A DNA stretch of 64,000 nt. Source: Cenococcum geophilum. Taxonomy: Eukaryota. The stretch lies in NCBI GenBank assembly GCA_050273025.1, contig CP158635.1, forward strand, positions 17,918,001 through 17,982,000. Direction: 5' to 3'. Made by a program: the position numbers and the translations under genes. The notes below the pieces were generated by a model, which was given only the letters and a program-made list of their open reading frames with translations, was not told the DNA's origin and ran no database searches. This document shows, piece by piece, positions 1-64,000 of this stretch (positions within the stretch are counted from its first letter, which is position 1; each line of letters starts with the position of its first letter).

Positions 1-803
1 GTTTACGTTGACCTAGATATTAGCCCTACCTTATAATATATATTACTGTATAACCGGACCCGCCCAGGACCTAGCATATTATCTTAAACTCGTACCTCCT
101 AAAACTATAGTATATTCTCAGCCGCTAGCAGCTTACTTTAACGCTCTAGAAGCTTTTCCTATTCGTCTTTAAGAACCTTAAACTAAGTAGAGCGTGTTAG
201 ATATAATAAGTTTAGCTTCCTCCTATATAAGCGTCTGCCGATCTTTATTACTAGGAGTTAAGGCTATACTTATATCCTAGATTACCAGAAATCGCTTCTA
301 TTAAGTTTTAGAATATTTGGTAACAGCCTATATATTACTAGCTTTGGACCTAGCGGTAAGACTTATTATGTGTGGTGGTGTTAAAATTATAGGTAGCTTT
401 GTATCGCCCTCTTTATTATAAGCCTATAATAACTACCCTGCTTTATTATAAGACACCTATTTTAGAAAGCAGTTAATTGGGTTCCCCTTACTGCGTTGCA
501 GATGTAAGAGGAGCTGGGACTATTAGGCGTAATAGCTAAGTTTTGGTTCGCATAGAAGGAACTGACTATGGTACTAGCTACGCCCGATAGGGCGCGAGGA
601 TGCACGCTGTTACTTTAGTCACATTTCCCCATTATTGCCTTAAGGCCTTTACCATATAGACCGGTCATTAAGAAAGGAGAATTTATTTAATAGATTGCGA
701 AACCTCCCTAATGTTCCGTATAAGCTAGAAAACAGAACCTACTTATAAAGTAAAAGATTACCTTTGGTAGACTCTTTTATAAAGCTCCCTATACTCCTAG
801 CTA

Positions 804-1567
804 TTTATAATAATCGCTGTAAAGCCTAATACTAAGACTATATAACAGTATTATATATTAGTAAACTAATAGCTAAAATCGGAAGGGCTTTGTATATCTA
901 AGTTGCGATTATAATATAACTAGTTTGCTTAACGGTTCAGAATATAAAGGAAACCGTTAATGTAAACTATATACTAATTAACTAAATAGAGAATGCGGAT
1001 GTAGGGTAATCCTATATATACACTAATCGCGTAAGCTAAAGAAGAATAGCATTTAAACAAAAAATATAAAGGCGCTAGACTGGCTTATCTCTGGGATATT
1101 CGCGTATTGCTACTAAGGTGCAAATAAGTGCGGTGGAAAAGTAACTAAAGAGCCCTATTTTAATAATAGAGGGGTTTAGATTCCTAGAAAGCTAAGCTAT
1201 TACAGTAAAAAGGGTAAGGTAAATAAATCTGTCGACGGGAGCCATAATCTTAAATATCTAAAAGGAAAAGAATAAAGGTAAAAGAGGGAGAGGGCTAGAT
1301 TATAAGGACATTGTTTATTAGAAATAAGGCGAGCTATATAACGCTATATTAGTTAAGCGGCTTTCTAGGTAAGTTAGCGCCTAATATAAAAGACGGCACC
1401 TAGGGCGTTTAGGGGCCAGTTACCTCCTAGTACTAAATTAGAGGCTAATTACACCTAATGGCGCAATGGGTTTCGGGTAATGCTATAAAGGAAAGGAGGA
1501 GAGTGTAAACCTTTTGTTTTTTAATAGAGCTAGTAACTTGTAAGCTTTCTATAATAACTATACTAAG
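804..1567 (+). repeat. Diverged inverted duplicate, copy A (pairs with 26166-26856)
   Basis: Reverse-complement match, e.g. AGAGCCCTATTTTAATAATAGAGGGGTTTAGATTCCTA against 26548-26585; copy A has an extra ~75 bp near 1065-1140. Confidence 0.9.
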
Positions 1568-4500
1568 CTTTGTCCTCTAGCTGTATATAGGTAAAATAGT
1601 GGCTTATTAACTTTCCCTCCTTAGGCATTATATGTTGTTATCGCTTGTTATTATCGCTCTAACCTTCCCGCTAGGATCATTCCGTACCAAATATTATTAA
1701 GTACTGGAGGCTATAAAAACTAAAAGGTAAATAGGCAAACTAAGAGATAGGAGCGTCTTTATACTAGGCCACAGTGGTATCCCCAACTAGTAGATTTATA
1801 CGCTAAGCCGATACTAGGTTAATAGTAGGGTAATAAGAGGTCACTATAAGACTTATATATAGGCTGTCTGCGAAAAACTTAAACTAGTAAGTTAATAATA
1901 CGCTGTATATCTTTACTAAATATCTTATTATCTAAATCACCAGGGCAGCAATGGCTCGGCTTCTTTAGCTTCCTTTACTTCCTTTACCTCTTTTTCTTGT
2001 TAGGTCCTAACCCGCCCCACTATTAATAATATTATACTCCCCTTCTATCTTACCCTCTTTATATAGACCTCCTATTACTTCTTATATTCGTCCGGCCCGA
2101 AATCCTTCTTTTAATTAAGATTGATTTAACGAGTAATAGACTCCTAGTCAGCCTGAAACTCAACTAGCCCTTAAGGCTGTTTGTCGCATATATTTCTCTT
2201 AAGGTTACGTATTTCTTAGTAGTATATACACCTCCTCTAATAATACGCTAGAGAAAGGAGATGTATGTCCTCCTCTGTCTAATGAGGAGGACGAGTAAAG
2301 AACTATTAAGTAGAGAACTAAGAGGATCTATAAATTAGTGAGCTTAGTTGTAGAAGGAAGGTGTAAAATTTTACCCTTTATCTGTCTAAGGGGGTACTTT
2401 TATAGCGCTTCTTTACTTCAAAATATAGAAGGGGCTAATATGGTTGCTGCTGTGTGGAGTATAAGTTAAGTATAAAAGGAGAATTTAAGGGCCTTAGTAG
2501 CCCTATATATTATAATAGGGGTTAGACTAGGCTAGGTCCTAGTCCCTATTATATAAAGTAGTGCATAAAAAGGCAAGGGGCTAGCCTTAATTCGAGCATC
2601 TATGTATATGGGCTATCGTAGTGTGTCTGGTAACAAAGACCAGTAAATACGTATCTTGGAGGTTGAGTTGGCGTAGGTATTAACTTAGGAGCTGTTAAAT
2701 ATTATAAAGGGGGAGAAGGGACTACGAATGCACTTATAAGGTACTGCGGTAATAATAATATATATCAGCCTTCCTACCTTAGGCGTTATATATTGTTATC
2801 GCTCGATCTATAGGAACGCTTAGTTAATAATGTGATCTTTTAGATTTTAGGTATAATTATAAGAACTTTACCACTTACGCTCCGCTATTTTGCAGGAATA
2901 CTAATATAGCGGCAATTATACCATCACTTTATAGAGAAAAAACTTTAAGAGAGCTTCGCTTGTATTAAATAGGCGTGCAATAATAAATAAGTAAATTGCG
3001 TAATAATATATGAAATATATTTAAGACTAGGCATTATATACCGCTATATAGTATTGTTTATTAAAAACGGTACCAGTCTTAATGCTATAAGTAACTGTAC
3101 CCCTATTTATCCAATTCTATACGTTGTATTAGCGTTAAACTCCTATCCCTTAGTATACTAATCATTTCTAAAAAAAATTCAATATATAGAGGTCGGAGAA
3201 GGCCAGAAGATGTTCTAGAATATCCTTAATGCTTTTAGGGTGTTTAGAAAGTGTTATTAAGAGATAACTATATAAGACTAGTGCTATTCCCTAAAAAGTA
3301 TAAATATAAGGTATTTATAATTAGATAAGATACTACTTACCTAAAAGCTTATTAAATAAGTGTTTAGTGTATTAGCACCCTGCTCCCTAAGGTATAAGTT
3401 AAGTAGCAATCTTAATTTAATAGGAGGGTCTATAAGTAATTTAGCGAATATTATTTCCTTTATATAACCTAGAAGTAATGTTATATATAACTCCTAGAAA
3501 TTAGGGTTATTAAACACTTTAAAGAGGTTTCCTAGCTTGTGGTTTAGCAGGTAATTAAAAACGCCCGTTTTTAAGTCCTCTAGAAGCTCGCCATACACTC
3601 GTTAATATGCTAAGTGAGATATGTTTAAGTAACGTACTAAAGGGCCGATCGCGATCCCTGCTAGCGTATAATGACTTATTAGATTATAGGATTAAATAGA
3701 GCTACCGTATAACGACTACACCGAAAAAGAGGAGCTTTTAAAAAGAGGGTAAGATCTAATCACCGTCAAGCTGGTTAATATCCAGGCATTACTGTACCAC
3801 TAGCAGGAACTTTAGGACTGCGGCAATAGAATAATGCCGTATTATATTTAACGGCTTGCGTCCTACTAGCTTAATAGCATTCCTATACTATAGTAAAACT
3901 AACGTCTTAAGCCTCCATACCTGTTGAAGTCCCTTATTAGCTGCTTAAGTCCTCCATTATAGTTAATTAGGATAGCCTAGCTTCCGCTATTAAAAAAGGG
4001 AGAATCTTCTTCTATGCTCTATATTAATCTTTTTGGTATCCGATTTGCTTAAGTAATTCTATCTAACTAACGATATTGTCTATTCCGTCCGTTCTTAGTA
4101 ATTCTGTCCAATTATTCATTAACTCCAACTTCTATAACTCCTAATAACCATCTAACTATAGCCCGTTCTAGGTACACTGTATAAATACTAAAGAATTATA
4201 TAGCTTTAAGAGATCGGGGCAAAATGCTAATATTTTCTCAGTTTATAAAACAGTTAGAGTGCAGAACACACCTATATAGTAGCTCCTGACCTTAATAAAT
4301 ATAGGTTTAGCGAATGTTATAAGAAAAATCTCTTTACGTTTATTTTCAAATTTCCACTTCTAGTCGTGATCTATACCTTTTTTTAAAGCCATTTAATACG
4401 CTACCTTATATAGAAAACTGAGATATAAAAGAGAGAGTAAAAGACTAAGGGAATTTTGGACTAATGAGAATGGGTTGCCCCGCTAAGATATAAAATGTAA

Positions 4501-4699
4501 TAAACAACTAATCTGAAGTTAGATTAGTTAAAACAAATTAAGCTAAATAGCAATAATTAAATTAGTGGATAATACTGCTCTTAAACAACCTAATGATGAC
4601 CTTAGTAGCTAATACTACTAGTAGTGCGGCACATTTCTGTTCCCCGTTAAGCTTAAACCTTAGGTAAGTTTTTTTACGTAAGTTATATAAATAGTATAA

Positions 4700-5645
4700 C
4701 GGTGGCCTTTTACGGTTTATTTGCGAAAGTTTATATATAGAGGGCGGCTAGAGAATATAGTATGGACTATTGCTGTAATAGGGTCGCTATAGGTAATAGG
4801 TAAGGTTAATGCCGCTTTAGGAGTGACGAGGACTGGTAAATGCCTGTCTTAAAAAGCGATGAGATTGAATTAAGGGCGAGAATACTATGGATAAGGTCCC
4901 TAGGGAGGTTATATATCGCCTCGCTCTCCAGCTATACTTTAGGCGCTATTAGTATTGCGATATTATATTTTAGGGAAGAATAAGATTTATTCCTTAATAG
5001 GAATAAAGATAGGGTGGGGAAATATCTTGCTAATCTAAATACTTAGTCCTTAAGATTTGAGGCTAGCCACTATTTAGAGCTTTAGGTCTCCTAAGTATAT
5101 AAAAGGGTATAAATAAGCACTTAAAGCCGCAACCGCCGCCGCAGCTTTAGGCCCGCTGATATACCCGGCTATTAAGATTCTAAGACCCACCCCTATACTA
5201 GTTAAAGCCGCATTATAAAGCACTTTTGTGAAATCTTAATTAAGCTTTATTATACGCTCCCCTAAATTACCTAGGGCTAATTCTCTATCTTATATATATA
5301 GAATATAATTAGATTAGCTCTTACACCGGACCGGGCGTCTATTATGCTTAAATTGTGCTAAGATCTTAGTACTATAGTTACTAGTCCCGCGGAGGTAGTC
5401 TAAATATTAAGTTGTACTATTTCTGTGCTTAGAGGATTAGCTAAAATAAACACCAATTATCTTAACAACCTATGACTTTGTTAATTTCGCTTAGTAATTA
5501 TAAGGATAATAGACTTACTTTAACTTTTCCTAGCTCTGGCTCTAAAAACTTATTAAATTCGTGTGAAGAAGCCTTATCTGCCTTAGAAATGTTCTCTCCG
5601 TCTTTAGGGACCTAACGACCCAGGAACACTATATTGGTTATTTGT
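4700..5645 (-). pseudogene. Unknown intron-containing gene remnant
   Basis: Minus frame VFLGR*VPKDGENISKADKASSHEFNKFLEPELGKVK followed by a GTAAGT..CATAG intron (~5470-5518); second GTAAG donor ~5325. No recognisable domain. Confidence 0.35.
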
Positions 5646-5783
5646 TCTATAATATACTCTAATAGAGATAAAATATATACGTTTAAGCGTACTTTAAGTA
5701 TAAGTACTAAATAAAGAAGTTAGTAGCATATAATAAGTAATAAAGGGGTATAATATACCTCTAGAGACTGTGTATTAGTATAG

Positions 5784-5998
5784 TGTAAGGGATATTATTG
5801 TAGACACCTTAGGTTGCCTTTAGGATAACCCCCAGACGCCCCTTAGATAGTCGCCGGTCACGTGCTAAAGGCACGTGCCCGTAGTATATAGTCTCCATAA
5901 TCCTAGAGGCCTTACCTCCTTAAGGATTCATCTCTCTTACTAATCTATCCTGTTCCAATCGTGTCCTTATAGCCCCCTATCTATAAGATCCCCTTATA
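5784..5998 (+). repeat. 5' LTR of Gypsy element 1
   Basis: Starts TGTAAGGGA, ends CCCTTATA (RIPed ...TACA); colinear with 14492-14706, differing by transitions. Confidence 0.95.
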
Positions 5999-6139
5999 TT
6001 TAAATCCTTCCTACTTTTTTTTGGAAGGGTAGTCGGCTTTAAGGACTAGATTATTTGTTTATATCTTTTATTTATAGCCGCTATCCTCCCTTAAAATCTC
6101 GCGATAACTTAAACGGAAACTCCACGGATACCTTATGGA

Positions 6140-9100
6140 AAGCCGTCGCGTAAAGGTAGGAAGGTCCCTCCGATAGCGAGAGATTACAATAATATAACCC
6201 TCTAGGTAAGACGGCCAAACGAGCCCTAATACTTAGATGCTCTAAGAGCTTAAAGACTCTCGCATACCTACGGTTACTAGCAACGCTAAGGAAAATATAG
6301 ATACCCTCTATAACGGTTATAACACTGCTAAAAAGTAGCTAGAACCCCTTTAGCCCTACCTAGGCTAATCGGAAGATTAAGCGCTAAAGGTAACTTTAAG
6401 ATCTTCCCCTAAGCTAGAAATGCTAGAGGAATATACTAACGCGTTTAACTAGGAAACCAACCGGAACCCTCCTAGAAGACCACCAGCCTATAATTAGCAT
6501 AGTAGTAGTATATAGACTACTTACAAGCTAAGCGGGCCTACCCCTTTAGGTAATCTAAGCTAATTACTAACTTAAGACCTAAGCCTCGTTGGGAAGCCTA
6601 TACTAGCTACTAGTACTAACACTACCTCTATAGCAGGAGCCTCCCTAGGCCTAAGTTTGGAAGGTTAAGAGCCCTATACCAATCTCCTTTAAGATAGATA
6701 TTAAGAAGCTATTATAAGGCTCTTAGAAGCTATATAGGAGGAAGCTACTAATAAATATATTAGAACCCGCTAAGGGCAAATCTATATTTAGTAGGGTTTA
6801 ATCTAAGCTAGGTAAATTCTTTTATAACTTAGTTAAGGCTAAGGGCTTTTTAGGGGCTACCTAGTACCTACCTAAGGAGGTATAGAAGACTTAGAGAGGC
6901 ACCTACGTAATAAACGGAAAAAGGATATAAACTAACTGGCTAAGGCCTCTAATAGTTTAGAACTTCGTTATAGACCCAACGCTTAATAGCTAGACAATTA
7001 GGTTCGCGAGGTAAATAACTTCTTTAAAATGCTAATAATATAAGATAATACCAAAGAGTATATACGCTAGATTATTAGTAAGATTAAAGACCAATTACTA
7101 AACTAGATTACGCTTAATTAACTTAATAAAGAGTAAATTATAACATGGCTATAGCTATAGACCTTCCTAAAGGGTTAGACCTAAGATCCGTATATTATAT
7201 AATACGATAATGCAGAATAATTCTAGAATAGTACGCAGCTGGACCGTTAAGACTTCCGCTAGTTTATAAACTTTATAGAAACTTATGCTTAATAGATAGA
7301 TCTAAAGCTCTTTAAAAATAAGGACGGCAGCGTTTATAAGAAGGAAAAGATCGGATTTATCTAGGCTAGAATTAAGCTAGCAATTTATAACGAAATAAAG
7401 CGCGTAGGAGCCCTACCGCGGATTACCATATATACGGATTTTAAACGAGCAGTTCTAAATGCTAAAGATATGGTAAGGAACTAGACCTCTTCTAGTAGGA
7501 AGCTAGGGGGTTACTAGAAGCGCGGGCACTTTAATAGTAATATAGGGCAGACCTAACCTTTAAAGAAGCCGTTCTTAAAGAGAACTTTAAAAGGGTTAAA
7601 GTTAGGAACCTTAAATAATAGGAAAGACTTCTGGGGCCAACCTGATACCCATCTAGCACCTTTATAGAAACACTTTAAGAAGTTAAAAGAAAACTCCGGA
7701 GGTAGATTCTATTAGAAAAATAAGCAGGGTAATAACCGTACTAATAATCCAAAAAAAGAAAAGCCTTAGTCGCGGACCTCTTCTAGCTGCAACTAGGGCA
7801 AGATATAGAAGGAGAGACTCTTCGTATTACTGTTAAGCTAGAAATAATACTCCCTATAGGTGAGGTATAATAGTTCTAAGTACTATATAATAGCGGCGCC
7901 GAAATTAATCTTATATAATATAATTTGGTAAAAGAGTATAAACTTATCCTATTATAAAGGTGGCGGAAACCTATTATAGGCTTCCTAGATAAGCATTAGA
8001 TTAAACTATATAGTGCCTATAAGCTTATAGTGTTAGTAGCTAACATATATAACCGCACTAAGGTAGTCGGCCTGTAACCCTTCTAGGTGACTAACTTTAT
8101 AGGTTATAACTTTATCCTTAGATACCCTTAGCTTGTAGAAGTAGATCTTAAGATATACTTTAAGACTAGAGCCTTTAAATAGTGGAACGATAAAAATTTA
8201 GAAGGGCGTATATTACTAATAAGCCTAAAGGACATCCTAGAGAATATAGCCCTAGGTAAAATAGTGTACGCCCTATACCTAAAGGAGTATCAAATCCAAC
8301 CCCTATTTAATAGCAAGATGGGTATAAAGCCTAGTATAGGTAATAACCCCTTTATAATAGAGACCCTATAGGGATCTATTAGATAGGTTATAGAGACATT
8401 ATAGGGAGGCGGCGATCTTAAGGATCTTATAAGATACTTTAACCGTTATAGGTTACTCTGGCTTAAGTAATATGCGGAGAGTATGCTATAGCATCTTAAG
8501 CGCTGCGTTAAGGATTTCCTTATTCTTTATTAGCTACCGTATAAAACGGTATAACGTACGGTGGCAACTATATATAAGCAACTACTACAGCGTATAACGC
8601 TGCCCGCGAGCATCTTAAGGGAGCTCCGGGACCTACCTAATAATAACGCGGAGGATAAACGCGACCCTAATTTATTAAATATTCTAGTAGGCCTAAGGGA
8701 CTTACTAAGGGTATTTTTGGGTAGGAGAGCTAAAGTCCTACTAAGAACTTGGAGTATAATTATATAATTAATTTGGAAGAAGGTAAATAACTACCAAACC
8801 TTTCTATTTATAACCTCTTGCGTAAAGAGCTTAAGATCCTATGGGAGTACCTTAATAGCTTACTAGAAAAGGGATGGATCTGGCCTAGTAAGTCGCCGTT
8901 AGGCGCGCTAATCCTCTTCGTCCTAAAACTAGATAGAACTATAAGGTTATATATAGACTATTGCGGTTTTAATAAAATTATAATTAAGAACCGTTACCTA
9001 CTACTACTGGTTAGTGAAATGCTAGATCGACTATTTAGGGCGAAGATCTTTATAAAGTTAGATCTACAAGACGCCTATTATAGGCTCTGTATTAAAGAAG

Positions 9101-12100
9101 GGGATAAGTGAAAGACTGCTTTTAAGACTTAATACGGCCACTTTAAGTATCTAGTAATGCCTTTCGGACTAGCTAATACGCTTATAATATTCTAATCGTA
9201 TATTTATAGAGCCTTAGGGGGACTAGTTAACCGCATATATGTCGTCTATTTAGATGATATTTTAATCTACTTAGAAGATGAGGATTAATATAAGTAATAT
9301 GTCCGCGAAGTACTGGAACGTTTGGATAATTGGGACCTCTACGCTAAGGCATTAAAGTATGTCTTTAATACTAAGTAGGTTAAGTTCCTGGGTTATATTA
9401 TAACGCCTATAGGTGTAGTTATGGACCTAGTATAGGTGTAGATAATCTAGGAGTAGCCGGAGCTAGAGAGCTATTGGGATGTTTAAGTGTTCTTAGGCTT
9501 TGCTAATTTTTATAGGCGCTTTATCTATAACTACTCGGACATTGCCTAATACCTATCTGACTATATTATAGAAGCTTCTTAAGACCTAACCTAAGGAGCA
9601 AAAAGCTTAAAGGCGGCAAGGAAGAAAACTAAGAAGGGACTAACTAAATAGTATAAGCTATAGTTATAGCCCGGAAAGGTTTAGGAGGCCTTCTAGGAAC
9701 TATATATAAAGTTTATAGAAGCTCTATTACTGCGGCATTTTAACCTAGATTAGCTATTAATAATGGTCACTAATATATTAAATTTTGCCTTTACTAGTAT
9801 CCTACTGTAACCTAATAGGCATCTAGACGCTACCTAGCTCTATTAGAGACTAGTAGCATTTTATAGCAGAAAATTCTAGGGACCTAAAGTTAGGTATTAT
9901 ACCTATAATAAGGAACTACTAGCCATAGTTAACTACTTTAAATAGTGGTAACACTACCTTAAGTATACGAGCTATACTACTTATATACTCTTAGATTACT
10001 ATAATCTACGCTACTTTATAATTATAAAGGAGCTTATACCTTAATAAGCTAGATAGGTAGAGGAGCTCACGCGATTTAATTTTAAGATTAAATATAAGCT
10101 AGGGGAAAATAACCCTGTTAATAGACCGTTATAACGGCTAGACTATACTAAAGGCTTTAAAACGGGAGAAGGAAAACAGATAATAGATATTTTACTCCCT
10201 ATATTATAGAATAAGCTCCGGGTATAGGATGCTTAAGTACCTATAGCTCTATGTATTAAGTCTTAGGCGGTATAAGCCCTATTGGTTTTTACTAATATTC
10301 TAGTTAGTACCCGGTCCGTTACTAATAAGGGTCTAAAAATACCTAGATAAAACGTCCCTAATACATTCTTAGAACCTAGTAATATACTATCTCTAATTGC
10401 TAAGCTATCCCCTTAAATAAATAGTGAAGCTATAGAGCAATTGGGACTTAGAGCCCTGTAATAACTAAAGGACTTTAACCTTGTAGCGGCCTTCCTAATA
10501 TACGCGCATTAAAGAGTTATAAGATCTATAGTACTATTTAGTCTTATACTTAGAGCAGTACAGGATAAAATAGCTTTTACTTAGGAACTATCTAAAAGGT
10601 TAACAGATCTCATCTGTGAGGTGCAATAGAGGGACGCTTTTTATGCCATCCTTAATATGGAAGTAGACTAGAAACGTAATAGAAAAGAAGCTGCTAGGCG
10701 CCACCATTAGGAACTAAACCCGATGGGCCTACTATATAAAGGTGGTAAGGTTTGGGTGCTATAAGAAGTAAATCTATAATAAAAGATTCTTATAAAGAAT
10801 TATAATAATCCTTTAGGCGGCCACTATAGTTAAGCAAAGATAGTAAAATTACTTTAGCGTAAATACTATTGGCTAAGGCTTAATTAGGAAGTAAAGGAGT
10901 ATATTAGCTATTATAAGAAGTGTTAAGTATATAAGATCCGTAGGCATAAGCTATAGGGTCTACTTAAATTAGTTCCCCCTGCTAGTAAGCTATAGTGATA
11001 TTACGCCATAGACTTTATTACGGATCTCCCGCTATTTAAAGATGGCTAAGGACGAATATATAATTTGGTCCTTATATTTATTAATAGGTTTTTAAAGTAC
11101 GTCTAATACCTTCCCGTTAATAAGATAATTAACGTATAAGAGCTCGCTAACCTAATTAAGGAGAAATGCTTTCTTAAAGTAGATTAGCTATACTCTATTA
11201 TTACTAATAGGGGCAGTATCTTTATAAGCTAATACTAGTTGGACCTATGCTTCTATTTAAAGATAGACTACTAATATAGTACGGCTTTCTACCCATAGAT
11301 AGATAGGTAAACAGAACACCAGAACTAGGAACTAGAGTCTTACTTATAGATGTATTTAAACTACTAGTAAGACAACTAGTGCGAGCTACTTCCGTACGTG
11401 GAGTACGCTTATAATTTAAAGCAATATATATCGCATAAGTATACACTAATCTAGATTGCTTATGGCGTCTGACTATTTAGGTTTAACAGTATACCCGATA
11501 ATTACTAGCTAAGGCTATATAATTAGTTACGAGATCTTACCAGGAAGTCTAAGGACATCTACTAAAGAGTATAAGGATACCTCTAGGAATGGGAGGAGTA
11601 ATAGAAGTATGTGAAGTAGAGCTTATAAGATACCTAAGAGCAGTATAGACTTTAGTATAACTGTAAGCACCAGGATAAGCATTTTGGAGTAGGCGATGAG
11701 GTTCTATTACGTTTAACGAATATTAAGACCTGTTAACCATTAAAGAAGCTTAATGTAAGATACCTAGGTCCCTTCTAAGTTAAGGAATGAATTAGTAAGC
11801 TAGCCTATTGTCTCTAGCTACCCTTATCTATAGCCTATATATATTTAGTGTTTTACGTAAACCTACTAAAGCTATGGCATAGACTACTACTAGAAAAGAA
11901 ATTCCGTCTAGGCCTAATTAAATACCCTAAGGTGGTGGGCGAGCGGTATGAGGTTAAAGCTATACTACGCTATAAATCTATTAAGAACAAGCTTTAATTT
12001 AAAGTTAAATGGCTAGGCTGGCCCGCTAAGGACTCTATATAGGAACTAGAGGATTACTTTAATTATTGCGAAGATATTCTAAAAGAATATTGGGACTAAG

Positions 12101-12186
12101 GTCTATAATCTATAAGTCGCAGAAAGCGCTCTAATACTATGGTATTATCGCGACCTATAAAGAAAGCTCGCAAAAAGAGTAAATAG
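6140..12186 (+). pseudogene. gag-pol of Gypsy element 1 (protease, RT, RNase H, integrase, chromodomain)
   Basis: LYNSGAEIN (DSGA protease) ~7885; ORF 8818-9111 is RT (KNRYLLLL..KLDLQDAYYRL); YLDD at 9247-9258; RNase H TYNKELLAIV ~9900; integrase HHCC and DFITDLP ~10800-11030; chromodomain YEVKAIL..KVKWLGW 11941-12095. Ends approximate. Confidence 0.92.
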
Positions 12187-12319
12187 GTTAAATTGGATAT
12201 AGAACGGACAGGCTCCGGAAACTATAGGGATAGGGCTATAGCCTAAGGCAGGACGGGTCCTTAGCCTTTTCACGTACATAGTATAGAGTTAATAGGGCAT
12301 TTTGCTAGAATTGCATTCC

Positions 12320-13330
12320 TATTTATTAATCTATACTAGGAACATTATTCCTAGGGCTTTTAAGCCCTTTCCGAAAGCCTTATAAGGCCTTCCTAAGCAC
12401 CTAATTAAGGTCCTTAATTACTACTATGTATAAGAACAAATCCTAAAAGTTTAAACTACAAATGCCTAATCTGAAAAGCTACTATGCCTCATTATTATTA
12501 GGAGTAGGATTAGTGTCTATTGGGCCACTAAGTGATGGCTAATAAGAATGGGATTTAGATGCCTTAGTAGGTGTATAAGTAGGCATAAAAATAGGGGCAG
12601 GATGATAAGGTGTAGCTAGAGCAGAGACTCTTAAACGCTTAATACCAATATTAGGTCTAAACTAATACTAACGAAGCTCTTAGGGAGTAAGCTTATAGTT
12701 AATAAAGATACGCTTAAGCCTAAAATAAATAGAGACGTTAGCTGGCTAGTATAGTCCAGAACCACTAAGACCTTACTACGGTAACTATTAGTTACCTATC
12801 TACTAGGTACCCGAAGGGTAACCTACCTAATACCGCATTATATTATACTCTTTTAAAACTTAACGCGTATGCGTAAACTCCTTTTTATAGTAGACAGCAA
12901 CCTTCTTCTTATTACCCCCATTATGCACCCTATCCTTAGTATACTAACCTTACTCTTATATTAGGCGTTGCTGGCTAGCTTGCTAAGAATTATAGGTAGT
13001 ATAGATGGCCGTGGCATAGTCTTAAATTCGGCTAAGTCGTTTAGTATTTACGCTGGAATAAGAGAGAGCCCGGGCGATATAGTAGTTAAGGACATTAAAG
13101 AAACGTTGCTACTTAGGCCTAGGCTATTAAAGCTTAAAGTTAGCAATAGAAATCTATTAAGGATAGAAAAACTTACCTTAACGCAACTGCCGCTCTTAGT
13201 ATGTATGTATCGATTATAAGGACTAAAGGTATTGGATCTAACGCAGTGCGTCTTATTATAAGCCTTTAGAATCCTATTATTAGATTTCTGGTCTTTTAAA
13301 GACGTATAGGTAAAATTATTTAGGTAGGAC
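12320..13330 (-). pseudogene. Spliced antisense accessory gene inside Gypsy element 1 (Cys-rich N-terminus)
   Basis: Minus frame reads HCVRSNTFSPYNRYIHTKSGSCVK, then GTAAGT donor (13171-13176) and GCTAAC branch site (13139-13144), then a long frame interrupted only by TAA/TAG. Confidence 0.55.
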
Positions 13331-14491
13331 TAGTATTAGTTACGGGTTAGCGGGGGTTAGGGTTTTATATATAAAGGTAGGGCTAGGATACGCTGTGGAA
13401 TTTGCTTAAAAGAATAGTTAGCAGGAGAATAAAGAGGTATATTAAATTAATAATAAAAAAAAAGAAAATCTTAATAATATATTAAAGATACGTCTAAATT
13501 GGACGAAGGTTAATAATGGGAAGTAAGGTGTTAAGGAAAAGGATTAAGCTCAATAAGTAAAGTGTTTTTATATTTTACTGTCTATTACCCTTCCGGTAAA
13601 TAGCCGTAACCTTACTAATATAACTCTATTATAATAGCGTTATTTAAAAGAAAGGAAACACGTGTATAAGTTATTTAACTATTACTTCCTTATAAAAACT
13701 AACTACGCGGCCGGGGGAAGGCAATTAAGACGTTAAATTAAAGACGTATATAGGTTAAATTAGACCTAAAACAATACTATAGTATTAAAGAATAACGTCA
13801 TAGACGTTCTTAACAATCGCATAATAGCTATAATTACTATCGTGAAATGTCCCTATTTACTAGGCAGTAGAGCTACGCCAAATATACAGCACAGGACTAT
13901 TAGATTTAAAAGTATATATACTAAATCTTAAGAGATAAGTCTCTTTAACTAACTAATTAATACCTTAACCGCATCTAATAGCCTAAGGGTAAATACGGGA
14001 GCAATGTGTTAATAACGTAGAGGATTATAAGAAAAGGATTATAAGAAAGAATTATAGACTATATCTTAGCAGTTAAAGACGACGGCAAGCTAAGGCTTTA
14101 TATATTAAATCCTATACTAAAAGATTCTACGGAACTATACTGGAACACTAAATTATTTATAATACTTGTAATTAATTATAGACTAGTATAAAGGCTTAGA
14201 AGCAGAGTTGCATAAAAATCCCTATGTTAGCTTAGGTAGTCACCGGCATGCTTTTAGTAGGCTTCTAATAGGTCTCCTAGCAATCCTCGCGTCTTTTCCC
14301 TAGTTATATTTTTTCCTTATTAAGGTTTTTTAGGAGTTTAAAGCAGGGGTTAGATAGATAGATAATATATAGCGGTATACTAATACCTCTTTAATATCTC
14401 TCTAAACCTCTTCCGGGACAAGCCCTTATAATCTCCCTACCGTAAGGTAATAGCGATTGGGGGCTAACTGTAAGAAGGGGGGGGGGGGTAA

Positions 14492-14706
14492 TATAAGGGA
14501 TATTATTGCGGATACCTTAGGTTGCTCTTAGGACAACCCCCGGACGCCCCTTAAATAGTCGCCGGTTACGTGCTAGAGGCACGTGCCCGTAGTATATAGT
14601 CTCTACAGTCCTAAAGGCCTTACCTCCTTAAGGATTTGTCTCTCTTACTAATCTATCCTATTCCAATTATGTCCTTATAGCCCCCTATTTATAAGATCCC
14701 CTTATA
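14492..14706 (+). repeat. 3' LTR of Gypsy element 1
   Basis: Follows the G-rich PPT; matches 5784-5998; followed by TSD TATAG. Confidence 0.95.
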
Positions 14707-15804
14707 TATAGTCCTTTAGTTATATTTATATATTGTTAGTAAAACCTAGGATGGCTACGCGACTAGCTATATACGTAAGCTATATAACGAAGGCGGTTTG
14801 GCCTTAGTAACGAGAGGTAGGAGTATATATAGATTTAAATTGGGTTACGATGTAGTGTAAATCTAATAGTGTTAACCTATTATAGTAGGTGGGCGGTAAA
14901 GTATCTATAGCTCTATGCGTGACGAAGACTACTGCTAGTAGCTTAGGGTATACTAATTAGGAATAAGAGGCGTTATAAAAAGTAGGAGGAAGGTGCTATA
15001 AAGTAGGTGCTTTAATAATTAACAGGAGCGTAAGTTAGAATTAGGGTACTAGGCAGATTAAGCGTTATAACTAATATATTAGCAGCCTGTTATAAATGGC
15101 TTTTTAGCTTTATAGTAATATAATTATTTAAGGGCTTACTGGATGTCTTAGCCTACTATAAAAAATATAGCAGCTTATAAATACATTAGGAGAGGTTACT
15201 TAAGGTTTGTTCTGCTAAGCACTAAATAGTAGCACGTACGCTAACGCTACGTAAAATTATCTATTCTGCCCCTCTAGAAAGTCTAGGCCGCTACTAAATA
15301 ATTACACTTACCCTTCCCTTTTCCCTTTTTAATAAAGGCCGCGCCTATCCTCTATAATTTATATTATAAAAAACCTATCTTAAATAGGAGGCTATCTATA
15401 GATTAGGGCTAATTTTAGCAAAATTAGGGAAAGAGCTAAAGGATAAGTAGAAAGAGAGCGATAAAGATATAGAGATATGCCTAGATAAACTTTTACCTCC
15501 CCTTATAGAGCTTATATAAAAAGTAGTGGATCTTTACTAAGTAAATTAAAAAGAAAATTATATCTTACGCTTTTACTAAAATGGTTATAGATTTGGCGAA
15601 AAGAAGTTAACTTCATTTAAGTAAAAAAATAAATCGTTTTACTTTCTCTTCTCTATTAGCTTAATTGACTTAATTCCTATATGGGCGCTAAATAGTATAC
15701 TAAAAGTTAAGGAGCAATGTTTTAAAGTAGGAGAAACAACGTATATTATAAAGGGAGTTAATATATCTCCAGCTATGGAATTTCTCTTTCTCTGCTAAGC
15801 TAAG

Positions 15805-16228
15805 TATAACGGAACCTTGTAGCAGGTACTATAATAGGCTCATTAATAGGCTAGGTATATAGGTGAAGTAAGTTAAAGTTAACAATGTAATAATAACTAG
15901 TGGAGTAGTTGCCTAATAGATTAACTTTAATTGTATTCTAAGAATTACTATAAGGAAGGAACTATCTAGGTAGGGACTGTAGTCCTTTAAATACACAACT
16001 ATACTCCTATAAAATCCTCCTTATACGTAATATACGTACGCTCTATTTACTCTGTTACGGATTATATAGATCCTATAGATTATATAGATCACATTATATG
16101 ATCTTAGTTACTATTTCTTATTATATAGCTCTACCGGCTCCATCTTAGACCGTACTTAAATTAACTAACTAGCTTCTTCCGACTCTTCCCTAAGTAGTTA
16201 TAATATCGTACTTAAAGCGTCCGTAATA
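15805..16228 (-). repeat. 3' LTR of Gypsy element 2
   Basis: Colinear with 23325-23748; adjacent to the PPT. Confidence 0.95.
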
Positions 16229-16336
16229 CCATCTCCCTCCTCTTTATCTTTATCCTTAAAGATTCCAAATATCTCTAGGTTATTTACTAGAGGTATAATA
16301 TCCGTCTAATTAATTTAGTTAATATTATTGCTTATT

Positions 16337-17000
16337 ATACCTAAAGCAATTTCTTTGTCCTTAACTGCTTGTTGTGCTCGCACTATTACTACAATATTGT
16401 CTCTTAGTGAGATTATACTGTCTCTATATTCTCGTTATTTAAAAGAGGGGTTAGTCTATATTGCGTTAGCGAATCCATCTTTATAATAACCGTCCTCTTA
16501 TTTAAAGTATACGAAAGCGAATGTTTATTTATCCTATAACGTTCGCTTTGTCTCTAATACTAAATATACGCGACCTATTACTCTAAATAGTCGTCTAGTT
16601 CCCTAATTAATTTATCTTAAGGTTTTGTGTTTAATCTATTGCTATACGGCTAGATAATAAACTGTCTGTTGCTCTAGCGGAGTTGCGCCGTTCTTATAAT
16701 GCAGAATAGGAAGCTGCTAATACTTAGCAACGGGCCCTTAAGTCTTATCTTACGGTATCCGCTTAATTAATCCGTCTTAAGAAGGTTTATAAGAAGGTCT
16801 ATTTTAAGGAATAAAAACTTATAAAATAGGGTTTATAGGAACTTAGTAATAAAAGGACGGACCCTCTTTTAATAGAGAAGGAAATAAATTCGAGTAGCTC
16901 AGTAACTGCACTTCTTAGGTCCCCCTTAGGTAACTTATTTTTTAGTAATCCTTCTTTATTAATATTACCTGACCTAATCTCTTCTAATACTCCTATACCT
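16337..17000 (+). pseudogene. Antisense Zn2Cys6-like plus coiled-coil gene inside Gypsy element 2
   Basis: Reads LYSRYLKEGLVYIALANPSL**PSSYLKYTKANVYLSYNV; TAT>TGT reversion gives C-x2-C-x6-C-x12-C-x2-C-x8-C. A probable degraded intron at 16566-16620 is followed by helical RLDNKLSVALAELRR..LIRLKK..LIK*GL*EL. Confidence 0.7.
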
Positions 17001-20000
17001 TTCCTATAGTGTTTTTTAAATTCTCTAATAGTTCCTAGGTAGTCTTAGTATAGCCTATCCACCTAACCTTGTACTATATTTTATTGTTAACGTCCTTATA
17101 ACTAACAATCTTTAAAACTTACTATTTATCTTCTTCTTGCCCTTTATATATATCTGCTTTATAAACCGGTGGCTTAATATCTCTATATGCTAGCTCTAGC
17201 ATCGCGATATACTATATAGGGTAGATCTTTATTCTAGCTAGTAGGTTTAACTTAAATGTAACTAGTGAAATCCTTTACGTAATTTTAAAAGGTCCTAGTC
17301 TGACGTAGTTTAACTTCTTACTTAGTTGTTAACTCTTGAAATTTTTATATAGTAGCCATACTTTATCTCCCTCCTTAAGATCTGGTCCCTTAGATCTCTT
17401 AGCGTTATAGTACTTTTTTATTCTCTTTTATACTTCTTTTATTAATTCTATAAGGTTTATATAAAGATTTATTAATATCTTTATTCTTTCTTTAGCTATA
17501 CTACTTATCTTCTTCACTTGCTATAGTAATAACAATATTCTTAGCTTATACCTATAATTTACCTTAAATAGTAATATACCTATTCCTTTTTAAGGTGTTA
17601 TATTATATATAAACTATATAACTAGTAATAATAATACCTAATTATTCTATACGTAATTAACATAGTGCCTTAAATACTACTCTAGTGTCTAATTTAATCT
17701 TTCTATCTAACTGTCTGTCTGCAGATAATATATAGTAGAAGTTGCTACTCTAACTCTTTATTCCGCTAAGAATACCTCTTAGAATGCTACTATAAATCTT
17801 AGATCTCTATCTAATATAATCTTACCTAGTACTCTATATCTTGCAAACACTTTCTTAATATAGATTTTAGCGATATTCTCTACTAATATTTCTTCTATAT
17901 ATGCTATAAAGTATCCCCACTTTATAAGCTTGTCTACTATTACTAAAATTACGTTATAATCTTATCCGGTAATAGGGTCTTTTAACTTTAGCAACTTAAT
18001 AATAAAGTCCTATAATATAACCTCCTATAGTCTCTCTAGTATTTTAATAGGTTATAGCCCTCCATATAGCTTATGCCTTATTAGTTTATTTCTTTAATAA
18101 TTTAGATATTCTTTTATAACTTTCCGTACTAAGCCTTAGATTCTATTAATAATATACTCCTCTTAGAGTCTTAACACTAAGCCTTTAGCTCCATTATATC
18201 CTTAAGTTATTCCCTTATAGAAATCTTCTATAAAATACTCTGCTATGCTTCTTAGGATATACTTAGCTTCTCGATTTTTGTATATATCCGCCTATAGATC
18301 TTCTAGCTATACCTCTAGAATTCTTTATACCTAAAAGCTTTCTAGTGTCTTATAAACTCTTTCTAGTTCGTTATTCTCCTAAGTTGCTATAATTTTTAGA
18401 TAATTATACCTAATCAATCCATCTATATCTTTTTATAGTAAAGCCCCTAATGGCTTCTTATCGCTTTATAGTTTAGCTTTTTAACTTAGAGTATCTACTT
18501 ATATATTGTTTGTACCCTTAGTATACTAAATTTTAAAATAGTATTTTATAAGTATCTCTACCCATCTAACCTATCTTTAGTTAAGTTCCTTTATTATTAG
18601 GAATCCTATTAGGTTCTTATAATCCGTCTTAATTATAAATAGTTTCTCTATACCGTATAAGAATGCTCTCTATTTTTTTAGTGCTATAACTATACCTAAT
18701 AACTCCTTATTATAAATGTTATAGTTTAACTCTAGTAGTATTATCTTCCGACTGTAGTATACTACTAGGTGCTATCTATTTTAATATTTCTGTATAAAGT
18801 ATGCCCCTAGTATATAGTCTAATACGTTTATATCTATAACCATTTCTAGTCCTAGTTAATAGATCTTAAGAACTAGCTCTTAGGTAAACAACTCTTTAAC
18901 TTTTCTAAAGAGTTCTTACTGCTCCTCTCCCTATACCTATAGTTCTTCTTTCTTCGTTAATTATATAAATAGTTTAATATCCCTTAACCATTACGCTATA
19001 AACCTTCTACAGTAATTGCAAAACCCTAGAAATAATCTTAACTATATAACGTTCTCCAGTTCTTGCCAATTTACTATAGCCTTAATCTTTTTTAGATCTA
19101 TACTAAGTTGGCCTAGTTTAATAATAAATTTAATAAAATCGGTTTTCCTAGTAAAGAACTCGTATTTCTTAATTGCTACTAGCATCTATTCTTCCTATAG
19201 TCTCTTTAAGACCCATTTAATATGTTCCCCGTATTCTTTCTTAGTTATTAAGTAGATAATAATGTCGTTAAGGTATACTATAATAAACTTATTTAAGTAT
19301 TTTCCTAATATATTGTTAATACGCTTCTAAAATGTTGCTAGTATATTTATAAGCCCGAATTGCATAACTAATAGCTTATATAGTCCTTCCTTTAACCTAA
19401 AAGCTGCCTTTTATTTATTACCTTCCTTAATTCTAATCTAATAGTACGCCTATCTTAGATCTATCTTTATAAAGATTTGCGCGTTACCTATTCTATCCTA
19501 AATCTCGCTAATTAAGGGTAAAGAATACCTATCCTTTCTAGTAATACTGTTTAACTATCTATAGTTAATATACAGCCTTAGTTTACCATTCTTTTTTGGT
19601 ATAAATAGTACTAGATAACCCGCTGATAACTGCGATGGTCTAATATATCCCTTTTATAAGTTTTCTTAGATAAACTCTTTTAATACTCTACCTTCTTCCT
19701 TAGTAAGCTTGTAGGTTAGAAAGAATATTAGACTTATTCCTAGTTCTAATTCTATCTTATAGTCCTATACTATATACTTTAACAGCTTTTCACTTTCTAG
19801 TGACTATAGTTTTTTGCTATACTTGTAGTATCTCTTTAGTATATAACTTAAGCCTTACTTAGTCTCTTCGTATATCGCTCCTACTTAGTACTATACCAAC
19901 TTAGCTTATTGTTATAACTTGCGGCGTTAAGTATCTCTAATATTGACTTAACCTGTAACCTAATTGATTTTTAGATTGTATTTCTATAACCAAGGCATTC

Positions 20001-23000
20001 CTAGTACTGCCTTATCACTTCCCAATAGTAATATATTAAAAGACATTTTAATTTATCTCCCTTTAATAGTTAACTAAATAGGTCCTGTTTTAAGATTAAT
20101 AATACCTCCTCTATAAGCTATTAGATCTCCTAAAATTGTTACTAATAGGTAAGGGTGCTCCTTTTTCCTATATAGTAAACCCATTCTTTTAACTGCTGCT
20201 AGTGAGATATAGTTTCTTATTACTCCACTATCTATTAATGCTTTAAATTATTAATCTTGCCACTTAGCTTATAAATTTAGGTGTTAACCTTAAATTCCTT
20301 TAAGGGTCTGAGGCTCTACTACTGGCTCCCTCTAGTCCTATAGGCCTCTACTTTTCCTAACTATTAGCTACTTAATCCTATTTATACTTGGTCTACTTTT
20401 AGCCAATACTTAGTTTACTTTTTATCTTTAATGTGCCATAGATACGTATTCTCTAGGCATTCTTCTATAAGGAATCTTTCTAGCTAAAGTATTAAGTTAC
20501 CTAACTCCTAAACTTCTACTAGATGCTAGCTATGTATATACTTAGCGTTTTGATACCTCTATTCTTCTACTAGCCAATACATCCTTATAGGGTATTTTTA
20601 ATACTTGTCCTTTGGTGCTCTATATATATTATACGCATCGTCTATATATGCAATCCACGCCAATATATAATATACTTGGTATCTTAGGTTAACTCTTGGT
20701 TCGTCTTTATCCTTAAGTTTAAACCTTTCTTATGTTAATCTAAGCGTTATGACTTTATTCGCAGGTATTAAGATACATCTCTCGCTTCTCTAGCTCTCTA
20801 AACACTTCTTTAGATCTTTTAATGTTATAACTAAGGCTCCCTTAATATAACTTATCGCTTTTTCCGTAATTAGGTAGTCCTAGATGACTTTCTCATCTAA
20901 CCATATATAGAAATCTTCCTACTTATCGTTGTGCCTTTGCCTATACTACTTTTAGTATAACTGCTAGAGTGTATACAGTTCGTTTGTAAGGAAGTATCTT
21001 CTTATTACTATATCGTAACAGCCTTTTATATGTCGTTCTTTAAACCTAGTTGGAATCCCTAAATCCTCTTTATTTTCCAGTTTAGTAAGCTACTTAGCTC
21101 TTAGTGTGCCTGCTCTAGGTCTATTAGTAATTCTTTATATAGGTGCTCTGTCCCTTATACGTCCTAATATACTAGATCTCTTATCTAGTTTCTAATCTTG
21201 CCATGCGATAATTCTTCGCCTAAATTCTTCTATGGTTTTTTTTGGTTTGCGCCTTATGCTTAGATCCTTAAAGTCTTCTTACTTCTTAATCTTACTATTA
21301 ACTTTTTAATCCTTAGGCTAAACACTATGTTCTCCTAGTAAGTCCTCTGGGTTTATATATCTGTCTTCTAGTCTAACTGCTATTTATATTATAGATTTTC
21401 TAATCTGTAATAAAGCTCCTTACTTCCTATTTATAGGTATCTATATTCGTACTCTAAATTCTTAGTCCCTTAGATTCTTTAATCCCGAGCTTACTTCTAA
21501 CTTAAGCTTTGCTCCAGCCTTAGTCCAACTAGGCTTAGGTGTTCTTATCTTGTCTTAAAAGTCTTAAATCTCACTTATCTTATCTTAAGAGTCTTATGCC
21601 TATAAGAAACCCTATCCCGAGCTCATTCTTATATCTTTAAACTAAGCTACTGCCCTACTCTATTGGTTTTTGTCTGTTATAGGTCCTTGGGTTTACCTTA
21701 TCTCGTCTTAAGAATCTTAGTCGTCTCTTATCTTGCCTTAAGAATCTTAAGCCTTTAGCTTCTTGCCTTTATTAAGTGCCGAAGTAGTTTGCTGCCCTAC
21801 TTCTCTTACGTCTCGCGAAGCGATAGACATTGTATCTAGCGGGGTCTTAATCCCTACTAATATTCCCTATTCTATATTGGAATCATTCTCTACCTTTATT
21901 ATAATATCTCTAAGGTCCGCATGCTTCTAGTAAGCCGCCTTCGTTGCCTTATTATTATAAAATGTTTTACCTACGTTAAATTTATTGTTTTTAATATCTA
22001 ATCTGCGAACTAGTTTATTGGTTCCTCTATACTCTATAGATTTTGGCTCCTATAGCTAATAGCTTACGCTATACTTAGCGTTTTTATAAATTTGGTATGC
22101 GTTGTTATAACAGAACGCAAAACTTCTAATTAAATACTCTTTTGTTCCTTATAGCATACTATTATCCCTCTATATATATATATCTTCTGCTATTAGTCGG
22201 GTTCCCTTTATTATATAGTAACTCTAACTATCTTTATAATCCCTTACAAAATGACCTTATTTCCCGTAATTTATATAAGCTCTATCTTTAAACTATTAAC
22301 TTTGCTATAGAGTCCGCCTAAACGTCTTCTATTATTAAGATCCCTAGTTTAGCCTCTGCTCCTTAGTCCTATAATTACTAGATCCTTAACCTCTAGGTTT
22401 CTATAATTTCTTACTCTATTTCTTATAGGCTTCTCTAGTACTACTTAGGTCCATTAGCTCTGCGCTATACTATAGTTTCTAACTTAGCTTTAGTTAATGC
22501 GTACTCTACGCCTTATATAACTGTGGAACTCTATTCTAACCTTTCTTAGCCTATTCCCTTTGGTAGATCCGATTATTAATCTTAATTACTTAATCTATTA
22601 GTTCCCTTAGGGTGTCCGTATCTTCAATTAGGATAATTATATCCTAGACTTTAGCCTTAAGTCTTTGCTTATACTATGCTATAAGCGCCTTATTATTCTA
22701 CTTAACTTATATTACTAGCGTCTAGAACTGTATAGTGTACTTAATTGCTAAGGTTCGCTGCGTAATATCCTAGAGTTTTCTTTCTACTATAGTCACTGCC
22801 TCCGGATCTCTAAATATTTATATAAGTTACTCTGTAAACCCTTCCTAGCTTAAGAATATAAATCGCACCTCTTAATTAGTGGTCGTCATTCCGTTTGCCT
22901 ATATCTCCGTAAGGTAAGACTTAAACTACTTAAGTGCTTTTCCTAATAGGAATAGTCCCGCATAGGCTATTCGATCTATAGGTATTAGTAGTTTTGCCCC

Positions 23001-23280
23001 TTCCTATATAACCTTAAAGTGCATTTACGTAAGGAATCCTTTAAGCTTTAATCTCTCTCCTAAGAATCTCTTAATTAATAGTAACTTAATCCTTACCGCA
23101 CCTATCCCATTAACCCTTTCTTCCATTACTGCATTATTAGCTATCAACTAGTCGACTATCTCTTGTAACTGTCCGACCGTTATAGGTTGCTATAAGTTAG
23201 TATCTGCTATGCTGGTATCACCTAACCTTAAAGTAGTTGCCGCCGTCAATAGCGTCATAGTGGCTGCTTTTGGTGGTATA
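16990..23280 (-). pseudogene. gag-pol of Gypsy element 2
   Basis: Gag zinc knuckle YINYGK*GHFVRDY (CxxCGKQGHxxxDC) ~22240-22280; protease ALIDSG ~20225-20242; RT YLND(D) ~19264-19275; RNase H ~18500-18850; integrase ~17400-18250; chromodomain YKVRWIGY ~17000-17130. Confidence 0.92.
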
Positions 23281-23324
23281 TTATTCAACTTTTTACACTT
23301 ATTACCATAACTAGGTAGTGATTG

Positions 23325-23748
23325 TATAACGGAACCTTGTAGTAGGTACTACGATAGGCTCGTTAATGGGCTAGGTATATAGGTAAAGTAAGTTAAAGTT
23401 AATAATGTAATAATAACTGGTGGAGTGGTTGCCTAATAGATTAACTCTAATTATATTCTGAGAATTACTACAAGGAAGGAACTATCTAGGTAGGGACTGT
23501 GGTCCTTTAAATACACGACCGTACTTCTATAAAATCCTCCTTATATGTAATATACATACGCTTTATCTGCTCAATTATGGATTATATAGATCCTATAGAT
23601 TATATAGATCATATTATATAACCTCGGTTACTATTTCTTGTCACATAGCTCTACCGGCTCTATCCTAGACCGTGCTTGAATTAACTAACTAGCTTCTTCC
23701 GACTCTTCCCTAAGTAGTCGTAACATCGTACTTAAAGCGTCCGTAACA
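23325..23748 (-). repeat. 5' LTR of Gypsy element 2
   Basis: Ends CCGTAACA on + (TG start on minus), followed by TSD CTAAG. Confidence 0.95.
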
Positions 23749-23799
23749 CTAAGGAAGAAGATTATTAGGCTTAGGTAAAAGGTAATCTAAGGAAATAGT

Positions 23800-25680
23800 A
23801 TGCATTCTTGTAAAATTAAAGTCTATATTCTTATCTAATGGAAGACTTAGAGGCTAGTGGTAATAGTATCCCCTTATTATCCCTAAGTTGTAGTTTAATG
23901 CCGGAAGTAAACTTTAAGGTATATTAAGCTCCGTATCTAGATTAACTCTTTACATCTAAATTATTCCTTTATTTGTATTAGATGGCGTTTTTAAAGGTTA
24001 AATATTCTAGTAAGATGTGGAAGAATAAAATAAGTAAGACTGTATATCGTTCTAGGCTTTGCCGTTAGAGTAGTAAAGAGAGTTAGCAGTAATAATAGGA
24101 TTTATAGCTAATAGAGTAGGTTAGTAATAGTGTTTTATACTTCCTTAGTAAAACACTATAAGGAGAGTAGAAGTACGTACTATTAAATAAAGCAGTTATA
24201 ATATTAGATAGTAGACTTATTAGCTCTATATCTTGCGTCTTTTATATCTGCTCTTAAAGCTAATCCAAGAGATTAGAGCCCTTATTATCCGCTATCTTAT
24301 TATCCGCCACCTCGTCGTCCGCCACTATATTATCCATCATCTTGTCGTCCGCCTCGCCATTATTTATTTCTATAATAAGGTTAAAATTCAAAGGATTATC
24401 CTAGTGGTATATTTAAAGGTTCTCCTTTGCGACCTCTTCGTTATATTTTATAATGCGGCATAATTTTAATAAGCTATAGGTATTACTAGTAATTTTTAGT
24501 AATAAATAGATAGGGCAAAACGGTCTCTATCCTTGGATCTTAGTGAATGGTTTAATGTATTTAGGACGTCCTAGGTGTTTTTTGAATTCGGAGGAGGTAT
24601 CTTGAAGATAATCTGCAAAAATTTAGTACCTTTTAAACGGCATTACGCCTAACTATATTAGTAATCTCCTAAGGTATAAGTGGAATTATATACACAAAAC
24701 AAAGATTTTAGAACTCCTATAGCCCCAACCTTTTTAGTACAACTTTGAAATCTGCTAGAATATCTAAAGCGCGCCCTGATAAAGACGTGCTAGGTGCCTT
24801 ACCTAAGATTTACTAAAGACTATTCGCATTATTTCCTTAACTTCTTTTAGATCCTGGCCTAGGGATATTATTAAATAGTAAAGAAGGGTAAATATAATAG
24901 TTTAGTAACGGCTTAATTAATTATAAAACTCTCCTATCTTTTTATTCCGTTTTTAAAATTCTATATAATTCGCCGCAACTTCTTCTAGCGTAAAGCTATT
25001 ATTTTCTAAAAGCAAGCCGCGGTCTTAAAGTGCCTCGCTATAACTAAGTAGATGTAATATTGTAATATAATTCTGTTTAATAGATTTAAGGTAAGTAGCA
25101 TTCCTTCTACCTTGCCATTTAGACGCGTTAGGAACGCCTTTAGTAAATCTACTTAACCGCTATATCTAAGGGGGATCTTTATCTTTTTAGGGAGTTAGAG
25201 GGTTAGATTAGTGCTAAGATTAAAGTAAAGGGCTAGTTTGTTAGTAAGGCTGAGGCTAAGAATTAATCGAGGGGAGAGGTAGAATTGGGGCGCTAGATTA
25301 ATGCTAAGGTAGAGGCAGCAAGGTTAAAGCGCTTTCCTAAGACTAAAGTTAAAAGCTAGATTGTTAGTAAGGCCATAGCTAAGAATTACTTAAGGGGAGA
25401 GGTAGAATTGGAGGGCCAGATTGGTGCTAAGGTAGAGGCAGTAAAGTTAGAACGCTTTACTAATACTAAAGCGAAGAGCTAGGATAAGGGGCAATTTAAT
25501 CTACTTAATTTTAAAGGTAAACAACTTCCTTCTTAAGTGAAGAAGAATATTCCTAAGGTAATAAAGGTAAATAACTTCCTTCTTAAGCAAAGAATAGGAT
25601 TCCTTAAGGTAACGAAGGTACTTTTCTTTATCTCCTTTAAAATTATAAAGACTCTTTCTACCGTTTATATTGTCTCTTAA
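23800..25680 (-). pseudogene. Unknown gene remnant with Ser/Pro-rich 123-bp repeats and an acidic tract
   Basis: 123-bp period repeat (AGGGGAGAGGTAGAATTGG at 25270 and 25393); readable minus frames (..KGWGYRSSKIF.., EADDKMMDNIVADDEVADNK). Confidence 0.4.
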
Positions 25681-26165
25681 CTTAAGGCTAAGCTTATTAT
25701 ACGTTGGAGGGAGAAATCAGGAAGAGACCTATCCTAGGTCAGCGCGCTAAGCCTAATTAAGGGCCCCTTTTTTGACAGCGCGCTAATATACGACCAACTA
25801 TATAGGCAAAGCAATAACGCCATTAGAAAGTCGCTTTCCTTCCCCACTATAAACCTTATACTTTCCGCAATCCACGATCTATTACGCATTAATTAGTTTA
25901 GTCTTTGTATCCTATTAGGAAGATATAAAAGCTTTTAGCGGATATTAATATTAAGTCCAATATTCGCGGCGTTCTATAAACGATTTATAAAAGAAAGAGG
26001 TACAGCTTTTAAGACGGCATATTCTTAATTTAAAAAAAAAGACAAGGTTATAATAATATAGAGCTAACTTCGCCCGGTTTAAATAAGTATGCACGTTTGC
26101 CTTATATACTATATTTACTGCCTTAAGCTTTTTTATATAGCTTTTATTTATCACTCCTTTTACTA

Positions 26166-26856
26166 CCTAGTATAGTTATTATAGAAAGCTTATAAGTTAC
26201 TAGGTCTATTAAGGAATAAAAGGTTTATACTCTCCTTTTTTCCTATATAGTGTTACCTAAAACCTATTACACTATTATATATAATTAGTCTTTAAATCTA
26301 GTACTAGGAGGTAACTGACCCCTAGACGCCCTAGGTGCCTTCTTTTATATTAGGCACTAATTTACTAAAGAAGCCGCTTAATTAAGTCATTTTAGTAGTA
26401 GCTTGCCTTATTTCTAAAGAATAATGCCTTATAAGCTAGCCCTCTCCCTTTTTCGCCTTTATTGTTTTCCTTTTAGATATTTAAGATTATGGCTTCCGTA
26501 GGCAGATTTATTTACCTTACTCTCTTTACTGTAATGGTTTAGATTTATAGGAATCTAAACCCCTCTATTATTAAAATAGGGCTCTTTAGTTAGTTAGTTT
26601 TATTTAACTGCTTTTTATCTTTGGCTTGCGCGATTGGTCTATATATAGGATTACCCTATATCCGTACTCTCTATTTAGTTAATTAGTGTATAGTTTGTAT
26701 TAGCAGTTTCTGTTATATTCTGTACCATTAAGGAGACTAGTTATATTATAATCGCAACCGGGATATATAAAGCCCCTCCGATTTTAGCTATTAGTTTCCT
26801 AATGTATAATATAGTTATATAGCCTTAGTATTAGGCTTTATAGTAATTGTTATAAA
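26166..26856 (-). repeat. Diverged inverted duplicate, copy B
   Basis: Reverse complement of 804-1567, with transitions, transversions and indels. Confidence 0.9.
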
Positions 26857-28629
26857 CGAACCCGTAGGTCCCTATTTTATTTAACTACTAGTATATATTT
26901 CTAATTCTTATAAACGGAAGGCCAACCCACTACTATAATGAATGTTTTTAGAGATTTTTCTAAGCAGATAGCTTTAACGTATTAGAGTTTAATATATACC
27001 CCTTAAATACTAAGGTTAATAGTGAACACATAAAACACGAAGTTGAATTTGGAGAAATTTAGGGAAATATTAATAGGGGTGGCTGAATCGGATAGCTGCA
27101 CGATTTAACTCCCATAATTAAGGTTTATAAAAGAGAAATGGTACTAACTAACTAATATTATAACCTATAAGGCTATAATGTCTAGCTTTTACGCTTTTGC
27201 GCTCTATCCTTTATCTATATATATCTTTACAGTGTTTAATTGTGTGCTAGAATATTAACAAGCTTAGGTTTAGGCTGGGGGCTTTCTAACATTAAAAGTA
27301 GGACCCTTTTCTATCGTTATTAATCTACGAGCTAAGCCTTAAAAACCTACTAGAAAATACTAACCCCTCTTATATACAAAGCGTTTAGGTAGGCGACGTA
27401 TCTCCCTAAACTTAGATTCTTAAACGTGACGTGTTAACCAGATAGCGTTCTCCCGCTCTACGTCCTTATACCCCCTATAAGGAGCTATATCTAGCATGCG
27501 TAGATTAGACGGGGGTCTTAGCAGAATACTGGCTTGCTTTTAATATACACTATATTTAAAAAGAAGGACGGCCTGCTAGCTTAGCTTAGCCTATATATAA
27601 TAGGGAGCTCCTTACCCTAAGATTTATTCTGTTAAATTTATAAATATAAGCTCAAACATAAAATGCAAACTGCTTATCCTTCTCTACCCTTAGGGCCTTC
27701 TAGCCTTTATGTAATATCTTTAGAATCCTCTTTAATAGCTGAGGACCCTACGCCCTTAGGTAACCTATAAGTTTTAAGGGATTTTATTAGTCCGGTATAG
27801 TGGATAAAAGTTATACTTATTAACTAGTATAGCAGCATTTATAAATATCTAATAATTAAGTGCCTTATATATTAGGTATAACTAACTAGAACTTTCTAGT
27901 ACTTATACTTACCATATTTAAACGCTGCGAGATTTTATACTAGAAGTGTTTAAAAATCTAGAGATTTATAATTCCATTCTATATAACGAATTCTTTTTAG
28001 AGGATACGGAGAAGAGGATTATTCTATTATACGCTTGGGAAGCTTTTATAAAGAAGTGTATACAGAAGGGGAAATCGGGGCACGTTATAACAGTGGTTAA
28101 ATCTACCCCACTTTTTACCCTTATGTTTAAGGGTTAACGCTACGTTAATTTACCTGTATCCTTATACTGCTCCCCTAAGGTATATTAACTCGAACTTAGC
28201 ATAAGAGCTATCTCTTACTACTATTCCAGGGCATGCGTGCTATAATTATTAATGCCTTAAGGTGGTGCAAGGGAACCGCGAACACGATTAAGGCCGTAGA
28301 ACAAAACTGCTACTATCTTAAAGGCAAAAATAGTGCGATTTTACTAGGGAGCTACTGCTACTTACGCGGCATAACGGTTAATCTAATCACTTGGGGTGGT
28401 TTTGCGTCTCCTATGCCTATTTTAACTCCTGTCCCTTTTTAAGAGAAGTTATATTGGGGGTTGGAAGAAAATAGGGAGCTGATCTTAAAGGGAGATGTAG
28501 AGTTAGAGGAGATGATCTGAAAAGTAGATATATTTTACGTTCTTCTAACTTAATTAATCACTTGCTAATATTAATTTATTTCTAATTCTTGGACTGTTAA
28601 ATTAGTTAGGGGTATAACCATCTTTTTCT

Positions 28630-30400
28630 AATATAGGACCCAGTTATAACATAAAATGCTTATAAAGTATGAGCTATATAACCGAGCATCTAATAACCTA
28701 GCGTACGCTAATAATTGCGATAGTAAAGCGGCCAGATTTGGGCCGAATGGCACGAAAGTAGTTATTATATAATGTATACGCCACGAGCTTGCCCCTACTA
28801 CAGACTCTAAGACAAGTAATCTATTTACATTCGCAGCTAACTATTTTGATTTAGATCAGTGCGTTCTATTCTAGACGCCAGCTTAAATACTATATCCCTT
28901 CTCCTTGCATGTGGGAATAACAAAGTGGCTTATTATAAAGGCTTTTTTTTAAAAGGGGGAGATTAGAATAAGGCGCGTATAACCTAGCCTATTATAATAG
29001 AAGCGGACCGGGAGTAATTACCGCGTTTAGAATGGCTTATATATAAGAGACGTGGCGCTATATATACGAACTTATATAAAGGTATATATTAAGCCCGCTT
29101 CTCCTTTAATCTAATTAATAAAATAATCAGCTATATAAAAGCTAACTATTCTAGCAACCTAAATAAAAAATGGTATATTAAGCAGTAAGAGCAATTTAAG
29201 AAAGGACTAACACTCTAATATTAAGCCCGAACAGTCCTTTAGTATGTTGTTGGCACTTAAGTTAGTAGGAATGTATGACCTTGTAACCGAAATATTAAAT
29301 AAAACGAAATAAGAATAGACGCTGGCTCTTACAACAAATCTTTTAGATCTTATTTAGCGCACTCTTGTAATATATAAGACCCCTTTACTTGATTTAATAC
29401 CTACTACTCCTGCGACTTATAATAAGAACCTTTTATAGGAGTTAGTACGAACCACGGCTGAAAAAATTAAAAAGATACTTAAAGATAAATAAAGCTTTAA
29501 TATAAAGAATGTCCGAGAAGTCCTAACTTCTATAGAGCGGGATTTTAAACCCGCTAATAAAATGATTTTAGTTATTAAGGATGCAGCTAGAGGAGCGCTT
29601 TACTCTAATACTCTACGCCGAGCTATATTGGATGATCTGCTAGATCTAGCTCTTATTTATATGATAGGGCTTTCCTACTCCCTAGTATTTAAACTCCAGC
29701 GGCCAAATTACTCTAGGTACCCGGGGGATATATTGGTAGACTTCTAGCTCTAAGCCTTTAACGCTTTCTTAAGGGGCGCCGAAATTATTGTTATATATAA
29801 TAGGTATAATTTACTTAAAAAAAAAGAGTTTCCCGAAAAACTTCCTTAAAGATATATTTATAGGAAAAGGACCAGTAATAGGGTTATTGTTAATGCTCTT
29901 GTTATAACGGGCTTAAAAAGAATATTATCTAATAATAACAGAGGTAAATACCCTTATTCTATAATAATAAACTGCTAATATAATATAATAGCTTACCTTA
30001 AGCACTGTAAAGAATATACTGTAAGTCTAGGTCGAGATAAAGATATAAATGCTATTTGGTTATACTCCGACTAAACTAAAGATAAAAAATCAGAGTATGT
30101 ATTATATAGAGATTTAATACCTTTAACTAATTGGTTATAGATACTTTAATGGATGTAAATTAATAGTTAATACACTTGCGGTACTTAAGCCTTATCAGCG
30201 CTATGGTTATAGGACATTACTACTAAACGCATATATAAAGTTAGCCGACTCTAATAGTGCTAAAATGGCTGGATTATTTACACTATAGAGCTAAAAGATT
30301 GCTAAGAGAGCTAGGTTTAATACTAAAGATCTTATTATGTAGTATGGGGAGGAGTCTTTTATTATAAGCCTTAGTATTCGCTCCGCTCCAGGAGTTTAAG
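28630..30400 (+). pseudogene. GNAT-family acetyltransferase domain fused to an unknown N-terminal region
   Basis: ORF 29562-29747 (LRRAILDDLLDLA..LVFKLQRPNYSRYPGDIL) resembles a GNAT start; acetyl-CoA motif A TLAVLKPYQRYGYRTLLL at ~30170-30225; the frame continues upstream of 29562. Confidence 0.65.
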
Positions 30401-33077
30401 TTATTAGGATAGGAATTAGAAAATAGTACTAGCGAGAAATAAACTAATTATAAGAATATACGTCTTAGGGAGCTTCCCAGATAAGAAATCCTATAGGCTT
30501 TACAATAACCTCCCGGATAAAAAGCCCTATAAACTTAGCAATAAGAACAACTCTAATAGCGCGCCCTTTTAGTCCCTTCCCCCTATACTAAAATAGATAT
30601 ATAACAGCGTTACGTAATATAGAAAAAAATTTTAAGATAGCTTGTGTAAATAAACTAGGGTATACTTCTAAGCGCGTAAATATATTTACCCGTAGGTTTC
30701 TTAATTTAAAATATAAATAAAAGTTGTGGGTAACCTATAAAAACCACGCTGAAAGGACTATTAAGTAGATAGCTTAACTTCTGGATATATAAATCCATAA
30801 GTACCTTACCGCTATTGTGGTTGCATTACTAATATACATCTATATACAGCTTGTTATGCTCCTCGCTGCCATCTATATAAGAGCGTAATTTATATTAGTT
30901 TTAAGGCTGCCTGGGAACGTTTATACTTGCTAGCAGGATTAAATAAGATAAAGGGTAATAGTTAAAAATCAGTGGCCTATATAAACATAATAAAGGTAAA
31001 ACTGCTTAAGGGCTGTTGGTTATGGTAGCTAGATGCCGCTGGGTGGAAGGCGGTTTTCTTATATACTGTCGTTGGCCGTAAAGATAGGATATAAGCAAAT
31101 TGTATAGAGGTTGCTAGTTTTATACAAATAACTATGTATAAAGAGCTATATCTTATAATATATATAAGCGTTCTTAAATCCAAATGTATACTAAGATATT
31201 AATGGTATAGATATACTAATGAGCCTTATAAAACTCGTATTGATATTAAATTTCCCGTTTAAAGTTCTTTTGGGTTGTTTTAGCAGCTTTAAAATAGCTT
31301 AGATGCTATTATATTTTATATACTAAACATTTTATAGGTAATCTTGTACCTTGTAGTAGTTATACTAGAAGTTGGGGGGTATATACGGCAAAACGATGTA
31401 GGAAAAGAACGTTCTTACGGTGCAAAGTATTAAGATATTTCGGTCTAAAATTACCTATATTCTCCTAAAATACGTTACAGACTTAGCTAATTAACGGCAG
31501 TGGGATGTATATAAGCCTATACAATTAGATTGTCTATTAATGAGGATTTAAAGCTAGAGAAAGGAAAAGAAAGGAAAATAATCGTTATGCTGCTTAAAGT
31601 CAGGCTTTATATCCCCTAGTTACGTACTAGTTACGTACCTACTACTTTTTGCCATTTTTTCTGCCGCAATCTTCCGCAGTCTGCCGTTTTCTATCAGTGT
31701 ACGTAATAAAATCCAGCCAACTTTAGGCCAAAATATTATAATAACTACTAAACTATTTTATATAATTTTAACGGTGTTTTAATTGCCTTAATGAGCTTAT
31801 AAACTTAATGCTACCTAAATTTTAATAAAAGTATTAATTTATGCTATCCTAGCAAATTATAATAGAAATCCGAACAGCGCCCTACCTATGCTTATGTAAT
31901 TCTATATATGATTATAGGTAGTCTAATAGCGAGGTAACTAAGGACCACACCAAAAGTACGATATCTTTTTTTTGTAAACTTCTTAGCTCTATCTGCTATT
32001 GCCATTTACTTTAAATGCTTTTTAGTAAATACAGCCTAAAGTTATCATTATAGGCTTTTGGTCCTTCTAAGCCGTAGCTACGATATTCCATCAAGAGATC
32101 GCTAAGCTGGGGAAGAAAGGTTTGGTCTGATCACTAACTAAGCAATATAGATCCGCAATGGTTCCACAGCCCTTAATCCGTTTATTACCTCCTATCTAAA
32201 CTTAAAAATGGTAATATATGGTAAGTAACCTTGTCTAAGTGCTATCTTAAACTAATAAGCATAAGGGAATCTTCTACCCTCCTCCCCAAACAGCTTAGTT
32301 GCTAAATTATTCCCCTTACCACTAAAGAGTAGTTTCCTCTCCTAAACATTAACATTACCTAGTTGTAGATGTTCCTAAAATCCCCGTATATAGCGTGCAC
32401 TTAAGGCTCTTAAAGAGCGGCTTAGCAACCTTAAGAAGAGTATTAGAGTGCCGTTTACTAAAGCAATGCCGTTTAACTTTAATAAGCTAGAGCATGTTCT
32501 AAAGTATAGTAAATTATTAAGTATCGGCATTACACGTTTAGAGGGCCTAGTTAGTGCTTTATTTAATAATATAGGTAAAGCTAGGGTTATAAAGTAAAGG
32601 GGTAAAGGCGAGGTTTGTTTAGTTATTAACTGTGGCAGAAAATATAGATCTAAGAAAAGATTACGCAGGTATATTCAAGACACGTCTAGCCTAGGCTATA
32701 GGATTTAGGCTAAGGCTATTGCTTATACCTTTTATTTGGAATATAATATTGATCTCCGCAGCACTAATAGTCTCTAGGTTTATAATAAACAGTCTTACCC
32801 TAAAATATCTGCGTATTAGATTAAAGTTTATAAACTATTTATAAGAGTTATTCCGGGTAAGTACCTTATAAAAGCTTTATTTAATCCGCTTATGCTAATA
32901 TTAGCATTATTTTTTAAGACTCTAAGATTAGCTTCTAACGTAGAAGCCCTGATAAGGAGCGTAGCCGAAGAATCTCCTAGGTTATACCATTCTTAGAATG
33001 CTATAGCCACCCCTTAGAATAAGCCCCCCCTAGGTTTCACTACTACCGGTTTTAAGTTTAACTTAGATCCTCGCGGA

Positions 33078-33620
33078 ATGGTAGTAAGGAATCTTGGCGA
33101 GCTTGGTTTCGATACCCCGGCGGGTTTTAACTATACTTTTATATATAACGTAGCTGATGTTAAGTTTAATATAAACCCTTACGGAATGGCAATAAGGAAC
33201 CTTAATAAGCTTAGTTTTGATGCCCCGACGGGTTCTAATAGCGCTTTTATATATAATATAACTGATATTAAGTTTAACATAGACCCTTATGGAATGGCAG
33301 TAAGGAACCTTAACGAGCTTGGTTTTAGTGCCCCTATGGGTTCTAATAGCACTTTTATATATAACGCGGCTAATTTTAAGTTTAATATAAACCCTTATAG
33401 AATAGCAATAAGGAACCTTAACGAGCTCGGTTTTGGTGCCCTAGTGGGCTCTAATAGCGCTTTTATATATAACGCGGCTAATTTTAAGTTTAGTATAGAC
33501 TCTTATAGAATGGCAATAGGGAACCCTAGTAAGCCTAGTTTTAGTGCCCCCGCGGGTTTTAATAGCGCTTTTATAGGCAATGCTATTAGTTTTGATTTTA
33601 ACCTAGGTGGTTATGGTAAC
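33078..33620 (+). repeat. Five tandem 108-bp (36-aa) coding repeats, C-terminal part of an unknown gene
   Basis: Units start at 33078, 33186, 33294, 33402 and 33510; consensus ~MAIRNLNELGFSAPxGSNSAFIYNAANFKFNINPYG. Confidence 0.9.
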
Positions 33621-35469
33621 CTAAATATTAATTAAGGGAGCTTCTTAAGCGGTAAGGAGGAGTGGCAATAATTTTCCTAATAGGTTGCTAGATATAGTGT
33701 TTCAGCTTAATATATAAACTACATTAATATAGTAGGCGGTGTTTTAAGCATAGAGTTTCGTTTAGTGGTGCTTTAATTTTTCTAAGCAATTAAATAAGTT
33801 GAGATTTATAGCGAATTTAAGAGCGCTTCTAAATATAGTGAATAACTATAGCCCTTCCTGCCCTACTAATGGGGTTTAGAGTTAACCTCCTAACCTATCT
33901 ATTATAAAGAATAGTATCTCCCCCATAAGCCTTAATCCTTACTATATTATTTGTTGTCTTACCCTAAAGACTTATATTATAAAGTATATGCCATTTTTGA
34001 GTTAAGTCTCCCCTAAGATAATAACAAATAATTTTAATAACCTCCGTCTTGCTAGTAAGTTCCTCCTAGTCCTTTGACTGCCTAACTATTAAATTAGAAT
34101 CCTTAGGGAACTCTCTATTATTGTAATGGGAGCTTATAAAATTGCCATCGCGAGGTAGACGTAGGGTGCTTAGGATACTTTAAATATACTACTAGCCTAA
34201 AAGGTGTTAGATTATATTATAACTAATATTTATAAAGGAAGCTAAACCGGGTTCTACTTAACCTGCTACCTTAATATTTCTGGCCTTAAGCCTATAGCAT
34301 TTTTTAACACCAATTAGCTATTATCTTTAAGAGTTTGGCGGATAAGAGCTTATATAGAAGGCTAAGAAAGATTTAAGGTATCAGGTTTTTCTATATCTTT
34401 TTTAAGAATTTTAACTTAATAAGAACTTATCTCTAAACAATATGAAAAATGTTGGCGTGGGGTAGTGTAGGATATTGTTCTGCTACTAATGCTAAGAAGT
34501 GCTCTGGACGACGTCGGTGCTTAATATTTTAGTATATAACTGTTAGTGCCTCTAAAAGAGACGAACTATTATTACCGTTATTAAGATTAAGTGAGTGTGT
34601 TCCTGCCAAAATTATTATTAGCTTGCGCTTTTAGCTCTAATAAATTATATATTAGCTTAGTAATAGTCGCTATAGGGAGCCTAAGTAACGCTTTTAGCAT
34701 TTTTACCTGCCTGCTAGCTAGGTTGTCTTATCGCACACTTAGTTGGAAATGGATTAGATATTCTATTAGCATTAGCTAGAGGATAATAGGAGAATTCCTA
34801 AAGTTGATAAGAGAGGAGTTTGGTGTTTAAACCCGATAGAAGGGTGCTTATTTTTAGGTAGGGGATTTGGGTATAAGTTTGCCTTATAATATATAAATTA
34901 GCCTATATAGGGCGTATTACGCCCCGCTTCTATCCTTCCTAGCGCAATACTATAATTTACTTTCTTAGCCTTTATCTATACTGGAGCTTGCTACCTAGCT
35001 CTAGCGGTCTTAAGACTTTATATAGGTTCTATCTGATTAAAGCAGTATACCCGAAGGGAGGATTAGTATAGATAATAAGTGTTATAGCTAGGCCTAGGTT
35101 GAGAAGACTAACTAATTAAGACTAATGGTTTATTAGGGCTTTTATGCATTACTAAAGAATTAAAATATGTCCTGTATGTGGGTAAAAGCCGTTACCTGTT
35201 TGCTCCGATAAATTGTAAATTACAACACTACCTTTTATATAGAAAATGTGGAGATTTAGATACTAATAGCTAATATATAGAGTTATAGATAGAGTAGAGA
35301 TAGAGTAAAGGTAGTTCCTTATTTAATCCTAATTATTAAGCCCCATAACAAAACGAGACTAAAATTTAAAGGTTTAAAGTACGGGCTTTAGGACTATAGG
35401 CGTAACGTCTAAAAGCCTAGTCTAGCCGCTAAGTCTTATAAGGCATAATGACTCTAATTAATAGGTCTA

Positions 35470-35665
35470 CGCGTATGGGTACTAGGATTAAAAATGAGAC
35501 GCTATAAAGTATGGGCGCCTAGATAAAAAGTAACTCTATAAAGCACGGGCGCCTAGATAGAAAGTGATCCTAAAGTATGGGCTCTAGTACTAAAAGTGAT
35601 CTAAAGCTTGAGCTCTACTATAAGAATTCTAGAGTATAAGCATCCGGGCTAAAAACGAGATGCCT
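35470..35665. repeat. Degenerate ~30-35-bp minisatellite
   Basis: Recurring AAAGYAYGGGCGCCTAGATARAAAGT-like units. Confidence 0.6.
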
Positions 35666-38600
35666 TAAAAATGCGACGCTCTCTAGCTAGGCTACTAAGG
35701 TTTATTGCGGGGGACTATCTAAAGCCAACTATGTCTAGTTTAAGCGCTAAGTAATGGAGTAAAATGAAGTAAAACTGTATTCTAAAAGTATGCTGGCCGG
35801 GTGCGTATATATATATATTACGGCCCTTATTCGTTTATATAGATACTCTTTACCGCTATTATAATAAAATTAATAACTTTCCTTTAGTATATCTTAACTG
35901 CTTGTGTATTTATCTGCCTAAGTTTCTACTTCTATTTTTATTTTTGTAATAGAAAACAGAAAGTAATATAATAAGCTTTGGTACTAGCTGCCCTCCTCTT
36001 ATTACCCCAATTTATTTCTGCTATTGTTTTAGTTGTTATTAATGCATTTTAGGATTATATACGCTATACGTTAAACTATAGTTAATTTTTAGGCCAGAAA
36101 TAGAACTAATATCTTATTATAGCTGATGTAAGATTACCGCTTATTATTTTATGCGGGTTTATAACTATTCCTCTAATTGCTAAAGTAATTTATAAAGTAA
36201 ATTTAAAGAGGGGTAAAGCTAACGGATATAGTATACGTCGCTAAATAAAGTTCTTCTTAAAGCTAAAATTGGTAAGCCATTTTTTATGGGAGTTAGGGTA
36301 GTAGTGTTCTTATTAAGGATAGCACTCTTTAGACTATAGGTTCTTCCTATACACTCTCCTAACCTCTCCCTCTAACCTATATCTATAGTTTAGTTGCCAA
36401 AGCAGGCTATACACCCCTCTTAGAGAGTTCCCACTTTTGGTTTATATTAGAGGTTGGCCTCGTTAGCCTTAAAGAGATCTTTATTGCCTATATATATTTA
36501 ATTCTCCTTAGAAGCCGTATTAGAAGTAAAAGCGGTTTTAAATACAATTACGGCTCCTACCGCTAATAATTGCTCTATTTGTTTACTATAGAGAGTAACA
36601 ACCTTATCTAAAGGCATACTATAATAGTCCTTATAAATGCTATTATAGTACTCTCTATCCTAGCGTGTATAGGGCTAGTAGCTGCTTATAAGGACTATGA
36701 CATCCCTTTTATAACGGTAAACTTCTCCTTATAAAGTACGTCTAATTTGTTACTAACTAGCTAAAGTTTTAAATTGCCTGTATTAGCTAAAGAAGACCCT
36801 AGTAAATTATAGTATGAGTACCTTCTACTACCCTAGCTGGTCTATTGCCCTTTTGTCCCTCCTACTATAAAAGGTTAAATAATAGCTAAACTGCTCTTAT
36901 AAGCCCTTTACGGCTTTTTTACTCTTCTTTAAAGGATAGTATATACTAAGATTTTTATTACGCGCAAGATAGGACGGAGGTAATTTTAACATAAGGAGAT
37001 TAGTATATACTTAGCTTAACGCCACTTAATTAGAACTTTTAGTGTCTTTGGTTATTAATATCTTGCTAGATCAATATATACTATTTTTAATAGCTTTTTT
37101 ATACCTAATATCTTGCTCGCATATTAAGATATAATGGTATAATTGTTTTAGCCTTGCCTACTTTTGTTATTAAAATGGATTTAGTATAGCCTCTAATAAA
37201 AATATATGGTGCTAAATGCATGTCTGTCTAGGGCTTACGCCTTATGTAGATTTATAGGCGCCTTTTATAGGTTCTTATAATCCTCGCCTATATCCCTCCT
37301 TGTCTGCTATCCTCTTTACCTGCATTCTCCCATACCTACTACTGTACTTTTAAATAAAATTTTAAATGCTAGTATAGAGAGAGGTCCTCTATAAGACCGA
37401 TTTAATAGCCCTAAGCCTTCTCTTAGATTTACTTATGGTATAGTTACTGTTAAACCTAATTAGAGATTAAAACCTGTGTCTTTTTCTACTTTATCTTCTC
37501 CTACTTTCCTTTCTATTTCCTTCCCTTCTCCTCTCCTTTCTCCTAACCTCCCTTCCCCTACCTTTACTGAAATTAAAGATTATTAGTCTGACGAGGTAAT
37601 GGAGGAGGAGATATAGGTAACTTTATTTACCTATTAAGAAACTAAAACTAATAAAGATAGATAAAGAAAGCCCCTTAGTAGATACTTACGCCAATTAAGG
37701 AGTAAGCCGACGGTAGTTTACAGTATAAGTGTGACAATTTGTACTTAGAAACCGAATATAACGAACTACGTAAAATTAAGGTAAGAATTTATAGCTTTAT
37801 AAAATGAAAATTTGCTTATATACTGGTGTAGCTTATAGTAAAAGCTAGTCCTCTAGGATTATATATTCCACTAGGTTATTACCTCCGTATCTATTATATT
37901 CTTCCCTAAGTAAATAAAGTGTTAATACGCTATAATCTATGGGCACAATACAAACCTAGTAAGATTCTTCTGCCTTTTTTTGAAGGGTTACTACCTGGCC
38001 ACTAGTTCTACTGAGATAGGACCACCCCTTCAGACACCGCAGTTATTTGTGGGCTAGTCATACTATTTATATAATTCTGGGGAAAATCAGGGAAGATGTG
38101 GATTATTAGTGGGTGTTAGTAGGCGCCTATAGCAATGAAGCTAGAATATAGCACCTTTGTATTAGCACGAGATATACAATAAAACTACCTTTGCTAAAGG
38201 TTTAGGGTCGCGCATTTGTAGGTAAGAACTATGGAGTAGTTAAACGAAATAATAGATTGTCTTTGCTATATAGTATCCCTATCTTTATATAATATTATTA
38301 GAGTATACCTCTGTCCCACTTTCTACGCTAAAGTGGTGAGGATATATTGACTATATTTTCTATTTCTTTTCCCCTTCTATAAGAATATACGCCTTGTATA
38401 CAAGATAACCATCTATTTACTCTGCTCTAGGATATTTAACAAACATTCCCAACTAACTGGTATTATAAGCCTTAGGCTCTTCCTAATAGATTACGCACTT
38501 TTAGAGGTAAGATTGCGATAGTAAAAGAGTTATTAGGCTGGGACTTACTTCTGGTTCTGTATAATATAGAGGAAGTTATTAAGGTGCTTTAGGTGTAAGA

Positions 38601-39289
38601 GGTGATGGAAGTATTTTAGGTGTTGTAGGTTTTATAAATGTTATATATGTCGGTGTCGTAGGTGTTAATATCGTAAGTGTCGATATTATAGGTGTCGGTG
38701 TTATTAGTAATGAGGTCGTGTGTCTGTTACGCTAGTTCTCTAAACACGCTATAGCTAGAACATTTATTATAAGGCCGCTAAGGAGACTTATTTTTGAGGG
38801 AATGTATAGAATATTCTGAATCCGCGGCGTTTTAAAATAATAATAGTGTTAGGGCACGCTCTAGGAGAGCGCTACTAGGCCACTCAATTTATAATATAGC
38901 CACTTTTATTCTATTAGCTAATAAGCGAAAGATGGCTTAAACCTCTAGAGCTACTCTTAAGATATAAGCCTAAACTCTTTATTAAATTCTCTCCCGTATA
39001 TTTGAGAAAAAAACTCCCCTAGAAGATATATGTGCCCTATTTAGGTACTTTCCCTACCTAAAAGGCTGAAGTACTGTGTATAGGCCTATGTTTTACTAAA
39101 TGCAACGCCAAATAGAAAGATGTGTAAGAAGGAGAACTTAAATGCGTTAGCTTTATATAGGAAAATGAGCTAATTATACCCGCATAATGTGGCGGGCGCT
39201 AGCTATATATCTTAGCCCGGTTTGCGCCACCTAGGATAACTATACTAGTTGTTCTTAATTAGGCTTAACGTAGAATTCACCGCAGCCGC

Positions 39290-40930
39290 TATGCCGAATA
39301 CTTTTATGACTAACCCTGCCGCTCCTAGGTAATTGTTGTATAAATAGTCTGGCGTAATATTGGATTTTTAAGTCCTGCCGCCTAAGTTTAGTATGCCTAG
39401 GTATATAGTAGGTGGTGAAGAGGTAAGCAAACTCTTATAGGGCGATAAAGATGCTAATGGCGAAAACCTAAAAACAAAAGCGGAAAAAGGCTCTTGCTAA
39501 TCCTAATCCCTTACTTAAGGCCTTCTTTTCCTTGTATAACAACTTATTATATCTTAATAAGCGTTAAAAGGTTAGAGTTTTTGTAGAAGTATTACACGAT
39601 GCGTAAATGCTGTATAGTGCAGCAAATAATAGAGAGTTAAAGTTTGAGTTTATAGAAAAGGACGGTATATAAACAGACGAGTTCTGTCCGAAATCTTATT
39701 AGCCTTTTAATTTAGAGCTATGGACCTTCTAGGATATACTTCCTAAGTAATTATCTCCGCCAACTACCGATATCTACCTTATACGTCTGATGTTTAAAGA
39801 TATCGAATATCTAAAGGATGACTACATACGCTATAGAATGATCTACACTTTCCTCTTATGCCTAGAGAAATATATAACTTGCTAGGAGAAGTACTAGGAG
39901 ATGAAGACAAATAGAAAAAAGGCTGTTATTAGGAGTAATATACTAGGAAAAACGGACTAGACAAAATATAAGCAATGTATTAGCGCTGGCGAAAAGCTAA
40001 ACTACTTCTGCTCTGGTTTGGTTATCGGACTAGGACCTTATTTAAGTATTAAGTATAACGTCTTGCCGTGGTTTAATATAACTACTAATCTTTTCTAGAT
40101 AGGAGAGGGCAGCCCTACTAGGAGAAGAGTGTAAGATTTTCTTATTATACGCAAATATAATGCCCTGGTACAAGATCTGCCTTAAAATGTTAGCCCTAGC
40201 TACTAAGTTAATGGGTTTATACCTTTAACGATATCTTTGTAAAGATAGTACAGTTTGTAGAATCTTATTCTAGTTAAACTATAAATATTAGGGTAACTTG
40301 TTGGGTATATACGCCTTTATAAGCTCGTTACTTCTAGGCCAAAGTAGTTTTCGTTTTAGTAAAGTCTATAAAGTAGCTGTTAGAATACCTACTAAGAGTT
40401 TTAGGGGAATAGCCGTATTAGGAAGCGGAATAGCATATAGATATTTAATTAAATATTTCGCATATTAAGGCGGACATCCTTACGTTTAGCCTCTTGTATC
40501 CACTAATAGGTAACTCTAATAATAAGGATCCCCAATGCTAAGCGCACATATACTCTGATTAAGAGTTATAGTTAATGCGCCTCGCTTTATAACTAGAACA
40601 ATAGTAGACGCTTAGGGAGTACCTTAATATATAATTAGAACAATAGCGGTATATAACGCTTAGAGAGTACCTTAATATATAACTAGAACTATAGGTATAC
40701 CCGCAGTTTAAGTAGTACTTATAACCTAACTAATACCCTAAGGAACTATGGAGCTATAACGGGATATATTATTTAGTGTCCGTTCCCTAGATGGATATAT
40801 AAGATATCCCGCCACTAAGTTCCCTAAATAGCTGAGTTACGTTTATTTAGACTCTAAGTAACTCCCTACTTTAAAGCTTAAAGCCAGTAATCTTACCGCT
40901 AGAATCCTTAAAGTTGGGAAGTTTATTCTA
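39290..40930 (+). pseudogene. Unknown gene remnant
   Basis: Readable frame DIYLIRLMFKDIEYLKDDYIRYRMIY..QCISAGEKLNYFCSGLVIGLG at ~39770-40040; boundaries uncertain. Confidence 0.35.
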
Positions 40931-42999
40931 AGAGCTTAGTTGGCTAAGTGCTATAACCACTATAGCCTTATTTATTGTCCTATCCTTTAGTATCTGTTTA
41001 ATCTCTTTCTAGCGTTTGGTATATATAATATAGTATAATTATTTAAGGACAAGGAGGTTAGCGGGTGATTGTAATATAGCAGCGGCCTGTGGCCTAGTAA
41101 TAGACTTAGTTAGGGTAAATAAGCGTTTTTGTGTAATCTAATAGTTATATATATACCTTAATATACTGCATTTTATTTATATTTAGCAGACGAAGATATG
41201 GTTGCTTAAAGAGTTAAGTTAAAACTTTTGGTAGGTTAGTAGGAACCTAATATAAAAGGGAATTACGTAAAGAATCTGCTATATTAGGATTTAAGGCTTA
41301 TAAAGTTATATAGTTTAGTATTATAAAGTAAACCATGACTAAACGGGTATATAGAAGAGCCCTATAAAAGTCACGCTGGATTAATTTTGGGAACGCCTAG
41401 AAGCTTAGGTCCTATTATGTGTATATTATCCACCTTACCTTAAGAATATAGGACAATTAATTACTATAGTGCGGCTATTTAAAACCTGTCCTAAGCCACA
41501 GAAACAGCGCGTCGCCTATATTAGTAGGTAATTGGAGAAGAAGGATTTTTTTATAATTCCTACTTAGATATATTAATTCTATCTTACTATATAAAGTAAT
41601 ATAAGAGTATCCTAGCTACTGTTAAGTTAATTTCTTAGTATACTTAAACTGCGTTACTTAAATTTTAGCTTACTAGATGCCTTAATTAACAGATATCTTA
41701 GCTAAATTGCACAGCCGCTCTAATTTAGCAACATCTTCTTTATCTATATTAACTTGGGATTAGTCGGAGTTAAGCTTAGTTAGGCTTTCCTAAGGAACAC
41801 TTTAATACGCCAGAGGTAATTAATAGTTGGTATGCTGATTTTCGTCCCCCTAATTAAACGCCCAGTTAGTTAATCGTGTAAGGCAGTATCTTCTACGTTT
41901 AGGGTATAGGCGTCATAGTCTAAGAAAGTTTGGGGGGCTTTTTATAAAGATAAATATATATATTTTTCCTAAATAACTGTATAGAGATAAGGAGGCTTTG
42001 TAATAGGGTAAGGGGGATCTATAAGGAAGTAAGGGAGCTTTATAAGTAAGTGAGGGAGTAAGGGAGCTATATAAGGAAGTTAGTAAAAACGGCTTAGCTA
42101 GCAATATATATTAAATTAAGCTATTTAAGAAACTAGATTCTAAATCTATTTAACTAAGATCTATATTTTATTTATAGAATATATTCTAAAAACAAAATTA
42201 ATAAATTTAGAAACTATGATATAAATACATTTTTATTATAGTTTAGTTTCTATAGGAATATACGGCGAATAATTATAAAGTAAAATAGCATTATATTATT
42301 TAAATGTCTAATAAATATTATATCTTGCTAGCGTAAAATTATATATCTCCTCCGCCGTCATTTCTCTCTCTCTTATATTTTAGGCTCTTTTCCATGCCTA
42401 TAGGATAAACTCTATAGATTTTGTCTAAGTGACTTCGCAACTTATAAGGGTTTTAGGAGGTATGCTTATACACCAGACAGTCTGCTGGCCCCTTAGGTAA
42501 CTTATTTATGTGCTGGTTAATATATACGTTAAAGTAACGCGGCTGCTTTAAGCGCCAAGACCATATAAATTAGGATCTTAAATGCGGCAAATTTACTTAA
42601 AAAGGACACTAAATAAAAAAAATTTAAAAAGGGATGGTGAATGATGGAAATGGACGGCGACTTTTTAACAATTAGTGTGGATATATAGCGTTTTCTAGTC
42701 CATAACTAATTATAACTATTAGTTTTAGTTCGTTCTATAACACGTAAGGCTCTAATACAGCGGGGCTTACGCGATCTACTAGGGCTGCCAAGAAATCGCC
42801 AGATATCTCTTGGATGAGGCTACGTCCCTATAACTTAATAGCGATACGAAATTGGGAGGCAGCTGGTATAAAGATGGGTGGGGGAGAGAACGATGTTAGA
42901 GTTAGCGATAACAGTTTGCTTAGCATAAGGAAGTTAACTATAGCCTTTGCTCTTTCTTAGTAACTAGTTTTCTAATTTATAAGAAAGTTAAGTATATAT

Positions 43000-44163
43000 A
43001 GTGTCGAAGTCTATATCGTCATCCTTTTCAAGCAGTAGCTAAACCACTAGCTTATATATCTTATCTATCAACCCTATTAGCCGCGTATTTAATAAATATA
43101 TTTCTTTTATCTTATGCTAGCCCTCCGCTACCTACCACAATGGCGTTTTACTATATTTATTCTTAGATTTCGCGTCAACGCCGTCCTTAAGCAACAGTTC
43201 TACTACAGTCTTACGTGCCTATTAAGTAGCCCATAAGAGCGGTATCCGACTATAGCTATCCTTAGAATTAGAGTCGACGCCTTTCTATATAAGCAGTAGC
43301 TTTACTATTCCCTTTTATCTACTCTCTATAGCCTATAAGAGTGGAGTCCGACCTTTAATATTAGTAGAGTTTAGGCTAATGCTGTCCTTTATAAGCAGTA
43401 GCTTTACTATTGCCTTATACCCGCGTTCCGTAGCCGCTAATAGCGGCGTTTAATTATGGAAGCCCTTAGGGTTTAGGCTAACACTATCCTACGCGAGTAG
43501 TAGCTTTACTACCCCCTTATACCCATTTATTGCGGCCTATAATAGTGGTATATCTCTAAGAGCGCTTTTAGGATCTAGGTTAACGTTATCCCGCGTAAGT
43601 AGTAGCTCTACTACTGCCTTATTTCTATATTCTGCAGCTAATAATAGTGGCGTAGTCCTAAATTTATCCTTGGAGTTTGGATCGATGTTATCCCGTATAA
43701 GAAGTATCTTTACTACCGCCTTATAACCGTTACTTATAGCTAGTAATAGCGGCGTCCAATTGAAATCGTCTGTCGCTTAGATGTTAGCTTCTACTTCTAG
43801 TAAAATATAAGACTCCGCTTCTTGTCTATATTCTATAGCCTATAATAACGCTAAACTTTTAGAGCGCTATAGTAATTTGTTTATTAACAAAAGCAGTGGC
43901 ATTTCTAGACGAAGAGAGATATGTATATTAGCTCTATACTAGTAGGATCTAAATAAGTAATAGAAATCCGGTAGTAGAAGGCTTACTATCTAAGTAGCTA
44001 GCTATGTGGTAGTATTTAAAGTATATTTTAAGGATATAAGTCCCGTGACTTAAACTGGCAAATATAAGGTAGATTACCCTTTACTGTAGAAGGATTTAAA
44101 ATATGTCTATAGGGGGGGAGGTGGCGTAAGAGGTATTTATTCTATTGGGCTATTGTTACTTAT
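43000..44163 (-). pseudogene. Ankyrin-repeat protein (~7 repeats)
   Basis: 102-bp periodicity (AAGCAGTAGC at 43291 and 43393); translations such as DDFNWTPLLLAISNGYKAVVKILL and KDSYSRIPLLWAT..TVVELLL. Confidence 0.9.
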
Positions 44164-45419
44164 TTTTACTAAATATTAAATGAAAAGATATTTTGAAGTT
44201 GGGATTAGGATTTAGGAAACCGAAAACGGAACCGAAAAACGGGAAAACGAAAAGGATTTCTTTAGTGGGAGGGCGTGCACTATCGATCTAACTAAGTGTA
44301 TGTGATACCACGCTAGAGAGCTAGGGATACCTAAATCCTAATAAGTTAAGTTAAATAAATCGCGAAAGTTATTTAGTTCTTCCCTAATAGGCTTCGTTTT
44401 AACTATCTTTAATCTAGAGAGATTTACTATTGCGAGTAAACGCGTTAAGAGCTATATTAGGAGGGCCGTGTGGTAGGCGGATAGGTAGGCAAAGAGGGAA
44501 GATTAAAGAGGCTAGTATATAAGGACGGTATAATAGCAGTAGGGAGGCCGAGAATATATTAAGCGCGTCTTGCAATAAGGAAATAACTAGGGAGAAAAGT
44601 GTAAGGAAGGAAGCAAGGTGGGAGTGAATACTAAAGATTAAAGATTGGGCGTAGAAAAGTTAAGCCGACTTAATGTGGCTTAGACTAAGGTTTCGTAGGG
44701 CTTAGTTAAATACTAAGCCACGATAATTGGTTTTAGTTTGTTCTGTAACGCGTAAGGCTCTAATATAATAGGGCTCCTAAGAGTGGGCTTTCTGGGGTTA
44801 GTTATATAAGCGCTAATAGACAATTATATAGCTGGTCCTAAAATAAGCTAAACCTAATATGTTAAATACAGATAGTTAACTTTATCTTATAGCGGTTAAT
44901 TAACCTACTCCTTAAAACTAGGACCTAGTTTCTTAAAACTAGATCCGGCCTTTAGAATCGTACCCTTTTTATAATAGTTAATTAGCTGTCTCCTAGGGTC
45001 AGGTTTGGCTTTAAAATCGCGATTTAAGCTAGGGTAAAAATAGCCCTATGCTTGCTCTTCTAAGACCATTAAGCCGCTTAGCTTAACCACTTAATTTTTT
45101 TAGCCGTGTTTAGTATATTTAGCTTAGCAGATATTCCTAATAGTTAACTAGCCCGTTCCTAAAAATAGACTTAGGATATAGTCTTTAGAATTAGAATATA
45201 GTCTTTAGAATTAGACCTAGTTCTTAGAACAAGATTTAGTTTTTAAAGTTATAACTTAGGCTAACATTAAGGGATATATCCTATATTTACTCTTAATATT
45301 CCCACCTTATTAATATAAAATTCAGTTAACCTATACGCTAGTTATCCTATAAAAACACTAGAGAGCTACTAACCCATTAATTATTTATTATAGTTATATA
45401 TTTAAAGCAAAGATTACTA

Positions 45420-47130
45420 TTAAGGTTAAAGCGAGCCGTAAATAAGAATTTTTAAAAGTAAAAGGGGACCTTCTTAGAAAAGGCCAATAGATTAAAGCGA
45501 CACTTTTATATAGATTGCTATATCCTTATACGGCGCAATAGTCGATTTTATATTTATATGTCTATAGATTAATCTTTATGGCCTCTAAACCCATAAGACC
45601 TAGTAGGCCCTCTTCTCTCTATTACTATACGGAATATACTAACTGTTTTAAAGGAAAGGTTCTATCCTGTTCCAGTTAAGAAGACTCTAGTATATTTTAA
45701 CTAGGTTAAAGAGGATAGGTTAATAAAGGTTAATTCTAAGACATCTAGATTGGAAAGCGACGACCTTAAGAACTAAGCGAGTTATAGAGCGGCTGACTTA
45801 TCACTGCTAAGCATATAAAGGTGGAGGACTTATTAAGCTTGCTTACTATAAGTAAGTCTCTAACTTTAATCCAATATATAAGAATTTGTTTATTTATATA
45901 CGGATAATAATAAGAGATTCTTAATATAGAAGTAACTGTATAGAAACAAAATACCAAGCTAAGGAAATCCTAATTAACGCCTTAATCCTTAATAAATGCT
46001 AAAAGAAATTAACGTGATTGCAAAAGTCTTTATAAGAAATTTCTTATTCCTTAGACTTCTTAGAATCTCCATTTCTAGTGTAATTTACCTTTCTCTTGCG
46101 TACTATTCTCCTCGATATCTCTTCTAATGGATCCTCTAATACTTCTCCTAGTTAATCTCCTTACTTATATAGTTTGCCCCTCTTAGCTATTTCTATTATA
46201 ATATCTTTAAGCGGTTTATATATTTTAGTATAACGGTAGAGATAACAAGGATTCTTAATATAGTAAAATAAAAGTTTCTTTTACGGTATAGCCACCGCTA
46301 AAACCCAGGTAGGATACTAGTATATTACTGCGATAGGACTATATAAAGATATAATTCCTCTATAACTAGGGTTTCGAAGACGTGTTATGTCCTCTATTAT
46401 ATAATAAGTAGGTAACCAGGATATAAGATACTTTACTTATCCGCTTAAGATCTTAGCATTAAAAATTGTTAACACTTTAGATAGATATATAGGGACTAAA
46501 CCATTCTCTACTTAATTATTAGTGTTGTAAAATAATATAGGCGTCTTGTAAATATACCTCTAGGTACCAGCGAAATATATTTAGAACCTATAACTGTATT
46601 TATTTGCTGGGATAAGCCTTTAACATAGTTCTTTTTCGGTTAAGGTAAGTCTATCTTAGCCTCGCCATGGTCCTCTATTAGCTTAGGTAAGTCTATCTTA
46701 GATTCGCTATAGCCTTCTAAACCCCTAAGGTAATTAAGGTATATTTTTTATACACTCGCCTAAACCGTATCCTCTTATATATTACCCTTTATATTATTGT
46801 CCTTTTTGTAAGAACTGGCCTTATTGGGTGTTTGGGTAGGTGTATAAGGTATCTACTCCTATATACGACCGGAAAGCTATAATTGTTTCTCCTGCTATTG
46901 GATGCCGCGTCTTTAGCGTTAATGTAATTTTAAGATAATCTAGGGTTTTTAGTAGGTTGATGATTAGATATAATATCTTTAGGGAGGTAGTATATAGTAA
47001 TGTCTTTATAAATACTAATTAAGGGCTTATAGGCTATATTAGCAATATATTTAAATTTAGTTAAGGTATTATATATAATGTCTGGTATTCTTATAAGGAT
47101 AGTAAGGGATATATAGTTAATAGGTTAAAT
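45420..47130 (-). pseudogene. Unknown gene remnant
   Basis: Long minus frame with mostly TAA/TAG stops (YPTWVLAVAIP*KKLLF..LEDPLEDIEE..FLLAFIKD), continuous with ORF 45766-45957. Confidence 0.4.
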
Positions 47131-47444
47131 TTAAAGGTAAATTGAATTAATAGCATATAAGAACTAGGAGTATGACGTTTATACTCCATTTCTCTTCTAG
47201 GGCTAAGTTGGGACAGAAAGTAGAAGGGAAAGGCGGAGTATACTAGCCGCCCTTTTCCACTTTATATAGTATCTATAGTATAATATTTAGTGGCTATAAT
47301 TACTCTTAGCTTATGTATTATCTGCGCCCGAGATTATAGGCGCCTAGAGTAATCTATAAGTAAGGCATTATTAGGAGTAGCTATTAGCTAAGCTGTTACT
47401 AGATTTAAATAGCTAACAATCCCTAATAGACGCCGTATACCTTA

Positions 47445-47810
47445 GTAGGGTTTGGAAGCATTTGTATGAAGTTATAAACTAGAATCGGAAGTTAATAATG
47501 ACCCCTAATAACGCCTCCCTTAGTAGGAATAGTATTATATAATTTACTTTTAATGCCTGTCCTTTATGGAATAAGACACTACTTAAGCAGTAGACTTACC
47601 CTAGCTAGTTAATCTTGTATATTAACTCCCCATCTATAGTAAAGGAGCTATTAGTGCGCTGCTAAAAGGCTTAGTTAGTATCCTAGCTAAGCCCTTTATA
47701 AATGCCCCGCCTTATATAGGCGGTATAATAACTCCTACTAATCTGCCTTACGCTAAGGGAGGACTTGTATTTAAGGCGCTAAGTAGCTAGTATAGAGGCC
47801 TATAGGCTTA
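47445..47810 (+). repeat. Direct repeat copy A (pairs with ~59133-59500), coding-like
   Basis: Shared blocks such as CTAGCTAAGCCCTTTATAA and CCGCCTTATATAGGCGGTATAATAACTCCTA. Confidence 0.9.
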
Positions 47811-49981
47811 TTTTATATCCTAATAATATTAACTACAATTTCTCTTTAAGTGGTATCCCGAAACCCTAAGTACCTATAAACGTAGCGACCCTAAATTGTT
47901 AGCTAGTAAGTGGGCGTTTATAGATAAAGAAATCGGCTTTAGAGATAGTAACGGCAATATAGAGGCGTTAACTGGTTAAGAGAGTAAATCTAGCGATAAG
48001 GATTAAGAATGGGACGTAGAGATATTATATAGCGGAGAAAATTATTTTAGTACTAAAGGTTAAGAAATATAGGTAGATAGCAATAAAGAGATATTAAGCG
48101 ACGAGGCTATATAGGCGACAATTAAATATGGTGGCCTTGGCTTTATAGTCCTAAATCTATAAGTATAGGATATAAATGCAAAAAAGAGTTCTAATAAAAG
48201 CTAGTAAAAGGGTTAAAACTTTGGCCTTTCTTTGTTTAGCCTATCGCGAAATAAAATAATATTTTACTATTCCTACTAAAGTCTCTACCCGCTTGACTTA
48301 TAGCGAGCTATAAAGTATTCGCGATAATCTATGCCTTCCCTTAGATGAGTTTATTTACTACCTTAAAAGCGATAATGGAATATAAATCTATACTAGTGAC
48401 CTAGGATTTTTTGCATTTTTTATAGACCTGGAATATATACCGCCTTAGTAACTATTAGTCGTGTTTAAGACTACGGTCCTTATAGATTTATACCTTAAGG
48501 ATATAAATATATTATTTTATAGTGTTTTCTTTTTATTTAAGTTATTTCTCTGCTTATTATATATAGTAGTTATTTATCTATTCCGGTATAGTATGGAGGG
48601 GTAGTTAGGTTACGCGAGGGGGCTTAAACTTATAGCTACGCTTATAGGGCTATTTATATAGGGACTTCTTTAAGTATATATAAGGGGGCTTTAAGTCGTT
48701 ATAAAGTTTATAGGAGTTATTATGTGGGAATTTCTTTAATATTTCTAGATCTAGTCTTATATATTTCTTTTATTTCTAGTTTTAGGATCTTTATAAGATT
48801 TACTTCTTATTAATTTAGATTTGCACGTAACGTATAAGGCTTAAATGTAGCGAGGCTAAAGAGGACGCTAGCGCAGAGCTTATCCGTCTTTAACTTGGCT
48901 ATTTATTACGGGTTCTAGATTATTAGTAAAACTGTTTAAATGTTTCTATTAATCCGCTCCGCCTAAATCGCCCATCCGCTGTAAACAAAACTCTCCCCTA
49001 TACGCTCTCCCGTTATTATTATTATCGCTACTATAATATGGCCTAACAGTTACCTAATTATAAATAGCTTTTCCTTAAAGAGTAATATAGACGACAAGAA
49101 GAGCAATACGGATAATAAGAAGAGCAGCGTAGATGGGAGGAGGAGTAGCGTAGATAAGAAGAAGCAGAGCGCGTATAGGAAGAAGTAGAGCGTGTATAGG
49201 AAGAAGCGGAGCGTATATAGGAAGAAGCAGAGCGCGCATAGGAAGAAGAATAATGTAGATGGTAAGAAGTAGAGCGAGCCTAGGAAGAAGCTGAGGGGAA
49301 AACCTATAAGATAACACTACCCAAGTTTCTTAACGCCTATTATACCTATCTCTACTTAGGCCTTACTATTTAAACTAATACGACGTTATTAATATGGGGC
49401 GACCCTACTAATACAAATAATAAGATTTACCCTAAAAGGATTTAAGCATAGGAAGATTTTTTAGTATAGTAGGAAGCTATCTAGAACAACCTTATAGGAT
49501 TAGATTTTATACTAAAACTGTACTTTACTTCGCTATATATATTAGAAGAGTCTAGGAAGGCTATTTACTAGAGGATAATAAGTTCTAAGCTAGACTTAAA
49601 TTACTTTTAGCGCTATACTGTTAAGGACTATATATTATCGATTATTAAATAACTTTATAATAATCCGACACTTTGGCGGAAGTTCCGCCTAAAAGGGTTA
49701 GTAAAGTTTAAAAATTATACTAATACTCTTAGCCCGGAATAGTAAATAAAGAAAGATATATAACGAATAAGTATATCTAGGAACTAGTAACGGTAGTCAC
49801 CCTATCTCTAAGCCCAGGCTAAGCAAATAAAGCCGCTAGACTCGGCTAACCTAGCTAAGCCTGCGGCTGTAGCAATGGTAGAATTAGTAAGATTATCACG
49901 TCTTTATATAGATTAGTTCTGCGTATATAATACTTTTAGTAAGACTTAGAATATAGAGCATTATATTACTACCTTTATTAT

Positions 49982-50159
49982 TGTTGGGAATATAAGCAAG
50001 TTGCCGTTACGTGCGGTAAGTTGCCGTCATATATCGCCGCGGCACTAGTGTGGCGAGGAGCCTTAAGCTCCTCGCCCCCCCTAATGAATACAAAAAGAAG
50101 AACAATTATTATACTATCTACGAACCGTAGCTACGTAATATCACCTTGTGTAACTAACA
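49982..50159 (+). repeat. Copia 5' LTR (178 bp)
   Basis: TGTTGG...CTAACA; two AAGTTGCCGT units. Confidence 0.95.
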
Positions 50160-53100
50160 CTAATTAGTAGTTAACTTTACTGTTATACTACAGAACAGCT
50201 AGGTATTCCACTAAGAAGAGATAAGCCACTATACCAGTACTACTCGTGCTAAAGGAAGCTATCTTTTAAGGTTAGAACTAGTCCTAAACCTTAAATAGAA
50301 CTCTTCTATAAATCTAAGGATTTAAAGGCTAAAACTAGTCCTAAGCCTTTCTAAGATTATAGATTCTTGCGTCTATTACGCAGAACAACACGCTTTATAA
50401 GTCTTCGCGATTTAAGGCTAGAACTAGTCCTAAGCCCTATAACCGCAAATATATATCACGAACGCGTACTAAACAATAAACGCGTACTAAATAATAAATA
50501 TATATTACAAACGCGTACTAAACGACAATCCCTATACTAATAACACTTCCTTCCCTCTAAAAACATAGCTACGCCTACTTTAAATAACTAGAAAGACTCC
50601 TTACTACTAGGGGTAGCTAAGCACACAAAACTTATTGATGAAGATTGGGACGAATTCGCCTTTAATATAATAACTTATACTATAAAACAAGTTAACGGCT
50701 TTCTCCTATACTATATTATATTTTACTAAAATAGATACTATGCCAATTTATAACTATAGGAGTATTTTAGGGAGGATTTTATAGAATGGACTGCTAATAC
50801 CTAGGCACTTAGCAACGTTAATATTGTTTAGGATTTTTAAGACTTCCTCTATAGGAATGGGGTATACGTTACTAAAAACGGTAACCTAATTACAAGCAAT
50901 ATTTAGGCCGTTATTATTAGTATAGAAGAACTAATATAGACGAAAGCTAAGATTATATATTAACTACGGAAACCTAAAAATAACCTATATTCTTTGGAAG
51001 GCAACTTTAATTCATATTAAAACCCCTAGAACGCTAACCCCCCACCTAGAGCTACTCTCCTACCTAGAGGTGCTCTCCCATTTAGAGTTACTCCGCTTTT
51101 ACCTCCTCCACTCTAGCTAACCGGTAAGCCTTTACTACGAGAAGTCACGAATTTAATAAAGGTATATTTGGACGAAGAGAAGAAGTTTAGAGGAGAACTA
51201 TATAACATACTCGGAGCAAAACTATAGGTCTTTTATAACTGTTATAATAAGGTTAAAATTTAACGCCACTAGTACCATTACGCTTTCTCTATTATATTAA
51301 AGGGATAGATAGCAATATTCTATTATAACTATATTACGGGTAAAAACTATAGCTTTAATATAATGCTTTAGCTTACTAAAGCCTACTTTAAGACTAATAA
51401 GAATCGCTAACTTTATATATCCAAATAGCGAGAGACTATATTTTAAAGAGTTATTACTTTTAACCCAATAAAGACTTATTTAGAGTACCTTTAACTACTC
51501 TTTAATAAGCTCTAGAAAATCTAATGTAGCTTTACTAAAACTTACTAAAATAAGAACAGTCTAAGGGACTAGGTTATCTTAGCCTACCGTAGCGTTCCTA
51601 AGTGCAATTTAGTGCTATATAAACCTATAGATACGTTTAAAGGAGTATATACCAAACTACGCTCCGCTATAGGTACTGCAATATAAATATAAGAACCTTA
51701 ATATTTCTATACCAAAAACCCTACCTAATTAAGTATTCCTAACTAATATAATTATAACTGGACTAATTAAATATATAGTGGCCGTAGTAGGGAATACGGA
51801 AGAGAGTACAATTAATGTTAACTATAAGGTAATTATAGAAGTCCTTATAGAGGTTTATTTCAAAGTAATTACTAAAAGAAGTGCTATATTTATAAGAAGC
51901 TAAATTGCTAGTTAACTAGACACTTCCTTAATAAGTAAAAGAAGGTATATAATAAGTTCCGTTAGAGTATAAGAAATGTTAAAAATTACAAGGTTACTAC
52001 GGCCTACTTTTAAAGCTGCCTAGTTTAATATAAAGGCGTAAAAGATCTTAAGGGTAAGGTTAATAAGACCGAACAGCTCCTTATAGATATGGAAATTAAG
52101 GACTACTTACCTAACTAATACTTTACTAAGTATAGTGAGGTAAATAGTACATAAACCGTCACTATTCTTAATAACTAATCTACGCTCCATTCTATTATAA
52201 AGTTAGATATCTTTAATAAGCTAAAGGAGAGCTTTACATTTTCCTTTAATAACAGATACTCGGCGAACGTCTTTTATAGTATTATACCGGATACTAAAGC
52301 CGTAGGAGTATCTATAGTAGGAAAACCTTAAGTTTAAGCCCTTTAGTAGCTTAATAGCTCTGTTTAGATTAACTATTTAACGGCAGGCCAACACATAATT
52401 TGTTTTAGCAAGGGTACTACAACCTCTTTTAGCATAATTAGGGTTTAAACCCCCTTAGAGTATATTGCTTTTTATATTATCCCCACAAATACCCTATTTC
52501 TATTTTATATTAAAGATATAAATAAACTAGGCGTTAAGCTTAATAACCTTAAGAATATACTTATGCAGGGAGATAATCGGGTGCCTATTATATATAAGTA
52601 GGGTCACCCTTAGCTGCTCCTTTAATAACTAGAAAAGAGTGTTGCTTAGATCCATTTAACTAAGTTAGAGTTACGCCAACTATACCATCGTTTTAGTTAC
52701 CTATTAGTTTACCAATTACTTAGGGTTCTTTAGTAAGTAGGCTATAAAGTTAAGGTTAAGGCAATTAAGTATCTTATAAAATACTACTACCACTGCCAAA
52801 TAAACTAGAGGTCCCCTAGCCAATTTAAGTTCACCCTTAAAGATAACTACGACTTTAACTTCTGTATTATCGTTAACGTTATATATCTTAGCAGCAAGCT
52901 AGTACTCTAAGTTATTAATTTCTTAACCTCCTTCTAAGCCGCATAATTCTTAAAGGATATATTAGCTAGGAACGCATGGGATACCCTTTAATTATACTAA
53001 ATTAATATCTACCTAGGACCCCCTAATTAAATTGTCTATAACGTAGGAAAGAACTTCTTATTTATAGAGTTCTGATAATAAATAAAGGCAATAGCAATTA

Positions 53101-55813
53101 AGGTTAAGGAAGTCCCTATTAAGGCATATAATAGTATTAGAAAAGTAGAGCGATATTATACGCCATTACGCCGCGTATATAAGATTATCTCTTTAGAACT
53201 AAAGGACGCTAGTAAAGAACTTACCTTATAAATAGCTATTAAAGCTATTAACAATTCCGCTGGCCCGGATAAACTCATACCTACATTACTAGTCTTTAGC
53301 GCCTACCCACGAATAACTAATAATTCTTTACTATTTCCCTCCGTTATATAATAAGCTAAGGCAATTTATAAGGTAATAAAGGAGGTACAACACCTCTATA
53401 CTACACGCTAGGTTAATAATATACTAAGAATAAGAAATAGCCTAAATACCTTAACTATAATTAATCTGCCACTCTAGTTTAAGGTACGCGTATAGCATAA
53501 AAAGGAAGGATAGTTAGGCCCACATTAACTTATTACAATTAATAGTTAAACTTATACTATTTAGATGCCTTATAGACCCACTTAATTCCGTTTAACTATT
53601 ATTAAGCCTTACTATAAAGATAATAATTTTAAGCCTTTACAGGATGCCCTAGAAGATGCCCTAAAAGAGAACCACAATTAATATACTCTAGAAGGCGACT
53701 ATAATCCCAATATAATTATAGTAGATGCGCTATAACTATAACGCGGTAGAGGTTGCCTAAAGGGATTACGAAATCACTAACATCTTATTAATTTTAAAGA
53801 ATAATTTGTTGCTACTATTAAGAATAGAGTTAAGTTATTAATGGCCTTTATAACAGCTAAAGAGAAGGCTAACTTTAAGCTCGTAAAACAGCTCTAAAAA
53901 GAAGGCTATATTATAACCCTAGGAGCTCCTTTCTAAGTATTTAACAAGTAGGAGATTGACGGTCTTATCGTAAGAGGAGTCTTTAAATTTAAGAAGTATA
54001 ACCCTACTAAGTTTAATAAAGTTCGTATCTTTAAGTTAAGGATAGTTAATAAGATTAAGGGTAAGGCTACTAACGCCCTATTTAAGAAATTAAGGCTTAT
54101 TATTTAAGGTTGTAATAATAATAGTAAGGAGATAATTTTTATATAATCTCCTATAATTTAACAAGCTAGTTAACGAGTTATTATTATATTAGCTCCCTCC
54201 TTAATAAAGAATAGAATAGCGGTCTATTTGCGAGATATTACCTAGGCCTACACCTAATTAGAGACGCACCTTTAGCGCTTAATATTGGCATACCTTCTAG
54301 AGCAAATTTGCCACTAATATCCCGAAGATATAATTATGGTTATGCTTAAGCTATTATATAGAATTGCAGAGGCAGGAACTTATTAGTGGGCTACCTACAG
54401 CAAGCACTATAAAGAGAAGCTTTTAATAACTACATTTATATTTGACCTATACTTCCTTATTATAACTATAGGAACTTTATTTAGAATTGTTGGTATATAA
54501 ACTAATAATATAATTATTTTGGAAGACGACCGATTCTTAGCTCTTAAAGAAGATAAACTAGTAAAGGTAAATCTTATAGTAAAACTAAAGGAAAAGCTTA
54601 ATTTAATAACACCATTACTCTTTAATAAATGTATCCTCTCCCTAAACGAGGATTCTATTGCTTTATGCTAGAAGGGTTAAGGTAAGAAGATCGACGTTAT
54701 TAACGTTAATTCTTTAAAGTAAGGATATGTGGAGCAACGCGCTTATAGAGCTTATGTTACTTTTATCTATTAACCTAAGGCTTTATTTAATCTCTCTATT
54801 ACCACCTAATACCAGGAACTAACTAAGGATAACGTTCTTGCCCTAAATAAACGTCTTTCCTAGTAAATAAACTATCTTAATTAGGGACTACTCTATATAC
54901 CTATTAATCTTCCTACCGCTAAGCTCTTTATATTTATTAATAGATCGTTTATAAATAATAAAGATTTTAGCTCCTAATTAGGATATAAGATTATTATTAT
55001 AAACGAATTTACTAGAGAGAATAACTTTATAATCTACAGCAATCTTATCTATTAAAGCTTAACTAAGAGTAAGTGCGTTATTTAAAGCGTTCTAGCGTTA
55101 GAGATATATAGAATGGTTAGCGGAGTTAATATGGCAATTACAATTGGAACTACCCTAAAGATAATTATAGATTAACTCGTACTTTCTATTATCCCTATAA
55201 TCGTATATACCAATTTATACTCCCTCTATAAGTACCTAGTTAAGCTTAGTACTATAAAGGAAAAGCGCCTTATAATTAATATTATGGCACTTTAATAATC
55301 CTATAAACGGCGAGAACTCTTTAAAATTTAATAAATTAATGGCTAAGATAACCTGGTAGATGTAATAACGAAGGTAAACCTAAATAAGGTACTAGAGACG
55401 TTTATTAACACAAATACTCTACGTATACAAGTTAAAGGTTAGGTTAAAAGGGAGTCCCTAGAAATTTCTTAGTTACGTAAGGTCTTAAGATATCCAGGAA
55501 CTTCGACCGCCGGTTAAAGTTGTCTAATTAGTTAGATTCTGCAGACCCTAACTTAACCTAGCTAATTAGGATTTTCTATCCCCAGGATAGAAAATCGCTA
55601 TTGGCTTGCTTACTACTAGCGCCTTAGCGGCCCTTTAAACAAGATATCTACCTGCGACTCCTAAGTAAGAAAGCACCACGTGCTAAGAGGCAAACTTTTA
55701 GGATAGCGAGACTTATATTATAATGGCAATAGTAAGTAAAGAGAATTGATATTTGTTACACTAGTCGAGCGGTATATATATATAGATGGCAACCGCAAAA
55801 GAAGAGTTGCTAG

Positions 55814-56011
55814 TGTTAGGAATATAGGCAAGTTGCCGTTATGTGCGGCAAGTTGCCGTTATATGCGGTAAGTTGCCGTTACGTGTCGCCGCGGCACTAG
55901 TGTGGCGAGGAGCCTTAAGCTCCTCGCCCCCCCTAATGAATACAAAAAGAAGAACAATTATCATACTATCTACGAACCGTAGCTATATAATATTACCTTG
56001 TATAACTAACA
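55814..56011 (+). repeat. Copia 3' LTR (198 bp)
   Basis: TGTTAG...CTAACA; three AAGTTGCCGT units. Confidence 0.95.
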
Positions 56012-59000
56012 ATTATTAAGTATAAGGCTCCCTATAAACTAACTCTTAGCTATATTTATAAGGGTCTTAATAATATAAAACTTAAGGAAGTAGTCTGCTA
56101 CCGTAAAATCGATAGCCTATAAGACCACTTCCGTTGCCTAGTCGCTGCTATTATTACTTAGGCCTTTTCTTATATGGTTTAGGCTGGACTAGAGTATAGG
56201 TGTATTTACACTAGTAAAGTATTTATTTTTTTGCGAGTGCCCTATAATTCTAAAACGGTTTACTACTTCCTATTTGTCCCTAAGGGTGACGTTAGGGAGA
56301 CGACTAGATAGGCACTAGATTTAGATAGGGGAAATTAATTATATTTAACCGCCATTAGATAGATGCTAGCATTTACCCTTTAGGCGCTAAAGACGCCGCC
56401 TTGGAATTAAAATTGGCGGACTAACGCGGCCGCTTAACTAAAAAGCTAGGAGGTAATCTATAATAATCTACTAGATATAATTCCTGTATATAATGCGCCG
56501 TTATTAAAGTACTAGGCACCTAGGTAAAATGATTTTCTTTATATATTACCTATCTAGCTTTAACCTAGAGTAACGTTAACTAGTCCCCCTTAGTGTCACC
56601 TATCGCAGAATTAGAGTAAGCTTAGTGATGACGAGTTTAATCCTAATACTCCAAGCCGTCTATCTTAGCGGTCTTTACCCTAGCCTTTACCTTAAGCCCT
56701 GGACCCTACTAGCAGATTATTATCTAGTCGCGATTCCCGCCATAGAGGTAAAGGTAGGCAGTATTGCACTTAAAAATGTCTTCTTAGCTTAGTGGAGGGG
56801 GGTTTGCTTAATAAGACGTGTCTAAACGTATAAGATTACGGTGGGAGCCGTTATTGGATTAACTAATCTACCTTCCTTAATCTTATGCGCTAGCAACTTT
56901 TAAAAGATTTAGATACTAATTATAAGCTAATAGGCGTATATAGAATACGCGGGGCTCTACTTAAGGTTAGGTTAACGTTATACGGATATACCCTAGCCGC
57001 AAAATGCACCGTTATTAACTTTGTTGGCCACTTAAATTAGGAGGCCACTATTTACGAGCGCCTTTATCCGATCTAGGGTACATATATACCAGTGTATTTA
57101 GGAAATATCGATTTTAACCGTCCGTATTTCTATAACGGTATTGCGGAGATTGTTTATATAATGTTTCTTAGTTTTAGAAGGAAACTGATCTTTTAACGTA
57201 TTAACGGTAATAATAGGCTATACCTAACAGAATAGGTTAAGCGCTTAATTCGGGCTGTCTATTAACTAGGAGTTTTGTACTAAGATATAATGCCTTATAA
57301 TATGCTTTAGAATATAGAGGTTAGTAAAGCAATAATAATTAACTTTAAATGGGCTGAGGTTTTAAAACCGCGGGCTATACTAGGTGTTATTTTACTAAAT
57401 TAGAAAAGAAAATGGGTACCTAAGGAGGGTCTAAATAAGTAGCCAGGAGGACGTCGTGATAAATTTATACGGGAGATGTAATAGGTAATAGTAGAACACC
57501 GCGGGTTAAAATAGCCGGGGTGTTTACCGTATTAGTAAATTAAATAGTCTTTATAGCCTTTAGACCTAGAAACCCTTATAGGCCCCCTTTTTTTCTATTA
57601 TTTTAAGGACAATGCTATTCTCTACTAGTAAAGAAGACGCTAGTAGACTTATATACGTGATAGTGGAACGTAGTTCTACTTGCTTTAGACGCTAAGCTTA
57701 GTTAAATCTGCTAATTTATTGCTAATTAAGCATATAAATACGGCAAATACTTACTATAAAGGGCGGGGCTATTTAGCTTAAATCTAATATATAAATTTTC
57801 TTTAATAAGTAAACGATATAAGACTAAAGAGCGTACTATTTAAGCTAATAAATTTCCTCCTCAATTCTGTAGACTTCTTTATCCTTAGGCTAAGTATGCC
57901 CTTTTTCTTTTAAATGCCGTGACCTTGTTTCTTGCCTTTGTAACTTATTTATCTCTATAATCTAAAGTTTTATTACTACCTTTTTAAGAGTATAGATTTC
58001 GTTTTAAAGCCACTTAATAGTATCTCTTGTCTCTTTCCAGTTACTTCTTAGGCCGTTAATTTAATTGTTAACCTTCCCTAAATAATTTATAATATAGCGG
58101 TCGCATTTTTTAAAACTGCTAACTCTCCTATTAAGTTGGCTAAGCCTGTAGCTAAGTTAATTAACTAAGCTACTTAGTCTCTTTATTGCCCCTAATAGAG
58201 TAAGCTAGGGGTCGGTAAGCTTTATTAGAAGGAGTTACTAAACGAACTATATTAAGACGACTTCTTTATCTTATTAGTGCGGAGTAAGTATTTCCTTATA
58301 GTTCCTTTTATATTGGCCTTATTATTCTCTAAATTACTCTTACGTTCCGATACTAACTAGGTATCCTACTTGTATTAGTAAGCTAGTGAATGGATAAAAC
58401 TATAGGGAAGCAACTATTGCATACCTGCCCTACTATATTAACGGCCTTATCGGAGCCCTTGGGATGGGAAGTATATAGTATATCCTAGCTCCGTTAGCGG
58501 TATCCTATAAAGGATTTAATATTTAGAGCGCACCTTAGCCTAATATAATATAGTATCCTCTATTATAGCATCTAAGTAGCTTATTATTAAAAAGATAAGG
58601 TAGCTAATAGTTTAAGTATTTACGAGAAAGTAAGAAGGGATTTCTTTAAAGGATACTATACTTAATATAGGTCTAGTTAAAGAATATAAAGGCCTTTTAT
58701 ATCCTGCTCCTCTCTACTACCTAGCTAATAGGAGAGCTAATAGTAGACTTCGCTTTAACTGTGCCTTAAAAGTCGAGCCGATTTATTAACTTAGGGATAC
58801 TAGCATAGTATTACAAATGCGCTATAATACGGCCATAATAGAAGTATAATCCTTTCTATCTATACCCACCTTTGCTATGCCTCTATAGGAGGGTTATATT
58901 AAACGATAAGGACTAGCATTAACCCCTTTCTTCCAATTATTTTAAGATGGCGATATAGAGGCAGCTAGTTAAGCGTTACTTTATACAGTAATACCCATCC

Positions 59001-59132
59001 AGTTGCGTGGCTTTACTTAAGCCCTATTATACGCCTTAATACAACTTTCTGTCGCCTTAATAGCTAACGAGCTAGGCTTAAGGTTAAGATAAGGTAAACA
59101 GGCAACTTAGCTTTTAAATAGCCTTAATAGTA

Positions 59133-59500
59133 TAGGGTTCGGAGGCGTTTGTATAAAATTATAAACTAGAACTGGAAGCTAATAATAACCCCCTAATAAC
59201 GCCTTACCTAGTAGGAATAGTATTATATAATCCACTCCTAACGCCCACCCTTTATAGAGTAGGGTACTGCTTAAGCAGTAGACTTATCTTAGCCAGTTAA
59301 TCTTGTATATTTACTCCCTATCTATAGTAAAGGAGCTATTAATGCGTTATAGGGTGGTTTAATTAGTATTCTAGCTAAGCCCTTTATAAGCGCTCCGCCT
59401 TATATAGGCGGTATAATAACTCCTATTAATCTACCTTGCGTTAAGGGAGGACTTATATTTAAGACACTAAGTAGCCAGTACTTAGGCATATAGACTTATA
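59133..59500 (+). repeat. Direct repeat copy B (pairs with 47445-47810)
   Basis: Colinear with copy A; lies at the end of a coding-like stretch from ~58400. Confidence 0.9.
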
Positions 59501-59799
59501 CCCTTATTTATACATTTTACTGCGTCCTTATTTCTATAAGTAGTCGGTTTACTTTTTACTTATTATTTATCTATTAGAACACTCTACCTTCTCTTTTTTT
59601 ACTAGCCGTTCTGTCTAGTTATTGGCGTTAATCCTCCTCTCCTTTATAGTAACTATTTTAGAATTTACTTTGGATCCTTACTCGTAAAATTAACTATAAA
59701 AAAAAGCTAAACGCACTATTGTAGATTTAAAGCGTCAGTATTAGCCTAAGTACTATTGAACTTCTTAGTCTTTGCTATATGTAAGTACCCTCTAAACTA

Positions 59800-61410
59800 T
59801 AAAATCGCCCTTCTCCATTGTGCTCTTTCTAGGAAAAATTAAAACCCGTGCTTATAATGGTATATTTAAATCTAGTAACACTCTTAAAAGCCTATTAAGC
59901 AGCTTAGATAAGGCCTAATAATAAACGACCTAATAAAGAGGCCGGTATAGGCCTACGAAGATCCTTATATTTTAAGCTAATAATTAAGGAGGAAAGGCTG
60001 AAAGTAGCTTTAAAGCGTAATATACCTACTAAGGATTAGGTTCGTGCCGTCTTATTTAGCTTATAAATAAATATACTTCTTTTTGCCGTTCCCGTCAGCT
60101 TCGTAGTCAATTATCTTTATGTTAATAGTATTACTATATTTATTGTTAACTTTATTGCTATTATTCCGCTTACTATAATGCTTAGTTACGCTATTAAAGA
60201 GATTACGCTCCGTGCTAGTAATATATTAGGTAGTCTTTTAAACGCAACTTTTAGGTACGTTTCTCCGCTTCTTATTTATTCTAATATTATTTAATATTTA
60301 GCGCAGAAACGCTGTTAAATTAATTGTCTCTATCTTAGCCCTAACTAAGGGCCAGATTACTATTATTAAAACTTCCTTAATTAGTAGTATGCTTTTAAAC
60401 TTACTCCTTATCCTTAGTATATACTTCTTCTTTAGAGGTATTAACTGGGTGGAATAACATTTTAATATAATAGTAGTAGGTACTATAGCCAGTCTTCTAG
60501 CTCTATGCATTAGCAGTTTAATTATTCTAACTGCCTTTTACTCTACGCTATTAAGTAAGTTTAATGATAGCTTTAGACCTATAATAAGTACTAACCCACG
60601 CAGCTATAAGCCTTAATAGCTCTATACTTAATCTAGAGCTTTCCTATAGAATAGCTGTTATCCTCCTAATTATATACGTTTGCTACCTTATATTTTAATT
60701 AAAGTTATATACCGAAATATATAATACTCTAAGCTAAAGGGCTCCTAAGCGTAGGTCCTCCTATAAGTAGGGTATACCTCTCTATAGTATTGCATAGATC
60801 GGCGCTGGAGCGCCGGCTATATTTGGAGGCGGAGTAAACCAAGAACAGCCTATGCAGGATTTAAATGTAGAAAAGGAAAATAACGAGATTAAGGAGCCCT
60901 AATTAACGATCTGGGGTGTAATTATAACCCTTAAAATCTCTACCGCGTTAGTCGCCTTCTGTTCCGAGTTTATAGTTAATAATATTAGTAATATTACGGT
61001 AAGCGGCACTATCTCTACTACTTTTGTTAGTCTTATTCTACTCCTAATTATTAGGAACGCTGCTAAGTATATAATAGCGGTTATAGTAGCTTATAAGGAT
61101 AAAATAAATCTAGTAATTAATATTACTATTAGATCTAGTATACAAATTACTTTTTTAGTTCTCCTATTTATTATTATACTTAGTTAGATTATAGGCCAGG
61201 ATTATATAACGCTTTATTTTAATACCTTTCTAATCGCTATTTTGTTTATTGCCATACTCCTAGTAAATTATTTTATCTAAGATAGCAAATCTAGTAAGTT
61301 TTTCTTTCTATATAGGTAATCTACTATAACTAATACTAAAATAGACTGGCTTAAAGGCGTTCTTATTATAGCAATCTATACTATTATTACAGTTGCTAGC
61401 TAGTTTTATT
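59800..61410 (+). pseudogene. vcx1: Vacuolar Ca2+/H+ exchanger (CAX/VCX1 family), intron-containing
   Basis: NFIAIIPL..LLNATF[GTACGT..CAG intron]NAVKLIV (alpha-1 GNAxE motif); SLISSMLLNLLL; LLLIIRNAAKY (alpha-2 GNAAEH); SNWLKG split by an intron near 61295-61343. Ends approximate. Confidence 0.92.
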
Positions 61411-62524
61411 AAGTTTTAGATTTTTTTTATCCTACTTAGTTTAAGCCTCTAATTAATATCTTACTCCTCTATTAGTGTCGACTAGTTTCTATTACCTAGA
61501 GCTAAATAGGATTTTTATAAACTGTGTGTATAGCTTTCTAGCAAACCCTAGGTTAATCTTCTTATATCTGTTAAGCCGTCTAAGTTACCTAGAATGTTGC
61601 TTTCTTTTATTTTCTTTTAAAAAAAAAATTATATTTATATCCCTTTTCTTTTATATATATATATAGATTGTGTCTTATTATATTATTCTCTACTACTTAA
61701 ACCCTCTTGCATATTTATTATACCTATAATAGTATAAGAGTATTGCTACTATTAACAAATTAATACGTCTAATATGTAGGATAGGTAACTATATGCAGAA
61801 TTTCTAAAGTGCAAAAACTGGAAGCCGATTTATAAGCGACTATCCCTTAAGCTGGTATATATAGGGCTGTAAGGCCAAGGTGGCATAAGCTAAAGGCGTA
61901 AAGCGAGATCTATAGGACCTTTAAAGTCTAAGGGGAAGATATTCTAGAACCTGGAATAAGAACTATAAGGCGTTTAAGGCCGTTAGAATACGAAGTAGAT
62001 AAGAGTAAGAGAGGCGATCCGCTTATTTAGGCGGTATATATTTATGTTAAATTATAAGGCTAGTTTTAGCTGCGTTATAAATCCGCTTTTCTTTTTAATA
62101 TATATTTAAGTTTGCTAGCTTACTAGTAATTAAAATTTCTATAAAGAACTAGATAAGTAATAAACGTTATATATAAGCTGTTTGCTTATTATAGGCGACA
62201 AGTAAATGCTAAATGGACGGTAAATAGGTAGTAATACTAATGCCTTTCGCTATAAAGAGGACCTTATTATAGACTCTCGCGGCTAAGTTACCCCCTATCT
62301 CTCTTACTTCCCTTACTGCTCCTTCTAATTAAGAATTCTTTTTAAAGGAAAACTTCTTAATATAATATAATCTATTACTAAAGAGAGAAGGAGCTACCTA
62401 TTACTACCTTCCTTCTTCCCTTCTTTTCTTCCCTTTTTTTTCGCTTGTTATCTTAAATATAGAGATAGTAATAACAATGCGTTCCCCTTGCGATATATAC
62501 TAGTAAAGGGGGAGTCCGCGTATA

Positions 62525-64000
62525 TTAGTAAGATACTCTATACGTATTAGATATATATCTTTTAAAATATATTATGCTATTTAGCTTAATAGAATATTTA
62601 GGGTGGCGATATTAAAACTCTCTCTAATATTTAGGGAGTTAAAAGTGGGTTTCCACGTACTTCTTTAGGACGTCTTTTCGCGGTATATAGCGCATCCGTT
62701 TTTTGTATAAGAACTCGTTATTGCCTATATAAATAAGGTATACTAGGTAGGAAAGCTCTATAGGATATAACTAAATAGTCTTGGCTTTAGCGGCGTCTAA
62801 AGTGCCAAGCTCTTATTAAATAGTCCCACAATATTTATTATCCGGCGACTCTTCCTTTAGGGACGCATAATTAGGAGTTTGGTAATTTAAGGTACTTTTA
62901 AGACTGATATTCTTTCGCTTTTGCATATAAGATATTTTCTTATTTTTAAAAACAATGAAGTCTATTTTCTTCCGTTTTGAAGGTTTACGTTAAGCTGTTT
63001 CTTCTTAATAATATAGTTAAGCTAGGTTTTCGATGAACTTAACCTAGGCTTTTTTATTTTTAAAAGGTGTAAAGAGTATTCTAGTAATAGTAGCCCGCTC
63101 TAGAAGTTCAAATTCCTACCTTAGCAGTGTTAATACCTTAGTTAGGCCCTTCCTACTAAGCTAACTGGCTATTTCAATCGTGTCGATTAAGTCGTAAAAT
63201 TTGCGAATAGCAGTTATTAATCGTTCCCTCTGTAACCTTTAATACGTTATACCAATATTCCGCTTAGTCTCTTTATATTACTAGTATAATTTAGTACCTT
63301 TGACCTTAGTAACGAGGTAGAGGCCTTTATTATAGATAAGGTTCTTATATTCTTTTCGTTTATTATAAAGCGCTTTAAGCTTAGGGTTATTACGGACTTC
63401 TTCTAGCTAGTTATTATTGAGCTCTATAGGCGCTTGTCGATTTCATAACAGCCCCATTCTCGCGATAGATTTAATAAGGAGATCCTATAAAGGACTTCTA
63501 AAATAGATACTCTGGTAATTGCGTGCAATATGCGTTAGTATATAATACCTCTTATACGTACTACTAAGATGGCCTATAGTCTGGTTCCGCTCTTTTGGAG
63601 TAATAGCGTCTATCTATATAATTAATATATAACCAGGTTTAGAGGTAATTATTAAGTAGTTCTACCGTTAATGTTTTTACCTAAAGCCCGTCGCAGCTAG
63701 TACAGCTCTAGTGCCTTCTTAACCCTAGCAATAAGCCCTAGGCGTATAAATATATTATAGTATTTAGCGTATAGAAAGGCCTTTTCTTTTATAATATTGC
63801 CACCCCTAGTTATATAGCTGACGTTACAGAAAAATAGTTAATCTAGTACTTCGTCCTGCGCCAGTACCTTAAGGTTGAAGATGTTTTAAATACTTATAAA
63901 GTTATTTCGGAATACGTTTTAACTAACGCTAATAGCTAAAATATGCGAAATAATATAGAATGTAGGAAGGTCTTCTAGACGGAAGGTAAATTTCTTTTTA
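62525..64000 (-). pseudogene. DUF3435 tyrosine recombinase (Starship captain), 3' part; 5' end beyond the window
   Basis: FTFRLEDL..IISHILAI; LELY*LRRALGKNIN[intron 63610-63665]DAITPKERNQTIGH..TYKRYY..IARNYQSIYF..RMGL..RQAPIEL; C-terminal degenerate CxxC/H..CxHPxC..HFKRH zinc finger at ~62530-62760. Confidence 0.88.

Follow-up and report, generated by a model that had tools for sequence, protein, structure and literature searches.

Remains of a Spok-family gene beside a Starship captain-type recombinase in RIP-mutated DNA of Cenococcum geophilum

The locus described here raises the question of whether a dead Spok-family gene and a dead recombinase of the Starship-captain type are remains of one mobile element or chance neighbors. 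Both lie near the end of a 64-kb stretch of Cenococcum geophilum DNA from contig CP158635.1 (hereafter the window, with positions numbered from its first base), which a preliminary description had read as a fossil drive-carrying Starship. The locus is a dead example of an already described kind of element and not a new system; published accounts already describe Starships that carry Spok genes, Spok blocks in decay and Starships degraded by RIP (PMC8092012, PMC9156397, PMC12693581). Beyond Podospora and Fusarium, it is one more instance in which a Spok-family gene neighbors a Starship-type recombinase, and it displays the end of such a gene pair through transposon insertion and RIP.

Organization of the locus

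The features considered are listed from left to right, with the evidence for each in parentheses.

43.0-43.9 kb: ankyrin-repeat pseudogene (Ank_2, E 2e-30)
47,446-47,854, plus strand: direct repeat of ~400 bp, first copy (self-comparison)
49,038-49,981, plus strand: Spok-family pseudogene, 5' part (BLASTP to homolog residues 34-276, E 2e-82; alignment)
49,982-56,011: LTR-type insertion in the Spok gene (paired LTRs, TG..CA ends, target duplication)
56,017-57,514, plus strand: Spok-family pseudogene, 3' part (BLASTP to homolog residues 278-774, 65% identity; DNA alignment)
57,888-58,350, minus strand: small coiled-coil gene remnant (phmmer; tblastn coordinates)
59,133-59,544, plus strand: direct repeat, second copy, between the Spok gene and the recombinase
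60,040-61,420, plus strand: Ca2+/H+ exchanger (Na_Ca_ex) pseudogene (Pfam PF01699, in three frames)
62,525-64,000, minus strand: DUF3435 tyrosine recombinase pseudogene, captain-type (Pfam PF11917, homolog alignments, intron, tree)

The Spok-family pseudogene

The plus-strand gene is recovered in two pieces, 49,038-49,979 and 56,018-57,511, which align by BLASTP to residues 34-276 and 278-774 respectively of the same 774-aa homolog (P0009). The 6,030-bp insertion between them has LTRs at approximately 49,982-50,160 and 55,814-56,011 that are 92% alike and have TG..CA ends, with a 5-bp target duplication, ATTAT, at 49,977-49,981 and 56,012-56,016. Taking out the element together with one ATTAT brings back the reading frame as a single 2,442-nt frame, a multiple of three that is collinear with the 774-aa homologs, and the DNA alignment to the closest relative (L008) picks up again 2 nt past the break. 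A search of all six frames of the insertion gave no Pfam match to a reverse transcriptase or integrase at E<=1, and heavy RIP may hide them.

The preliminary description had called this gene complete. It is full length, with its ATG exactly at 49,038 and its native TAG stop codon at 57,512-57,514, but it is split by the LTR element and carries 66 internal in-frame stops, 32 in the 5' part and 34 in the 3' part. With the stops, the split coding sequence and mutations at E278, H698, R699 and D719, this copy is dead. It once encoded a Spok-family protein of ~813 aa that opened with an N-terminal coiled coil and continued with a PD-(D/E)XK-type domain, a Cys/His cluster and an atypical kinase. The 5' part runs from the ATG through a variable EEAER coiled-coil repeat and the N-terminal domain to the Asp of D..ExK, and the 3' part continues with ExK, QxxxY, an unstructured linker, the Cys cluster and the kinase-like domain to the native stop. 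The EEAER-type repeats differ in length across alignment columns 20-100, the window copy included, and in the predicted model one helix spans residues 8-61 (pLDDT ~90).

At the predicted nuclease, D254, E278, K280 and Q325xxxY329 are invariant in 15 intact homologs, and K280 and Q325 are so in 76; the window copy keeps the Asp, while ExK now reads KYK (E>K) and QxxxY reads stop-AFSY. A PD-(D/E)XK domain with QxxxY is accordingly predicted at the level of motifs. The cluster C527-x3-C531-x13-C545-x5-H551 is invariant in the 15 homologs, where the next conserved His is H556 (x4), and the window copy retains the three Cys and has Tyr for H551. Among the kinase residues, K606, E619, H698, D700, N705 and D719 are invariant in the 15 intact homologs; where homologs have an invariant H698-R-D700, N705 and D719-F720, the window copy reads Y-stop-D and N-F.

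The C-terminal domain gives weak Pfam matches to Kdo, Pkinase and APH, matches PDB kinases by sequence (CaMK1, E 1.5e-6) and resembles Rio2 in fold (Z 13.8, rmsd 3.3, 161 residues aligned). The fold model is that of the 774-aa homolog, built from 76 sequences with a mean pLDDT of 77, and its Foldseek and VIA-align lists contain only kinases, which match residues 555-774; a structure from the 15-sequence alignment was unusable (mean pLDDT 34.6).

Homologs of the gene number 91 (best E 8e-206), and 88 of them carry PF27653.1, a family named SPOK2_N in the database, as do 119 of the 120 matches listed of 549 in a search with a Xylaria member; the literature search found no paper under the identifier PF27653. 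Membership of the window gene in SPOK2_N comes via homology, through 65% identity and full-length collinearity with proteins bearing PF27653. The architecture, the motifs and the SPOK2_N label on its homologs bear out the Spok-like identity first proposed, and this comparison of sequences supports placing the plus-strand gene in the Spok family. With homolog E-values reaching 8e-206 here and 4e-151 for the recombinase, the identities of the two genes are not due to chance.

The captain-type recombinase

The profile search that the preliminary description had proposed as a check on the minus-strand gene returns a PF11917 (DUF3435) match at approximately 63,068-63,604 (E 2.8e-15, 56.6 bits, against a cut-off of 25.8), with a second at 63,664-63,951 (E 0.039). 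PF11917 is likewise carried by all 47 recombinase homologs (best E 4e-151), several of which are named C2H2-type, and with this the claim of a DUF3435-like recombinase holds. BLASTP against an 815-aa homolog (P0115) places window positions 63,996 down to 62,528 on residues 370-815; the window contains the 3' 446 codons, or 55% of the gene, and ~369 codons lie beyond base 64,000. The coding sequence is joined from two frames by a 56-nt GT..AG intron (63,610-63,665), contains 22 in-frame stops and ends at a TAA stop codon at 62,525-62,527. The LRR, GH and RYY motifs and the C-terminal C2H2 zinc finger are readable in the minus-strand translation and all visible in the alignment, as had been described from the letters, and in the finger Cys and His are changed to Tyr. 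The DUF3435 domain by which a Starship captain is recognized is present (PF11917), and the evidence supports a DUF3435 protein of the Starship-captain type.

The captains of Sanctuary (Bipolaris sorokiniana) and Frontier (Alternaria ventricosa) belong to the same protein family, with 44-47% identity to the RIP-damaged window copy over 67% of the query, and have in common with it a C2H2 finger at the C terminus and active-site stretches with LRR, GH and YY. A quick tree pairs the window recombinase with a 350-aa fragment (P0101; SH-aLRT 100), outside a 17-member clade that includes P0117 and P0103; this placement comes from a short search with a branch lengthened by RIP. P0103 comes from Alternaria ventricosa, is almost identical to a Bipolaris sorokiniana protein and lies on a 90,444-bp contig, in agreement with the 90.4-kb Frontier scaffold given in the published accounts (PMC11857905, PMC12506042); solely from the organism and this agreement in length, we infer that P0103 is the Frontier captain. 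A relationship between the window recombinase and Sanctuary/Frontier-type captains is evident from its sequence.

RIP and the decay of the locus

RIP composition is found in all 32 of the 2-kb bins of the window (TpA/ApT 1.46-1.92), and only four ORFs of at least 60 aa are present in 45-64 kb. The Spok gene differs from its closest DNA relative at 707 positions, 465 of which are C>T or G>A changes (212 in CpA/TpG context) and only 101 run in the opposite direction; identity rises from 70.1% to 89.8% once the C>T and G>A changes are ignored. X occurs at 71 positions of the two alignment rows, made up of the 66 internal stops, the native stop and four beyond the gene end. Of these, 57 stand opposite Q (37), R (15) or W (5) in the homologs, with 12 in gap columns. 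The stops, the composition and the scarcity of ORFs agree with the initial reading that RIP killed both genes and left them invisible to ORF calling. Stop density does not separate coding from non-coding frames, and there are no Rfam matches across the window.

An LTR retrotransposon hit the Spok gene next to its ExK motif, and in the proposed course of events RIP then riddled the gene and its surroundings with C>T and G>A changes. The outcome is a dead locus in a RIP-mutated, AT-rich region, with nothing left able to move, kill or protect. Pfam run on stop-read-through frames missed both the Spok kinase and any retrotransposon pol, so that Pfam blanks in this DNA carry little weight. RIP-dead genes are fully recoverable by reading through stops and removing the nested insertion, and where gene callers see nothing in AT-rich regions such recovery offers a marker of past Starship and drive activity.

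Relationship between the two genes

The two genes converge, with 5.0 kb between the Spok stop (57,514) and that of the recombinase (62,525), in keeping with the spacing of about 5 kb noted at the outset, and the orientation of the recombinase fits a Spok gene on the captain's cargo side. Membership of both genes in a single Starship, which the preliminary description had also claimed, did not find such agreement. No Starship boundary is visible in the 64-kb window, the captain start and the 5' edge lying beyond base 64,000. A Starship-like region, as Gluck-Thaler and colleagues reportedly put it in 2022, combines DUF3435 with DUF3723, ferric reductase, patatin-like or NLR genes. No Pfam match to DUF3723, ferric reductase (FRE), patatin (PLP) or NACHT is found in the frames scanned (six frames at 49-64 kb, plus frames at 34-49 kb, minus frames at 41.5-47.5 kb, and 16 segments), which amount to about half of the window's frames and in which Pfam is weak on RIP-mutated DNA; the plus frames at 34-49 kb gave no Pfam match of any kind. 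Apart from the ankyrin repeats, the 16 low-stop segments gave just two Pfam matches, La (0.026) and SSO6904 (0.047), both weak and at chance level.

The different cargo set that had been proposed comes down to three pseudogenes that may have been cargo. The exchanger, which we take to be VCX1-like, lies between the second ~400-bp repeat and the recombinase, with PF01699 matched at 60,921-61,400 (E 1e-8) and its N-terminal half read by eye in the printed frames. The small coiled-coil remnant lies tail to tail with the Spok gene; phmmer against 1.84 billion representatives gives seven matches (best E 1.8e-21), its relatives are hypothetical proteins of 72-221 aa, and tblastn finds it at none of 60 metagenome loci with a related Spok gene. 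The third is the ankyrin-repeat pseudogene, upstream of which Pfam gives no NACHT match. These non-transposon genes are RIP-mutated as well, in line with an earlier duplication of a large block, and the element would have been present in two or more copies and hence a target of RIP; RIP leakage from nearby repeats could also mutate single-copy genes in the absence of a duplicated block.

We regard the case for the Spok gene, recombinase, exchanger, small coiled-coil gene and ankyrin gene being cargo or parts of one Starship or Starship-like element as evenly balanced. The fuller reading, a wrecked Starship of a Dothideomycete-type lineage with a Sanctuary/Frontier-related captain and, aboard it, a Spok toxin-antidote gene whose intact relatives still circulate, is put forward tentatively, at somewhat below an even chance. 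Intact Spok relatives do occur on metagenome contigs, with ~90% DNA identity when RIP changes are set aside. If the fuller reading is true, Spok-type drive or addiction would have ridden on Starships of the captain group that moves the virulence gene ToxA among cereal pathogens. Spok homologs are reported to be frequent Starship cargo (PMC12693581).

Alternative explanations

The two pseudogenes may have arrived separately in a repeat-rich, RIP-prone compartment, the recombinase then being either a captain that stands alone or has decayed, or the leading gene of another element that never carried the Spok gene. This is a distinct possibility, if short of probable. None of the 60 related Spok loci has a captain-lineage DUF3435 gene in its available flanks (765 kb in total; tblastn with 12 captains and an HMM of 14 captains, the latter recovering the window's own recombinase at 1e-99), and DNA likeness between these loci and the window ends at the coding sequence. 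The window is moreover packed with LTR-type repeat pairs (5,786/14,494; 15,804/23,324; 49,982/55,814), a ~400-bp repeat copy lies between the two genes, and in Fusarium 33 of 408 Spok homologs are reported inside known Starships, leaving 375 outside (PMC12693581). Against chance stand the fitting orientation of the captain and the distance of only 5 kb, and RIP mutation of the adjacent non-transposon genes comes more easily with a large block once duplicated. Starships are also reported to average ~110 kb (PMC12693581), so little can be read into other Spok genes lacking a captain within 10 kb.

A second alternative concerns what the Spok gene did before its death. The PD-(D/E)XK-type domain of Podospora SPOK3 is the killing part and the kinase the resistance part. 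The window gene may have served as a Spok-family toxin-antidote gene of vegetative cells, for instance keeping an accessory region in place, and not as a meiotic spore killer; we consider this vegetative role less likely than not. Fusarium Spok homologs are described as toxin and antidote in yeast and proposed to stabilize accessory chromosomes (PMC12693581), and a 2026 preprint reports that a Starship-borne spok lowers chromosome loss (10.64898/2026.10.04.756499). The sequence itself reads the same for a vegetative as for a meiotic mode, and the presence of RIP means that the lineage has passed through sexual cycles, so meiotic drive would have been possible.

Movement of the Spok gene, independently of the recombinase, in a small composite unit bounded by the ~400-bp repeats (47,446 to 59,133, ~5.7 kb before the LTR insertion) is very improbable: the copies share one orientation, bracket the gene at distances of 1.2 kb (upstream) and 1.6 kb (downstream), and are 84% alike with mostly transitions between them, but neither the single copies nor the pair have a target duplication, their ends are not clearly TG..CA, neither repeat nor flanks lie beside any of the 60 related Spok loci, and a pair of solo copies from a single repeat family is commonplace in such DNA.

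Comparison with known Spok genes and Starships

The window gene has the part order published for the Podospora SPOKs (Spok1-4), with the variable coiled-coil repeat first, followed by D..ExK, QxxxY, the Cys/His cluster and a Kdo/RIO-like kinase with catalytic Asp (PMC6660238), and like them it has a coding region without an intron. The features published for SPOK3 are the catalytic Lys K240 of PD-(D/E)XK, QxxxY and the kinase catalytic Asp D667, and the SPOK Cys cluster is given as C-x3-C-x13-C-x5-H-x7-H (PMC6660238); the last His is thus at x7 in the Podospora SPOKs and at x4 in the window-gene homologs. In its decay the window copy resembles SpokPsi1, which is described as carrying numerous stops and being interrupted in its coding region by a transposon (PMC6660238), and as lying within a decayed Enterprise (PMC8092012). 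The inserted element is of LTR type in the window copy and Tc1/mariner in SpokPsi1, and the window copy, unlike SpokPsi1, keeps its 5' end.

A DUF3435 recombinase with a zinc finger near a Spok gene is likewise found in Enterprise of Podospora and in Arwing and others of Fusarium, and the window captain is oriented toward the Spok gene as in the Spok-carrying Starships Enterprise and Arwing. Unlike in the captains of Spok-carrying Starships, no chromodomain is seen in the window recombinase, and its protein ends with the C2H2 finger. RIP-degraded copies with ~30% GC are reported for the Melanconium Enterprise (PMC8092012).

Distribution of the Spok relatives

Among the matches listed, the nearest Spok relatives are mostly from Dothideomycetes, with a few from Xylaria, Diaporthe, Emmonsia, Penicillium and lichen fungi, and the 120 matches listed of 549 in the search from a Xylaria member include no Podospora protein. 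One Spok-family member is 93% identical at the protein level between Xylaria and Bimuria records, a degree of similarity that hints at horizontal movement.

A Spok-family gene split by a nested insertion

Two pseudogenes lie at the right end of the window, among further gene remnants and repeats.

Features of the window (coordinates, strand, description)
804–1,565 with 26,168–26,856: 760-bp inverted pair, 25 kb apart
5,786–14,710: direct repeat pair with LTR-retrotransposon spacing (8.7 kb spacing, 90% alike)
15,804–23,749: direct repeat pair with LTR-retrotransposon spacing (7.5 kb spacing, 90% alike)
43,000–43,900, minus: ankyrin-repeat pseudogene (Pfam Ank_2 E 2e-30, Ank E 3e-27)
47,446–47,854 and 59,133–59,544, direct: ~400-bp direct repeat pair, 84% alike
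49,038–57,514, plus: Spok-family pseudogene
49,982–56,011: LTR-type element within the Spok gene, terminal repeats 92% alike, TG..CA ends
57,888–58,350, minus: small coiled-coil gene remnant, homologous to hypothetical proteins of 72–221 aa
60,040–61,420, plus: Ca2+/H+ exchanger pseudogene (Pfam Na_Ca_ex E 1e-8)
62,525–64,000, minus: DUF3435 recombinase (captain) pseudogene

The Spok gene has its ATG at 49,038, the start given in the preliminary description; after it come MA-QLPNYK and a series of EEAER-type repeats, and a kinase-like stretch lies ~8 kb downstream of the start in a different frame. The LTR-type element within it has an ATTAT target duplication (49,977–81 and 56,012–16), and once the element and one ATTAT are removed the frames fuse into a single one whose length, 2,442 nt, is divisible by three. 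For all protein-level analyses frames were translated through stops, with X placed at each stop. A search with the 3' piece found 91 proteins (best E 8e-206), mostly 750–820 aa in length. The 5' piece corresponds to residues 34–276 of the 774-aa homolog P0009 and the 3' piece to residues 278–774, and the codon split by the insertion encodes Ile, as in the homologs at position 277 (bases read by eye). DNA likeness to L008, a metagenome contig carrying a Spok relative, ends at 49,981 and restarts at 56,019, with two bases intervening in both sequences. Given this two-piece collinearity and the resumption of DNA likeness past the insertion, the gene is, as read from the sequence, complete in content yet split by a nested insertion. 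Its earlier description as complete thus holds for its content, which is full and collinear with the homologs, and fails for its integrity, as it is interrupted by the LTR element and carries 66 internal stops (32 in the 5' piece and 34 in the 3' piece).

The architecture and motifs support assignment of this gene to the Spok family. In the description of SPOK3 by Vogan et al. 2019 (PMC6660238), a repeat of variable length makes up the N-terminal coiled coil, K240 and a QxxxY motif mark the PD-(D/E)XK domain, Cys and His residues form a cluster of the pattern C-x3-C-x13-C-x5-H-x7-H, and D667 is the catalytic residue of the kinase. Among 15 intact homologs D254, E278, K280, Q325, Y329, C527, C531, C545 and H551 are invariant, as are K606, E619, H698, D700, N705 and D719, and most of the residues matching SPOK3 are still invariant among 76 homologs; the sole differing feature is the last cluster His, which is at x4 spacing in the homologs but x7 in SPOK3. 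Pfam family PF27653.1, named SPOK2_N in the Atlas output, is present in 88 of the 91 homologs. The C-terminal kinase part matches PDB kinases in sequence, and its predicted model (mean pLDDT 77) matches Rio2 best (Z 13.8, rmsd 3.3, 161 aligned); both fold-search lists are filled by kinases, and the nuclease assignment is at the level of motifs. For SPOK3, HHpred gave an HsdR-like match for this domain. No Podospora sequences are among the matches listed in the Spok homolog searches.

RIP damage

The entire 64-kb window is AT-rich (GC 0.28–0.38 in 2-kb bins), with no Rfam matches, and there are only four ORFs of at least 60 aa within 45–64 kb, bearing out the view that the locus is invisible to ORF-based annotation. 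The Spok gene is 70.1% identical in DNA to L008, rising to 89.8% when C>T and G>A changes are ignored, and its GC is 0.361 vs 0.526 in L008. The 707 differences comprise 465 C>T or G>A changes (212 in CpA/TpG and 132 in CpG contexts), 101 reverse changes, and 141 transversions. In two alignment rows there are 71 X positions (66 at internal stops, one at the native stop, and four past the gene end), at which the homologs have Gln in 37, Arg in 15 and Trp in five (57 in total), gap columns in 12, and Glu and Gly in one each. Frameshifts are absent from both the Spok gene and the recombinase. Judged by this mutational signature, it is RIP that killed the Spok gene, as had been proposed. Conserved residues are lost in the window copy, with E278 replaced by Lys, Q325 and R699 by stops, H551 and H698 by Tyr, and D719 by Asn.

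A captain pseudogene at the window end

The preliminary description reported a minus-strand DUF3435-like recombinase with LRR, GH and RYY stretches and a C-terminal zinc finger, and a Pfam search matches PF11917 (DUF3435) on the minus strand at ~63,068–63,604 (E 2.8e-15; 56.6 bits vs a cut-off of 25.8), with a second match in a different frame at 63,664–63,951 (E 0.039). The two frames are connected by a 56-nt GT..AG intron at 63,610–63,665, which rules out a frameshift between them. PF11917 is present in all 47 proteins found by a word-indexed search with the X-read translation of 62,003–63,604; several are named as C2H2-type domain proteins, and the organisms are mostly Pleosporales. In alignment with the 815-aa homolog P0115, residue 370 corresponds to 63,996 and the last residue to 62,528, next to a TAA stop codon at 62,525–62,527. 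The captain reported within 49,038–64,000 is therefore present but cut off by the window end; only its 3' portion is covered, with ~369 first codons beyond base 64,000. The LRR, GH and RYY stretches are visible in the translation, and the finger is present with Cys and His changed to Tyr, the type of change expected of RIP. There are 22 in-frame stops, 19 of them in aligned columns, where 11 correspond to Gln in homologs. The initial observation is thus confirmed with two corrections, an incomplete captain in the window and a Spok gene split by a nested LTR element.

In a quick tree, made by a short search and with a long RIP branch for the window copy, the closest partner of the recombinase is the 350-aa fragment P0101 (SH-aLRT 100; 72% identity), and it adjoins, rather than falls within, a starred clade of 17 containing P0117 from Bipolaris sorokiniana and P0103 from Alternaria ventricosa. 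These two proteins are near-identical over their aligned part, and P0103 is located on a 90,444-bp contig. The Frontier captain is reported on a 90.4-kb scaffold with 98.1% identity to the Sanctuary captain (PMC11857905, PMC12506042), and we infer that P0103 fits the published Frontier captain and P0117 the Sanctuary captain. In Sanctuary the captain begins ~350 bp from the 5' edge of the element (PMC12506042).

Neighbouring genes and repeats

The stretch from the Spok gene to the recombinase contains the non-transposon exchanger pseudogene, which is RIP-mutated and read in three frames, probably with introns. The small coiled-coil gene has only seven relatives in 1.84 billion representatives, with KRKRARL-type tails and the named ones from Zopfia rhizophila and Elasticomyces elasticus, and it is absent beside 60 other Spok loci. 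The ankyrin pseudogene has ~100-bp internal periodicity at 43,150–43,760 by self-alignment, and a Pfam search upstream for a NACHT or other N-terminal domain found none; the gene may have been an NLR, one of the usual accessory genes of Starships. The window's left side, with its paired repeats, resembles a set of nested retrotransposons. Four 108-bp units, 74–79% alike, form a tandem array at 33,050–33,616 on the plus strand within a long low-stop frame (32,256–33,782; 17 stops in 509 codons); the frame reads as a 36-residue protein repeat and has no Pfam match.

One Starship or separate neighbours

Whether the recombinase and the Spok gene are parts of one element is, in our estimate, an even call. 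The captain reads toward lower coordinates and its orientation puts the Spok gene on the cargo side, 5.0 kb from the captain stop and in agreement with the ~5 kb first noted, which favours a single element. RIP has also mutated the non-transposon exchanger, small coiled-coil and ankyrin-repeat genes, as would be expected of a large block formerly present twice, and this too favours a single element; RIP in itself implies a former second copy. The Melanconium Enterprise copies, at ~30% GC, are a comparable RIP-degraded case (PMC8092012).

Several observations count against this. The Pfam-scanned parts of the window have no matches to DUF3723, FRE, PLP or NACHT. The ~400-bp repeats, which differ mostly by transitions, flank the Spok gene 1.2 kb upstream and 1.6 kb downstream, so that one copy lies between the two genes and the other upstream of the Spok gene; the copies are without target duplications or clear LTR ends. 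Window likeness to 60 metagenome loci with Spok relatives (765 kb in total) ends at the coding sequence, and in the flanks covered none of the 60 has a DUF3435 gene belonging to the captain lineage seen here, a result limited to this lineage, as a more distant captain family could escape detection. With Starships averaging ~110 kb (PMC12693581), this argues that the 5-kb spacing is not conserved, and not that Spok genes lack captains. The initial interpretation as a drive-carrying Starship is thus supported in the identities of captain and Spok-family gene, while their union in a single element stands at about one chance in two.

Relationship to known Spok loci

Spok genes are carried on Enterprise (PMC8092012), and homologs are reported on "numerous other elements"; many genomes contain pseudogenised copies, and of 408 Fusarium homologs, 33 are inside known Starships (PMC12693581). 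Spok3 and the FuSpoks have been assayed for toxin and antidote activity in yeast (PMC12693581), and a 2026 preprint describes a functional spok on a Fusarium oxysporum Starship (10.64898/2026.10.04.756499). Podospora SpokPsi1 belongs to a decayed Spok block, and its coding region contains numerous stops and an inserted transposon (PMC6660238, PMC8092012), as does that of the window Spok gene. The window locus is a further wreck of this SpokPsi1 or degraded-Starship sort, with gene and captain both of a different lineage.

Among the matches listed, a Spok-family protein of Xylaria polymorpha (Sordariomycetes; P0039) is 93% identical to one of Bimuria novae-zelandiae (Pleosporales, Dothideomycetes; P0035), and 88% identical to others attributed by name to Corynespora, Amniculicola and Diaporthe. 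This pattern contradicts the species relationships and suggests either recent horizontal movement or mislabelled DNA; the same discordance has been reported for closer Spok homologs (Vogan et al. 2019, PMC6660238). Metagenome contig L023 carries two Spok-family copies (3,610–5,591 and 10,039–12,186) ~6 kb apart, an arrangement resembling genomes with multiple Spok homologs.

Follow-up and report, generated by a model that had tools for sequence, protein, structure and literature searches.

The window, which is the whole 64-kb stretch of DNA that was analysed, carries on its forward strand a gene assigned to the Spok family, and this gene is cut in two by a Ty1/Copia element. Very probably this Spok-family gene is dead, having been destroyed by RIP (repeat-induced point mutation, a defence of the fungus against repeats) and by the insertion of the element; the locus is inactive today and represents an ordinary sort of genomic fossil, with no working gene. 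The following features were located, numbered from the first letter of the window.

47446-47811, no strand: left flanking direct repeat, a 367-bp repeat which may not belong to the gene
49038-49981, forward: Spok-like pseudogene, 5' half, comprising codons 1-314 and 2 further nt, with 32 in-frame stops
49117-49295, forward: 21-nt tandem repeat array of 8.5 copies, encoding an N-terminal coiled coil with EEAERxX heptads
49977-49981, no strand: left target-site duplication ATTAT, 5 bp
49982-50159, forward: 5' LTR, 178 bp, TG...CA
50160-55813, forward: Ty1/Copia-type interior, a RIP-degraded polyprotein remnant in one frame (52401-55739)
55814-56011, forward: 3' LTR, 198 bp, ending in CA, with a 20-bp internal tandem duplication
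56012-56016, no strand: right target-site duplication ATTAT, 5 bp
56017-57514, forward: 3' half of the Spok-like pseudogene, from the last base of codon 315 to stop codon 814, with 34 in-frame stops
56018-56026, forward: nuclease (D/E)xK remnant, now Lys-Tyr-Lys (Glu278 changed to Lys, Lys280 kept)
56159-56173, forward: QxxxY remnant (Gln325 changed to TAG, Tyr329 kept)
56765-56839, forward: Cys cluster C-x3-C-x13-C-x5-H (three Cys kept, His551 changed to Tyr)
57278-57286, forward: kinase catalytic loop, the His-Arg-Asp of the family changed to Tyr-stop-Asp
57341-57346, forward: position of the DFG-type motif (invariant Asp719 changed to Asn, Phe kept)
59133-59499, no strand: right flanking direct repeat, a 367-bp repeat

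When the Copia element and one copy of its target-site duplication are excised (49982-56016, 6035 nt), the two halves of the gene join in frame, as the original prediction had proposed, with ...TTFI on the left of the joint and IKYKAPYKL on its right. The excision leaves 944 + 1498 = 2442 nt (49038-49981 joined to 56017-57514), which corresponds to 814 codons including the stop. The frame had further been called intact, and this holds in the sense that no frameshift occurs over the 814 codons, but 66 internal stops interrupt it. An open translatable frame is absent owing to these stops and the 6035-nt insertion, and the locus is hence a pseudogene of the Spok family. The start codon, the Cys cluster, the kinase HxD region and the stop were found to share one frame, in agreement with the earlier claim, and these landmarks align with the intact relatives. 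The ATG at 49038 pairs with Met1 of the relatives P0003 and P0002, and the stop codon at 57512-57514 is the stop of the same two proteins, whose C-termini read ...VELRGLK. The three Cys codons lie at 56765, 56777 and 56819 (position 56762, given earlier for the cluster, is the codon directly before the first of them), and 57278-57286 is the exact position of the kinase HRD. When five intact relatives were compared with the entire window by tblastn, each half was covered by one HSP in one frame (for P0003, 49038-49982 with residues 1-277 at E 3.8e-66, and 56012-57511 with residues 276-774 at E 0.0 and 1 gap), and no second Spok-like copy was found within the window. The coiled coil and domain 1 belong to the 5' half, as does the first nuclease-core strand, in which the conserved Asp is encoded by GAT at 49911; what remains of the nuclease domain falls in the 3' half, together with linker, Cys cluster and kinase.

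Membership of the Spok family is read from the sequence, through the Pfam name, the conserved motifs and the domain order. The 5' half gave five protein matches at E<=0.01 (best 5.1e-79, P0001), all five of which contain PF27653 (SPOK2_N), and the 3' half gave 1474 matches at E<=1e-3, 290 of them at E<=1e-30 (best E 1.5e-116). The intact fungal relatives are proteins of 755-801 amino acids of the SPOK2_N/kinase family, whose start, stop and landmark motifs align with the locus. None of the 120 rows listed bears the name Spok, and a Pfam scan of the window text, made with a model set without PF27653, returned no family. The nearest named relative belongs to Glonium stellatum, and about 38% of the residues differ between the Spok-like frame and the nearest intact relative. 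As judged by homology, the ancestral protein would have had about 810 amino acids and would have been organised like the Podospora SPOK proteins, with an N-terminal coiled coil, a domain of unknown function, a putative PD-(D/E)xK nuclease core, a linker, a Cys cluster and an atypical kinase in this order. Length differences among the homologues fall in the 21-nt repeat array, and the model of P0003 has a helix at 8-61. Across 62 homologues E278, K280, Q325, C527, C531, C545, H551, K606, E619, D700, N705 and D719 are invariant columns, while D254 and Y329 are nearly invariant (at least 90%); the motif set and its spacing match those given for SPOK3 in the available text of PMC6660238. In the window the conserved Asp of the nuclease core is kept, and G586R is also among the damaged residues of the frame.

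Nuclease and kinase folds had been predicted for the reconstructed protein, and structural comparison with an intact relative upheld the second of these more firmly than the first. The kinase domain of this relative resembles Rio2 (1tqi, Z 14.2, rmsd 3.3, 161 aligned) and was matched to PKR by Foldseek (E 6.5e-7); the Spok-like family also matches Cdc7 (E 1.4e-7), and the window's own 3' half gives a weak direct match to it (E 0.0092). The nuclease fold of the modelled relative is weakly supported at the structure level. VIA-align matched it to BpuSI (3s1s, Z 6.0, rmsd 4.6, 115 aligned) and to HsdR (3h1t, Z 4.2), with 9 of 50 rows being restriction-endonuclease-like and one chain only reaching a Z of at least 5, and Foldseek on the nuclease domain gave no matches at E<=1e-3.

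In Podospora, SPOK1-4 are described as single-protein toxin-antidote meiotic drivers (PMC6660238; PMC9972908). The nuclease core of SPOK3 and SPOK1 is reported to carry the killing, via DNA damage (PMC6660238; PMC9972908), and the atypical kinase domain of the SPOK proteins to confer resistance (PMC6660238); the original prediction expected a kinase-dead version to be toxic, which agrees with this literature (PMC6660238). The gene is like SPOK1-4, as these are described, in its coiled coil with variable repeats, in D...ExK and QxxxY, in C-x3-C-x13-C-x5-H and in the kinase catalytic Asp. The Cys cluster is spaced exactly as given for SPOK3, and its third Cys is separated from the catalytic Asp by nearly the same distance, 155 residues in P0003 and 156 in SPOK3. 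In contrast to the Podospora genes the window copy is non-functional, and the likeness is drawn from motifs and architecture. A precedent for a stop-riddled, transposon-split Spok gene is SpokPsi1 of Podospora anserina, which according to PMC6660238 is also killed by numerous in-frame stops and a whole transposon and keeps the stop position of the family. SpokPsi1 carries the DNA transposon discoglosse, whereas a Ty1/Copia LTR element is found here, and it is described as being without the killing part, whereas the full gene length is present in the window (PMC6660238). The host lineage is also different, and the damage here, with its 66 stops, is much heavier than that described for SpokPsi1.

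It is quite possible, though we lean somewhat against it, that the ancestral Spok homologue was never a meiotic driver and had another cellular or defence role, so that no toxin-antidote allele could be recovered. The family is very large: 1474 representatives reach E<=1e-3, and single clusters have as many as 2593 members. In the available text of PMC6660238, drive or killing is shown for Podospora genes only, with partial evidence for Fs_82228, and the close homologues given there are Sordariomycetes and one Eurotiomycete, which lie outside this Dothideomycete-like clade. However, the residues which SPOK3 needs for killing and for resistance are all invariant in the 62-sequence alignment. 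Moreover, the family is multi-copy with many decayed members (at least one stop in 20 of 36 metagenome loci), and this is a pattern described for drive gene families (PMC6660238). Resurrection of an ancestral toxin-antidote allele, as proposed, is possible only as a homologue-guided guess involving about 300 changed codons. It is also unnecessary since intact natural relatives exist, and functional tests would naturally be made on these and not on a reconstruction.

RIP is recognised by an excess of C>T/G>A changes, a preference for CpA, a high TpA/ApT and a low (CpA+TpG)/(ApC+GpT), and genes inactivated by it occur in AT-rich, repeat-rich regions of ascomycetes and carry many TAA/TAG stops without frameshifts. 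By its substitution pattern, the damage to the Spok-like gene is of the RIP type. The internal stops, taken earlier to be RIP-type TAA and TAG codons, proved to be so in all 66 cases (32 in the 5' half and 34 in the 3' half, no TGA), and with the terminal stop included there are 39 TAG, 28 TAA and 0 TGA. Sixty-one of the internal stops align to a residue of P0003 (Q 40, R 15, W 5, K 1) and five more lie in gaps. At columns where three relatives agree, C>T/G>A changes suffice to account for 163 of 170 differences, and the reverse changes for 6 of 170. The DNA comparison with the intact locus L012 gave 445 differences (C>T 164, G>A 127, T>C 34, A>G 36, transversions 84), which makes 291 C>T/G>A changes against 70 in the reverse direction, about 4:1. 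The mutated sites by context were CpA 130/215 (0.60), CpG 78/180 (0.43), CpT 43/190 (0.23) and CpC 40/211 (0.19). TpA/ApT is 1.64-1.72 here and about 0.55 in intact loci, while (CpA+TpG)/(ApC+GpT) is 0.39-0.49 here and about 1.32 in intact loci; the same indices were obtained throughout the 64-kb window and not just near the Copia element. This gene resembles RIP-inactivated ascomycete genes in its bias towards C>T/G>A, in its preference for CpA, in its high TpA/ApT and in its frameshift-free TAA/TAG stops, and the departure from classic Neurospora RIP is that CpG is mutated nearly as often as CpA. A 2026 paper, PMC12910237, reportedly deals with TE expansion and RIP in Cenococcum. As RIP makes no indels, the frame of the gene survives; a surviving frame is what is expected of a RIP-killed gene and is not evidence of recent function, and the locus offers a clean teaching case of this.

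The insert was identified correctly as Ty1/Copia, on account of its TG..CA LTRs, its target-site duplication and intact relatives in which rve precedes RVT_2. Its interior gave 31 protein matches at E<=1e-3, the best of them being P0265 (E 0, 58% identity, 91% coverage), with rve at 766-845 followed by RVT_2 at 1168-1346. No Pfam match was obtained in the element itself, because the copy is so RIP-mutated that no model detects it. The element agrees with fungal Ty1/Copia in its LTR ends, its 5-bp target duplication and, in the intact relatives, the integrase upstream of RVT_2, and it differs from them in this heavy mutation. The two LTRs differ from each other by 11 substitutions, and all 11 are transitions. 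The insertion point lies one base ahead of the Glu codon of the nuclease motif.

Two processes destroyed the gene. RIP changed C to T and G to A throughout the 64-kb window, in the gene as well as in the inserted element, giving the 66 nonsense codons and the loss of invariant residues in both the killing and the resistance halves. The Ty1/Copia element entered the Ile codon before the catalytic Glu of ExK, duplicating the 5 bp ATTAT, and its LTRs were later struck by transitions themselves. In public sequencing runs there are contigs that pass directly from 49976 to 56012, leaving out exactly 6035 nt, and that still agree with the RIP-mutated text to at least 90%. This empty-site joint has a depth of 688 in X1 and 6.7 in X6, and because these contigs extend for no more than 22 and 32 nt on the two sides, the order of RIP and insertion is not proven. 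The summed depth of the gene is 1159-1929 against 76-127 for exact X1 contigs, summed depths not being copy numbers, and the copies in the sequencing runs differ by 564 transitions versus 14 transversions. This read evidence, which gives no copy count, suggests that several copies with a similarity of at least 90% are present in the genome, some of them without the Copia element. As the RIP state is common to the Copia-less copies too, RIP probably preceded the insertion in large part, and by the time the element arrived the gene had probably been duplicated and killed by RIP.

The original prediction had the gene intact until the Copia insertion and RIP. On such a reading the element would first have knocked out a single intact gene, and RIP would then have leaked from the repeated element into the gene. 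This order is doubtful and rather unlikely, the Copia-less contigs (X1 and X6) being at least 90% like the RIP-mutated text, the RIP indices being equal across the whole 64-kb window, and a separately RIP-mutated relative (L019) having different flanks. It does account for several observations, as the lack of any frameshift and the fact that no more than 7 of the 170 differences in conserved columns are of a non-RIP kind indicate little decay before RIP, and the LTRs, differing by transitions only, indicate that RIP acted after the insertion. Both gene halves also lie within 1.5 kb of the element, and the Copia family is very abundant (its summed depth in X1 is 2e5-7e5, that of the gene about 1.5e3).

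It is very improbable that the AT-richness and the stops arose by ordinary neutral decay, without RIP, in an old pseudogene. The 84 transversions and 70 reverse transitions against L012 show that some ordinary divergence is mixed in, but the 4:1 excess of C>T/G>A with CpA preference, the 0 frame-breaking indels in 2442 nt, the lack of TGA stops and the purely transitional LTR differences speak against it. That an antidote-only fragment remains at work in the 3' half, beyond the 3' LTR, is hardly conceivable and is refuted for the present sequence by its 34 in-frame stops and the lost Cys-cluster His, HRD loop and DFG-type Asp, even though the insertion splits the nuclease Asp strand from ExK, the LTR and the gene share one orientation, and SpokPsi1 and a P. 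comata fragment are described as retaining the resistance part alone (PMC6660238).

Taken alone, the RIP-killed and Copia-split pseudogene has little significance. It adds one more dead Spok-family gene, in a lineage whose nearest named relative is Glonium stellatum, and stop mutations and transposon insertion are both routes of death already known for drive genes. For studies on the birth and death of Spok genes it has some value, given the insertion one base from the nuclease catalytic Glu, the Copia-less copies with a common RIP-type text and the intact close relatives.

The locus is flanked by the two direct repeats, 47446-47811 and 59133-59499, which are 84% identical over 367 nt. TG..CA ends are absent from these repeats and their 5-bp flanks are unmatched (cttag versus accct). 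Before the Copia insertion they would have been spaced about 5.65 kb from start to start, with a unit of about 6.0 kb. It is improbable that the dead gene is the cargo of a repeat unit which was still copied after the death of the gene. If the 367-bp repeats did form the ends of an LTR-type non-autonomous element with a captured Spok homologue, this would be a second hitch-hiking vehicle of Spok genes besides the Starships.

The locus is very probably a pseudogene of the Spok family which was killed by repeat-induced point mutation (RIP) and split by a Ty1/Copia LTR element. The two halves of the gene and the ends of the insert are arranged in the window as follows.

Arrangement of the split gene and of the insert
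49038-49981, + strand: 5' half of the Spok-like gene
49977-49981 and 56012-56016: target duplication ATTAT, on the outer side of each LTR
from 49982, starting with TG: 5' LTR, 178 bp
up to 56011, ending with CA: 3' LTR, 198 bp
56017-57514, + strand: 3' half of the Spok-like gene

Removal of 49982-56016 (6035 nt) joins 944 and 1498 nt into 2442 nt, or 814 codons, just as the original prediction had calculated, and the same text was read across the join (...TTFI followed by IKYKAPYKL). The insertion point lies between bases 2 and 3 of the Ile codon preceding the catalytic Glu of the ExK motif, where the homologues read TTC ATT AT(C/T) GAG/GAA. The use of the target duplication as a RIP clock was rejected, as ATTAT has neither C nor G, is present in the homologues too and cannot order RIP and insertion. 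The differences between the two LTRs (92% in the initial repeat detection) consist of a tandem duplication of 20 bp and of 11 substitutions, every one a transition.

The prediction of an intact frame held in so far as no frameshift was found in the 2442 nt, but 66 internal stops stand in that same frame. The comparison was made with five intact fungal relatives (P0001-P0005, 755-801 aa), among which P0003 provides the residue numbering. When these five were run by tblastn against the window, each half of the gene was covered by a single HSP in a single frame and no second gene copy was found within the 64 kb, and P0003 aligned with the 3' half over 500 columns with one gap. Met1 of the relatives corresponds to the ATG at 49038, the C-terminus ...VELRGLK of P0002 and P0003 corresponds to ...VEHRGLK with the stop (57512-57514) at the same place, and the length differences from the relatives are whole codons, mostly within the N-terminal repeat. 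RIP introduces no indels, so a kept frame is the expectation for a RIP-killed gene. The window is AT-rich throughout (GC 0.27-0.39 per kb over the 64 kb), and a scan of its ORFs found no long open frames near the pseudogene.

The RIP damage which had been proposed for this gene is borne out by the direction of the substitutions and by the shifted dinucleotide indices. The internal stops are spread over both halves, with 32 upstream of the insert and 34 downstream of it, and, with the terminal stop included, comprise 39 TAG, 28 TAA and no TGA. Sixty-one of them could be aligned to a P0003 residue (40 on Q, 15 on R, 5 on W and 1 on K), and five more fall in gaps. Identity to P0003 is 61.9% (479 of 774 aligned residues), and C>T/G>A changes alone can account for 242 of the 295 differences, and the reverse changes for 21; identical and RIP-explainable residues together make up 93.2%. 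P0003, P0002 and P0001 agree at 535 columns, and the window differs from them at 170 of these, with 163 differences fitting the RIP direction and 6 the reverse. At the DNA level, the 3' half shows 445 differences from an intact metagenome locus (L012, GC 0.527), namely 164 C>T, 127 G>A, 34 T>C, 36 A>G and 84 transversions, and the mutated fraction against this locus is 130/215 in CpA, 78/180 in CpG, 43/190 in CpT and 40/211 in CpC context. The TpA/ApT index is 1.64-1.72 in the window, in both gene halves and in the LTR element alike (about 0.55 in intact loci), and (CpA+TpG)/(ApC+GpT) is 0.39-0.49 (about 1.32 in intact loci). This substitution pattern and these indices are the signature of RIP.

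Owing to this damage, Pfam is blind to both the gene and the insert. No family was found at E<=1e-3 for the LTR element in six frames, nor at E<=10 for four of its sub-pieces, two of them in the correct frame, and the element was therefore classed through its intact relatives. The frame 52401-55739, with X at stops, gave 31 protein matches, the best being an intact relative (P0265; E 0, 58% identity, 91% coverage) whose integrase core rve (766-845) stands ahead of RVT_2 (1168-1346). This order and the reverse transcriptase type are those of Ty1/Copia, so the label Copia was right.

A scan of both gene halves with X at stops likewise gave no Pfam family at E<=1, the model set being without PF27653. 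The 5' half matched the five intact proteins (best E 5.1e-79, the Glonium stellatum hypothetical protein P0001), and the 3' half matched 1474 cluster representatives at E<=1e-3 and 290 at <=1e-30 (best E 1.5e-116). PF27653, named SPOK2_N in the Atlas, is precomputed on all five close relatives and on 95-99% of the members of the three nearest clusters. No protein named Spok was present among the 120 entries listed. An alignment of 62 near-full-length homologues, excluding fragments and long fusions, was made from the five 5'-half matches and 57 of the 150 listed 3'-half matches, picked by length. It has the invariant columns E278, K280, Q325, C527, C531, C545, H551, K606, E619, D700, N705 and D719 and the near-invariant (>=90%) columns D254 and Y329, which give the motif order D...ExK with QxxxY, C-x3-C-x13-C-x5-H, the catalytic loop of a kinase and a DFG-type Asp. 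This motif set and its spacing match those described for Podospora SPOK3 in the available part of Vogan et al. 2019 (PMC6660238), and the tandem array of 21-nt units found at 49117-49295 (8.5 copies), which codes the heptad repeats of an N-terminal coiled coil, corresponds to the length-variable repeat of the Podospora Spok genes described there. Judged by the relatives with SPOK2_N and the SPOK3-type motifs, the proposed membership of the Spok family is probably correct. The supplements of PMC6660238 hold no Glonium, Cenococcum, AOQ84DRAFT, Zopfia or Xylaria link, and one 'Xylariales' cell is unrelated.

In the same part of that paper, killing by SPOK3 depends on K240 of the nuclease motif and resistance depends on the Cys cluster and on D667, the kinase Asp, and the D667A allele is toxic. 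According to the available part of Urquhart and Gardiner 2022 (PMC9972908), SPOK1 with the kinase-dead change D680A is lethal to E. coli and yeast via DNA damage, and its killing requires the nuclease domain; the toxicity that the original prediction expected of a kinase-dead version agrees with these papers. The corresponding positions have the following state in the window.

Key residues and what the window has in their place (P0003 numbering)
D254: kept
E278: now Lys (AAG at 56018)
K280: kept
Q325: TAG stop
Y329: kept
C527, C531, C545: kept
H551: now Tyr
G586: now Arg
K606, E619: kept
His-Arg-Asp 698-700: now Tyr-stop-Asp (57278-57286)
N705: kept
D719: now Asn

The half for killing and the half for resistance are both dead in this copy.

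Nuclease and kinase folds had been expected for the protein, and when intact relatives were modelled the kinase was recovered clearly, whereas the nuclease was weak. In the AlphaFold model of P0003 built on the 62-sequence alignment (pLDDT 82.3, pTM 0.78), the kinase domain matched protein kinases in Foldseek (PKR 6d3k, E 6.5e-7), and all 50 matches listed in VIA-align for the full-length model were kinases, led by the atypical kinase Rio2 (1tqi, Z 14.2, rmsd 3.3, 161 aligned, residues 564-774). The family profile matched Cdc7 in the PDB with E 1.4e-7, and the window's own 3' half matched it with E 0.0092. As this full-length search was silent on the nuclease, a natural 326-aa family fragment (P0105) was modelled separately (70-row alignment, pLDDT 73.4). 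Its best VIA-align match is the nuclease part of type IIG BpuSI (3s1s, Z 6.0, rmsd 4.6, 115 aligned) and the second is Vibrio vulnificus HsdR (3h1t, Z 4.2), which is also the best HHpred match named in the available part of PMC6660238. DrdV, TT1808, EcoR124I HsdR, BsaWI and three other chains bring the restriction-endonuclease-like matches to 9 of the 50 listed, with one at Z>=5 and none at Z 8; Foldseek gave no match at E<=1e-3 for this domain model. The predicted nuclease fold is thus weakly supported and agrees with the motifs.

The gene had been considered intact until Copia insertion and RIP. Both events are real, but their order is doubtful, since contigs of the empty site share RIP-type text. 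DNA contigs of three public runs (X1, X5 and X6) and reads of an RNA run (X21) were matched to 48500-58000 at >=90% likeness. The summed depth of the Copia interior (2e5-7e5 in X1, about 1-3.5e4 in X5 and X6) is far over that of the gene (1159-1929 for the halves in X1, about 20-100 in X5 and X6), so this family of Copia elements is present in great abundance. On the gene, the depth of exact contigs of X1 is 76-127, so the summed depth, which is not a copy number, suggests several related gene copies. The differences among the matched X1 contigs comprise 564 transitions against 14 transversions. One contig of X1 (side 22 nt, depth 688) and one of X6 (side 32 nt, depth 6.7) join 49976 to 56012, both omitting exactly 6035 nt with 6 letters assignable to either side, and this join is a natural empty site. 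The intact-type sequence is about 30% different from the window, so contigs matched at >=90% must share most of the RIP-type text. An X5 contig across the junction of the gene with the 5' LTR has 20 differences in 214 nt. The balance tilts, with contig sides that are short, towards a gene already RIP-mutated and duplicated before Copia landed, with RIP continuing afterwards, as the LTR differences are transitions.

About 12% of X21 was sampled and 25 of its reads fell on this stretch, 24 of them partial (0.96 of the matched reads extend into unlike sequence). Eight align over about 35 nt of the conserved kinase region (57220-57255) and then pass into unlike, GC-richer sequence; their source may be an intact, expressed relative located elsewhere in that organism.

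The proposed resurrection of an ancestral allele is of low value. About 300 changed codons would have to be guessed from homologues, and such a reconstruction would add nothing beyond what the existing intact natural relatives can give: P0001-P0005 are intact, and in 16 of the 36 related metagenome loci the matched part is free of in-frame stops. Pseudogenised Spok genes are already known, and this locus adds one more. In the available part of PMC6660238, SpokPsi1 is presented as a pseudogenised Spok gene of Podospora that has many stop mutations and contains a complete DNA transposon; putative pseudogenes among Spok homologues and a birth-and-death dynamic of such families are described there as well. 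Among the literature matches listed, none concerned Spok in Dothideomycetes, Cenococcum or Glonium, and those on Spok pseudogenes, RIP, homologs and Starship held nothing on this lineage.

A metagenome contig (L019:3-1361, GC 0.31) carries a second, independent RIP-like pseudogene of the same gene, in which 453 codons contain 39 stops. Its DNA is 77% identical to the 3' half in the window, and its flanks, also beyond the stop codon, are unlike those of the window. The metagenome loci L023-L035 are a graded set of Spok-family copies, in which the in-frame stops number 3-12 and the GC goes down to 0.38-0.48, each in one HSP and one frame. Their TpA/ApT is low (about 0.3) and their (CpA+TpG)/(ApC+GpT) high (1.45-1.8), the opposite of classic RIP, which suggests a different hypermutation in that organism, perhaps of CpG type.

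The pseudogene and its flanks are bracketed by a 367-bp direct repeat (47446-47811 and 59133-59499, 84% identical), whose copies start 11,687-11,688 nt apart, or about 5.65 kb without the Copia. It is improbable that these are the LTRs of an element, as TG..CA ends are absent and the 5-bp flanks unmatched. The pseudogene flanks had no match among the 36 related loci, and in X1 the summed depth over 48500-48816 is about tenfold the depth on the gene. Two other pairs of direct repeats, 15804-16103 with 23324-23623 (300 bp, 90%, 7.5 kb apart) and 5781-6002 with 14489-14710 (222 bp, 90%, 8.7 kb apart), resemble the paired LTRs of additional retrotransposons, and the former coincides with a region at about 16-23 kb where GC skew and AT skew are strongly negative. 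Tandem arrays are present at 33050-33616 (about 5 units with a period of 108 bp and 74-79% likeness) and 25214-25459 (2 units with a period of 123 bp and 82% likeness). Inverted repeats at 804-1565 and 26168-26856, about 25 kb apart, consist of three collinear segments of 128-259 nt (83-91% complementary) and may represent a single element that is present twice, in opposite orientations.
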